DNA of 39,401 bases, taken from assembly GCA_046538345.1 (NCBI GenBank), contig JBKHJB010000001.1, forward strand, positions 1 to 39,401, in the 5' to 3' direction. The stretch comes from Phycisphaerae bacterium (GTDB taxonomy: Bacteria; Planctomycetota; Phycisphaerae; SM23-33). Positions 1 to 39,401 of this stretch are shown here, piece by piece (position 1 is the stretch's first letter; each line of letters starts with the position of its first letter). The position numbers were made by a program, and so were the translations under genes. A model generated the notes under the pieces. That model worked only from the letters and a program-made list of their open reading frames with translations, made no database searches and was not told the DNA's origin.

Positions 1-238
1 GGAACCCATACAGCCCCGCTCGGATGTCTTCCGCCGGCGTCTCTACAGCGACCGGGGGAGATGTCCGACAAAAGGTGTATCCCCGCCCCGGCGGAGCCGC
101 TTGTGGGCATGCAGTTTTGCTTGACGGTTGGCCAAGAGGGACGGAGAATGCCGAATTCTGTAACGGTTGGCTGTGCGCCTATAACAAGTGCCGTATCCTA
201 CGGACGCTGTGGCGTCCGGAATCTCACGCAGGGACAAC

Positions 239-3200
239 ATGAACGGTAAAAACCTATCGCTGAAATTCTTGCTGCTGGCCGCTGTGGTGGTGCTGCTGGG
301 GTGGTCACTGTGGGAACGCGGTGTCGCCACCGGTATCGACCTTCGAGGCGGGCACAGTCTCGTCTTCCAGCTCCGGACTCCCCAGACCGAGATAAGGCGG
401 ATAGACGAGCAGTTGGAGAACGTCGAAGCCCAACTGGCGGAGGTCGAAGACCAGCAGCGGCGAGAGGACTTGCTCGAGACCAGGCAGCGTCTCGAAAGCG
501 AGCGAGAGCGTTACGAGCAGCAGGCGGCCGGTGTTTCCGGCGACCTGGTGCAACAGGTCATCCGCGTCGTGCGCGAGCGCATAGACCCCCAGGGATTGTT
601 GAACCTCGAAATTCGACCGGTAGGCGAGGACCGACTGGAAATACGCATGCCGGCCGCCCGCCCGGAGGCAACCGAAGCCAAGAACCAGTACCTTCGGGCA
701 CTGGACGAGCTTCAGCAGAACAACATCCAGCGGACGCAGTTGCGGCGCCTGGTCGCCCTGGACGAGCAACGGCGAGCCGAGGAGATAGAGCGGCTCGCGC
801 GAGGCGACGAGGAGCTGGAGGCGTTGCTGACAGAGGTGGTCGAGGCGAACGACGCGGTTTCGGAGGCGCGCAGCGCGGTCAACGAAGCCCAGCAGACCCG
901 CGATCGCGCCATCGCCGAAGGAGCCGACGAAGACCGGCTGGAGGAGTTGGAAGAGAAGCTCCAGGCGGCGCGAGCGGATCTTGCCAACGCCGAGGCGGCC
1001 TATCACGAGAAGCTCGGCCAATTGAGGGACAAGAATGTTTCGGTCGAGCGATTGCAGCAGGTTCTGAATCAGTACCTTTCCTCGCGTGAGGCAGAGGCCC
1101 TGCGCAAGACAGACCCGGACAAGGCGCGCCAGCAGCAGCGGGCCTTCGAGCGTCAACTCGAACGGCTCAAAGAGCAGTATCCGGAAAGGGCCGATGAAAT
1201 TCAGCGCGTCGCCGACCTGTATATTGACTGGGCGGAGCGGCGCGAAACGCTGGACGACCCCGAGGACCTCAAGCGACTGATCGCCAAGTCGGGCGTGCTG
1301 GAATTTCGTATTGCGCCCTTCCGGCCGGACCGCAACGAGGAATTCAAGCTGGAGGAGTCCGAGCGGGACCGCTACCTCCGCACACTGCAGGATGAGGGTC
1401 CGGAGGCGGCGCGCCGTCGCGACGAGCCGTTTGCGTGGTTCCCCGTCCGCAACCCCGAGAGGATCCCCAGGTCGCTTATACTTGCCGACCACGCAGGCGA
1501 GACGTATGTGCTTTTGAGTAACCAGCCGGGCACCACGCTGCTGCGCGACCCCGCCGATCCGACCCGCTGGCAGCTCGACACGGCCTGGGTCGGGCGCGAC
1601 GATCTGGGCCGACCCGTGGTGATGTTCGAAATGGACTCGCGCGGGGCGGATTTGTTCGGCAGCTTGACGTCGGCGAATATCGGCAAGCAGATGGCCGTTC
1701 TGCTTGACGACGAGGTGTATTCCGCGCCGACCATTGAAAGCACCATTTCACGCAGGGGGCAGATCAGCGGCGACTTTACCCCCGCCGATGCCAACGAGTT
1801 GGCGCGCATACTCAAGGCCGGCTCGCTGCCGGCCAAGATTATCCCGGACCCGGTCTCTCAGCGCAGCTTCGGTCCGGGTCTGGGCGAGGAGAACCGCCGG
1901 TTGGGTATCCGCGCCGCTTACGCCGGGCTTATCGCGGTGGCGGTGTTCATGCTCATCTATTATCTGTTGGCGGGGCTTATCGCCAATGTGGCGCTGGTGC
2001 TGAACGTCATCCTGGTCCTGGGTGTGATGTCGGTGGTCAGCGCGGTGTTTACCCTGCCTGGCATCGCCGGGATCATCCTGACGATAGGTATGGCGGTTGA
2101 TGCGAACGTGCTCATCTTCGAGCGTCTGCGCGAGGAGCAGGAGCGCGGACAGTCGCTGCGCATGGCGCTGAAAAACGCCTACGAGCGGGCGTTCTCTGCC
2201 ATCTTTGACGCCAACATCACAACTCTGCTCGTCTGCGCCATCCTGTTTGTCGTATTTGACTGGGTGGGCATGCAGGAGGTCCGCGGCTTCGCCATCACGC
2301 TGGGTCTGGGTGTTGTGTTCAGCATGTTCACCGCCCTGGTGTTCACGAGGTGGGTCTTCCAGGTGCTGCTGAAGGCGGGGCTGCTGAAAAACCGCGTCAT
2401 TATGCTCAAGCTCATCGGTACGCCGAAGGTGAACTGGATGGGCAAGCGGTACCTTTTCTGGGGTCTGTCAACTGCGATGATGGTCCTGGGTATCTCCTCG
2501 CTCGTCTGGCAGGGCGCGGATATCTGGGGCATCGAGTTCTCCTCCGGTAGCGAGACCGTTCTGGAGCTGGAAGACGACGCGCTTATCGGCGGGGAGCTGC
2601 CCAACGACAAGCTCATCCGCGACCGTTTCCTGGCCCAGGCGCGGGAGATGGCGGCCGACGACCCCAAATACGCGACCCTTTCGGAGACCGCGAAGGTGGA
2701 GAAGATTATCACCGAGCGGCAGCCCGATGAACTTCTGGAGGACTACGATTCCAACGGCGACGGAACTATCTCACGCCGGGAATGGACGGGCGCCGGTCTG
2801 TCGGAGGAGTTCTTCGCGAAGGTGGACGTCGACGACGACGGGCGGCTCGCGCGCGACGAGATGCGCCGGAACCTGCCCTCGATGCAGTACCAGGTGGCGA
2901 CCACCGAGACGAACACGGCGCTTATTCTGGACGTGGCCCGAGCCGCCTTCGGCGAGCAGTTGAGGTACCGTCCGGAGTGCGATTTCACCATCGCCGAGGA
3001 CACCTACATACCGGAGATGGACGTTCAACTCACCGGCAGGACGACGCGCATAACGCCGGCTTTGACTGAGCAGGCCGGGGCCGCCTATCAGGACGAACTG
3101 TCCGACCACGAGGACGGTCTGCTGATGGTCTTCGCGGAGGTGGACCCCCCGATTACCACCGCGGACCTTACTCAGCGACACCGTGAGTTGCTGCTTCAGC

Positions 3201-3991
3201 CGGATTTCGCCGGCGAGGTGGTCATGCCCGAGATTCTCGGTATCACTCCCGCCGGGGAGGAAACGTACTCCGCCTTTGCGATTCTGGTCCCCCGGCCCGA
3301 CCAGCCGGTTTCGATGGATTCACTGGCTTCGAAGCAATTGGACCTGACCCGCGCCGCGATGGAACGCAAGGAATCGCTGGTGACCACGAACTTCGACGCC
3401 GCCGTCGCCGCGCAGACCACACAGTACGCCATAGCCGCCGTCATATTGAGCTGGCTGGCGATTGTGGGTTACCTCTGGCTGCGGTTCGGATCGGTCCGCT
3501 GGGGACTGGCGGCGGTTGTGTGTCTGGTCCACGATACCGTGATTGTCATCGGCCTGGTGGCGGCCGCCGGTTGGCTGCACGACACCTGGCTGGGCAATGC
3601 GCTGGCGATCACCCCGTTCAAGATCGACCTGGCGATGGTAGCCGCTATCCTGACCGTCATCGGATATTCGGTGAACGATACCATCGTCGTGTTCGACCGC
3701 ATCCGCGAGAATCGCGGCAAGTTGACGAAGGTGACCGCGCCGGTCATTAATTCGTCCATCAACCAGGTGCTCAGCCGGACGCTGCTGACCAGTGGTACGA
3801 CGTTCATCGTGTTGCTGATTATGTACGTCTGGGGCGGTCCCGGCATCCACGCGTTCAGCTATGCTCTGCTGGCGGGTGTGATTTTCGGTACGTATTCGTC
3901 GATTGCCGTCGCCAGCCCGCAGTTGATGGGTCTCAAGCGGGCTCTGATCGCAAAAACCGCACCCCCGCAGGAGGCGGCTCCGGCTGAGTGA
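239..3991 (+). CDS. secDF: Fused protein translocase subunit SecDF, oversized, with coiled-coil and EF-hand insertions
   Basis: ORF 188..3991. The ATG at 239 gives MNGKNLSLKFLLLAAVVVLLGW (TM1). SecD signatures: GIDLRGGHSLVF, VIRVVRERIDPQG..EIRPVGEDRLEIRMP, GVLEFRIAP, and a TM block with GMAVDANVLIFERLREE. A second SecF-like module follows (WGIEFSSGSETV; TM block IGYSVNDTIVVFDRIREN). Start choice 188 vs 239 is uncertain. Confidence 0.85.
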   Translation: MNGKNLSLKFLLLAAVVVLLGWSLWERGVATGIDLRGGHSLVFQLRTPQTEIRRIDEQLENVEAQLAEVEDQQRREDLLETRQRLESERERYEQQAAGVSGDLVQQVIRVVRERIDPQGLLNLEIRPVGEDRLEIRMPAARPEATEAKNQYLRALDELQQNNIQRTQLRRLVALDEQRRAEEIERLARGDEELEALLTEVVEANDAVSEARSAVNEAQQTRDRAIAEGADEDRLEELEEKLQAARADLANAEAAYHEKLGQLRDKNVSVERLQQVLNQYLSSREAEALRKTDPDKARQQQRAFERQLERLKEQYPERADEIQRVADLYIDWAERRETLDDPEDLKRLIAKSGVLEFRIAPFRPDRNEEFKLEESERDRYLRTLQDEGPEAARRRDEPFAWFPVRNPERIPRSLILADHAGETYVLLSNQPGTTLLRDPADPTRWQLDTAWVGRDDLGRPVVMFEMDSRGADLFGSLTSANIGKQMAVLLDDEVYSAPTIESTISRRGQISGDFTPADANELARILKAGSLPAKIIPDPVSQRSFGPGLGEENRRLGIRAAYAGLIAVAVFMLIYYLLAGLIANVALVLNVILVLGVMSVVSAVFTLPGIAGIILTIGMAVDANVLIFERLREEQERGQSLRMALKNAYERAFSAIFDANITTLLVCAILFVVFDWVGMQEVRGFAITLGLGVVFSMFTALVFTRWVFQVLLKAGLLKNRVIMLKLIGTPKVNWMGKRYLFWGLSTAMMVLGISSLVWQGADIWGIEFSSGSETVLELEDDALIGGELPNDKLIRDRFLAQAREMAADDPKYATLSETAKVEKIITERQPDELLEDYDSNGDGTISRREWTGAGLSEEFFAKVDVDDDGRLARDEMRRNLPSMQYQVATTETNTALILDVARAAFGEQLRYRPECDFTIAEDTYIPEMDVQLTGRTTRITPALTEQAGAAYQDELSDHEDGLLMVFAEVDPPITTADLTQRHRELLLQPDFAGEVVMPEILGITPAGEETYSAFAILVPRPDQPVSMDSLASKQLDLTRAAMERKESLVTTNFDAAVAAQTTQYAIAAVILSWLAIVGYLWLRFGSVRWGLAAVVCLVHDTVIVIGLVAAAGWLHDTWLGNALAITPFKIDLAMVAAILTVIGYSVNDTIVVFDRIRENRGKLTKVTAPVINSSINQVLSRTLLTSGTTFIVLLIMYVWGGPGIHAFSYALLAGVIFGTYSSIAVASPQLMGLKRALIAKTAPPQEAAPAE

Positions 3992-4008
3992 CACCGGCAC
4001 GGGCTGAA

Positions 4009-5526
4009 ATGACCGCCAGAGCGTGTATTCTGCCGGCTGTGGCAGTGGCGGCGGCGCTTTGTTCGTGCTCGGCGCCTCCGTCATCGGACGGATACCGGCT
4101 GGATCCGCTGGCGTTTCGCCAGCGTCAGGCCTACCCGGAGGCGGCCGGCGGAAGGTTTGTCTCGCTGGCGGATTTCGAGGACGCCCCGGGCAATCCCGGA
4201 CACCGACAGGTGGGCAATTTCTCCGTGTCCGGCGGCGGTTCACGCTCTTTTACAGTGAACGTCTCCTCCACCGGTTCCGGCGCCATGGAGGTACTTCTGC
4301 CGCCCGGCGCCGAGTTGCGCTTCGACCTGCCTGACATACGCAACTTCACCGGATACGCCCTGCTGAGCTTGGCCGTCCACAGCGATGAGCTGCGCGACGA
4401 CCTTCAGGTCACCCTCTCGTCGCCCTCCGGCGAATGGACATCCTCGCGTCGGCTGGTTCGTCCGGGTTGGAACAGTGTTCCGGTGGACTTGCGGCGAGCC
4501 GGCCGCGACGGGGAACTGACCCTTACGGACGTGCGGTCGATCCGGCTGGGTTTTCCCGAAGCGGCCGATTCGGTCCGATTCGTCCTGGACGACGTGCTGC
4601 TGATAGACAATCGGCGCGAAATATCCCCCGTGCCTGACGGTCTGACCGTTCTGAAAGAGGGACTGGATTACCGTATTTCTATGACCGGGCGGGACAGGGA
4701 CCTCCGGTTGAGGCAGTCGGATGACGGTCTATGGCGGTTTGACGACCAGCAACCGATCCTTGCGCTGGGCGAGAGGGACGCGGCGGGCGAGCGATTGGAC
4801 GTCCTCGGCGACAGGCGAGTGGGGCATGTTGAGCTGGTCGAACATAATAGCATCCGCGTTCGGATCGTCAGCACGTGGTATTTCCCCGGCCGAGCCGGCG
4901 CATGGGCCTCGATGTCTGTGCGTAAGATACGCTGGGAACACACCTTCTATAGCGATGGGCGGTGGGTCTGCTCGGTTGATCTGGACGCCGCCGGAGCGGA
5001 GGACTTTTCTGGTCTGACTATCCGGTTGCCCTCGGTCGCCGCGGTTGCCGGGGACGGCCGGTCAGGGATTATCGAGGAACCGGGCTTCAGCGGACCTTCC
5101 GGAAGGTGGAGCTATTTGATAGGCGGCGCAGGTAGGCACAGACGAGTGCACGAAGCGAACTATCTGAATCCGCCGAAGATTACTCCGCAGCGAGCGCGGG
5201 AGGACACCTTTGCCGCGGGGGATTTCGACAAGGACTTGTTCGACGAGTCCCAGGGATGCTTCACGATATTCGCGAGCGGCGGAAGGTGTCGTTTCACGGT
5301 CCGGCCGGGCGATGAGCCGCGGGCGAACCCCGTCTTCAGGGTGGTGGGTCCGTGGTCCCGCCCGCCGGTGGTTACTGTGGCGGGTATGCGCATTGGCGAC
5401 GTGGTCTTGCTCGAGGACGGCTCGGCGCTGTTTGTCCTGCCCGTGGCGCTGCAGTCGGGTGTCGAGGTCGAACTCAGCGAGGCCGGGAAAGCCCAAAAGA
5501 TTTCTGCGAGTAACGCCGACCTTTGA
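4009..5526 (+). CDS. Hypothetical secreted lipoprotein, coupled to secDF
   Basis: ORF 3988..5526 overlaps the secDF stop (GTG 3988 / TGA 3989-3991). The ATG at 4009 gives MTARACILPAVAVAAALCSCS, a signal peptide with a lipobox-like L-C-S-C. No recognisable catalytic motif. Confidence 0.5.
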   Translation: MTARACILPAVAVAAALCSCSAPPSSDGYRLDPLAFRQRQAYPEAAGGRFVSLADFEDAPGNPGHRQVGNFSVSGGGSRSFTVNVSSTGSGAMEVLLPPGAELRFDLPDIRNFTGYALLSLAVHSDELRDDLQVTLSSPSGEWTSSRRLVRPGWNSVPVDLRRAGRDGELTLTDVRSIRLGFPEAADSVRFVLDDVLLIDNRREISPVPDGLTVLKEGLDYRISMTGRDRDLRLRQSDDGLWRFDDQQPILALGERDAAGERLDVLGDRRVGHVELVEHNSIRVRIVSTWYFPGRAGAWASMSVRKIRWEHTFYSDGRWVCSVDLDAAGAEDFSGLTIRLPSVAAVAGDGRSGIIEEPGFSGPSGRWSYLIGGAGRHRRVHEANYLNPPKITPQRAREDTFAAGDFDKDLFDESQGCFTIFASGGRCRFTVRPGDEPRANPVFRVVGPWSRPPVVTVAGMRIGDVVLLEDGSALFVLPVALQSGVEVELSEAGKAQKISASNADL

Positions 5527-5881
5527 GCAGGTGAGCGGCGTAGAATATGCGACGCAGGCGCTCGGCGGCTCGTCACAGGGATCATAAGCTCCCAAGGCCT
5601 TACATTTGATAAAGTTGGCACAACGGATTACCGATACCTCAAGCAGTCCTGACCCGTGTGGGACGTGACCGGACAGCCGTAAGTAGTTGGGTTTACAAAA
5701 CCGATGTTGTCGCGCGGCCTTGGGCCCGTTAGGGTGTAATTGCCGGATTTTGCTCGATCCGGAGGCGATGGTATTGTCTCCCACAGGGCTTAGCTCGTTT
5801 CGTTAACTGAGCCGAACCATTCCCGCATCCGCGGGGTAAGAGGCAAAGGTGTATTTGCTGTTGAGTAGGAAAGGCGACGTG

Positions 5882-7663
5882 ATGATCAAGGACGCCCGAC
5901 CCAAGCTACTGCTGTTCACATGCCTGATGATAGCTTTGTCTGTGCTGTCTGGCTGTGAGCAGGGACAGAACCTTGCGGACTCGCTGAAACTCAAGACAGA
6001 CCGTACACGTTTCCTGGCTCCGGAGCAGTTGATCGATTCCTCGCAATTCGAGCGGTCGCCCATCAATCCCATCCTTACGAGTGTGGGGATGGTGGACGAG
6101 GTCTCGGAGCTTCCGCCTAACGCCACCTTCCCCCGGCCGGGGGACTGGTCCTATACGGAGGAGGACTATCGCGTGGGAACTGCCGACGTGTTGGAAGTCG
6201 GCGTGGTGGGTCTGTTCCAGGCCGGCGCGGAGTCTATCCTTCGCAGGCAGGTCTCCGAGAGCGGATACATCGACCTGCCTTTGCTCAAGGAACCGGTATA
6301 TGTAAAGGGGATGACCACCACAGGCGTCCGCAAAGCGGTCGCCGATGCCTACGACCCGGGGGTCCTGCGTGACCCCATCGTTTCAGTGACTATCCTTGAG
6401 AGGCGGCAGAGCACCTTTTCCGTGCTTGGCTCAGTGGACCGACCCGGCACCTACAACATCATGCGTAACGACATGCGTGTGATGGAAGCTCTTGCGCTGG
6501 GCGGAGGCATCGTTACACAGAATATTGACTATATTTACGTAATCAGACCGGCTCCCGCCGAGGCAGTCAAGGTGGAAAAGCCCGAGGCCGATGAGCCGGA
6601 CCGCCAGCGGCGGCAGCAGCAACAGCCGGAGCAGCCAACCCAGCAGCCGGAGCAGCCAACCGAGCAGCCGGAGCAGCCGGTGGAAGAGCCGACCGGGGAC
6701 GAGGAACCGGTAGAGCCGGAAGAGGACATCGAGTCTATTCTTCGCGAGCTTGGCGGTTCGGCGCCGGGGCCTGCCCCGGAGACCGAACCGTCTGTGCCGA
6801 CTCCTTCCGAGAGCGGACAGGTTCCGCTGATAAGCGACGCCGACGGCGGGGCAGCGGGCGACTCTGCAACGACTACCACCGCGGCGACCGCCGATGCTGA
6901 CGCCGAGCCGGAGTACGAATGGGTATATGAAGACGGCACGTGGCAGCGTGTGGCCAAAGACGGCGAGCCGGTGCCTGAGGACGCCGTCGAGCCGGAGGAG
7001 CCGACGACCGAAGAGGTCGAGCCGACGCCGCAGCCGCGACGCCCGGATCCCGGGGAGCTGGCTCCGCCCACGCGGCGGCGCGAGCTGGCCGAGGCGCCCG
7101 AGCGGCAGCCGCCGCCTGCTGAGCAGCGTCGCGACCCGTTCGGCTGGGCGGAGCTGGACAAGTCGGATCTTTCGCGGGTTATCGCCATCAACCTCAAAGC
7201 GCTGCAGGAAGGCGACCCGCAGATGAACATCATCATCCGCCCCAACGACATCGTCTATGTACCCCTGCTGGATGGTGCGGAGTTTTACGTTACCGGCGAG
7301 GTGAGGCAGCCGGGTCCGTACAACATGACCGGACGCAAAGTTACGGTCAAACAGGCGATCTCCTACGCCGGCGGGTTCTCACCGACGGCTTGGCCGGAGA
7401 ACGCCATACTTATCCGACGTGTCGGCAATACGCAGGAACAGATAATCCCCTTGGACCTGGAGGCCATCTATCAAGGCGAGGAACCCGACCTGTACCTAAA
7501 GGCCGACGACGTAATCGCCGTCGGCAGCAACTGGCGCAGTCCGTTCTACGCGGTTATGCGCAACGCGTTCCGTATGACGTACGGTTTCGGGTTCATCTAC
7601 GACAGGAACTTTGCCAACCCGGTGTTCAATACACCGACCAGTCGCCGATTCACACGGTGGTAA
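5882..7663 (+). CDS. Polysaccharide export protein (Wza/Poly_export + SLBB type) with a long Pro/Glu-rich insert
   Basis: The ATG at 5882 gives MIKDARPKLLLFTCLMIALSVLSGC (lipobox). Poly_export-like YRVGTADVLEVGVVG...GYIDLPLL..VYVKGMT. Two SLBB-like segments (FSVLGSVDRPGTYN; FYVTGEVRQPGPYN). An alternative GTG start at 5849 has an AAGAGG SD. Confidence 0.8.
   Translation: MIKDARPKLLLFTCLMIALSVLSGCEQGQNLADSLKLKTDRTRFLAPEQLIDSSQFERSPINPILTSVGMVDEVSELPPNATFPRPGDWSYTEEDYRVGTADVLEVGVVGLFQAGAESILRRQVSESGYIDLPLLKEPVYVKGMTTTGVRKAVADAYDPGVLRDPIVSVTILERRQSTFSVLGSVDRPGTYNIMRNDMRVMEALALGGGIVTQNIDYIYVIRPAPAEAVKVEKPEADEPDRQRRQQQQPEQPTQQPEQPTEQPEQPVEEPTGDEEPVEPEEDIESILRELGGSAPGPAPETEPSVPTPSESGQVPLISDADGGAAGDSATTTTAATADADAEPEYEWVYEDGTWQRVAKDGEPVPEDAVEPEEPTTEEVEPTPQPRRPDPGELAPPTRRRELAEAPERQPPPAEQRRDPFGWAELDKSDLSRVIAINLKALQEGDPQMNIIIRPNDIVYVPLLDGAEFYVTGEVRQPGPYNMTGRKVTVKQAISYAGGFSPTAWPENAILIRRVGNTQEQIIPLDLEAIYQGEEPDLYLKADDVIAVGSNWRSPFYAVMRNAFRMTYGFGFIYDRNFANPVFNTPTSRRFTRW
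6623..6680 (+). repeat. In-frame 21-bp tandem repeat (about 2.8 copies) encoding QPEQPTQ/E units
   Basis: CAGCCGGAGCAGCCAACCCAG / CAGCCGGAGCAGCCAACCGAG / CAGCCGGAGCAGCCGG, read directly. It lies inside the exporter CDS. Confidence 0.85.
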
Positions 7664-7681
7664 GCCGCGGGTTGTGGGTGA

Positions 7682-8689
7682 ATGATGAATCGTTCGAATA
7701 ACGTCGCGTCAGCCAAAGCACAAACACCGAGTCGGCTTTCGGAAATGGTCACCACGGTGGAAACGCCTTCGGTGCTGGAGAGCTTTCCGCCGGTGACGCT
7801 GTTGAAGATGGGCTTGCTGGCGCTGCTGCTGGTGGTTCTGCATTGGAGCCGCCTGGTCGAGCTGGTGGGGGTCTGGTACAACGAGCCAAACTGGTCGCAC
7901 GGGTTTCTGATACCACTGTTCAGCGCATTTCTGATTTACAGTCGCCGTGACGAGGTGCTCTCGGCGCCGCGGAAGGTATGCCTGTGGGGCCTACCGTTGA
8001 TGATCGTCGCGCTGCTGATCGAGGCGGCGGCGATCTTTCCCATCCGCAACACCTGGATTTACTGGCTGGCGATGGTGTTGTTGGTCTTCTCCACGGTCCT
8101 GTATCTGGGCGGGACGCGAATTATCCGCGTTACGGCGCTTCCCATCCTTTACTTCGTGCTGGCGATTCCGATACCCAACCTGCTCTACGAGCGTATCGCT
8201 CTGCCTTTGCAGAATCTTGCGGCCCGCGCGTCGGCGCTGCTTCTGCGGGCGCTGGGCACCGAGATATCTGTCCGTGCGAGCCAGCTTGAGGTCATCAGCA
8301 CGGAAGGCAACTGGTACCCCCTGACGGTGGCCGAAGCGTGCAGCGGCGTACGCTCGCTGTTGGCGTACGTGGCATTGGGCGTCGCCTGGGCGTATCTGAC
8401 CGACAGGCCCATCTGGCAGCGCGTGGTGCTGGTTCTGGCGGCCGTGCCTATCGCCATAGTCACCAACATGGCAAGGGTTACCATCACCTGCGGGATGTAC
8501 GCCATCGACCGTCCCGAGCTTGGGACCAAGTTCATGCACGAATTCACGGGCATGCTGATGCTCGCCCCGGCGCTGCTGATGTTCTGGGGTCTGGCGAAAC
8601 TTCTCAGCAGCTTGTTCGTAGAAGTAGAAGACGAGGAGACCGAGCAATCGCAGGTCTCCGACGAAGCGGCCGACGGAGGAGGCGCATGA
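7682..8689 (+). CDS. Exosortase (EpsH/Xrt family transpeptidase)
   Basis: Polytopic membrane protein. It carries the exosortase-type motifs NWSHGFLIP, TVAEACSGVRSLLAY (Cys), NMARVTI (Arg) and FMHEFTGM (His). It sits between an exporter gene and an EpsI-like gene. Confidence 0.8.
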   Translation: MMNRSNNVASAKAQTPSRLSEMVTTVETPSVLESFPPVTLLKMGLLALLLVVLHWSRLVELVGVWYNEPNWSHGFLIPLFSAFLIYSRRDEVLSAPRKVCLWGLPLMIVALLIEAAAIFPIRNTWIYWLAMVLLVFSTVLYLGGTRIIRVTALPILYFVLAIPIPNLLYERIALPLQNLAARASALLLRALGTEISVRASQLEVISTEGNWYPLTVAEACSGVRSLLAYVALGVAWAYLTDRPIWQRVVLVLAAVPIAIVTNMARVTITCGMYAIDRPELGTKFMHEFTGMLMLAPALLMFWGLAKLLSSLFVEVEDEETEQSQVSDEAADGGGA

Positions 8690-9564
8690 GTGCGCCATCG
8701 CGACATCCCGGAGAGGTGAAGCGCGGCTGGATACATTTCGGCGTGGCCGCCGGTCTGCTGGTCCTTGCACTGGGAGGACTGGGTTTCGCCGTTACTTATC
8801 TGGAAGTGGCGCTCCAGAAGGAACCCGTGCCCTGGCCGGAAGATACGCGCGTCAGCGACGATTTCCGTCTGCGCGGGCTGCCTGAGCAGTTCGGGCCTTA
8901 CCGGATGTTGGATACCAACGGTGAGACCGTGCTGGAGGGCGATATTCTGGATTCTCTCGGTGTGGGCCGACCTATAGACGCTCGACGATTGCCCGATCGC
9001 ACCAGCAACTGGTACTTGATCCGTCGCTACGAGGACACGCGCAAGGACGAGTCCAGTCCCTACAAATACTGGCAGTTGGAGGCGTATTACTACACCGGCG
9101 AATACCGCACCGTCCCGCACGTGCCGGAGCGTTGCCTGCCGGCGGCCGGTGCCGAAGCCGTCGAGGGCCAGAGCGGCGCGGTTACATTCTCGCTACCGCC
9201 GCTGGACGAGGACCGGCCCCTGTGGGACACCGGCGAGCTGGTGTTCCAACGGGCGGCCTACGCCACTACGCGCGGGAGGATGCGGGAAGACCGCCTGATG
9301 ACGGTGTACTACATCTTCAGTATCAACGGCGAACCGGAGGACTCTTGGTTGCAGGTCCGCCGGCGGCTGGTTTGGCCGTTCGACAAGTATTGCTACTTCG
9401 CAAAGATTCAGTTCTCGCCGCTGGGTCCTGGAAAAATCGAGGACCTCGACGAAGCCGACCGTGCGGCCGAGGAGTTCATGAACCATGCCATGGAGCATGT
9501 TATCAAGCATTTCCCTTCCGTTAAGGACATGCGGGACCTGAGCGAGCAAGAATCATCGAGCTGA
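8686..9564 (+). CDS. EpsI-family (exosortase-associated, DUF3485-like) membrane-anchored protein
   Basis: The ATG at 8686 overlaps the exosortase TGA (ATGA). It gives MSAPSRHPGEVKRGWIHFGVAAGLLVLALGGLGF (TM), then LPEQFGPY... The position immediately after the exosortase is typical for EpsI. The ORF-track start at 8338 would overlap the exosortase by about 350 nt and was rejected. Confidence 0.6.
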   Translation: MSAPSRHPGEVKRGWIHFGVAAGLLVLALGGLGFAVTYLEVALQKEPVPWPEDTRVSDDFRLRGLPEQFGPYRMLDTNGETVLEGDILDSLGVGRPIDARRLPDRTSNWYLIRRYEDTRKDESSPYKYWQLEAYYYTGEYRTVPHVPERCLPAAGAEAVEGQSGAVTFSLPPLDEDRPLWDTGELVFQRAAYATTRGRMREDRLMTVYYIFSINGEPEDSWLQVRRRLVWPFDKYCYFAKIQFSPLGPGKIEDLDEADRAAEEFMNHAMEHVIKHFPSVKDMRDLSEQESSS

Positions 9565-9582
9565 TGAACCCAGAGATAGAAA

Positions 9583-12500
9583 ATGGCAAAGCGCAAGAAA
9601 CTAAATACACGTGTAGTTGTACTTCTGTCGGTTTTCGGCGTGCTGGTCCTGGCGCTGGGGGTTGCGGCCATCATCGGGCTGATGCCGCGCGATCCCGAGG
9701 CCTACTTTGATCGCGGCATGTCCGCCTTTGAGCAGGGCGACTATCAGAGTGGGTCGCGATTCCTCCAGGAGGCGATCGGTCAGGCGAAGAAGCAAGGCGC
9801 CGAGAAACCCAAGTATTATTACCAGCTTGCGCGCCTGCAGATGGAATGGGCGGAGAACGACGAGGACCTGACCCGGGCCCAGCAGGGGGAGTTGCTGGGT
9901 CGTAGCCGGGGGAACCTTGAAACGGCTCTGCGCGTCGATGAGTCCTATATGCCGGCTCACCGTATGCTGTACGACATGCGTTGGCAGCAAGCCAGGGCCA
10001 GTGGCGGAGCGGGCCGACACTGGGACCAATTCATCGAGCAGGTGAACCAGCTCATCGAACGCGAGCCGGACAACCACAAAGCGATATATCGGCGGGCGGT
10101 GGCCAAAAGCCGACAGACCGCCGTCAGAGGGGAATATTACGAGCAAGCGATCGAAGACTATCGCAAGGCGATCGAACTGAACGGTGAAGTTCCCCGGTAC
10201 TGGATGGATATGATCCGGCTTATGCTGGACAGGGGTCATCTCGTGGAGGCGGAGATGGCGTTTGACGAGGCCATCGAAGCCAACCCCGAAAGCTCTGAAA
10301 TTCGCAGCTTCTATTCAGAGTATCTCTCGCGACGCGGGCGCGAGGACGAAGCCATGGCGCAAATTCGCGAAGCCGTCGAGCGCAATCCCGACAGTGCCCA
10401 GCCGTTCCTGAGTCTGGCTTCACAGTATCGCAGAAGCGGTGACGTAGAGGCCGCGATGGACGCCCTCGAAAAGGCAAAGGAAGTCGAGCCGCAGTCATGG
10501 GACGCGAACATGGCCATGGCGCGACTGTACGACCAGAGGGGAGATGCAGAATCGGCGGTCGCTGAGATGCGCGAGGCGCTGGACAAGCTCGCCGCTGAGA
10601 TGGACCGCTTGAACGCGGAGGATTTGTCCATCGAAGAGCGCATGTCGGCGGAGCGCAGAATACGAAATAGCCGCCTCGAGCTGAACCGCGGGCTGGGCCT
10701 GCTGTTGGTTCGTTTGGCCCAGCGCTCGGACGACGAGCAGCAGTCGGATGAGTATCTCCGCCAGGCCGAGGAGCACCTTCAGATAATTCGTGAGATGCTC
10801 CCGGACAGCGCGTACGTTGCGGAGGTTGCCGGGCGTATCGCGGAGCAACGCGGTGATATCTCCGAAGCGATGAGTCAGCTTGAGAAGGCATACGAGCAAT
10901 ACGGTACGCGGAATCCGCGTCTGGCGATGGACCTGATGCAGCTTTACCGACGGCGTGATATGCCCGGAAAGGCCAAGGAGATAGTGGACAGACTCCTTAA
11001 GACTTCTCGGCTGAGCAACAACACCGGCCTGCTGCTGACCCAGGCACAACTGGAAATGCAGTTCCGGGAGTATGACAAGGCCGCCGATATCCTCCAAAGC
11101 GTACTACGTTCAGACCCGGAGAACGAGCAGGCGCGTAATCTCCTGTCACTGATTGAGACGATGCGGACCCCGGAGACGGCGACGCTTCCCGAAGGCACGG
11201 AGCCCAGTCGGGCTTTGGTCATGGCGATGCGTCAGCAGGCGTCGGCCGCCTGGGTTCGCGGAGACAAGCAGGAAGCGGTCAGGATTCTCGAGGACCTCCA
11301 CGAGCGGATTCCGGAAGACTGGGGGGTAAGCAGTCATTTGACGAGCGTTTACGTGGGTATGGACGAGACGGAAAAAGCCCGTCGGCTCCTGGAGGAGGCG
11401 AAGGAGTATCACCCTGATCGTCCCCAGGTTGACTATGCCTTGAAGATGCTCGAAGAGACCGATCCCGATAAACGGTTCGAGCTGGCGCTGGAATCCACGG
11501 CGGTCGAAGAAGACCCGGCCAGGCGGGAGTTGAGCAAGGCCGCCGTCTGCGCGGTGTTCGGCAAGAACGAGCAATACGCCGAGCATCTTATGAAGGCAAT
11601 GGAGCTGGATCCCGATTCTCCGGAAGTGGTGGGACGGGTTTTCCAGTACGCCCTGTCCCGGGAGGACTGGGAACTGGCAGAGCAGTGCGTAGCCGCGGCG
11701 GAGAAGGCCAACCTCGACGAGCTTGACGGCAAACTGTACCGAGCTCAGATGGCGGGTGTTCGAGGCCGTTACGAAGAGGTCATAGAGCTTCTGGAAGAAC
11801 CCCTCCAGGGGCGTCCCGATCTGAAGCGTGGCTGGGCCATGCTGGCGTCCGGCTATCTCCGTCAAGGGCGCCTCCAGGATGCCAGAGAGGCCTACCGGGA
11901 GATATGGAACATCGACCCCTCGTTCGCCCCGGCGGCAATAGGGATGGCCCGGGTGAGCGAGCAACTCGGCGACGAGGAAGAGCACCGCAGGTGGATCGAA
12001 CGGGCATACTCCCTGGCTCCGGACAATCCCTACGTCAGAAGTCGGTACCTGAACCTCCAGGAGGAATATGGCGATCCGCGGCAGGCCATCGCGCAGCGCG
12101 AGGAGATACTCCGGCGGGACCCGGAGGATATGAACAACATATACCGCCTGGCGGTTCTATACGAAAGGACCGGACAGATCGACAAAGCCGAGGAGATGCT
12201 TACCCGGAACGTCGAGCAGATGGACGAGGAGCTTGACCGTGCCGCGGTGATGGCGTCGTTCTTCGAGAGGACGCGACAACACTCTCGCACGGACGAGCTT
12301 ATGCGGGAGCTGCTCAACGAAGAGGACGATAAGGTTGGTGTATATCAGCTTTGGGGACGGCTTCTGGAGTCCCGTAACCCCTCCGGGGCCGAGCAGGTCT
12401 TCCAGCAGGCGATTCAGCACGATAGTGAGGATCCCCGCGGACACTGGTCTTTGGCGAACTTCTACGCCCAGAGAAATCGTCCGGAGCAGGCGTTGGAGCA

Positions 12501-14034
12501 TTTCCGCAAATGCGTCGAGCTGCAGCCGGAAAACGTGCGCTATCGTAAGGGGCTGATGGGCCAGCTCATCAACGCCGGGCACTACGACGAGGCGTCGGAT
12601 CTCCTGGCACAATACCGCCAGGACCACCCAGAAGACACCGAGGTGCTGGCGTACGAGGGTATCCTGGCATTGCGCCAGGGCGACGCGGACAAGGCCCGCG
12701 AATTGCTCGACGAAGCGGTGGATAAGAACCCGGGTAACCCCGAGCCGCTCAATTACCGCGCCCAGTTGAACATAGCCGAAGGTCGTCTGGAGAATGCGTC
12801 CGAGGATCTTGAACGTGTCAGGAATCTTTCCGACGGGCCTGAAATCGGTGTGCGCCTGGCCGACGTGCAGCTTCGCATGGGCGAGGAAAACTCCGCCGAA
12901 AGGACGCTTCGCGAGGTTCTGGAGAGATACCGCGGTTACTCCCCGGCCATAAACCGGCTGATTGCGATTTACCAGCAGGATCGACGCTGGAACACGCTTG
13001 AGGAATTTATTACGCAGCTCCGCCGGCGGTTTCCCGACGATCCGACATATCTGGTTCGGGAAGCGGAGATGTGGTCCGCTCGCGGCGCGCCCGACAGGGA
13101 AGTTGACGCGATGGAAAAAGCATATGAGCTGGCGCCTGATTCGACGCAGATAGTGGCGAGGTATGTGAACGCCCTTTTGAAGACCGAGCAATATCAACAG
13201 GTTCTGAAGGTCACCGAACAGCCGGTAGAAGACGGAGACCCACCGGCTTGGATACTGGCGGTGAGGGGCAGGGCCCAGGCCAAACTCGGAAACGCCGATG
13301 AGTCCGAGCGATCGTTCGCCCGGGCCATTGAGAAGGTCTCGTTGGAGCGCATGCGTACGGTCGGCTCGCAGATTCGCCTGGCCTATGATCGTAGTGAGGC
13401 GATTGAGAAGCTGCGGCAGTGGCGGGATCTGCGTCCTGACGACCCGCTGGTGTACATGCTGATATCCCAGCTCCATCAGGAAGGCAGGGAGCACGACCGC
13501 GCGGTCGATATGCTGCTCGAGGCCGAGCAACTCGCCGAGACCGAAGAGGAAATGGCGGAGATTAACAAGCTGCTCGGACCGTCCTACCAGGCACTGGGAG
13601 AAGCCGCTTCCGCTGAAAAGGCGTATCTGAAGTATCTGGAGTACCGGGGTGACGACCCCTATGTGCTTAACAACCTGGCCTATCTGTACGTGGACGTGCT
13701 GGAGGAGCCGGAGAAGGCCCTGCCTTACGCCGAGAAGGCGGCCCGGCAGCTTCCCGATAACGCAGCCGTGCTGGACACGTATGGCTGGGCGCTGTTCAAG
13801 ACCGGAAGGACCGACGAAGCCGAGCGTCAGCTCGTGCAGGCGGTACAGTTGGGGCAGTCGGCGGTGACCGTTCGATACCACCTCGGCGCCGTCTACGAGC
13901 AGAAGGGACGAAACCGCGACGCGCTTCGGCAGTATCGCCGAGCGTATGAGATGGTTCGAAACGACGAGAGCCACGAGCTTCATGCCGAGCTCAAGGAAGC
14001 CGTGGACCGAGTCGAAGATAAGCTCAGCGGATAG
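9583..14034 (+). CDS. Giant TPR-repeat protein (PrsT-like partner in exosortase EPS loci), N-terminal membrane anchor
   Basis: 1483 aa. N-terminal TM helix VVVLLSVFGVLVLALGVAAIIGL. TPR-like 34-aa periodicity throughout (A..Y..A...P....A...LA..Y...G). The C-terminus resembles TPR_lipo family members (VLDTYGWALFKTGRTDEA). Confidence 0.8.
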   Translation: MAKRKKLNTRVVVLLSVFGVLVLALGVAAIIGLMPRDPEAYFDRGMSAFEQGDYQSGSRFLQEAIGQAKKQGAEKPKYYYQLARLQMEWAENDEDLTRAQQGELLGRSRGNLETALRVDESYMPAHRMLYDMRWQQARASGGAGRHWDQFIEQVNQLIEREPDNHKAIYRRAVAKSRQTAVRGEYYEQAIEDYRKAIELNGEVPRYWMDMIRLMLDRGHLVEAEMAFDEAIEANPESSEIRSFYSEYLSRRGREDEAMAQIREAVERNPDSAQPFLSLASQYRRSGDVEAAMDALEKAKEVEPQSWDANMAMARLYDQRGDAESAVAEMREALDKLAAEMDRLNAEDLSIEERMSAERRIRNSRLELNRGLGLLLVRLAQRSDDEQQSDEYLRQAEEHLQIIREMLPDSAYVAEVAGRIAEQRGDISEAMSQLEKAYEQYGTRNPRLAMDLMQLYRRRDMPGKAKEIVDRLLKTSRLSNNTGLLLTQAQLEMQFREYDKAADILQSVLRSDPENEQARNLLSLIETMRTPETATLPEGTEPSRALVMAMRQQASAAWVRGDKQEAVRILEDLHERIPEDWGVSSHLTSVYVGMDETEKARRLLEEAKEYHPDRPQVDYALKMLEETDPDKRFELALESTAVEEDPARRELSKAAVCAVFGKNEQYAEHLMKAMELDPDSPEVVGRVFQYALSREDWELAEQCVAAAEKANLDELDGKLYRAQMAGVRGRYEEVIELLEEPLQGRPDLKRGWAMLASGYLRQGRLQDAREAYREIWNIDPSFAPAAIGMARVSEQLGDEEEHRRWIERAYSLAPDNPYVRSRYLNLQEEYGDPRQAIAQREEILRRDPEDMNNIYRLAVLYERTGQIDKAEEMLTRNVEQMDEELDRAAVMASFFERTRQHSRTDELMRELLNEEDDKVGVYQLWGRLLESRNPSGAEQVFQQAIQHDSEDPRGHWSLANFYAQRNRPEQALEHFRKCVELQPENVRYRKGLMGQLINAGHYDEASDLLAQYRQDHPEDTEVLAYEGILALRQGDADKARELLDEAVDKNPGNPEPLNYRAQLNIAEGRLENASEDLERVRNLSDGPEIGVRLADVQLRMGEENSAERTLREVLERYRGYSPAINRLIAIYQQDRRWNTLEEFITQLRRRFPDDPTYLVREAEMWSARGAPDREVDAMEKAYELAPDSTQIVARYVNALLKTEQYQQVLKVTEQPVEDGDPPAWILAVRGRAQAKLGNADESERSFARAIEKVSLERMRTVGSQIRLAYDRSEAIEKLRQWRDLRPDDPLVYMLISQLHQEGREHDRAVDMLLEAEQLAETEEEMAEINKLLGPSYQALGEAASAEKAYLKYLEYRGDDPYVLNNLAYLYVDVLEEPEKALPYAEKAARQLPDNAAVLDTYGWALFKTGRTDEAERQLVQAVQLGQSAVTVRYHLGAVYEQKGRNRDALRQYRRAYEMVRNDESHELHAELKEAVDRVEDKLSG

Positions 14035-14045
14035 GAGCTGAACAG

Positions 14046-16244
14046 ATGAGCCGTATCCCAACAAGAGATCAGGTTCCGCAGATATCGCGGGGACCGTCGC
14101 CTTCAGGCCCGCGCCCGCAACAGCCGGGTGCCGGTTCCGGTGGCGGATTCACCGGTCGCGACGCTCTGCGCGTGGTGCGGCAGCGGTGGTTGCTGATTCT
14201 GCTTTCGCTGCTGATTTGCTCCGGATTGGCGGCCGGGGGCACGGCTACGTGGCTGGCTTTCGCGCCGATGTACACAGCCACTGCCTATATAGAGGTCCTT
14301 CCGCCCAAGGGCAGTGAATTGACGGACAACCAGCGGCTATATAACGAGCAGATTATGGACCGTCTGGTGCAGGACGCCGCTGCGATCGTCAAGACCGAGC
14401 CGGTTCTGGAGGACGCTCTGGACGACCCTGAGGTCAGTCAGACCAGATGGTACCGCCAACGGAGCCCCGGCGACGTATTGGAAGACCTTTCCAAAGAAAT
14501 CGGGGTCGGGGCGGTTCCGAACACCAACTACATACGCGTATCGATGCGCGGGTTCAACAAAGCCGACCTGCCGGGCATTGTCAACGCCGTGAGCGAGGCG
14601 TTTGAGCGAGACACGCTTGAGCAGGTCGCTGGGACGCGACAGAAACAGATAGAACGCATGGGCCAGGAACGGGAGAACCTGGATTCCCAGCTTGAGAACG
14701 TTAACAGTCGCATCGAGAATACAATCAGCAACGCCCAGGTTTCCAACATCGGCGATCGCCGCAACACCCTTGCCGTCCGGATGGAAACCTACATCTCGCA
14801 GATGATCCAATTGGAGACGGAATTGGCTCAGGCCGAGGACTCCCTGGAAGCCATCCGCGAACAGGTCCAGCGGGACGAGCTGGCCAGCAACCCCCAGGTG
14901 GCTTACGCCATCCGGAACGACCCCAGCGTCCGCGCCATGCGCAACGCGCGTGTAAACATGTCCACGGAACTCCAGAACATGCTGCGGACCTACGGTCCGG
15001 ACCATCCGCGGGTCGCCGAGATGCGCTCCGCTCTGGAGGGCATGGAAGAACAGATACAACAGTTGGAGAACGAAATCGCGCGCGAGGAGGGCGAGGCGCT
15101 GGTGAACATGACCATGTCCGAGGTCAGCCAGTTGCGCGCCCAGTTGCTCAAGGTCCAGTCCAACTACAACGAAGCCGAGCGCAACATGCGCGACGTGCAG
15201 ACTCGCCTGACAGAGCTGGAGGAACTCCGCAACCGGCGTGATAACATTGAGCACAATATCGAGCGGCTTGACCAGGCGTTGGTGGAGTTGCGTTTGCTGG
15301 CATCAGGTGACTACCGGGTGCGCGTGCGGCGCCGGGCCACCGAGCCGCGCCGGCCCTCCATGCCTCAATGGCATATCATGATGCCGGTCGGAGTTCTGCT
15401 CGGACTGATTATCGGGTTCGGCGGGGCGTTTCTCCTGGAGTTCATCGACACTTCGGTCAAAAGCCCCACGGATATATCCCGCAGGGTGGAACTGCCAGTG
15501 CTCGGTATGGTCCCGCATATCGAGGACACCGAGGAAGAGTTGGAGGACATGCGTCTGGCGTTTCGTACGCATCCCAACTCGTTGGTTGACGAGGCATTCA
15601 GGCAGATACGCACGTGTCTGCTGTTCAGCGGACCGGCCAGTCAGCGACGCAGCTTGCTGGTGACCAGTCCGTTGCCCGGCGACGGACGGACCAGCGTGGC
15701 GCTGAATCTGGCCGCCTCCGTCGCCCGCGGTGGACGCCGCGTGCTGGTGGTGGACGCCAACTTCCGCCAGCCCGCCATCGGACAGTTATTCCCCGACGCT
15801 CCGGAGGAAGGGCTTAGCAGCGCTGTGGTGGGGCGGGCAAATTGGACCGATTGCGTCTATGAAGTGGAGGAAAACTTCCACGTAATGCCGGCCGGGCATA
15901 TGCCGCCCAACCCGGCCGAATTGCTCGGCTCCGACGAGATGCGCCAACTGCTCAGCGAAATGGAGAACCAGTACGACCAGGTCCTGCTGGACAGCGCCCC
16001 GTGCCTGGTGGTGACCGACCCTTGTGTGCTGGCGTCGCTGACCGACGGCGTGGTGCTGGTGGTCCGGGCGGGCAGCAACACCTACGGAATCGTGCAGCGT
16101 ACGCGTGACATGCTCTCGCGAGTGGGTGCCCGCACGCTGGGTGTCGCGCTTAACGGCGTCCGCGCGACCGCCGGCGGATACTTCCGAAGGAACTACGAGA
16201 CCTTCTACGAGTATCACCAGCCGCAGCAACTGCCGAAGTCATAG
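14046..16244 (+). CDS. Polysaccharide co-polymerase / BY-kinase (Wzc/GumC-like) with an atypical P-loop
   Basis: AGGAG SD 8 nt upstream. Wzz-like N-terminus with a TM helix, a long coiled coil and a second TM helix. CpsD/CapB-like ATPase domain: SPLPGDGRTSVALNLA (Walker A with R in place of K), VLVVDANFRQP (A'), VLLDSAP (B). Tyr-rich tail GGYFRRNYETFYEYH. Confidence 0.85.
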   Translation: MSRIPTRDQVPQISRGPSPSGPRPQQPGAGSGGGFTGRDALRVVRQRWLLILLSLLICSGLAAGGTATWLAFAPMYTATAYIEVLPPKGSELTDNQRLYNEQIMDRLVQDAAAIVKTEPVLEDALDDPEVSQTRWYRQRSPGDVLEDLSKEIGVGAVPNTNYIRVSMRGFNKADLPGIVNAVSEAFERDTLEQVAGTRQKQIERMGQERENLDSQLENVNSRIENTISNAQVSNIGDRRNTLAVRMETYISQMIQLETELAQAEDSLEAIREQVQRDELASNPQVAYAIRNDPSVRAMRNARVNMSTELQNMLRTYGPDHPRVAEMRSALEGMEEQIQQLENEIAREEGEALVNMTMSEVSQLRAQLLKVQSNYNEAERNMRDVQTRLTELEELRNRRDNIEHNIERLDQALVELRLLASGDYRVRVRRRATEPRRPSMPQWHIMMPVGVLLGLIIGFGGAFLLEFIDTSVKSPTDISRRVELPVLGMVPHIEDTEEELEDMRLAFRTHPNSLVDEAFRQIRTCLLFSGPASQRRSLLVTSPLPGDGRTSVALNLAASVARGGRRVLVVDANFRQPAIGQLFPDAPEEGLSSAVVGRANWTDCVYEVEENFHVMPAGHMPPNPAELLGSDEMRQLLSEMENQYDQVLLDSAPCLVVTDPCVLASLTDGVVLVVRAGSNTYGIVQRTRDMLSRVGARTLGVALNGVRATAGGYFRRNYETFYEYHQPQQLPKS

Positions 16245-16344
16245 CAGCCCCGGTGTGCTGTGTTCGAGGCCGTTGGCGGTGCGGTTGCCGCAAGAGAAGG
16301 GCCTGGCCCGCAAGACGGTGGCGCCGGCGGGCGGCGCAAGGGCT

Positions 16345-16372
16345 TTGCACTTGCCTGTCCGCGCGATACACT
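16345..16372 (+). promoter_or_regulatory. Candidate sigma70-type promoter for tRNA-Thr
   Basis: TTGCAC (16345-16350), a 16-nt spacer, then TACACT (16367-16372), about 12 nt upstream of the tRNA 5' end. Motif match only. Confidence 0.3.
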
Positions 16373-16384
16373 GGATTCCGTCCT

Positions 16385-16456
16385 GCCGGCGTAGCTCAAT
16401 GGTAGAGCACCGCTCTTGTAAAGCGGAGGTTGCGGGTTCGAGTCCCTCCGCCGGCT
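16385..16456 (+). tRNA. tRNA-Thr: tRNA-Thr (anticodon UGU)
   Basis: Manual cloverleaf: acceptor GCCGGCG/CGCCGGC, D arm GCTC-AATGGTA-GAGC, anticodon arm CCGCT-CTTGTAA-AGCGG (anticodon TGT), variable AGGTT, T arm GCGGG-TTCGAGT-CCCTC (one C.U mismatch), discriminator T. No encoded CCA. Confidence 0.9.
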
Positions 16457-16580
16457 TTCCGGCGCCCGGGCGCGCCGCATCAGTGCTCGTCGGTTCGCCG
16501 GTGCAAAGCTCCCCAGGATGTCGGACCGCCCGGGTCGCACCACTTTCTCCGCTCGCGTAAGGCAGGATCGGAACCGAAAC

Positions 16581-17582
16581 ATGTCCCGTATATCCATAGC
16601 ATTGGCCGTGTGGTCGCTTATCACCCCTCTCGGCTGCGCCGAGACGCCGGAAGCCGGCGCCCGGCAGCCGTCGGCCGACGGCCGTACCTTGCAGGATGCC
16701 GAAGAAACAGCCGATAGCGGCAAGCAGGACGACCTGACCTGGCGCATCTACGACACCATGCACGACCGCCCGGGCAGTCAGGCGTCGCTGGGCAGACATG
16801 GCATCGTACCCGCCCATGTTTTTATGAAGAACAGCTTCTACGAGCCAGGCGAGGATAAGGGCGAGCCGCCGACCGAGAAGCGGGTCAAGAAGTTCGCCCG
16901 GAAGATTCCCCACGAAGTCCTGACATGCATGGACCTGGAGGGCGAGGACTGGACGCGCTTGACGTATTGGGACTCCGACGCCGGCGACTGGGCTTTCAAC
17001 GAAGACGCCTACGAGACGATGCTCAATATCGCCCGGTGGATAAACGAAGCCAACTCTGATTTGACGTGGGGATTCTTCTGGCGACCACCCGTTAGTGGAC
17101 TCTGGAAGTCGGCCCACAAAAACCATCTTGAAGGCAACACCGAGCGGGCCGAGGAAATAATGTCGCGGTGGCGGGAATACGAAGAACGCATCGAGCCGCT
17201 GTACCACGAGGTGGACGTAGTAATCGTTTCTCTTTACTACACCGACAGGCGGTACAGAACCTTTGCGGAGTTTCAGCAGGCGGCCGCGTTCTTCTTCGAG
17301 CACTGGGAAAATCCCACCGATAAGCCGGTCTATGTCTTCATGTGCCCGCTGGACCCCTACACGAACACCTCACGCGGGGGAAAGTTTCTTTCACGGCAGC
17401 ACTGGCGGTGGTGTATGGATTTCGCTTACGAGCACACCGACGGGCTGCTGCTGTGGTCGGACGTGCCCTTCGACTGGGACACGCACGCGAAAGGTCGGCC
17501 GTGGTGGGGGGAAACCCAGCGGTTCCTTCGAGAAATCAACCGCACCGAACGTCTCCGGGAGGACGACTCCGCCGCCCGCTGA
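16581..17582 (+). CDS. Hypothetical secreted lipoprotein, possibly a glycosidase-like TIM barrel
   Basis: The ATG at 16581 gives MSRISIALAVWSLITPLGCAE (lipobox LGC). It has a D-x-E motif (CMDLEGEDW) and LLWSD, reminiscent of substrate-assisted glycosidases. The functional call is weak. Confidence 0.45.
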   Translation: MSRISIALAVWSLITPLGCAETPEAGARQPSADGRTLQDAEETADSGKQDDLTWRIYDTMHDRPGSQASLGRHGIVPAHVFMKNSFYEPGEDKGEPPTEKRVKKFARKIPHEVLTCMDLEGEDWTRLTYWDSDAGDWAFNEDAYETMLNIARWINEANSDLTWGFFWRPPVSGLWKSAHKNHLEGNTERAEEIMSRWREYEERIEPLYHEVDVVIVSLYYTDRRYRTFAEFQQAAAFFFEHWENPTDKPVYVFMCPLDPYTNTSRGGKFLSRQHWRWCMDFAYEHTDGLLLWSDVPFDWDTHAKGRPWWGETQRFLREINRTERLREDDSAAR

Positions 17583-17723
17583 TAACCTCCTTTTGCAGCG
17601 GGAGAAAGAGACCATTGCCTCCGCGCCGGACGGTTTCCCGGCATCATGGGCCCGATCGCTAAAATGCTTCCGGTTCGACGGGCGTTTGTTGTATCCTATG
17701 GCCACTGTTCTTATGCCCCCGGA

Positions 17724-19022
17724 ATGAGGATCATGGCTACGCGAACGACACGAAACGAACTTGATGGCAGGACTCTCTGGATACCCCCCATGACCTATGT
17801 GGGGGCGCGCCTGGCGGCGGCCGTGTTCCGCGGAATCGGCATCGACGCGCGGATTACTCCACCCTCCGACGAGCGCACGCTGGAGCTGGGTGGGCTTTAC
17901 AGCTCGGGCGAGGAATGCTACCCGCAGAAGGTCACCATCGGCGACTTCCTCCGCGTTATCCACTCCGAGGATTTCGACCCCGACAAGACGGCCTTCTTTA
18001 TGCCAATAGCCGAAGGCCCGTGCCGCTTCGGGCAGTATGCACCGTACTTCAAGCAGGTCCTCGGCGAGCTGGGACACGAGGATATCCCCGTCATCTCGCC
18101 TTCGAGCAAGAACAGCTACGACGAGATGGGCGAGCACGGCAGTGAGATGATCCGCACGCTGTGGCGCGGGCTGGTGGCGTCGGACATACTGCGCAAGATG
18201 CTGCTCAAGACCCGACCCTACGAGACCGAAAAGGGCGCCGCCGACAACGCCTTTGAGCGGAGCATAGAACTCATCGAGGAAGTTCTCGAGTCGCAGGGTC
18301 TTTCCAGTGGCGAGTTGATTGACCGGCTCGTGGATGCACTAATCCGCTCGCGTGAATTGTTCCGGGCGGTCCCGGCGCGATACACCAAGGACCGGCCGCT
18401 CATCGGCGTTGTGGGGGAGATATTCTGCCGGCTGAACACCTTCAGCAACTACGACGCCGTCCGCAAGATCGAAGCCCACGGCGGCGAGGCCTGGATGAGC
18501 GACGTTACCGAGTGGGTGTGGTACACAAACTGGTCCCAGCAGCACCTGCTGAAACGCGACGGGCGAACCATCTCACTGGAGATGCTCGGCGCCAAGATCA
18601 AAAACGCCGTCCAGCGCCGCGACGAGCATAAGCTGCTGGAACCGTTCGCCGAGGAGTTCGTCGGTTATGAGGAGCCGCACGACGTTTACGAGGATGTGCT
18701 CAAGCCCTCCTGGCCGTATCTGCCCGCCGACGGTGCGCTGGGCGAGATGGTCCTTTCGGTCGGAAAGAGCATCTATCTCTATGAGAAGGGCGTCGATGGG
18801 ATTATCGACATCAGCCCGTTCTCCTGCATGAACGGTATCGTCTCTGAGGCGGTGTACCACAGGGTCAGCGAGGACCACGATTCGCTGCCTATGCGCAATT
18901 TCTACTTCGATTCCACCACCAGCAACATGGAGCGCGACCTGGACATCTTCATGGAGTTGGCGCAGAGCTATCGCAAGCGAAAGCGCAAGCCACGGCGGTA
19001 TCCGGCTTACTTCGAAGACTAG
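17724..19022 (+). CDS. 2-hydroxyacyl-CoA dehydratase-related / CoA-enzyme-activase-associated protein (DUF2229/HGD-D-like)
   Basis: Motifs SSGEECYPQKVTIGDF, PCRFGQY, PLIGVVGEIFCRLNTFSN and IIDISPFSCMNG. These resemble the CYPAK.. / GEI(Y/F).R / F.C motifs of acyl-CoA dehydratase activase-related proteins, recalled from memory. The start is uncertain (17646, 17724 or 17733). Confidence 0.6.
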   Translation: MRIMATRTTRNELDGRTLWIPPMTYVGARLAAAVFRGIGIDARITPPSDERTLELGGLYSSGEECYPQKVTIGDFLRVIHSEDFDPDKTAFFMPIAEGPCRFGQYAPYFKQVLGELGHEDIPVISPSSKNSYDEMGEHGSEMIRTLWRGLVASDILRKMLLKTRPYETEKGAADNAFERSIELIEEVLESQGLSSGELIDRLVDALIRSRELFRAVPARYTKDRPLIGVVGEIFCRLNTFSNYDAVRKIEAHGGEAWMSDVTEWVWYTNWSQQHLLKRDGRTISLEMLGAKIKNAVQRRDEHKLLEPFAEEFVGYEEPHDVYEDVLKPSWPYLPADGALGEMVLSVGKSIYLYEKGVDGIIDISPFSCMNGIVSEAVYHRVSEDHDSLPMRNFYFDSTTSNMERDLDIFMELAQSYRKRKRKPRRYPAYFED

Positions 19023-19036
19023 AATGAGGATGATAG

Positions 19037-19052
19037 CGGGCGACTGCGCCCG
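19037..19052 (+). other. Short GC hairpin between the dehydratase-like and radical SAM genes
   Basis: CGGGCG-ACTG-CGCCCG (6-bp stem, 4-nt loop), followed by AGAGTTGTTTCC. It could be a weak attenuator or an mRNA-stability element. There is no clean U-tract. Confidence 0.2.
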
Positions 19053-19087
19053 AGAGTTGTTTCCGTGCGAAGGGACGGCGACCGCAA

Positions 19088-20959
19088 ATGGGCGACTCTT
19101 CAGCAACCCCGGCGGCTTCCACGCAGACACGTCGAACCGCCGACCACCGGGAAACAAAACAGTCGGAGCTTGCGGCGCGGCGAAAGGCCGTGCGGCGTTT
19201 TACGCGGACTTTGCGCGACCTGCCGCACGAGACCCGCGCGACCTGTCCGACCTGTCGTGAAGTCGTACCCGCTGGGTTCGACCGTGCCGGCGACCGGATA
19301 GTACTGCATTACCACTGCCCTCGCTGCGGTGAACGCAGGGAAGCCCACCACGACCATATCTGGACGCCGACTGCCAGTGACGTGCCCGGCAGCGCCACGC
19401 AAACCTGCCTCGGCTCGCGCATTCGTCCTGTCCTGCGTCGCCTGCCGCGGACCGTCGAGTCGCTCTGCCCGCACTGCCACGCCCTTGTCATCGGACGGAT
19501 ATTCGTCGAGGACGGGGCGGTGTTCATGGAAAAGACCTGCCCGGAGCACGGTTATATCCGCGACTGCGTCAACAGCGACGCTCTGCTCTACGCCAAGAGC
19601 CAGTGGTGGAGCTTCGAGGAGCACCCGGGCCACCAGCGCCCTCACGTTACAGGCGGCGGGTGGTGTCCGTCGGATTGCGGGCTGTGCAATCAGCACCTTT
19701 CCAGCCCGTGCCTGGCGCAGATTGACGTGACCAACCGCTGCAACCTTCGCTGCCCTGTATGCTTCGCCAACGCCGCGGTCACCGGCAAGCTCCTGGAGCC
19801 GGACTATGGCGAGGTAGTCCGCCGCTTGCGGGTCTTGCGTGACCTTCGGCCGATACCAGCCACAGCCGTCCAGTTCACCGGCGGCGAGCCGACAATACAC
19901 CCGGATTTTCTCCGCATACTCGCCGCCGCCAGGGACATGGGCTTCAGCCACATACAGGCGGCGACCAACGGTATTCGTCTGGCCGACGCCGACTTCGCCG
20001 AAGCGGCGGCCGATGCCGGACTGCATACGCTGTACCTGCAGTTCGACGGCGTCGGCGCCGAGGCGCACCGCTACACGCGAGCGTGTCCGGGGCTGTGGGA
20101 GAAGAAACTCGCCACCATCGAAAACTGCCGCCGGACCGGCATGAAAGTCTGCCTCGTGCCGACCATCATCCGTGGCGTCAACGAACGGCAGGTGGGCGAG
20201 ATATTCCGCTTCGCCGTCGAAAATATCGATGTTGTCAGCGCCATCAGCTATCAGCCCGTCGCTTTCACCGGCCGTATCGACGATCAGCAGCGCGCCGAGC
20301 AGCGCTACACCCTCGGCGACCTGGCCCACGACATCGCCGACGCATCCGGCGCGGTTCCGTTGCGGGACATGTTCCCGCTGAGCATCGTCGCGCCGCTGGG
20401 GCAGTTCCTCGAGGCGATTACAGGCAACCCCAAGATCCGCCCCAGTTGCCATCCGGACTGCGCCTTCGGGACGTACTTTCTGGTTTCTGCCGAGGGCAGG
20501 GCGTACCCCTTCCCCGAAGTAGTGGACGTGGAGGGAATGTTCACGGACATGAACCGCTTCGCAAGGCGCATAAAAAGTCGAGGCCGCCTGGGCTGGTTTG
20601 ACAAGATCCGCGTACTGCGGATGTTCAAGCGGCACTTCAAGCCCGAGTCCGCACCGCCGGGACTGGACGTGAAGCGTTTTGTCCGAACTCTTCAGGGCCT
20701 GGTGGACAAAAAAGCCGGTCGGGGCGAGGGCGAAAAGCAGACCTACAAGACACTGCTTTGCGCCGGCATGCACTTTCAGGACCGATACAATTTCGACGTC
20801 GAGCGCGTAAAAAGATGCGTCATACTCTACTCCACCGAGGCCGGCGTCCTTCCGTTCTGCACGCATAACTGCGGGCCGGAGTATCGCACGGCCATCGAGT
20901 CGGACTTTGCCGACCCGGTGGGCAGCTACGAAGCCCGGATTACGGAGCCGAACGAATGA
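19088..20959 (+). CDS. Radical SAM enzyme, MJ0619/Tes (GDGT-MAS, class D-like) family candidate, with an extra N-terminal zinc ribbon
   Basis: Radical SAM motif CNLRCPVC (19739-19762), preceded by CPSDCGLCNQH..PC. N-terminal CPHC..(x22)..CPEHG ribbon plus an additional CPTC..CPRC ribbon. C-terminal MHFQDRYNFDVERVKRC..LPFCTHNC. This motif order matches my recollection of the MJ0619 family. Confidence 0.75.
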   Translation: MGDSSATPAASTQTRRTADHRETKQSELAARRKAVRRFTRTLRDLPHETRATCPTCREVVPAGFDRAGDRIVLHYHCPRCGERREAHHDHIWTPTASDVPGSATQTCLGSRIRPVLRRLPRTVESLCPHCHALVIGRIFVEDGAVFMEKTCPEHGYIRDCVNSDALLYAKSQWWSFEEHPGHQRPHVTGGGWCPSDCGLCNQHLSSPCLAQIDVTNRCNLRCPVCFANAAVTGKLLEPDYGEVVRRLRVLRDLRPIPATAVQFTGGEPTIHPDFLRILAAARDMGFSHIQAATNGIRLADADFAEAAADAGLHTLYLQFDGVGAEAHRYTRACPGLWEKKLATIENCRRTGMKVCLVPTIIRGVNERQVGEIFRFAVENIDVVSAISYQPVAFTGRIDDQQRAEQRYTLGDLAHDIADASGAVPLRDMFPLSIVAPLGQFLEAITGNPKIRPSCHPDCAFGTYFLVSAEGRAYPFPEVVDVEGMFTDMNRFARRIKSRGRLGWFDKIRVLRMFKRHFKPESAPPGLDVKRFVRTLQGLVDKKAGRGEGEKQTYKTLLCAGMHFQDRYNFDVERVKRCVILYSTEAGVLPFCTHNCGPEYRTAIESDFADPVGSYEARITEPNE

Positions 20960-21447
20960 GAAAACTTGCGACGTTGCTGATATGCGTTTTGGCGGGAGGC
21001 GCCTTGCTGTTCGGCTGTGCCGGGAATAATGGTGAGCTGGACGATCCCGAGGTGCCTCGCGTGACCGAGTCGGACAACCTGCGGCTGACCCTCGATGTCT
21101 CTGACCGCCAGGTCGCCGTTGGAGAGAAGTTGAAAGTGCGGCTGACCGCGCGGAATACCGGCTCGGAACCCATCAAGATCACCGCCCGCAGCGGAGCATT
21201 GATGCGCGTGCGTATCTGGCAGGAGACACCTATCGGCTGGACGACCGTCAAGCAGTATCCCGAGGCCGCCATCATGGTCATCACCCCTTGGACGCTGGAA
21301 GCAGGCCGGCAGCGGCAGTTTGATATGGGGCTTACGGTCGATAAGGACTGGCCCACGGCCGAGACCATCCGGCTGACGGCGGAGCTGAACGGCCGAAGTG
21401 ACGTAAGGGTCGGCGCCAAGATCGAAGTCGCCCCACGCGGCGGTTAA
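20956..21447 (+). CDS. Small secreted lipoprotein, beta-sandwich-like (possibly BsuPI/inhibitor-like fold)
   Basis: The ATG at 20956 overlaps the upstream TGA (ATGA), with GGAG 8 nt upstream. Signal peptide with lipobox MRKLATLLICVLAGGALLFGC. The alternating beta-strand pattern LKVRLTARNTGSEPIKI is the only basis for the fold guess. Confidence 0.55.
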   Translation: MRKLATLLICVLAGGALLFGCAGNNGELDDPEVPRVTESDNLRLTLDVSDRQVAVGEKLKVRLTARNTGSEPIKITARSGALMRVRIWQETPIGWTTVKQYPEAAIMVITPWTLEAGRQRQFDMGLTVDKDWPTAETIRLTAELNGRSDVRVGAKIEVAPRGG

Positions 21448-21450
21448 GGC

Positions 21451-23148
21451 ATGATAAGTCCATCCAGCGACAAACCAACCGGCGACCAATCGTACACCGC
21501 GGCCGGAAAACACACCACAGCCGCGCAGCTTGGCAAGAGCTACCAGCACGAGTTTCCACCGTCAAGCAACCCCCACAAAAGCCCCGACCGCGCCGAGGAC
21601 GGAGTGCTCAACAGCGGACGGTACGCGCGTGAAAGCTCCACTCTCGCCGACCGCATAACACCCTCGGCCGTGCGGATAGACTATCACCATCCGCTGGAAA
21701 ACTGGCTGGGGCACCCGGCGTTCCGTCGGCTGTTGCGAATGCTTTCTCGGGACGACGCCCGCGGGCTAACCGCTCTGGAGCGCATCATAACCAGCTACCG
21801 CAACGGCGATGCTCCGCTCGGCGAACGGCTGAAGTACTGGGCGTTCCACAAGCTCATCGACCGCTTGCGCGGCGATACCGACGTGGCGACTTTCCGTCGT
21901 CGTCTCGCCGAGCACGGGCCCACGGTTCGCGGGCTGGTCATCGTCGCCCGCAGCGTGGGCGAATTCGGCCTGACGGTCCCGCAGCGGTTCACTGCGCCGT
22001 TGTTTGCGGTGTGGAACTTCACCAACCGCTGCAACCTGTCGTGTCCCCACTGCTACCAGGACAGCGAACACACGGCGCTGGCCGGCGAGCTGTCGCTTTC
22101 CGAGAAGCTCGACGTGATCGACCAGATGGGCCGGGCACACATGCCGATGGTCGCTTTCAGCGGCGGCGAGCCGACGCTCAGCGAGGACCTTGTCCCCGCT
22201 ATCGAGCGTGCCCGGCGGTACGACATGCACGTCACCATCGCCACCAACGGCACGACGATGACCCGCGAGCGGGCACGGCGGCTCGCCGAGGCGGGGTTGA
22301 GATACGTCGAGATATCGCTGGATTCGGTCGATCCCGAAAGGCACGACCACTTCCGCGGCGTACCGGGCATGTGGCAGCGGGCGGTGCAGGGCGCGAAAAA
22401 CGTCGTCGCGACCGAAGGCCTGCGGCTGGGCATCGCGATGTGCGTCCACCGCGGCAACGTCGATGAGGTCGAGGAGATGATCGACTTCGCCGAGCGGCTC
22501 GGCGCCGGGTGCTTCGCGCACTTCAACTTCATACCGGTCGGCCGGGGGTTGAAAATGGTCTCCGGCGATATCACACCGCGGCAGCGCGAGCAACTGCTGG
22601 CGCTGCTTAACGAGAAGATGCAGCAAGGTGGCATTGGCATACTGTCCACCGCGCCGCAGCTCGGACGGGTCTGCCTCGCCGGCGCGGCTCTGGACACCGG
22701 GCTTACCACCTGCTCGCACGCCGGCAGCGGAAGCGGGGTAAAGGCGCGCGTGGTCGCCAAGTATCTCGGCGGATGCGGGGCCGGTCGAACCTATATCTGC
22801 ATCGAGCCGCATGGCGATGTCACTCCCTGCGTGTACCTGCCCCATCGAGTCATGGGCAACCTGCGCGACAGGCCGCTGATGGATATCTTCCGTCGCAGCG
22901 TGTTCTGGGACATCCTCAACGACCGCAACCGGCGACTGCATCATTGCGAGGTATGCGCGTTCAAGAACTACTGCGGCGGCTGTCGGGCGCGGGCGGATGC
23001 CTATTTCGGACAACTCCACGCCGGCGACCCCGGTTGCGTGTTCAACAGTAAACACTGGGACCGCCTGGTCGCCGACGGCGTGGCGGTACTCGGCGAGGCC
23101 GGCGAAGTCCCGGCCGAGTCCACAGTGTTGCGCCACGGTCCAGCGTAA
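21451..23148 (+). CDS. Radical SAM/SPASM-domain enzyme, NirJ/AhbC/AhbD-like, with a ~190-aa N-terminal extension
   Basis: CNLSCPHC (22030-22053), GGEPTL, and a C-terminal Cys-rich SPASM-like region (CGAGRTYICIEPHGDVTPC...CEVCAFKNYCGGCRARA). It starts 3 nt after the preceding stop. The true start inside the low-complexity N-terminus is uncertain. Confidence 0.8.
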   Translation: MISPSSDKPTGDQSYTAAGKHTTAAQLGKSYQHEFPPSSNPHKSPDRAEDGVLNSGRYARESSTLADRITPSAVRIDYHHPLENWLGHPAFRRLLRMLSRDDARGLTALERIITSYRNGDAPLGERLKYWAFHKLIDRLRGDTDVATFRRRLAEHGPTVRGLVIVARSVGEFGLTVPQRFTAPLFAVWNFTNRCNLSCPHCYQDSEHTALAGELSLSEKLDVIDQMGRAHMPMVAFSGGEPTLSEDLVPAIERARRYDMHVTIATNGTTMTRERARRLAEAGLRYVEISLDSVDPERHDHFRGVPGMWQRAVQGAKNVVATEGLRLGIAMCVHRGNVDEVEEMIDFAERLGAGCFAHFNFIPVGRGLKMVSGDITPRQREQLLALLNEKMQQGGIGILSTAPQLGRVCLAGAALDTGLTTCSHAGSGSGVKARVVAKYLGGCGAGRTYICIEPHGDVTPCVYLPHRVMGNLRDRPLMDIFRRSVFWDILNDRNRRLHHCEVCAFKNYCGGCRARADAYFGQLHAGDPGCVFNSKHWDRLVADGVAVLGEAGEVPAESTVLRHGPA

Positions 23149-23195
23149 GCGAAGCGGTGGTTCCCAGACAACAGCGCCGAACGGACAAGCCGCTC

Positions 23196-23801
23196 TCAGA
23201 CGTTGTGCCTTGTAGTGCGACTACCGCCGGCAAACGGCCAACCGTCGTAGGGAACCACGAACGGGTACCGGACGAACGGGATCCGGTGTTTGCGGAAATT
23301 GTCCTCGATGTAGCTGATACACGAGCGAATCTCTCCGGGCGTGGACTTGTACCAGTCGCAGACATCCGCGCTGAAAACCGGATGATTCGGCGGCACGAGG
23401 CGCTTCGTTTGCAGCGTGCGTCTTGTCTGTTGCTTGATTTCCTCCCGCATCTGCTCGCCTTTGAGACGATGCTTGCGGATAAGCAGGTGAACGTGATCGG
23501 ACAGGATCGCGCACGCATAGCATGTCAGCCGCCGTTCTTTCATGACCTCGTCGATAGCTTCGGCTGTGGCTTGCCGTTCGGCGCTGTTAAACCATAGCGT
23601 CGGATACGCCAGGCGTTGCTCGGCATGTTTGTAAAAGCTGCGCAGCTTGGAGCGTGTGGGCTGGACGGTTTTGCGCCCGTAGTGTGATTCGCCCATCTCG
23701 CGCAAAAGCGGCGTGTGAGTTTGTCCGGACATGCTGCCGCGTGGGTCATTCGGTAACCAGTGACCGTATGCGGTCAGGATGAGATGGTGTGCGAGTATCA
23801 A
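23196..23801 (-). CDS. IS200-like Y1 (HUH) transposase homologue, RAYT-like, solitary
   Basis: HUH motif SDHVHLLI (codons at ~23487-23495) and the C-terminal Tyr motif ISYIEDNFRKH. The N-terminus is HHLILTAYGHWLPNDPRGS. TTG start at 23801, 9 nt downstream of the preceding stop. There is no TnpB and no obvious flanking hairpin ends. Confidence 0.7.
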   Translation of the reverse strand: MILAHHLILTAYGHWLPNDPRGSMSGQTHTPLLREMGESHYGRKTVQPTRSKLRSFYKHAEQRLAYPTLWFNSAERQATAEAIDEVMKERRLTCYACAILSDHVHLLIRKHRLKGEQMREEIKQQTRRTLQTKRLVPPNHPVFSADVCDWYKSTPGEIRSCISYIEDNFRKHRIPFVRYPFVVPYDGWPFAGGSRTTRHNV

Positions 23802-23810
23802 GGTTTCCCC

Positions 23811-24965
23811 CTATGCATGCTCCCGCTCCCACTCTTTCTCGTCCCCGGTGAAAAGCCGCACCCTGCGCTTGGCGTATTCGTCGCGTGTCCACAGTTCAAC
23901 GCGGTTGGTGAGTCCGGTGGTCGCGACAAGCTCGTCTATCGTCATTCGGCAGTCCTGTTCGTCGCGGCCGTGAATCATGGTATAGAGATTATAGGGCCAA
24001 TCGGGTGCGGTTTCCCGCAGCATGCAGTGGCTCACGCGGTCGCAGTCTGCCAGGCGGGCGCCGGCCGTGTCCGCGTCGCCGGCGCGCCAGGCGACCATGA
24101 CGTTGGTCCGCGCGCCGGCGGAGCGATGCCGCAGGACCGCGGCGTAACGGCGCATCCGGCGTCCTTCCAGCAGCTCGCGGGCAATTGTGAGCAGTTCGTC
24201 CACACTCAGCCCTTCATCGGCGGCCAGTGCGTCGAAGGGCTTTGCCTCGGCGGGCAGGTCGCGCTGCAGGGCGCGGATCGCCAGTCGCTGTCTTTCGGTC
24301 GGTTCAATGGGTGTTGCGGGCGGATCGGTCGATGCGGGCTTGGATATCCGTCCCGGCCGGTGGGGATCGAAACGCACGGCCAGCTTGTACCTGTCAAGAG
24401 CGGGCAGCACCATGTGCCGCTCGGCCGATGTAAGCTCGGCCAGGCGTTTCGCTGTTGCCTCCAGGCCAAGTCGGCTGTGCGGGCTTACCGCCAATGTCAG
24501 CCAGAGGTTATATTCCGCAACGCCCGCGGGCTTTCTGAGATGCCGGGAATAGCAGTGCGAGACGCCGGGGTGTGTCGCCACGAGCCGCCCGGCCGAGTCG
24601 AGCGCGTCTTGCTCAACGCTCAGCGCCACCAACGCCTGACGGTAACCCAGTGCGGCGGCGTCGAAGATGCCCGATATCTCGCGGATAACCCCTCGCCCGT
24701 CTCGCAGGTCAGCAGTTTGCCGGAGCACTTCGTTTTCATTGCGCCCGAGTTGTTCGGCGATCGCCCGAAACGGATGAGCGACAAGGGGAACTGCGCTTTG
24801 GAGTTGCTCCAGCAGGCGGGTGTCGAGGTCGCTGTCGGTCACTTCACTGGTCTGGGCCTGGGCGCCGGCGTCGCGAACCGCAGCACGTCGTCGGCGCCCC
24901 GGGCCTTTATATGTCCCACAGCTCAGGCCCGCGCCGCAACGCCTTGGGCCTGGAGAAAATCTCAT
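23811..24965 (-). CDS. Fused NirD/NirL (AhbA/AhbB)-type siroheme decarboxylase-like protein (two Lrp/AsnC-like modules)
   Basis: Two tandem modules. Module 1: LDTRLLEQLQSAVPLVAHPFRAIAEQLG..EVL....GVIREISGIFD..ALGY...LVA..V....HPGVSHCYSR...YNLWLTL. Module 2: the same pattern, with RVSHCMLRE and YNLYTMIH. The ATG at 24965 overlaps the upstream gene by 59 nt. An alternative GTG at 24842 would remove the overlap. Confidence 0.7.
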   Translation of the reverse strand: MRFSPGPRRCGAGLSCGTYKGPGRRRRAAVRDAGAQAQTSEVTDSDLDTRLLEQLQSAVPLVAHPFRAIAEQLGRNENEVLRQTADLRDGRGVIREISGIFDAAALGYRQALVALSVEQDALDSAGRLVATHPGVSHCYSRHLRKPAGVAEYNLWLTLAVSPHSRLGLEATAKRLAELTSAERHMVLPALDRYKLAVRFDPHRPGRISKPASTDPPATPIEPTERQRLAIRALQRDLPAEAKPFDALAADEGLSVDELLTIARELLEGRRMRRYAAVLRHRSAGARTNVMVAWRAGDADTAGARLADCDRVSHCMLRETAPDWPYNLYTMIHGRDEQDCRMTIDELVATTGLTNRVELWTRDEYAKRRVRLFTGDEKEWEREHA

Positions 24966-25641
24966 GATATACCATCGCCCGCCGGGCGTCGGCTGTGCTG
25001 CCGAGGGAGACGCCGAAGCTTCGCGGTCCTTCCTGGCCGGCGGGTCTGGTGCTGCTCCGGCCGCCCATGCCGGTAAGCCCGCGGAGCTTGGCCAGGCCGG
25101 CGGAGGACTTCGAGGCGGTCTTGCGCCGCCTGGTGGCCGTCCGCTGCTGGACGGCGTGGCGCCGCCGCTTCAGCTCCAATTGCTTCTGCTGCTGTTGGCG
25201 GATGGCCTCGCGTTGGCGTCGTCGGCGTTCGGCCTCCTGTTGACGCATATTCGCGAGTTGCTGCTGTCGAACGGTTTGTGCGGCCCGCAGCGCCTCCGGC
25301 GTCTGCGACTGCGCCTGCGGCGCCGGGCGGGGAGGCGGCTGCAGAGGTCGTTGCTGCTGTTGAGCCGTCGGTGCCGGTCGTCTCTGCTCGCGGTGCGCGG
25401 GCGACTGCTGTTGCCGAGGCGGTATGGGCTTGTACCGCTTTTGATCGGCTTGCTCGCCGGAAGCGCCTTGTTGACCCTGTTGCTGCCGGCGCCGCTGGAG
25501 GTCTTCCTCGTCGGCGCGGCGTTCGGCGGTCTTGCGGAGCCAGCTCCAGATTGCACTGGCGGCGACCACCAGCAGGACGAAGACCACCTGTACCCACTCA
25601 GCGCCTTCGCCCTGCGCCAGGATGTCGGGCGTTATGTTCAC
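24907..25641 (-). CDS. Hypothetical membrane-anchored Arg/Gln-rich low-complexity protein
   Basis: GTG start at 25641, 6 nt after the floA TAA, with GGAGGA upstream. N-terminal TM helix WVQVVFVLLVVAASAIWSW, then RRRQQQGQQ...QQQQKQLELKRRR low complexity. Conserved-looking tail ARRAMVYHEIFSRPKALR. Confidence 0.5.
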   Translation of the reverse strand: MNITPDILAQGEGAEWVQVVFVLLVVAASAIWSWLRKTAERRADEEDLQRRRQQQGQQGASGEQADQKRYKPIPPRQQQSPAHREQRRPAPTAQQQQRPLQPPPRPAPQAQSQTPEALRAAQTVRQQQLANMRQQEAERRRRQREAIRQQQQKQLELKRRRHAVQQRTATRRRKTASKSSAGLAKLRGLTGMGGRSSTRPAGQEGPRSFGVSLGSTADARRAMVYHEIFSRPKALRRGPELWDI

Positions 25642-25647
25642 CCGGAC

Positions 25648-26685
25648 TTATTCCTCCGGATTCTCGGGCGGGGCTTCCTCACCGCCGATGTTCTCTCTCA
25701 TGGACGTATCGGCCTGGATGTTCTGCAGCCGGTAGTAGTCCATCACGCCCAGGTTGCCCTTTCGGAACGCCTCGGCGATGGCCTTGGGTATCTCCGCCTC
25801 GGCTTCGACCACCTTTGCGCGGTTCTCCTGGGTAAGCGCCTTCATCTCCTGCTCGCGGGCGCTTGCCATGGCACGGCGCTTCTCGGCCTCGGCCTGGAAG
25901 CGTCGTTTGTCGGCTTCGGCCTGGTCGGCCTGAAGCTTCGCGCCGACGTTCTCGCCAACGTCCACGTCGGCGATATCGATGGAGAGAATCTCGAACGCAG
26001 TCCCGGCGTCGAGACCCTTTTCCAGCACTCGACGACTGATGCCGTCGGGATTCTCCAGCACGTCCTTGTATGTCTCGGCTGAGCCAATGGTTGTGACGAT
26101 GCCCTCGCCTACGCGGGCGACGATGGTCTCCTCGGTGGCACCACCGACGAGGCGGTCGATATTGGCGCGGACGGTTACGCGTGCCTTGGCCTTGACTTGG
26201 ATGCCGTCCTTGGCGACGGCATCGACGGTGTTTTTGCCCCCCGCGGGATTAGGGCAATCAATGACCTTCGGATTAACCGAGGTCTGGACGGCGTCGAGGA
26301 TATCTCTACCGGCGAGGTCGATGGCGGTCGCCACCTTCCAATCCAACTGGATGTTCGCGCGGTTTGCGGCGATCAGTGCCCGCACGACGTTTATGGGTCT
26401 TCCGCCGGCGAGATAGTGGTTCTCAAGCTCGGCCGTGGTCACCTGTATGCCCGCTCGCACCGCCTGGATTCGGCTCAGGACGATCGCGTTGGGGTTAACG
26501 CGCCGCAGGCGCATTCCGATCATCTCGAAGATGCCTACACCCGCTCGCGCCGACAGCGCCTGGATCCACAGCCCGAACAGCGGTCCGAACAGCAGCAGAA
26601 ATACGAGCGCTACTATGATTGCGATAACCAGAAGCGCCCATTTCAGCACTGTTCCGGCAGTGGCGGCCAATATGAAAGTCGTCAT
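25648..26685 (-). CDS. floA: Flotillin-like protein FloA (YqfA/UPF0365 family)
   Basis: The ATG at 26685 gives MTTFILAAT... Near full-length similarity in style to FloA: [60 protein letters not shown], and the C-terminus [21 protein letters not shown]. Confidence 0.85.
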
Positions 26686-26772
26686 GAAAGTGCCCTTTCC
26701 ATTTGTTGAGTTGTCTCCCTCACCCATACTACCACCGACCGCACGCGTTGCAAGCTTATGCCGGTCGAGGAT

Positions 26773-27282
26773 TCAGGATTCGTCATCTTCCGGGATTTCC
26801 CGCACCACCAGGTTAAGCCCGCTGTAGCGTATTACCTTCACGCGGGCACCTTTTGCTATCATATTACTCTCGGCGGTCGCCGTGAGACGTTTGCCGTCTA
26901 TGCGTACCGCTCCGACCGGTCGCAGATACGTCTCCGCGACGCCCTCTTTGCCGACTAGCGTGCTTTCCTCAGCGGCCGCGGGCGTGCCCTCGCCGGGGGT
27001 ATCTTTCCATTCGGCGGCCTTGAGGAACAGCTTCTTGCCCAGCGGCGAGTCCGGCAGCAGACGCACCACCATCACCAGATATGTCGGTATCAGAACTATT
27101 GTTACCACCAGCATTACCAGGCCGAACGCCTCGTGGATGGTGAAGGCCACGTAAATAGCCCCGCCCAGTGCCGCCAGCCCGATGGCAATGAGCACGCCGA
27201 ATGTCGGCGTGACGATCTCCAGGATGAACATCACCAGCGCCGCTATCAGCAGCACCAGTATGATAGCCAGTTCAGTACCCAT
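26773..27282 (-). CDS. Short NfeD-family membrane protein (C-terminal OB-fold)
   Basis: Two or three TM helices, then GKEGVAETYLRPVGAVRIDGKRLTATAESNMIAKGARVKVI (NfeD OB domain pattern). The start overlaps the upstream stop by 1 nt (TAATG), with an AGGAGG SD. Confidence 0.7.
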   Translation of the reverse strand: MGTELAIILVLLIAALVMFILEIVTPTFGVLIAIGLAALGGAIYVAFTIHEAFGLVMLVVTIVLIPTYLVMVVRLLPDSPLGKKLFLKAAEWKDTPGEGTPAAAEESTLVGKEGVAETYLRPVGAVRIDGKRLTATAESNMIAKGARVKVIRYSGLNLVVREIPEDDES

Positions 27283-28928
27283 TAACTCCGGTCCTCCTGC
27301 TGTTCGGCGCGACCCACGACCAGCCGGTTGCCGCGCCTGTATAACACCCGCACGGTGGCGCCGGGTTCTATGGTCTCGCCTTCGGTGACCACGTCAAGCA
27401 GCTCATCTCCGAATCGCGCCCTTCCGACCGGGCGGCACATGGCCTCGACGGACCCCACAGCGCCCGGCCGCACTCGCTTGTAGGGCGACTCTTCGTGCAG
27501 ATGTTCGCCCGTTGCCGCTGCGGGTTCGGTGAGGATCAACTTTCGCGCCACAGGGACCTTCGGTATGTATTTCGATAGGAACCCCGCGCCCACCAGGGCG
27601 CCCACAAAGCCCACGCCCAGTGCGAACGCGCTGTCGGAGAAGGTTTCCCAACCCAGGTCGGTCTGCGGTATCGGCAGCCGATCCGGCGGGTTGGGCACCA
27701 GTATTCCCATCAGACCCGCCAGCAGCATCAGTCCGCCGAGCACGCCGGCGACGCCGAAGCCCGGTATCACGAACACTTCAAGGGCAATCAGGATGATCCC
27801 CACCACTACCAGGGCTATTTCCCACCAGTTTGCCAGACCCGCAAGGTAGGGCGCCCCGAACAGCAGCGCAAAAAGCGCCAGCGCCGTCCCGCCGGCGACG
27901 CCGAAGCCGGGCGTGTTTATCTCCACATACGCGCACAGCAAGGCGGCGAAAAAGAGGAACCCCATCACCGGCGGCGAGAGCAAAAAGCCCACGAACCTTT
28001 CCGACCAGGTATCCGCGAGCACCGTCGGCGGGGTGATTACGTTGTAGTGTTCCAGGATATCCGCGTATGGCTCTTCGGAGGTGGCGTCCACCACGTGGGA
28101 GACCAGGCCGAACTCCTCGGCCTCGGAGGTGGTCACCGCGAGGAGTTCGCCTTCCCTCACGGCGACTTTCGCCAGCTCCCAATCGGCGTCGGCGTCGGTA
28201 GGCGCGGTGGTAGCCCCTCCCGGCGCGTCCACTCGACCGCGCCAGTCGTTGCGGAAGACGTATCGCAGCTCGCCGGTGTCTTTGTTGCGGATGAGCCAGA
28301 CTTCCAGATGTGCCGATACCATCGCCTGCGCCGGGGCCGGCGGATAGCCGTTGAGCTTGGCCGATTCTTCTATCTCGGTGCGCAGGTAGGACTCGATCTT
28401 CTCTCGCGTGACACCCTCCAGCTTGCCCCGCATGCTCACCGGCGCGGCATCGCCCATTTTGCTCAAGGGCGTCATGATTATCTCGTCGCACGCCATCGCC
28501 ACGAATGCCCCGCCGGATATCGCCTCGGTCCTGACGAAAGTCACCACCCGGATATCGCGAAGCTCGTTTTTGATAAGCTTGGTGATTTCCAGTGTGGCGT
28601 CCACAGCGCCGCCGGGGGTGTCCATGTCGATGATGACAAGCTCGGCGCCTCGGGCGCGGCATTGGATGAACTTGCGCCTCATGCTGGCAGAGGTCTTGGC
28701 GTTTATCTGCTCCCGCAGGGGTATGACGAACGCTTTGGTTACTTCTTCGGGAAGTTCCGGCAACTCCCGCCCGCGATCGGCGGGTGCGAACCAGCCGTCT
28801 TCGGTTACGCGGGCGCCTTCGGGTGGCTCGACGGAGCGAGTGGCGGTCTGTGCCGAAACCGACCCAGCCACGGTCAGTACCGCCGACAGCGCACAATACG
28901 CTAGGATGACCCGGCTTGCGGCTCTCAA
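27282..28928 (-). CDS. Long NfeD-family membrane-bound ClpP-class serine protease
   Basis: Signal peptide MRAASRVILAYCALSAVLTVAGSVSAQ (TTG start). ClpP-like VIIDMDTPGGAVDA and ISGGAFVAMACDEIIM. Multiple TM helices. C-terminal NfeD OB segment (GAVGSVEAMCRPVGRARFGDELLDVVTEGETIEPGATVRV). Confidence 0.75.
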   Translation of the reverse strand: MRAASRVILAYCALSAVLTVAGSVSAQTATRSVEPPEGARVTEDGWFAPADRGRELPELPEEVTKAFVIPLREQINAKTSASMRRKFIQCRARGAELVIIDMDTPGGAVDATLEITKLIKNELRDIRVVTFVRTEAISGGAFVAMACDEIIMTPLSKMGDAAPVSMRGKLEGVTREKIESYLRTEIEESAKLNGYPPAPAQAMVSAHLEVWLIRNKDTGELRYVFRNDWRGRVDAPGGATTAPTDADADWELAKVAVREGELLAVTTSEAEEFGLVSHVVDATSEEPYADILEHYNVITPPTVLADTWSERFVGFLLSPPVMGFLFFAALLCAYVEINTPGFGVAGGTALALFALLFGAPYLAGLANWWEIALVVVGIILIALEVFVIPGFGVAGVLGGLMLLAGLMGILVPNPPDRLPIPQTDLGWETFSDSAFALGVGFVGALVGAGFLSKYIPKVPVARKLILTEPAAATGEHLHEESPYKRVRPGAVGSVEAMCRPVGRARFGDELLDVVTEGETIEPGATVRVLYRRGNRLVVGRAEQQEDRS

Positions 28929-29021
28929 ATCTCACGCCCCTTCCGAGCGGGATACGCGCGATTATTCTAGCGGAGCGCCAGCCGGCTCACAATACCGCCC
29001 CGATTTGTCTCGCCGCCGGCG

Positions 29022-30185
29022 CTAGCGTACCTCCGAGAGGCGCACGGCGCGTTTCTCGCCGGCCGCGACCAGAGCCGCCTCCAGCACCCGCTGGGTCTGG
29101 TAGGCGTCCTCGAAGTCCGGCAGCCCGACGGTGGGCTTTTTGCCCGCCAGCGAAAGCAGCACATCGCAGGCCATGTTGGTAAAACCGTGCTCGTAGCCGA
29201 TGAGGTGTGCATCGGGCCACCACGCCTCGAGGTACGGATGGGCTCCGGCATGAGTGCACATGATAGTGGTCCAGCCCTGCACGGCCGCATCGGCGGTGGC
29301 GTCGTAGTATTCCAGCTCATTCATCCGCTCGAAGTTGAACTTCACCGACCCCTTTGTGCCGTTGATTTCGAAGCCGTTGCGGTTCTTGTTTCCGGTCGCC
29401 TGCCGGGCCGCCTCGAAGCTTGCGACCGCGCCGTTGTCGAACCGGGCGAGGAACAGGACGGTGTCGTCCACGTTGACGCGGCCGGTCTTGTTCTTGCCGC
29501 GTTTGCCGGCACCGAGGGTCTTGCGCTCCTTGATGAAAGTCTCGGCGAGGGCGCCGGAAATTTCGGTAATCTCCGAGCCGGTTACGAAGCGGGTCATATC
29601 CACGATGTGCGCGTTCAGGTCGCCGTGCGCGCCGCTGCCGGCGTACTGTTTCCGGAAGCGCCACAGCAGCGGCAGAGACTCGTCGGCGAAATCCTGCAGG
29701 TATTGCGCGCGGACGTGGCGGATGTCGCCGAGCTTGCCGGAGGAGACCAGCTTATGCGCCAGCGCCACCGCGGGGCAGCGACGGTAGTTGAACCATACGA
29801 AGGTCTTGCCCTTGGACTTGCGGGCGGTGCGGGCCATCTCGCGGGCGTCTTCGAGCGTGTGCGCAAGCGGCTTCTCGCAGGCGACGTGCTTGCCGGCTTT
29901 CAAGGCGGCTATCGCCATCTCCGCGTGGGTGTAGTTCGGAGTTGTAACGTCCACCAGGTCTATCTCGTCGGAGATGCTCGCGTGCCAGTTTGCCGAGGCG
30001 TTGTGCCAGTCCCACTTGTCGGCGAAGGCCTGCACGCGCTGTTTATCGCGAGCGGCGATGGTGTGCAGAACCGGCGTCAGCGGCGGGTCGAAAAACTTTC
30101 GCACCTGCGACCAGGCGTTGGAGTGCGCCCGGCCCATGAAGCCCTGCCCGATCATCATGATGTTGAGTTGCTTGCGCTCGGCCAT
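29022..30185 (-). CDS. Gfo/Idh/MocA family NAD(P)-dependent oxidoreductase
   Basis: The ATG at 30185 gives MAERKQLNIMMIGQGFMGRAHSNAW (Rossmann GxGxxG). HVACEKPLA (EKP motif). C-terminal alpha/beta domain. Confidence 0.8.
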   Translation of the reverse strand: MAERKQLNIMMIGQGFMGRAHSNAWSQVRKFFDPPLTPVLHTIAARDKQRVQAFADKWDWHNASANWHASISDEIDLVDVTTPNYTHAEMAIAALKAGKHVACEKPLAHTLEDAREMARTARKSKGKTFVWFNYRRCPAVALAHKLVSSGKLGDIRHVRAQYLQDFADESLPLLWRFRKQYAGSGAHGDLNAHIVDMTRFVTGSEITEISGALAETFIKERKTLGAGKRGKNKTGRVNVDDTVLFLARFDNGAVASFEAARQATGNKNRNGFEINGTKGSVKFNFERMNELEYYDATADAAVQGWTTIMCTHAGAHPYLEAWWPDAHLIGYEHGFTNMACDVLLSLAGKKPTVGLPDFEDAYQTQRVLEAALVAAGEKRAVRLSEVR

Positions 30186-30381
30186 GATATGACTCCTTCT
30201 GTCCGGCGGAAAACGTCCCACGTGCGCGTCGGAGGTGAATATAGGACCGCCAGGGGGACCCTTCAAGCAAGAAGCCGGAGCCGGATGGTATCACCTCGCC
30301 GGTATTAAAAGGTGCCGTCCATAGGAAGCATGCCCTTGCTTCGCAGGGACATGGCACCGGGCAGGAGCAGGGTTCAGACAA

Positions 30382-32688
30382 TCAGCGTATGCGCCATTGT
30401 CGCACAGCCGCGGCGGCCGTGTGGCGGACGTCATGGTCCCTGTCGGACAGCAGGTTCAGCAAGTGCGGCAGAGCACGGGGGACCTCAATGCTCCCCAGTG
30501 CCTCGGCGCTCTTGACCCGCAGCGACGCCTGGGCGCCGTCCATCAGTGACAGCAGCGGGTCCAGGGCGCGGGGGTCGGCTATTTGGCCCAATGCAGATAC
30601 GGCCGCTATGCGAACCGACTCGTCGGCGTCCCTGAGCTTTTTTATCAGCGGTTCGACGGCTTTCCGTGAGTGAAGCTCGCCGAGCGCGCCGGCGGCGGCG
30701 TAGCGGGTGGTTTCGTCACCGGAGTTTAGCAGCTCTATAAGCGTGTCGGCGGCATCGCTGCCTCCCACCTTTCCCAACGCGGCGATTGCGGCATTGCGGA
30801 CCTTGGCGTCGGCGTCATTGGCAGCGTTGGTTAGCAGCTCGGCCGAGTCGGATCCGCCTATCTCACCCAGGGCGGTGGCGGCCGCGGCGGAAACCTCGGA
30901 GTCGTCGTGGTTCAACAGTTGTTTCAGGTTTCCGACGGCTGCGGCTTCCCGCGTTTTGCCGAGCGATGCGATTACCTCGATGAGTTCATCGCGCCCGCAG
31001 GTGCCGCTGTCCAGCAGTTTCAGCAGCGGTCCGCCGGCACGCCTGTCACCTATCGCGCCGAGCGCCTGCACGGCCGATCGGCGGGCGTCGCCGGATTGGC
31101 GATTGAGCACCTTTATAAGTGGCGCTACGGCGTCGGCTCCCATCGACACCATCGCCCGGGACGCTCGCCAGCACAGGCGGGGCGTGTCTTTGGTCATCGT
31201 CTTTACCAGCGCACGGATGGCAGAGCGGTCGGCGATTTCACCCAGGATGCCGACGGCCAGTGAGCGTGTGTCCTCGTTGCCGCTGCGTAGCGCCTTGATC
31301 AGAGCGGGTACTGCCTGGGGACCCATTCGCGCCGGCACCGGCGCGGTCATAGACCAGCAGCGCTTGTCGGAGGTATCGAGCAGGTGCGGTACGGCCTTTG
31401 CGCCTATCGCGACCAGCGCGTCGGCCGCGGCGGTAGCGACGTTTTCCGAGCGGTTGCACAGTACGCGGATGAGCTTCTTACAGGCCTGGTGGTGGGACAT
31501 TTGTCCCAGCGCCTCGGCCGCCAGTGCGGCGACAGTTTCGTCCGAGTCGCTTAGCGTCCGCATCAGCGCGCCGGCGGCTTTCCGTCCGCCCAGGCGTCCC
31601 AGCGATCTCACGGTCGCCTGACGCACGTCGCGACGGGTGTCCTTGAGTGCGGCTATCAGCCAGGGAATCGCCGTGGACAGCCCGGTCTGTCCAAGTGCGG
31701 AGGCCGCCGCGGCACGAACCTTCGAGTTGGCGTCTTCCTTTAACAGCCGTCCCAGCCGTTCCGCCACGGAAGAACCGCCTATCTTACCCAGTGCGATGCA
31801 GGCGTTCTGGCGTACCGTTGGATCCTCGTCGCTCGCAGCTTGCAGCAGCGCGTCGGTGGCGTCGGCCGGAGCAATGCGCGAAAGCGCATAGGCCGCGTCG
31901 GCGCGGACGTCTTCGTGCAGGTCCCCCAGAGCGGCCATGAGCGCGTGGGTCGCGCGCGGGTCGCAAAGCTCACCAATCGCCTCGGCCGCACAGCAGCGGA
32001 CGTCCGGGTGGGTGTCTGTCAGGGCGGGTATAAGAGGTTCGGTGGCTTTTCTGCTGCGGAGCTGTCCCAGAGCGGTCGCCGCGGCGGCCCGTACTGCGCT
32101 ATTGCTGTCGGCAAGGTCGCGAATCAGCGCGTCCAGCGCCTGGGGAACCCGCAGTCGCCCCAGTACGGAGGCAACAGCGAGACGAACGCGGGGGTCGTCC
32201 GACTGAAGCTGTCGCACACACTCCTCCAGGCCCGTTGAACCAAGCTTTGTCAGTGCTTCGACAGCTTTCCTGCGCAGCAGGTTACTCTCGGTAGTCAGTG
32301 CGGCCGCCAGCGGCTTGACCGCTCGCCGGTCCCTTACGGCACCCAGTGCCTCTGCGGCTGCACAGGCGACATTCGGCTCCGGGTCCTGAAGCGCGGAGAT
32401 CAAAGCCGGAGTCGCTGCCTTGCCGCCGGTTTCTCCAAGCAGTTGTGCTATCTGGGCGCGCAGAACGGCGTCCCGTGAACGGACCAGCGCGTCGGTCAGA
32501 GGTTCCAAGGCGCGTCGTCCCGCGCCGGACAGCGCTTCTCTCGCCGGCGCCTGGCGGGCGGGGTGACCCCGTGCGATGTCGCGCTGCCAGGCGTCCAGCA
32601 GCGCGCGGACCTGTTCGGCCACCGCCGCCTCTTTATGACGACTGTGAGACTCCGAATTGACGGACCGGTTACCGGTTCGCGTGTTCAT
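30382..32688 (-). CDS. HEAT-repeat (PBS-lyase HEAT-like) protein
   Basis: 768 aa, made almost entirely of ~31-aa units of the form D.D..VR..AA.ALG.IGD.RA..PL...L. Confidence 0.8.
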   Translation of the reverse strand: MNTRTGNRSVNSESHSRHKEAAVAEQVRALLDAWQRDIARGHPARQAPAREALSGAGRRALEPLTDALVRSRDAVLRAQIAQLLGETGGKAATPALISALQDPEPNVACAAAEALGAVRDRRAVKPLAAALTTESNLLRRKAVEALTKLGSTGLEECVRQLQSDDPRVRLAVASVLGRLRVPQALDALIRDLADSNSAVRAAAATALGQLRSRKATEPLIPALTDTHPDVRCCAAEAIGELCDPRATHALMAALGDLHEDVRADAAYALSRIAPADATDALLQAASDEDPTVRQNACIALGKIGGSSVAERLGRLLKEDANSKVRAAAASALGQTGLSTAIPWLIAALKDTRRDVRQATVRSLGRLGGRKAAGALMRTLSDSDETVAALAAEALGQMSHHQACKKLIRVLCNRSENVATAAADALVAIGAKAVPHLLDTSDKRCWSMTAPVPARMGPQAVPALIKALRSGNEDTRSLAVGILGEIADRSAIRALVKTMTKDTPRLCWRASRAMVSMGADAVAPLIKVLNRQSGDARRSAVQALGAIGDRRAGGPLLKLLDSGTCGRDELIEVIASLGKTREAAAVGNLKQLLNHDDSEVSAAAATALGEIGGSDSAELLTNAANDADAKVRNAAIAALGKVGGSDAADTLIELLNSGDETTRYAAAGALGELHSRKAVEPLIKKLRDADESVRIAAVSALGQIADPRALDPLLSLMDGAQASLRVKSAEALGSIEVPRALPHLLNLLSDRDHDVRHTAAAAVRQWRIR

Positions 32689-32880
32689 GACAAAACGGGG
32701 GCGCGTAGATTTTCAACCACGGTCTGTGGCGTTCCGACGGGCTTTCGAGACCCACCTCGCGAAATGCCGACTCTCGCCGGAAACCAATTACAAGCGTCTA
32801 AATTGACGCGCCACATGCTTTCTGGTCGGCGTTTTCCCCGTTTGTGTGAAGTACCAATACTCCGAAAAGGCCCGCAAAAG

Positions 32881-33540
32881 TCAGTTTTCGGGCCAGCCGG
32901 ACTTCCCGATGAGCTTTACGAAACGGACGTCGCAGATGTGCTCTCTGTGAAGTTCGTCGCCCCTTTTGGTCAAACGCAAAAGGGACTGCGCGCCGGGCCC
33001 GCCGACAGGAACCACAATCCGACCGCCGTCGGCGAGCTGTTGTGCCCAGGCGTCGGGGATCTCCGGAGCGGCCGCACCACAGATAACACCATCAAAGGGC
33101 GCTTCCTCGGGCCTGCCCAACGTCCCGTCGCCCGTGCAGACGCTTACGTTGGTAACGTTCAGCGCGCCGAGCGCTAGGACCGCCTGCTCGGTCAGTTCTG
33201 TCAGGCGCTCCAGAGCATAGACGTGACGGCACAGATGAGCTAGGATCGCCGTCTGGTAGCCGCTGCCTGCTCCCACGTCGAGAACCTTCTCGCTGGGCTG
33301 GGGGTCGAGTTGCTCGATCATCAGCGCCACGATGTACGGCTGGGAGATGGTCTGGCCGTAACCGATGGGCACAGGGTGGTCGGCGTACGCCTCGTCGGCG
33401 TGTTCCGGGGGGACAAATCGCTCCCGCGGCACCTGCCGGAATGCCTCCAGCACGCGGGCGTTACGAATGCCCCGTCCACGGAGGTGCCGCTGGACCATAC
33501 GCTCTCTCTCGGCTGCGTATTTGTTGTCTTCCTGATTCAT
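32881..33540 (-). CDS. pcm: Protein-L-isoaspartate O-methyltransferase
   Basis: GYGQTISQPYIVALM, VLDVGAGSGYQTAILA, PFDGVICGAAAPEIP and GGRIVVPVG. ATG at 33540 (ORF-track start is a GTG at 33546). Confidence 0.9.
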   Translation of the reverse strand: MNQEDNKYAAERERMVQRHLRGRGIRNARVLEAFRQVPRERFVPPEHADEAYADHPVPIGYGQTISQPYIVALMIEQLDPQPSEKVLDVGAGSGYQTAILAHLCRHVYALERLTELTEQAVLALGALNVTNVSVCTGDGTLGRPEEAPFDGVICGAAAPEIPDAWAQQLADGGRIVVPVGGPGAQSLLRLTKRGDELHREHICDVRFVKLIGKSGWPEN

Positions 33541-33546
33541 GGTCAC

Positions 33547-33598
33547 TGGTATTATAAAGTGCTTAAGGGAGCTTCACCGACAAAAGTAGCGCGAAGAA
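33547..33598. promoter_or_regulatory. AT-rich divergent intergenic region (probable promoters for pcm and the DUF62 gene)
   Basis: GGTATTATAAAGTGCTTAAGG is the most AT-rich stretch in the window, with TATTAT/TATAAA hexamers at 33550-33558. No convincing -35 at canonical spacing. Confidence 0.3.
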
Positions 33599-34411
33599 AT
33601 GGCCAAGCGCAAGCTGGTAACATTGCTGACGGATTTCGGCACGGACGGTCCTTACGTTCCCGCCATGAAAGGCGCCCTGCTGAGTGCCTGCGGCGATGCG
33701 GATATCGTGGACATCAGTCACGATATCCCCGCCCAGGACGTAGTCAGCGCCGGTCTGGTGCTGGCGCAGTCGGCACCGTGGTTCCCGCCGGGTACGCTCC
33801 ACGTGGTGGTCGTGGACCCGACCGTGGGCACGGATCGGCCGCTGCTGTACGCGCAGTTCGGCCGGTGGCGATTCCTGTTTCCCGACAACGGCGTTATTAC
33901 ATTTGTAGCCGCTTCCCTGCCGCTGGAGGTTGTGCGGTTGTGCGTCAATTCCGAATACGTTCCCTCTAAGCCGCCGTCCAACACTTTCCACGGCAGGGAC
34001 GTATTCGCTCCGCTGGCGGGGCGACTTCTGGGCGGGCTGGAGCCCCGGCTGCTGGGGCCCGTGCCGCAGACCTACAAGCTTCTGGAGATGCCCGCGCCGC
34101 GGGAGGTCGAGAACGGCATCGTCGGAGAGATAATCTATACGGACCATTTCGGTAACCTTGTCAGCAACATATCGGCGGAGTTGATTCGCCGACGCTGGGG
34201 CGACCGCGACGATATGCTCGTGTCCTGCGAAAGGCGGCAGATAGGTCCGGTCGTGGACAGCTATGCGGCGGTAGGCCCGGGAGAGACTTTGGCGCTGATA
34301 AACTCGATGGGGTTGCTGGAGGTGGCCGTCAACCAGGGCAGCGCCCACGGCGTCCTCGGCGCGGACGTCGGTTCGGAGATCCGCATCAGCCGTACCAGAG
34401 CGATTACCTGA
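33599..34411 (+). CDS. SAM hydrolase / SAM hydroxide adenosyltransferase family protein (DUF62)
   Basis: VTLLTDFGTDGPYVPAMKGALL, IVDISHDIPAQDV and GTLHVVVVDPTVGTDR match the DUF62 (fluorinase/chlorinase-related) signature. Confidence 0.8.
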   Translation: MAKRKLVTLLTDFGTDGPYVPAMKGALLSACGDADIVDISHDIPAQDVVSAGLVLAQSAPWFPPGTLHVVVVDPTVGTDRPLLYAQFGRWRFLFPDNGVITFVAASLPLEVVRLCVNSEYVPSKPPSNTFHGRDVFAPLAGRLLGGLEPRLLGPVPQTYKLLEMPAPREVENGIVGEIIYTDHFGNLVSNISAELIRRRWGDRDDMLVSCERRQIGPVVDSYAAVGPGETLALINSMGLLEVAVNQGSAHGVLGADVGSEIRISRTRAIT

Positions 34412-37400
34412 CGCGCAAAGACTCTCCCGCTTCGCCTGACTCGTCACGATTCTTTTCCTGTTGTCCCTCGCGGTCACCGTCGGAGGGCTTTGGCTTGCCC
34501 GCCGGCGGGAGCATCAACAGTCCGTAGCGATGCGGCAGAAGCCGGGGATCTTCCTGCGGTTGGGCGTAGAGACACTTCGGCCCGTTGGCTGTCTCGAACG
34601 TAACACGTAGCTGGAAGCCCCACATATCGGCCCGTGCGCTTCCTCCGACGGCGGAGATGGGTATCGCCGTTTCAAAGACGTATTCGCCCTCTTTTAGCGT
34701 CGCCTGGAGGCCGATAGTCTCGTCCGGCAGTTCCGCGTCGGCTGCGGCGCGGCAGAGAAGGCGGACTTCGCGGTTACCTTCCGTGTCGCAGCTCAGCAGT
34801 AGTTGCGTCCAGCCGTCACGGCCACTGTCCACGGCGAGGTCGAGCTGCCTTCGGCGGTCCTGTCGCGCGGGTAGCTGAACACCAATGACCACCAGTCCGG
34901 GCGTGCGAACCACGCGCAGGGAAGCATCCGGGAATTCTTCGTCGCGCTCGCCGTCGGAGTCCAGCAGATCGTACTGCTCCGTGTCCGACCAGAATTCTTC
35001 TTCCATTCGTCCGTCTATTCGGCCGCGTTCGTTCACCTGGGCCGCTTGTATTACCCGGGGCAGCTCCGAGGGAGGCAGTTGCTCGACGTTTCCGCCCACC
35101 AGCTCCAGGCGGGCCTTGCGCCGCCAGTGGCGGGGATAGGGACCGTCGGCAAGCTTCTCCAGCACCTCTGCCGCGTCCGCCCGGCGTCCGGTAGCCGACA
35201 GCGCCCGCGCGTGAAGCATTCGGCCGGCGGGGGAGTGTGACCACCCGGACCAAGAGGCAAAGGACTCTGCCGCCTTTGCAAGCTCTTCTTTCCCGAACAT
35301 CTTCTGGGGGGTGTTGGTCGCGAGTTGGGCTTGCCACAGCGGCGAGACCGCACGCGCCAGAGCCGTTACGCTGACCTGCTCGAACAGTGGATGCGACCGG
35401 CCCACGCGCATGAAAGCCCTGTCCGCGCGGGCCGCTTCGTGCAGCCGACCCTTTCTCAGCAGCCCACACGCGCTAAGCAGCACACGGTCGGCCGCCAGCA
35501 CTTGCCCGGGCTTGTTGTCGCTGGAATCGGCCTGCTCCGCCGCTCGCAGGAGCGGACCCATGGCGGTTGCCAACTCGCCCCGCGCCGCTGCGAACCGCAG
35601 GTGAGCGCCGACCGCCAGTTGGCTCATGTAATCGTCCACTTCTCGGTTAGGTCTTAACGAGTGAGATGTCAGCCCGGTGGTCATCAGCGGCAGACGCCTG
35701 TGTTCGCCTTCGTAGCGGTAGCCGGTCACCCGTGCGGGCCTGTCCGTTGCGGAAGTCCGCCCCAGTCGCCATATCGCCCGCTGGACGATCATCTCTATGC
35801 ATTCGTCGGAGTCGGCAACGAACGCGGACGTGTCGATGGCGAAGTTCGCGTCTCGAGCAGCCCGGCCGTTGCCGGCCTTCCACGCCGCGGGGCGTCGATG
35901 GTTGTCCTCCATGCCTACGAATACCCGCCGAACTTCCCAGGGGGGCAGTCCCATTCGCGAAAGTTCTTCGAACATATCTTCCCTGCCGGCGCGCGATGCG
36001 GCCAACTGCGCCAGTCGGGAAACCGTTCCGCTCTCGGCTCTGGAGCCGACGGAATCGGGGCTTTCGGGACCCACTGCCAGCACCTCGGGCCGGTACAGCC
36101 GAATAGCCGCCACCATGTGCCGGAGCATCTCGTCCTGTGCCGGTGCGTCCACGGCGTCCGACCAGACGGACATCAAGTCCTGTTCTCTGAGCGTGTGATC
36201 GTTCCGCATAGCGGGCGAGGGGAAGCTGTGGAATACCGACACGCTAGCGGCGCCGGCTTCGGCGGCGGCCGCCCGCAATGCCTGCTCCGGTGGGGCGCCG
36301 GCGGTTTGCCGCCCGCGCGTGGCGAACACCACCGCTACCTCCGCACCCGCCAGGGCGTGTGCGACGATCGCGGGATAAACACTGGTATCCGTAGCCGAGA
36401 CGATGAACAGCACGTCTGTTCCTTGTGGCCCGTGGAGCAGTTCCCAACTTTCGGCGCCATTGGTGCTGCGCCAGATTCTTCCGGCATCACCGCCGGCGAG
36501 CAGCACATCTCCGTTCGCTGCAAGGTCGTGCACCGCGCCGGGGGACGGCGCATCGAGCCGCCGCCAGCTCGCTCCGCCGTCATCGCTGCGGAAGGTTGCG
36601 CCGGTCAACCCGCCGCCTGCGTGGACGGTATCTTCAGGCGTGGAGCAGACCGTCTCCAGGTCCAGCAGCCGGCCGGTAGCGGTCGGCGCGGGAATCTGTT
36701 GCTGCTGCCAGGGCTGACTGCCGGGCCTGCTTTTGAGCAGTAGTCCGTCGTCACCGGCCGCCCAGCAGGTCTCGTCGGATGAAAGAGCAGCCGCCCGCAA
36801 AACGCGCCGCGAGGGTGTCTGCGGCGGGCGGATCCGCGGCTCGGAAAGCCCCCGGATGCTCGCTATGCGATGGTCTCCGCCGACGGCGTAGCCGAGCTTC
36901 ACGTCGCGAAAGTCGCCGCCGAGAAGGTATCCCTGCTGCTCGGATTCCACGGGTGTCCACCGTCGGCCGTCGGTTACGGTGCGCCAGATTCCGCTTGGTG
37001 CTTCGGGCGTGGCCTCGCCGAAGACGATTGCCGCCGGAGGTTCGAACTCACCGCCGTAGAGGCATCCTGCCGGTGGGGTGGAAACCGCCTGGAAGGTTTC
37101 CCCTCCGTCCTCGCTGCGAAGGATGACCGCCTTGCCGCGCGCGTCAGGGTGTCCGAATATCGTGCTCCCGCCTAGCAGGTGGACGGTGTCCCCGGCGATG
37201 TGAACGGCCTGGAAGTCGGTTCCCACGGGCACTTCCACGCTATTCCAGGTTTGCCCGGCATCCCGGCTGAGAAGTACGGTACCGGCGTCGCCGACCGCCC
37301 AGATGGTATCGCCGTCGGCGGTGATGTCGCGGATGGCGCCGGCGTCCGCGTGGTTCGCCCACGCGCAGAACAGGACGCCCGCGACTATGCACGCGATGCC

Positions 37401-37415
37401 CGCGGTTGGCTTCAT
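34404..37415 (-). CDS. Secreted multidomain protein: BNR/Asp-box beta-propeller + degenerate PIG-L-like segment + C-terminal beta-sandwich (CBM9-like?)
   Basis: Signal peptide MKPTAGIACIVAGVLFCAWANHADA. Asp-boxes SRDAGQTW, SEDGGETF, SDDGGASW and STNGAESW. The middle region DVLFIVSATDTSVYP sits where LmbE/PIG-L enzymes have AHPDDE. The start overlaps the upstream stop (ATGA). Confidence 0.6.
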   Translation of the reverse strand: MKPTAGIACIVAGVLFCAWANHADAGAIRDITADGDTIWAVGDAGTVLLSRDAGQTWNSVEVPVGTDFQAVHIAGDTVHLLGGSTIFGHPDARGKAVILRSEDGGETFQAVSTPPAGCLYGGEFEPPAAIVFGEATPEAPSGIWRTVTDGRRWTPVESEQQGYLLGGDFRDVKLGYAVGGDHRIASIRGLSEPRIRPPQTPSRRVLRAAALSSDETCWAAGDDGLLLKSRPGSQPWQQQQIPAPTATGRLLDLETVCSTPEDTVHAGGGLTGATFRSDDGGASWRRLDAPSPGAVHDLAANGDVLLAGGDAGRIWRSTNGAESWELLHGPQGTDVLFIVSATDTSVYPAIVAHALAGAEVAVVFATRGRQTAGAPPEQALRAAAAEAGAASVSVFHSFPSPAMRNDHTLREQDLMSVWSDAVDAPAQDEMLRHMVAAIRLYRPEVLAVGPESPDSVGSRAESGTVSRLAQLAASRAGREDMFEELSRMGLPPWEVRRVFVGMEDNHRRPAAWKAGNGRAARDANFAIDTSAFVADSDECIEMIVQRAIWRLGRTSATDRPARVTGYRYEGEHRRLPLMTTGLTSHSLRPNREVDDYMSQLAVGAHLRFAAARGELATAMGPLLRAAEQADSSDNKPGQVLAADRVLLSACGLLRKGRLHEAARADRAFMRVGRSHPLFEQVSVTALARAVSPLWQAQLATNTPQKMFGKEELAKAAESFASWSGWSHSPAGRMLHARALSATGRRADAAEVLEKLADGPYPRHWRRKARLELVGGNVEQLPPSELPRVIQAAQVNERGRIDGRMEEEFWSDTEQYDLLDSDGERDEEFPDASLRVVRTPGLVVIGVQLPARQDRRRQLDLAVDSGRDGWTQLLLSCDTEGNREVRLLCRAAADAELPDETIGLQATLKEGEYVFETAIPISAVGGSARADMWGFQLRVTFETANGPKCLYAQPQEDPRLLPHRYGLLMLPPAGKPKPSDGDREGQQEKNRDESGEAGESLRVR

Positions 37416-38716
37416 GGCAGGAGTTCGGAGTCCTCGTCCACAGGGAGTAAGGGCAGGGAAACTGAGGCGTCTGCGTTGTCGTGGTCTTCGGGTTCGGAAA
37501 TCGTTGGTTCAGTGGCTTCGGGCGGCTGGGCCGGTCCTGTGGTCGGCAGCTCGCCGGTAACCGGCCGCTGATAGTATTTTTCGATAACTTCCAGGGCGGG
37601 TTTGCCCACGGGGACGTAAGAGGGATCCTCCGGGCCGACCCGCTGGGCGGGATAGCTCCGCCATTCCCATACCAGAAAGCCCGCTACGTCCGGCTCATCG
37701 AACCACGTGCGGAAGAATGCCTCAAAGCAATCGGCCTGTATTTCCGGGGCGGGTTCGTCTTGTGCCCGGAAGTAGTCCCAGGGGTACTGGGCGGCCGTTG
37801 CCTGATTCGGCCAGCCCACCTCCGTGAACAGCAGGGGTTTGCCCTGTGTGCGTCGCCACTGGAGCAGTTCATTCTTTATCTCGCTCCACGACTGCATCAG
37901 TCGTTCCAGCGTCGGCTCGTCGCCGTTGGTCAGGTCGAAGTAGGTAGTTACTCCTATCATGTCCACCGCGTCCCACCATTTGACGGGGCGGTAGTGGTCC
38001 CAGTTGGCCGAGTAGCTCAGCAGTCCGTCGTAGCGGCTTCGCACCCTGACTATCAGGTCCCGCCAGCGTTGCTCCTGCCTTTCGGTGGATACCAGTTCGG
38101 ATCCGATGATAAAGGCGTCGGCCTGTCCTCTTCGGGCGACGTCTGCGTAGTGCAGCATGAAGGCGTTGTAGTCCTCCCACCAGTCGCCCCAGTCGGTGGG
38201 TTCGAGCTTACCGCGCCATTCGCCGGAGCCGGGATTCTCCAGCAGTAGTATTGGCATCAGCACCACCCGCAGTCCCAGCCGGTGGGCGTGGTCCATAAGC
38301 TCGACGAGTCGCTGGTCGCGCGGGGCTTTGCGAGAGTCGATAAAGATGCTCGTGGAGGAGGCGTTCTCCTGATAGCCGGGCACCACCAGGCATACGGTGT
38401 TGGCGCCGACCGAGGCGATTTCCTTTATGTAGGTCTCGTAGGGGTGGTCGGGGTGTCCGCTGTGCAGTTGCAGCGAGATGCCACGGAACTCTCCGACGTC
38501 GGCCGACGGAGCGGTACTCGCCGAGTCGGACGTCTTGGAGACGTCCGGGCCGTTGCCCCGGAGCATGCTCAACCCGAAAGCGCCCGCCACGAGAGCCACG
38601 AAGACTCCCGCGGCCAACAGCTTGCCTTTAACTGTTCCGCGTTGCCTTAATCGCACAATCATCCCTCTGCACAGGTGTGAGACTCCCATCATCGGCGCCT
38701 GTGGGGGGCTTGTCAA
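37412..38716 (-). CDS. Membrane-anchored or secreted TIM-barrel glycoside hydrolase (clan GH-A-like)
   Basis: N-terminal TM/signal helix LLAAGVFVALVAGAFGL. FIIGSELVS (acid/base Glu candidate) and LLFTEVGWP (nucleophile Glu candidate) at typical clan-A spacing. The start is uncertain (several Met codons in the first 19 codons). Confidence 0.5.
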   Translation of the reverse strand: MTSPPQAPMMGVSHLCRGMIVRLRQRGTVKGKLLAAGVFVALVAGAFGLSMLRGNGPDVSKTSDSASTAPSADVGEFRGISLQLHSGHPDHPYETYIKEIASVGANTVCLVVPGYQENASSTSIFIDSRKAPRDQRLVELMDHAHRLGLRVVLMPILLLENPGSGEWRGKLEPTDWGDWWEDYNAFMLHYADVARRGQADAFIIGSELVSTERQEQRWRDLIVRVRSRYDGLLSYSANWDHYRPVKWWDAVDMIGVTTYFDLTNGDEPTLERLMQSWSEIKNELLQWRRTQGKPLLFTEVGWPNQATAAQYPWDYFRAQDEPAPEIQADCFEAFFRTWFDEPDVAGFLVWEWRSYPAQRVGPEDPSYVPVGKPALEVIEKYYQRPVTGELPTTGPAQPPEATEPTISEPEDHDNADASVSLPLLPVDEDSELLP

Positions 38717-38843
38717 AAATATCGTCTCTCACAGCCGGCTTGACCGGTAGTCGGGGGCGATTATAATGCGGAGCCAGTGGAAGTCACGTCATCGGCCCGG
38801 AGCCGATAATCCGCTTCTTTCGGTCATATCCAGGAGCTGCACA

Positions 38844-39329
38844 ATGCGAAACAAGAAGCCCTACAATCCCGACGAGAAGCCCGCGCGCAACGACCAGCAG
38901 CGACCCGCCGAACCCCAGGACCGTCCGGAACGTCCCGAGCAGCCGGAGCCCGAGCAAGCCGACGAGGAGCTTACACCGGTCAGTCCCGAGCAAGAGCAGG
39001 AGGATGACGAGCCAATCGGGCTGGTCGATGCGGACGATGACGAAGGCACCAAGCGGGGACAGATCAAGGCATTCGGATCGGCCGCGGGTGGTCCGGCGAT
39101 CAGCGGTAAGAGCGGTTTCGATCGCACGCCGACCACGACGGGCAAAGGCGCTATCAGATGCCGGCTCTTCCACTCCAAAATCGCCGAGGCCCCGCTGAAC
39201 TACATGCAGAACCAGATTAACGAGTGGCTCGACGAGCAGGAGATCGAGGTCAAACACGTCGGACACCTCGTGGGCAACCTCGAAGGCAAAACCACCGAGC
39301 CGAACATGATCGTCATGGTCTGGTATTGA
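38844..39329 (+). CDS. Hypothetical protein: acidic, Pro-rich N-terminal half and a compact C-terminal domain
   Basis: ATG at 38844 with CAGGAG 8 nt upstream. N-terminus KPARNDQQRPAEPQDRPERPEQPEPEQADEE. C-terminus IRCRLFHSKIAEAPLNYMQNQINEWLDEQEIEVKHVG..MIVMVWY. No family recognised. Confidence 0.5.
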   Translation: MRNKKPYNPDEKPARNDQQRPAEPQDRPERPEQPEPEQADEELTPVSPEQEQEDDEPIGLVDADDDEGTKRGQIKAFGSAAGGPAISGKSGFDRTPTTTGKGAIRCRLFHSKIAEAPLNYMQNQINEWLDEQEIEVKHVGHLVGNLEGKTTEPNMIVMVWY

Positions 39330-39401
39330 CCGGGGCGGCTTCACTGTGAGGCGAATGCGTTGTTTGCAACTGCCGGGAGAGGTCGGGGTTGAGAAGAGGC
39401 G

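What the first reader, a model, noticed from the sequence alone, without database searches (positions are those of the whole stretch)
17724..23148. Tightly coupled four-gene cassette: dehydratase-like protein + Tes/MJ0619-class radical SAM + small lipoprotein + radical SAM/SPASM enzyme
Seen directly:
- Four same-strand genes with junctions of a 65-nt gap, a 4-nt overlap (ATGA) and a 3-nt gap, i.e. operon-like.
- Gene 1 has 2-hydroxyacyl-CoA-dehydratase/DUF2229-type motifs. This domain family is also part of the anaerobic plasmalogen synthase PlsA and of the bacterial glycerol ester reductase (Ger) proposed for ether-lipid formation.
- Gene 2 has the motif order I associate with the archaeal tetraether lipid synthase family (Tes / GDGT-MAS, MJ0619): rubredoxin-like CxxC..CxxHG, CxxxCGLC..H, then CNLRCPVC, then a C-terminal HF.D..F D..R..C..FC..N.
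- Gene 4 is a second radical SAM enzyme with a SPASM auxiliary-cluster domain.

Inference: a dehydratase/reductase-type Fe-S enzyme with two radical SAM enzymes and an exported lipoprotein does not match any characterised bacterial pathway that I know. It could be a membrane-lipid tail-coupling or ether-forming module (membrane-spanning lipids). Alternatively it could be a tetrapyrrole or other cofactor tailoring module.
Basis: partly seen in the sequence, partly recalled or inferred. Interest (0 to 1): 0.8.

Follow-up and report, generated by a model that had tools for sequence, protein, structure and literature searches.

The report
Bacterial membrane-spanning ether-lipid gene cassette
A Phycisphaerae bacterium carries a conserved four-gene block (an ether-bond reductase subunit, the tetraether synthase Tes, a small lipoprotein and a GMGT-synthase-like enzyme) that probably makes archaea-like membrane-spanning lipids; most of it is already described, but the link to the reductase subunit appears unreported.

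Summary
Four same-strand genes sit at the stated coordinates with the stated junctions.

- **Gene 2** is a bona fide Tes/GDGT-MAS homologue. It passes the NCBIfam equivalog cut-off, matches 7TOL at E=4e-109, keeps every published metal ligand, and is already named Tes in GenBank.
- **Gene 4** is an "extended AhbD homologue" with a helical N-terminal domain and a SPASM domain. That is the published architecture of GMGT synthase (Gms/Hbs), whose bacterial homologues are reported to cluster with tes in Planctomycetes.
- **Gene 1** is not a generic dehydratase. It is a free-standing PlsR-type module, equivalent to the C-terminal part of plasmalogen synthase PlsA-PlsR and glycerol ester reductase Ger. 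Its ATPase-bearing PlsA partner is missing from this contig but lies directly upstream in some relatives and is fused to it in others.
- **Gene 3** is a fast-evolving, dispensable lipoprotein of unknown function.

Across 81 related loci the block is the conserved unit, while the flanking genes vary.

Best reading: a module for ether formation, tail coupling and chain bridging that makes brGDGT/brGMGT-type lipids. No product has been measured. The tes-gms cluster is published; the tight PlsR-tes linkage was not found in the literature I could search.

The parts
17724..19022 (+). g1: free-standing PlsR-type module of the BCR/HAD radical-enzyme family, equivalent to the C-terminal part of fused PlsA-PlsR/Ger. 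The GenBank start is 17733 (429 aa, MFP3936696.1, 'hypothetical').
   Evidence: - It shares 35-39% identity (E~1e-70) with residues ~1000-1420 of ~1400-aa proteins carrying BcrAD_BadFG x2, DUF2229 and HGD-D.
- Standalone homologues P0121 and P0133 are the second gene of two-gene plsA-like/plsR-like operons.
- Cys65, Cys100 and Cys368 are invariant across the family.
- The AF2 model (pLDDT 78, pTM 0.82) best matches DCCP 7YYL and 3-methylbenzoyl-CoA reductase MbdO/N.
- It lies directly upstream of tes in 64 of 69 loci.
19023..19087 (+). 65-nt g1-g2 spacer holding a GC hairpin (19037-19052) with a weak T tail.
   Evidence: Sequence read. flags it as terminator-like, but the region's count (9) is not clearly above the shuffle expectation (5.5 +/- 2.3). 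Its function is unknown; it could be an attenuator or nothing.
19088..20959 (+). g2: tetraether synthase Tes (GDGT-MAS family radical SAM enzyme) with an extra N-terminal zinc-ribbon domain (residues ~46-85).
   Evidence: - NCBIfam NF045702 scores 484.9 bits against a cut-off of 450.
- 7TOL matches at E=4e-109 over residues 119-614.
- All published ligands are conserved: C127/C130/C151/H154, C193/C197/C200, C218/C222/C225, M561, Y581 (numbering from PMC9433317).
- A second Zn_ribbon_HMPTM is present and is conserved in 75 of 79 orthologues.
- GenBank name: 'tetraether lipid synthase Tes'.
20956..21447 (+). g3: small exported lipoprotein, probably an Ig-like beta-sandwich, function unknown. It is an accessory, fast-evolving and dispensable member of the block.
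   Evidence: - It has a signal peptide and lipobox; a lipobox-like Cys is present in 46 of 53 orthologues.
- Orthologues share only 26-47% identity outside the two closest relatives (60-75%); it is present in 42 of 51 loci that have g4.
- Only sub-threshold matches were found, to Arrestin_C, BsuPI and NPCBM_assoc.
- It overlaps the g2 stop codon by 4 nt.
21451..23148 (+). g4: radical SAM/SPASM enzyme with a helical N-terminal domain, a Gms/Hbs (GMGT synthase)-type 'extended AhbD homologue'.
   Evidence: - Pfam finds Radical_SAM and SPASM.
- The best NCBIfam hits are NirJ2 at 236 bits and AhbD at 212 bits, both against cut-offs of 500.
- The radical SAM motif is C194-x3-C198-x2-C201. Ten further Cys are invariant between residues 408 and 529.
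- The AF2 model shows helices at 82-172 (pLDDT ~90), a radical SAM barrel at 185-359, a bridging region at 376-409 and a SPASM domain at 430-540.
- The top structural match is SuiB, E~1e-14.
- This architecture matches the published Gms model (PMC11186832; bioRxiv 10.1101/2023.10.20.563219).
- It lies downstream of tes in 51 of 60 loci.

Best explanation
The cassette is the core of a membrane-lipid remodelling locus conserved in anaerobic Phycisphaerae. I propose it converts ordinary bilayer glycerolipids into membrane-spanning, ether-linked, possibly bridged lipids of the brGDGT/brGMGT type.

Proposed steps:

1. **Ether formation (g1).**
   - g1 is the PlsR-type catalytic subunit of a split PlsA-PlsR/Ger enzyme.
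   - With a PlsA-type partner (two HgdC-like ATPase activator domains plus a DUF2229 domain), encoded elsewhere in this genome, ATP-driven low-potential electrons would be delivered to its three-Cys [4Fe-4S] site.
   - This would reduce a glycerol acyl ester to a vinyl or alkyl ether.
2. **Tail coupling (g2).** Tes uses its radical SAM cluster, two auxiliary [4Fe-4S] clusters and rubredoxin-like iron to join the terminal sp3 carbons of two alkyl chains from opposite leaflets. This yields a membrane-spanning lipid.
3. **Chain bridging (g4).** The Gms-like SPASM radical SAM enzyme adds a mid-chain C-C bridge between the two spanning chains, giving an H-shaped lipid.
4. **g3** is an exported lipoprotein of unknown accessory role.

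Shown here:
- family identities;
- conserved ligands;
- gene order across about 80 loci;
- a fused, then split, then dispersed series for the plsA part.

Inferred:
- the substrates and products;
- the order of the steps;
- that g1 still works with a PlsA partner;
- co-transcription.
For: **g2 is Tes.**
- It passes the NCBIfam Tes equivalog cut-off.
- It is homologous to GDGT-MAS over its full length.
- All published metal ligands, the labile Met and the conserved Tyr are retained.

**g1 is PlsR-type.**
- It aligns to the C-terminal module of proteins with the BBD(H) architecture. Sahonero-Canavesi et al. define that architecture for Ger, and it corresponds to PlsA+PlsR (PMC13159169, PMC12838417).
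- Distant standalone homologues are the second gene of plsA-plsR-like pairs.
- Three Cys are invariant.
- The fold is BCR/HAD-like.

**Linkage between the ether enzyme and tes.**
- A fused BBD+g1-like gene (1480-1509 aa) lies directly upstream of tes in L074, L076, L079, L080 and L081.
- A split PlsA-type gene (BBD, 1065-1140 aa) lies directly upstream of g1-tes in L025, L032, L046, L048 and L072, and about 2 kb upstream in L047.
- The PlsA-type gene lies a few kb (about 5-8 kb) downstream of the cassette on the other strand in L004, L038 and L075.

**g4.**
- It has the domain plan published for Gms (PMC11186832).
- Bacterial gms is reported to cluster with tes in Planctomycetes (PMC11214058).

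**The block is the conserved unit**, and g2-g3-g4 have translationally coupled junctions.
Against: - No bacterial Tes homologue has been validated experimentally (PMC11868695, bioRxiv 10.64898/2026.06.23.733905), so the substrate and product are unknown.
- No PlsA-type activator gene exists anywhere on this 39.4-kb contig. It is directly adjacent in only 7 of 50 informative loci, so g1 may have acquired a PlsA-independent role.
- g1 itself misses the Pfam DUF2229 and HGD-D models.
- I could not place g4 in a tree with experimentally verified Gms proteins or test it against COG4001.
- A hairpin in the g1-g2 spacer leaves co-transcription of g1 with g2-g4 open.
- The deeper-branching loci with the fused ger-like gene lack g4, and the loci labelled Actinomycetota lack g1. 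The three enzymes are therefore separable.
Confidence: 0.68

Rival explanations
1. g1 has been co-opted as a Tes-specific accessory and no longer works as an ether-forming PlsA-PlsR enzyme. It could, for example, act as an Fe-S electron relay, present lipid to Tes, or carry out a different reduction or dehydration on the Tes substrate or product.
For: - g1 stays next to tes in 64 of 69 loci, while the PlsA-type gene is adjacent in only 7 of 50 and absent from this contig.
- A fourth Cys (C235) is conserved in the standalone clade but not in the fused enzymes.
- Activator-less PlsA homologues of unknown role are noted in Bacillota (PMC13274423).
Against: - C235 also occurs in P0121 and P0133, which sit in ordinary plsA-plsR pairs without tes.
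- The g1 orthologues that do have PlsA adjacent are just as similar to the window's g1 (67-73%) as those that do not.
- All characterised BCR/HAD-family enzymes need an ATP-dependent activator (established knowledge of the family; DCCP:DCCP-R is the top structural match).
Confidence: 0.18
2. The Tes homologue acts on something other than fatty-acyl or alkyl glycerolipids, or makes a different product. Candidates are isoprenoid or other hydrocarbon chains as substrates, or macrocyclic diesters/diethers as products. In that case the cassette would not be a brGDGT route.
For: - Archaeal Tes also makes macrocyclic archaeol, and some Tes paralogues make only traces of product (PMC8941075).
- Halobacterial Tes homologues occur in organisms that make no GDGT (PMC8941075).
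- This clade carries an extra N-terminal zinc ribbon that is absent from MjTes.
Against: - All catalytic ligands are conserved.
- The gene is linked to an acyl-ester-reducing enzyme family and to a Gms-like enzyme that needs two spanning chains.
- GDGT-MAS can bind ester-linked phosphatidic acid (cited in PMC13274423).
- No isoprenoid-lipid genes recur in the neighbourhoods.
Confidence: 0.12
3. g4, and perhaps the whole neighbourhood, serves tetrapyrrole biosynthesis. g4 would be an AhbD/AhbC/NirJ-type enzyme working with the adjacent siroheme decarboxylase AhbA/B.
For: - g4's nearest curated families are NirJ2, AhbD, NirJ1 and AhbC.
- A fused ahbA/ahbB gene lies 660 nt downstream and recurs within 10 kb in 11-12 of 81 loci.
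Against: - Scores of 181-236 bits are far below the 500-650 bit equivalog cut-offs.
- g4 has an extra conserved N-terminal helical domain, which the preprint 10.1101/2023.10.20.563219 reports as absent from AhbD.
- ahbAB is on the opposite strand, convergent, and in the window is separated from g4 by a transposase-like gene.
- g4 follows tes in 51 of 60 loci, including contigs labelled Actinomycetota that have no ahbAB.
Confidence: 0.05

Closest known systems
Tetraether synthase Tes / GDGT-MAS (M. jannaschii MJ0619, PDB 7TOL/7TOM; M. acetivorans MA_1486)
   Same: - Homologous over the full length (E=4e-109) and above the NCBIfam equivalog cut-off.
- The same four metallocentres are present: rubredoxin-like C-x2-C...C-x2-H, [Fe4S4]N with three Cys, the radical SAM CX3CX2C motif, and [Fe4S4]C with the labile Met.
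- The conserved Tyr is retained.
   Different: - The host is bacterial.
- About 118 extra N-terminal residues carry a second zinc-ribbon domain, conserved in 75 of 79 orthologues.
- The substrate is presumably fatty-acid-derived rather than phytanyl; this is untested.
- The gene is embedded between a PlsR-type gene and a Gms-type gene.
Published bacterial tes-gms (tes-hbs) gene clusters of Planctomycetes and Acidobacteria (Garcia et al. 2024, PMC11214058; preprint 10.1101/2023.10.20.563219)
   Same: - A Planctomycete tes gene is followed by an extended AhbD homologue with an N-terminal domain and a SPASM domain.
- The ratio of Gms to Tes carriers (51/60 here) is similar to 90/110 Planctomycetota MAGs in the Black Sea (PMC11868695).
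   Different: - Those papers' main texts mention neither a plsA/plsR/ger-type gene nor a lipoprotein in the cluster.
- Here the PlsR-type gene is the most constant neighbour of tes, and a lipoprotein gene usually separates tes from gms.
Plasmalogen synthase PlsA-PlsR (C. perfringens CPE1194/1195) and glycerol ester reductase Ger (T. maritima Tmari_0479)
   Same: - g1 is homologous to the PlsR / C-terminal portion.
- The three Cys are conserved and the fold is BCR/HAD-like.
- Relatives show the canonical two-gene arrangement or the fused arrangement, with two activator domains as in Ger.
   Different: - In the window, and in most Phycisphaerae loci, the PlsR-type gene is detached from its PlsA partner and attached to tes.
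- The Pfam models do not detect it.
- Whether the product would be a vinyl or an alkyl ether cannot be told from sequence (PMC13274423).
Mss + Ger route to bacterial membrane-spanning ether lipids (Thermotoga, Bacillota; PMC13159169, PMC13274423)
   Same: The logic is the same: a radical SAM tail-coupling enzyme combined with a PlsA-family ester reductase.
   Different: - The coupling enzyme here is Tes, not Mss.
- In the loci examined here the tes and PlsR/Ger-type genes are physically adjacent.
- A Gms-type bridging enzyme is added.

Membership tests
Tes / GDGT-MAS (tetraether synthase) | Score above the curated equivalog cut-off of NCBIfam NF045702 | tested here: met
   484.9 bits against a cut-off of 450, covering residues 123-610 of the protein and positions 2-485 of the 486-position model.
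Tes / GDGT-MAS (tetraether synthase) | Four metallocentres with the published ligands (C9/C12/C33/H36; C73/C77/C80; CX3CX2C; labile Met439) and conserved Tyr459 | tested here: met
   All map to identical residues in g2: C127/C130/C151/H154, C193/C197/C200, C218/C222/C225, M561, Y581 (numbering from PMC9433317).
Tes / GDGT-MAS (tetraether synthase) | Catalyses terminal C(sp3)-C(sp3) coupling of two lipid tails | not testable with these tools
   This needs an enzyme assay or heterologous expression. No bacterial Tes has been validated (PMC11868695).
Gms / Hbs (GMGT synthase) | Radical SAM CX3CX2C motif plus a C-terminal SPASM domain with 7-8 further Cys | tested here: met
   Pfam finds Radical_SAM and SPASM. 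C194/C198/C201 and ten further Cys between residues 408 and 529 are invariant. The best structural match is SuiB.
Gms / Hbs (GMGT synthase) | N-terminal domain of ~100 aa (COG4001), modelled as six helices and absent from AhbD | tested here: inconclusive
   A conserved N-terminal region at ~80-172 is predicted as 6-7 helices with pLDDT ~90. This matches the description in PMC11186832 and preprint 10.1101/2023.10.20.563219. No COG4001 profile was available, and Pfam and NCBIfam have no model for the region.
Gms / Hbs (GMGT synthase) | Falls in the clade of experimentally verified Gms, separate from the AhbD outgroup | not testable with these tools
   Two homologue searches returned only Planctomycete-type sequences. 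The sequences of AAL80771.1 and WP_062369926.1 could not be obtained.
Gms / Hbs (GMGT synthase) | In bacteria, clustered with tes or mss | tested here: met
   It lies downstream of tes on the same strand in 51 of 60 informative loci.
PlsR / C-terminal module of PlsA-PlsR and Ger (BCR/HAD family) | Homology to the C-terminal ~400 aa of fused BcrAD_BadFG x2 + DUF2229 (+HGD-D) proteins | tested here: met
   35-39% identity, E~1e-70 to 1e-77, to residues ~1000-1420 of ~1400-aa proteins, whose architecture was confirmed by Pfam.
PlsR / C-terminal module of PlsA-PlsR and Ger (BCR/HAD family) | Encoded next to, or fused with, a PlsA-type activator/DUF2229 gene | tested here: not met
   There is no PlsA-type gene on the window contig. 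The feature is met in relatives: adjacent in 7 of 50 loci, fused in 5 distant loci, and forming two-gene operons for P0121 and P0133. The partner may lie elsewhere in the genome, which could not be checked.
PlsR / C-terminal module of PlsA-PlsR and Ger (BCR/HAD family) | Conserved Cys ligands for a [4Fe-4S] cluster and a BCR/HAD fold | tested here: met
   Cys65, Cys100 and Cys368 are invariant in 33 of 33 diverse family members. Foldseek matches DCCP 7YYL (E=1e-4, prob 1.0) and MbdO/N 9GAI/9G87, with modest TM scores of ~0.4.
PlsR / C-terminal module of PlsA-PlsR and Ger (BCR/HAD family) | Pfam PF09989 (DUF2229) or PF06050 (HGD-D) hit | tested here: not met
   No hit at E<=10 for the window protein. 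Homologues give only 'faint' PF09989 hits.
AhbD / AhbC / NirJ (haem and haem d1 radical SAM enzymes), considered for g4 | Score above the curated equivalog cut-offs | tested here: not met
   NirJ2 236/500, AhbD 212/500, NirJ1 185/650, AhbC 181/650, NirJ 175/515 (bits/cut-off).
GrsA/GrsB (GDGT ring synthases), considered for g4 | B12-binding Rossmann-like N-terminal domain and no auxiliary clusters | tested here: not met
   g4 has a SPASM domain and a helical N-terminal domain, with no B12-binding domain. Grs architecture is taken from PMC13459092.

The most novel reading that the evidence does not exclude
In anaerobic Phycisphaerae a PlsR-type reductase subunit may have become a dedicated partner of Tes. 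The operon, together with a PlsA-type activator encoded elsewhere, would then be a self-contained, genetically linked route from diacyl phospholipids to bacterial tetraether and H-shaped tetraether lipids (brGDGT/brGMGT). This would be the first case in which the ether-forming, tail-coupling and bridging steps are physically linked. It would give a ready-made construct for the first experimental proof of bacterial Tes function, and a marker for anoxic-environment sources of brGDGTs.
Probability: 0.35. Interest if true: 0.7.

Novelty: new member of a known kind. Interest (0 to 1): 0.45.

Why it matters
brGDGTs and brGMGTs are widely used palaeotemperature and pH proxies. Their producers and biosynthesis remain only partly known. 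Tes homologues in bacteria are a leading but untested candidate for the coupling step, and Ger/PlsA for the ether step.

A conserved locus in widespread anaerobic Planctomycetes joins a PlsR/Ger-type gene, tes and a gms-like gene. This is independent genomic support for the proposed pathway. It points to Phycisphaerae as sources of these lipids in anoxic waters and sediments. It also defines a compact gene set for heterologous expression.

The enzymology itself is not new: every enzyme belongs to a described family.

Tried and rejected
- **Direct family scans.** Pfam and NCBIfam scans of g1 and g3 gave nothing, even at E<=10. A PDB sequence search with g1 gave only noise.
- **g4 as a GDGT ring synthase.** I considered this because GrsA homologues are reported in Phycisphaerae (PMC11868695). 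I rejected it because Grs enzymes are B12-binding and have no SPASM domain (PMC13459092).
- **g4 as AhbD, AhbC or NirJ.** Rejected on score cut-offs, the extra N-terminal domain and synteny.
- **Reaching archaeal, experimentally verified Gms sequences.** I tried a search with g4 and a search with the more divergent homologue from a contig labelled Actinomycetota. Both returned only Planctomycete-type proteins annotated 'radical SAM protein'. The supplement of the PNAS paper, which shows the gene-cluster figure, is not held.
- **The gene upstream of tes in L077.** I tested whether this 519-aa gene is a divergent g1. It is not: hhalign probability 0.1. It is an unrelated helical lipoprotein.
- **Promoter and terminator scan.** No sigma-70-like promoter was found, and terminator-like hits were not above shuffle expectation.
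- **g3 profile searches.** Searches against PDB and Pfam gave only sub-threshold Ig-like similarities.
- **Other co-conserved lipid genes.** De novo clustering of neighbourhood ORFs found no further recurrent family, such as methylases, Grs or isoprenoid-lipid genes, beyond PlsA-type, FloA/NfeD and AhbAB.

Full report
**Source and observation**

The window is a 39,401-bp contig of a Phycisphaerae metagenome-assembled genome. Its four proteins are GenBank MFP3936696-99.

The junctions are exactly as described: a 65-nt gap, an ATGA overlap and a 3-nt gap. GC content is uniform across the region. The long antisense ORFs are high-GC shadows of the coding strand: in related loci they recur only where their sense genes do.

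**Gene 2 is Tes**

- It passes the curated NCBIfam equivalog cut-off for tetraether lipid synthase Tes, 484.9 bits against 450.
- It aligns over residues 119-614 to the crystallised M. jannaschii GDGT-MAS, 7TOL, at E=4e-109.
- Mapping the published ligand numbering (PMC9433317) through that alignment shows every ligand conserved:
  - rubredoxin-like C127/C130/C151/H154;
  - [Fe4S4]N C193/C197/C200;
  - radical SAM C218/C222/C225;
  - the labile Met (M561) of [Fe4S4]C;
  - the strictly conserved Tyr (Y581).
- One difference from the archaeal enzyme is an N-terminal extension of about 118 residues holding a second HMPTM-type zinc ribbon. This is conserved in 75 of 79 orthologues.
- GenBank already names the protein 'tetraether lipid synthase Tes'.

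**Gene 4 is Gms-like, not AhbD and not Grs**

- It has Radical_SAM and SPASM domains.
- Its nearest curated families are NirJ2, AhbD, NirJ1 and AhbC, but at 181-236 bits against cut-offs of 500-650.
- An alignment of 46 homologues shows an invariant CX3CX2C motif, ten further invariant Cys between residues 408 and 529, and a conserved N-terminal region from about residue 80.
- The AlphaFold model (pTM 0.81) has four parts:
  - a confident helical domain at 82-172;
  - the radical SAM barrel at 185-359;
  - a two-helix bridging region;
  - the SPASM domain.
- Its best structural match is SuiB.
- This is the architecture published for GMGT synthase Gms/Hbs.
  - It is described as an 'extended AhbD homologue' with an N-terminal COG4001 domain of about 100 aa.
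  - The domain is modelled as six helices, followed by a radical SAM domain, a bridging region and a SPASM domain, with SuiB as the reference structure.
  - Sources: PMC11186832; bioRxiv 10.1101/2023.10.20.563219.
- Garcia et al. report 71 Planctomycete Gms homologues and state that bacterial gms genes occur in clusters with tes (PMC11214058).
- GrsA and GrsB, also reported in Phycisphaerae (PMC11868695), are B12-binding enzymes without SPASM domains (PMC13459092). g4 is therefore not a Grs.
- I could not obtain verified archaeal Gms sequences or a COG4001 profile. Clade membership rests on architecture, synteny and the literature.

**Gene 1 is a PlsR-type module**

g1 has no direct Pfam or NCBIfam hit. 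The evidence for its identity is indirect but consistent.

- An exhaustive search of 1.8 billion representative proteins found 2,331 relatives. The standalone proteins of about 430 aa grade into matches to the C-terminal ~400 residues of ~1,400-aa proteins, at 35-39% identity and E~1e-70.
- Those long proteins carry two BcrAD_BadFG ATPase domains, DUF2229 and HGD-D.
  - This is the architecture described for Ger (PMC13159169).
  - It corresponds to PlsA plus PlsR of C. perfringens, which are fused in many bacteria (PMC12838417, PMC8788747).
- Two distant standalone homologues are each the second gene of a two-gene pair. Each overlaps the stop of a 1,030-aa BcrAD_BadFG+DUF2229 gene. This is the canonical plsA-plsR layout.
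- Cys65, Cys100 and Cys368 are invariant across standalone and fused members. I read this as a three-Cys [4Fe-4S] site like those of HAD-type enzymes; that comparison rests on my own knowledge of the family.
- The g1 model (pTM 0.82) best matches DCCP and the 3-methylbenzoyl-CoA reductase catalytic subunits. [quoted passage not shown]

**Synteny**

A scan of one genome per species found 170 tes relatives. I analysed 80 of these plus four other loci.

| Feature | Count | Informative loci |
|---|---|---|
| g1 directly upstream of tes, same strand | 64 | 69 |
| g4 downstream of tes | 51 | 60 |
| g3 between tes and g4, among loci with g4 | 42 | 51 |
| Most frequent flanking gene of the window (FloA) | 17-18 | 81 |

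- g1, g2 and g4 orthologues share about 65-75% identity. g3 shares only 26-47%, apart from the two closest relatives at 60-75%.
- The PlsA-type partner shows a graded series:
  - In loci labelled Sedimentisphaerales or Pirellulales, a fused gene of 1,480-1,509 aa (BBD plus a g1-like C-terminus) lies directly upstream of tes, and g4 is absent.
  - In several Phycisphaerae loci, a 1,065-1,140-aa BBD gene lies immediately upstream of g1-tes(-g3)-g4.
  - In three loci it lies a few kb (about 5-8 kb) downstream of the cassette on the other strand.
  - In most loci, including the window, it is not nearby.
- Contigs labelled Actinomycetota have tes-g4 without g1.

**Mechanistic reading**

The components fit the pathway proposed for bacterial branched tetraethers: tail coupling by Tes or Mss plus ester-to-ether conversion by Ger/PlsA (PMC13159169, PMC13274423). 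Gms-type bridging would give brGMGTs (PMC11214058).

The family assignments and the linkage are shown here. The lipid substrates, the products, the order of steps and the continued dependence of g1 on a PlsA activator are inferences. No bacterial Tes has been tested experimentally (PMC11868695).

g3 is an exported lipoprotein with only sub-threshold Ig-like similarities. Its role is open.

**Rivals**

- The haem reading rests on the convergent ahbA/ahbB gene 660 nt downstream, which recurs in 11-12 of 81 loci. Score cut-offs, the extra domain, gene orientation and the much stronger tes linkage all argue against it.
- A PlsA-independent role for g1, or a non-brGDGT product for Tes, cannot be excluded.

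**Novelty**

Already published:
- Tes homologues in Planctomycetes (PMC8941075, PMC11868695).
- Gms homologues clustered with tes (PMC11214058).
- Ger homologues in the phylum (PMC13159169, PMC11868695).

Full-text searches for DUF2229, plsA or ger together with tetraether terms found no description of a PlsR/Ger gene physically linked to tes. That linkage, the lipoprotein and the extra zinc ribbon are the increments.

I therefore rate this a new member of a known kind, with a moderately interesting and directly testable extension.

Noticed in passing
window 23811-24965 (-): A fused AhbA/AhbB siroheme decarboxylase gene (NCBIfam AhbB 203 bits, AhbA 173 bits, both above cut-off) lies convergent to g4. 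A homologue recurs within 10 kb of the cassette in 11-12 of 81 related loci, at varying positions. No ahbC or ahbD lies nearby.
   Followed up: partly
window 23196-23801 (-): A weak REP-associated tyrosine transposase / IS200-like gene (below cut-offs) is inserted between g4 and ahbAB. It is found in only 2 other loci, so it is probably a local insertion.
   Followed up: partly
window 19088-19450 (+), residues 46-85 of g2: A second HMPTM-type zinc ribbon (C-x2-C...C-x2-C, then HHD.IW) lies ahead of the canonical rubredoxin-like domain of Tes. It is absent from M. jannaschii GDGT-MAS and conserved in 75 of 79 bacterial orthologues examined.
   Followed up: partly
window 5849-16244 (+), tRNA at 16385-16456: An exopolysaccharide/exosortase locus lies upstream. 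It holds a Poly_export/SLBB protein, exosortase EpsH, a 1,483-aa TPR protein and a 732-aa protein whose L004 homologue hits CBP_BcsQ/AAA_31. A tRNA-Thr(TGT) follows. The same arrangement flanks the cassette in L004 and a few other loci.
   Followed up: partly
window 25648-28928 (-): A FloA flotillin-like gene and two NfeD genes sit near the cassette in 15-18 of 81 loci. They are the most frequent neighbours after the four genes. Their membrane-microdomain function may or may not be related to lipid remodelling.
   Followed up: no
L077 8311-9870 (+), contig labelled Actinomycetota: A 519-aa helical lipoprotein with a lipobox sits directly upstream of tes-gms. It is unrelated to g1 and g3 and has no Pfam hit. 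It is a second, independent case of a lipoprotein gene attached to tes.
   Followed up: partly
window 19037-19052 (+): A GC-rich hairpin (CGGGCG-ACTG-CGCCCG) with a weak T tail lies in the g1-g2 spacer. It could be an attenuator or terminator separating g1 from g2-g4, but it is not statistically distinguishable from background.
   Followed up: partly
window 16518-17582 (+): A 354-aa ORF directly upstream of g1 has no Pfam or NCBIfam hit and a homologue in only one related locus. It is not part of the conserved block.
   Followed up: partly
g1 residue 235 (window ~18426-18428): A fourth cysteine, Cys235, is conserved in the clade of standalone PlsR-type proteins closest to g1 (12 of 16 standalone sequences in the alignment). 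It is replaced by an aliphatic residue (Val, Ile, Leu, Met or Ala) in the other four standalone proteins and in the C-terminal modules of all 17 fused or longer PlsA-type proteins aligned. This may change the cluster ligation.
   Followed up: partly

Follow-up and report, generated by a model that had tools for sequence, protein, structure and literature searches.

A Tes-family radical SAM enzyme with a duplicated N-terminal ribbon in a clade of Phycisphaerae

We analysed a 39,401-nucleotide stretch of DNA from a Phycisphaerae bacterium (hereafter, the window), and conclude with high confidence that its ORF 19088–20959 encodes the Phycisphaerae orthologue of tetraether synthase (Tes), known from archaea as the producer of membrane-spanning tetraether lipids, and that it carries a duplicated ribbon that is clade-specific and under selection. 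Judged by its family, the product is presumably an enzyme of membrane-lipid tail-to-tail Csp3–Csp3 coupling. The double-ribbon Tes is apparently an undescribed but modest variant, which leaves the known chemistry of the family unchanged; nowhere in our literature search did we find a mention of a second ribbon or rubredoxin on a bacterial Tes. The surveys drew on 120 homologues for residue conservation, 80 genomic loci, 150 representatives of 50%-identity clusters and a genome sample of the phylum. The number of ribbons per sequence was classified by eye from alignments, and from the tree the topology alone was used.

Family membership and conserved metal sites

The 623-aa protein scored 484.9 bits against the NCBI Tes equivalog profile NF045702 (cut-off 450), with residues 123–610 covering profile positions 2–485 of 486, and matched PDB 7tol, the Methanocaldococcus jannaschii GDGT-MAS, over residues 119–614 (E 4e-109). 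An AF2 model of the protein (pLDDT 89.2, pTM 0.90) was compared with 7tom by Foldseek, giving a TM score of 0.93 (target-normalised) and an rmsd of 2.2 Å. These matches bear out the preliminary description of this DNA, which had placed the gene in the Tes/GDGT-MAS family of radical SAM enzymes. The Cys/His motifs that it listed are also present, all of them within the ORF and on its strand; as to their positions, 19244 for CPTC and 19466 for CPHC are where those motifs start, whereas 19327 for CPRC and 19552 for CPEHG are where they end.

By sequence alignment, all of the cofactor ligands of M. jannaschii Tes are conserved in the ORF. The RS cluster ligands C218, C222 and C225 (CX3CX2C) lie in CNLRCPVC at nt 19739–19762, and a partial TIM-barrel core is supported by the PF04055 match and by the fold comparison with 7tom. 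Upstream of these, C193, C197, C200 and H203 are invariant in 120/120 homologues; the [Fe4S4]N cluster of the M. jannaschii enzyme is held by C73, C77, C80 and a His (PMC9433317, PMC13459092), and a Cys3His-ligated [Fe4S4]N cluster is predicted in the ORF product. The motif next to the SAM cluster that the preliminary description had singled out as an auxiliary-cluster site is this same [Fe4S4]N site and is not new, having been described in M. jannaschii Tes (PMC9433317, PMC13459092). In the C-terminal domain, C458, C558, C577, C591 and M561 are each found in all 120 homologues. M561 occupies the position of Met439, the labile ligand in the M. jannaschii enzyme (7tol alignment, hand-counted with a chain offset of 20), and a [Fe4S4]C cluster with a labile Met ligand is predicted.

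The ligands of ribbon 2, C127-x2-C130-x20-C151-x2-H154, with CPHC starting at nt 19466 and CPEHG at nt 19538–19552, have the same spacing as the M. jannaschii ribbon, C9x2C12x20C33x2H36 (PMC9433317). The M. jannaschii crystal structure shows Fe bound by the rubredoxin domain, and this domain and the [Fe4S4]N domain are both located at the surface (PMC9433317). The cofactors that Tes is predicted to use would be the RS [4Fe-4S], an N-terminal [4Fe-4S] (Cys3His), a C-terminal [4Fe-4S] (Met ligand) and a surface rubredoxin-like Fe (Cys3His).

Table 1. Positions in the window of the tes gene, its parts and its neighbours.
Feature	Position	Strand	Remarks
Upstream neighbour, stand-alone homologue of the C-terminal ~430-aa PlsA/Ger module	17646..19022	+	Upstream of Tes in 72/80 loci
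Tes/GDGT-MAS-family radical SAM enzyme, two N-terminal ribbons	19088..20959	+	623 aa
Residues 1–26, variable N-terminus, probably disordered; exact start codon uncertain	19088..19165	+	
Residues 27–45, conserved basic helix, consensus L..xR..[MV]RRFA..Y..LP	19166..19222	+	
Ribbon 1, extra PF23545 zinc-ribbon/rubredoxin-like module, Cys4 (C53, C56, C77, C80)	19223..19342	+	Residues 46–85
Conserved linker HHDxIWT..SDxPGSA..T..GSRIRP..RLPRTVE, residues 86–119	19343..19444	+	
Ribbon 2, canonical Tes rubredoxin-like domain, Cys3His	19445..19570	+	Residues 120–161, best PF23545 stretch
[Fe4S4]N ligand motif CPSDCGLCNQH (C193, C197, C200, H203)	19664..19696	+	Aligns with M. jannaschii CPYDCGLCPNH
Radical SAM core	19727..20215	+	PF04055, residues 214–376, E 4e-24
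C-terminal auxiliary-cluster and lipid-pocket domain	20447..20872	+	C458, C558, C577, C591, M561; 7tol alignment
Small downstream ORF, putative lipoprotein	20956..21447	+	Downstream of Tes in 57/80 loci
Downstream radical SAM/SPASM enzyme, 180-aa N-terminal extension	21451..23148	+	PF04055 + PF13186

The extra ribbon and its distribution

PF23545 (Zn_ribbon_HMPTM) matched the protein twice. Taken alone, ribbon 1 scored 37.1 bits against this profile (cut-off 27), residues 46–85 corresponding to profile positions 2–41 of 45, and its ligand spacing, C53-x2-C56-x20-C77-x2-C80 (CPTC at nt 19244–19255, CPRC at nt 19316–19327), is that of ribbon 2 (x2/x20/x2). The profiles of the two ribbons are in register over 42 columns (hhalign E 9e-6), and in the AF2 model ribbon 1 forms four strands (pLDDT 93–98) with the same predicted topology as ribbon 2. 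Among the 120 homologues the successive Cys residues of ribbon 1 are retained in 120, 120, 120 and 119. Its dN/dS against the nearest orthologue is 0.095, as compared with 0.066 for the catalytic core, and its column conservation is 0.69 versus 0.85 for ribbon 2. The dN/dS, the invariance of the Cys residues and the PF23545 score all place the first ribbon within the protein rather than upstream of its start, as the preliminary description had taken it.

Judging from its sequence, ribbon 1 very probably binds a metal, either Fe or Zn. It is rubredoxin-like in ligand geometry but falls outside the PF00301 family; as a classical rubredoxin it reached only 11.9 bits (E 0.25; cut-off 23), over residues 74–85, and this assignment was rejected. 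Variants of ribbon 1 were seen in a few relatives. The fourth Cys is absent from L082/G250 (CPKDG), and in the lineage of P0125 ribbon 1 still reads EKTCPEHG. P0137 and P0258 have kept both ribbons while lacking the RS and N clusters, a pattern that hints at a role for the ribbons that is independent of catalysis.

Ribbon 1 is preceded by 45 residues with a column conservation of 0.42, which fall into two parts. Residues 1–23 have pLDDT values below 50 in the AF2 model, and the dN/dS of residues 1–26 against L001 is about 1.1. Residues 27–45, with a dN/dS of 0.09 in the same comparison, are predicted to form helices at 27–36 and 39–42 (pLDDT 73–93); the segment is basic and amphipathic (muH 0.5–0.7), and residues 31–43 read RRKAVRRFTRTLR. 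Of the basic leader of ~50 aa that had been proposed, the conserved basic helix 27–45 remains, and the ~26 residues before it proved to be unconstrained and are probably disordered (dN/dS about 1, pLDDT < 50). The RRF motif of the leader was considered as a Tat signal and rejected: RRFTRTLRDLPHETRAT has no hydrophobic stretch, and the segment is predicted as a helix packed before ribbon 1. The linker between the ribbons has a column conservation of 0.75 and pLDDT values of 92–95. Its last ~15 residues are common to single-ribbon relatives, and the alignments of P0122–P0124 start at query residue 105–106.

Among the 150 family representatives, ribbon 1 was found in the query's own clade only; about 140 of these diverse proteins have one CxxC...CxxH module near the N-terminus. 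The double-ribbon clade forms one branch (SH-aLRT 100) next to single-ribbon relatives. The N-terminal module was present in 33 of the 36 genomes from the window's own family, in 5 of 7 from a second family of the same order and in several more families of the class; overall it has been kept in six or more GTDB families and in at least 80 species. No strong match to it was found in the remaining ~191–200 genomes of the phylum sample, despite a PF23545 ribbon in 52 of 200 of them. The 80 loci all come from MAGs, with no cultured member of the clade among them.

The statement that archaeal Tes has a single ribbon holds, and holds also for nearly all other members of the family (alignments; PMC9433317). 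The tree and the genome surveys, which confine the first ribbon to part of one bacterial class, also uphold its reading as a lineage-specific addition; the alignment with homologues that had been proposed as a check puts the ribbon neither upstream of the start nor throughout the family. A locus from another Planctomycetota family, G162:C103, with two PF23545 matches 150 nt apart, looked like a separate case of a double ribbon but was discarded: the apparent second ribbon is a local repeat of the sequence in another frame, and the locus is a tandem array of paralogues with one ribbon each.

Gene neighbourhood and the possible role of ribbon 1

The ORF upstream of tes shares 32% identity (E 5e-68) with residues 991–1417 of a 1431-aa protein that has two BcrAD_BadFG domains, a DUF2229 and an HGD-D domain. 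Downstream, the N-terminus of the small ORF, read by eye, may be a signal peptide in which LFGC resembles a lipobox; the ORF matched no family in Pfam or NCBIfam. The radical SAM/SPASM enzyme that follows, whose specific N-terminal extension adjoins Tes in 68/80 loci, is probably a Gms-like partner, a candidate by virtue of the gene pairing. Clusters of tes and gms are reported for Planctomycetes (PMC11214058). Assignment of this enzyme to heme synthesis (NirJ/Ahb) was rejected, given its adjacency to Tes in 68 of the 80 loci, against 11 of 80 for an AhbA/B-like ORF. Domain annotation of the neighbouring genes revealed no ferredoxin gene in the cassette; an archaeal tes homologue adjoins one (PMC13459092). 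Tes would work within a conserved four-gene lipid cassette, consisting of the homologue of the PlsA/Ger C-terminal module, Tes itself, the putative lipoprotein and the Gms-like radical SAM/SPASM enzyme.

We propose that in the ancestor of one clade in the window's class a ribbon unit, LP..T...CPxC-x20-Cxx[CH]G, would have been duplicated in tandem, and that the new outermost copy would have become an all-Cys site, preceded by the conserved basic helix and joined to the old N-terminus by the conserved, well-packed linker. The predicted metal centres would then number five instead of four. Tandem duplication is not strictly distinguishable from fusion with a paralogous ribbon. Ribbon 1 would be the outermost station of a surface chain that runs from ribbon to ribbon to [Fe4S4]N and is the route of reducing equivalents into the enzyme or, equivalently, it would be a landing pad for a bacterial electron donor, thereby fitting an archaeal-type enzyme to a bacterial context. 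On balance we lean towards this explanation, taken as a whole, of the duplicated ribbon as an electron-entry station. The narrower proposition, that ribbon 1 serves redox or electron entry rather than being purely structural, is put forward tentatively.

A purely structural Zn ribbon, which takes no part in electron transfer and stabilises the N-terminus, docks a cassette partner or, together with helix 27–45, docks the membrane surface, is a possibility that we take seriously but doubt. Pfam classes PF23545 as a zinc ribbon, and a Cys4 ligand set is usually that of structural Zn. The loss of the fourth Cys in L082, the retention of both ribbons in degenerate paralogues that lack RS chemistry, the tight conservation of partner genes beside Tes and the basic, amphipathic character of the helix also count in favour of a structural role, whereas the Fe bound by the parent domain in the M. 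jannaschii crystal structure (PMC9433317) counts against it. As for docking, ribbon 1 is present in families f92, f94 and f95, in which no stand-alone PlsA/Ger-module gene was found; it is therefore not solely a dock for that protein.

The remaining alternatives fare much worse. A functionless remnant of duplication that is drifting to loss is a very improbable account of ribbon 1: its conservation is a little below that of ribbon 2 and a ligand is occasionally lost (L082, P0031), but it is under purifying selection comparable to that on the core, has been kept across the families and species counted above and is followed by a highly conserved linker. A true start downstream of ribbon 1, for example at the in-frame GTG of codon 99 (V99), would leave the upstream CxxC pairs untranslated and would accord with the neutral evolution of codons 1–26, but is hardly credible with a dN/dS of ~0.09–0.10 over codons 27–85, Cys residues and spacing fixed across the 120 homologues and 80 loci, a score above the PF23545 cut-off and a confident predicted fold. 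That the double ribbon is family-wide and merely trimmed in the archaeal reference can be practically dismissed. Precomputed Pfam strings, which list PF23545 once per protein, could mask duplicates, but about 140 of the 150 representatives have a single module, M. jannaschii Tes begins 8 residues before its first Cys and the ~191–200 other genomes of the phylum gave no strong match to the N-terminal module.

The electron-entry reading can be extended to the whole cassette. Ribbon 1 would then be a redox-active fifth centre of rubredoxin type, a built-in module for electron entry or docking that physically couples Tes to a Gms-like cross-linker and to the relocated C-terminal module of a split PlsA/Ger ether-forming enzyme. 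In uncultured Phycisphaerae these proteins would make up a bacterial machinery dedicated to ether-linked lipids that span the membrane (brGDGT/brGMGT-type). We regard this extension as unlikely; if it were true, the double ribbon would be a sequence marker for that group of lipid sources. The question of which bacteria and enzymes make branched tetraether lipids (brGDGTs) underlies widely used palaeoclimate proxies, and Phycisphaerae Tes homologues are among the candidate enzymes. With its duplicated ribbon, a large Tes clade that is widespread in the environment, numbering at least 80 species-level genomes, can readily be recognized, and the fifth metal site that is predicted lends itself to metal analysis and spectroscopy. 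The double-ribbon Tes offers a natural variant for probing the role of the enigmatic surface rubredoxin domain and, with its conserved four-gene cassette, a concrete gene set for co-expression.

Comparison with known systems

The closest characterized counterpart is the GDGT-MAS/Tes of M. jannaschii (MJ0619; 7TOL/7TOM), with 37% identity over ~500 residues and a TM score of 0.93. The two enzymes share the RS motif, the Cys3His motif of [Fe4S4]N, the Met equivalent of [Fe4S4]C and a Cys3His ribbon with x2/x20/x2 spacing. They differ in the ~104 extra N-terminal residues of the Phycisphaerae protein, which make up its disordered tip, basic helix, Cys4 ribbon and conserved linker, and in their hosts; the substrate is presumably a bacterial membrane lipid here, and archaeol there.

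Single-ribbon bacterial Tes homologues, such as those of Acidobacteria and other Planctomycetota (Zeng et al., 2022; PMC8941075), are members of this family too, and may be synthases of brGDGTs or membrane-spanning lipids. Ribbon 1, the basic helix and the beginning of the linker are all missing from these proteins. The nearest of the single-ribbon homologues, P0122–P0124, are 44–50% identical to the double-ribbon protein, and the tail T..G..I.P....LP.T before ribbon 2 is common to both. The tes-gms clusters of Planctomycetes (Garcia et al., 2024; PMC11214058), and those of Black Sea Phycisphaerae MAGs (PMC11868695), agree with the present locus in taxa and in gene pairing, with Tes here followed by the radical SAM/SPASM enzyme. 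In the text of these papers that we read, we found no mention of a duplicated ribbon, a stand-alone PlsA/Ger-module gene or a small lipoprotein gene.

Other PF23545 radical SAM paralogues of Planctomycetota, found in tandem arrays in G162 and G101, have a single Cys4 N-terminal ribbon (CNKC...CPKCG) followed by the radical SAM core; with one ribbon per protein, they constitute a different subfamily. Two rubredoxin-type CxxC...CxxC modules in tandem, joined by a linker, occur in AlkG of the Pseudomonas alkane hydroxylase system, which delivers electrons to a lipid/alkane-modifying enzyme. AlkG is a free-standing carrier of the PF00301 family, whereas the modules described here are of the PF23545 type and are fused to the enzyme itself.

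Architecture of the Tes protein

The preliminary description had proposed that the single long ORF of 623 aa at 19088-20959(+) encodes a Tes-like enzyme, and this assignment is upheld by several comparisons. The ORF scores 484.9 bits against the NCBIfam equivalog for tetraether lipid synthase Tes (NF045702; cut-off 450) over residues 123-610, and among solved structures M. jannaschii GDGT-MAS (7TOL/7TOM) comes closest (E 4e-109), with residues 119-614 aligning to residues 21-511 of that chain. An AlphaFold2 (AF2) model that used 120 homologues as input (mean pLDDT 89.2, pTM 0.90) superposes on 7TOM with a target-normalised TM of 0.93 and an rmsd of 2.2 Å. [quoted passage not shown] The first three have their counterparts here in C127x2C130x20C151x2H154, C193/C197/C200/H203 and C218/C222/C225, while Met439 aligns with M561, alongside which C458/C558/C577/C591 are invariant. 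By sequence, this is a Tes-type enzyme with the full predicted set of canonical ligands. All motifs first listed are present at the right positions, CPRC and CPEHG having been given by their end rather than their start; the auxiliary-cluster motif next to the SAM cluster, singled out as a special feature, matches the known [Fe4S4]N ligands and is therefore not new.

Positions of motifs, predicted strands, selection intervals and neighbouring genes (dN/dS is relative to the nearest orthologue, L001)
Feature	Nucleotides	Residues	dN/dS
Upstream gene	17646-19022(+)		
Tes, first codons	19088-19165	1-26	~1.1
Tes, following segment		27-45	0.09
Ribbon 1		46-85	0.095
Ribbon 1 strands (AF2)		47-52, 59-67, 70-77, 81-88	
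CPTC	19244-19255	C53-C56	
CPRC	19316-19327	C77-C80	
Ribbon 2		120-161	0.073
Ribbon 2 strands (AF2)		121-126, 133-141, 144-151, 155-162	
CPHC	from 19466	C127-C130	
CPEHG	19538-19552	C151...H154	
CPSDCGLCNQH	19664-19696	C193/C197/C200/H203	
CNLRCPVC	19739-19762	C218/C222/C225	
Tes core			0.066
Small ORF	20956-21447(+)		
rSAM/SPASM gene	21451-23148(+)		
AhbA/B-like ORF	23811-24965(-)		

The Pfam family PF23545 (Zn_ribbon_HMPTM) matches twice within the ORF, and the extra N-terminal module, ribbon 1, reaches 37.1 bits by itself (cut-off 27). It shares with ribbon 2, the canonical rubredoxin-like Cys3His domain, an identical x2/x20/x2 spacing, with Cys where ribbon 2 has His, as well as an 'LP..T...CPxC' lead-in and a four-strand unit predicted alike by AF2; hhalign places profiles of the two, built from the 120 homologues, in register along 42 columns (E 9e-6). 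The predicted pLDDT is 93-98 in ribbon 1 and 92-95 in the inter-ribbon linker. Across the full alignment ribbon 1 is present in 120/120 homologues, its first three Cys being invariant and the fourth conserved in 119, which is on par with the catalytic ligands. The regional dN/dS values indicate that ribbon 1 is translated and under purifying selection and, together with the conservation of its Cys, place it inside the protein rather than upstream of the true start. Ribbon 1 is thus a conserved, selected and confidently folded extra Cys4 ribbon. In P0125, a fragmentary homologue, its second knuckle reads EKTCPEHG, resembling ribbon 2, perhaps as a remnant of the duplication. One related locus (L089, G235:C10) carries a low-complexity insert of ~55 aa within ribbon 2.

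The ~50-aa 'basic leader' originally described proved to comprise two parts, a variable, disordered tip and a conserved basic helix (consensus L...R..[MV]RRFA..Y..LP). A Tat signal was rejected because no hydrophobic region follows the motif. The first 26 codons evolve neutrally, with disorder predicted for the residues they encode; translation may begin at the annotated ATG or elsewhere, and there is no alternative ATG between it and ribbon 1.

Distribution of the double ribbon

The 120 closest proteins (64-86% identity, 592-657 aa) come, where a source is named, from Phycisphaerae or Planctomycetota MAGs. Ribbon 1 lies at fixed spacing in 101 of the 102 that could be anchored by regular expression, the sole exception being P0031, in which the fourth Cys is Gly. 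For the whole family, an exhaustive HMMER search of 1.84 billion cluster representatives listed 150 diverse members. Among these, two ribbons occur only in the clade of the Tes ORF itself, made up of P0121 (55% identity), the fragments P0125, P0155, P0230 and P0235, the degenerate P0137 and P0258, and the frameshifted P0266; the ~140 remaining members have a single CxxC...CxxH module near the N-terminus, so that ribbon 1 is not universal in the family. In an unrooted tree the double-ribbon sequences group on a single branch (SH-aLRT 100), whose neighbours are the single-ribbon P0122, P0123 and P0124, and in these a short tail ahead of ribbon 2 is already present. Because the remaining tree covers the whole family, a single gain of ribbon 1 is the parsimonious reading. 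P0137 and P0258 lie inside the clade and keep both ribbons, without the [Fe4S4]N motif and the radical SAM motif CxxxCxxC; they could represent paralogues that lack catalytic activity, or else artefacts of assembly.

Whole-genome searches with residues 27-118 found the module in 33/36 genomes of the window's GTDB family (f1) and 5/7 from another family in its order (f88). Elsewhere in the class it is present in families f90, f92, f94 and f95, and was not found in f2-f5, f89, f91, f93, f96 and f97, whose genomes are mostly near-complete. The other 200 phylum-sample genomes, which include 9 of the window's class, gave no strong match to this query, and a PF23545 ribbon is present in 52 of them. 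These results are in agreement with the earlier suggestion that the extra ribbon is lineage-specific. A scan of species-representative genomes gave 324 related loci. In the best 80, all from MAGs, the match starts at Tes residue 45 or earlier in 77; the remaining three have later starts (residue 62, 85 or 116), each coinciding with the end of a contig or lying only a few bases from it. In more distant members of the class clade Cys4 is retained (CLGC...CPQC, CVQC...CPKC, CCGC...CNSC), and one genome (L082, G250:C77) has CPKDG instead of the fourth Cys.

A double-ribbon Tes is also carried by JAACET010000031.1 (L080), labelled 'Actinomycetota bacterium'; this label is probably wrong if the contig belongs to G254, a genome that the kinship table places in the window's class. 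Some other Planctomycetota genomes (G162, G101) have 8-11 PF23545 matches each, three of them in G162 within a tandem array of rSAM paralogues (G162:C103, L090). The G162 paralogues have one Cys4 ribbon apiece (CNKC...CPKCG), and ribbon proteins of this type are a separate, expanded subfamily.

The tes cassette

The tes gene sits in a conserved cassette, for which all counts refer to the best 80 of the 324 loci. The upstream gene, which has no Pfam or NCBIfam match, adjoins tes in 72/80. Its product resembles residues 991-1417 (32% identity, E 5e-68) of a 1431-aa protein encoded in a different genome of the phylum, whose domains are those of the PlsA/Ger type (two BcrAD_BadFG ATPase domains, DUF2229 and, at the C-terminus, an HGD-D region). 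On this homology it corresponds, as a stand-alone gene, to the C-terminal module (~430 aa) of ether-lipid enzymes of the PlsA/Ger type. The N-terminal counterpart in the window's genome is a separate, stop-terminated frame of 1059 aa on another contig (G000:C91:3-3179, L091) with two BcrAD_BadFG domains and DUF2229; it would therefore seem that the PlsA/Ger homologue has been split and its C-terminal piece relocated beside tes. Alignments with homologues of the upstream gene begin no earlier than about residue 25-37, and its true start may thus lie downstream of 17646.

Downstream of tes, the small ORF (57/80) begins with what was read by eye as a putative lipoprotein signal. The rSAM/SPASM gene, complete with its specific 180-aa extension at the N-terminus, neighbours tes in 68/80 loci and the AhbA/B-like ORF is present at only 11/80, which argues against a heme d1 or alternative-heme module and for the rSAM/SPASM enzyme, probably Gms-like, being part of the lipid cassette. 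Further upstream is an exosortase/EPS locus (5849-16244; Wza-like exporter, exosortase EpsH, a 1483-aa TPR protein and a Wzc-like tyrosine kinase), which accompanies the cassette in just 9/80 loci.

Possible role of ribbon 1 and relation to known enzymes

Ribbon 1 presumably binds metal. The parent ribbon domain of M. jannaschii Tes binds Fe and lies on the surface beside [Fe4S4]N (PMC9433317), and every coupling would require repeated one-electron reductions of the RS cluster; on these grounds electron entry would be the most likely role, with ribbon 1 as an additional outer relay point or as the place where the donor docks. An archaeal tes homologue adjoins a ferredoxin gene (PMC13459092); a ferredoxin gene is absent from the cassette. 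Almost equally likely, ribbon 1 may be a structural Zn ribbon for docking, either onto other proteins of the cassette or, jointly with the basic helix, onto the membrane. This reading is favoured by the loss of a ligand in one lineage, by the retention of both ribbons in the RS-less paralogues and by the structural role that Cys4 ribbons generally have. Ribbon 1 is not solely a dock for the PlsA/Ger-module protein, since it is found in families in which no stand-alone gene for that module was detected.

The gms homologues of Planctomycetes are reported to cluster with tes (Garcia et al. 2024, PMC11214058), and Tes homologues have been described in Phycisphaerae in work on the Black Sea (PMC11868695); taxon, family and tes-gms pairing are therefore already known. 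In the literature searched, no mention of a duplicated Tes ribbon was found. The double ribbon is chiefly of use as a marker and as a way into the question of what the Tes rubredoxin domain does. Set against the known enzymes, double-ribbon Tes is a new domain architecture on a known kind of enzyme, common in one uncultured bacterial clade.
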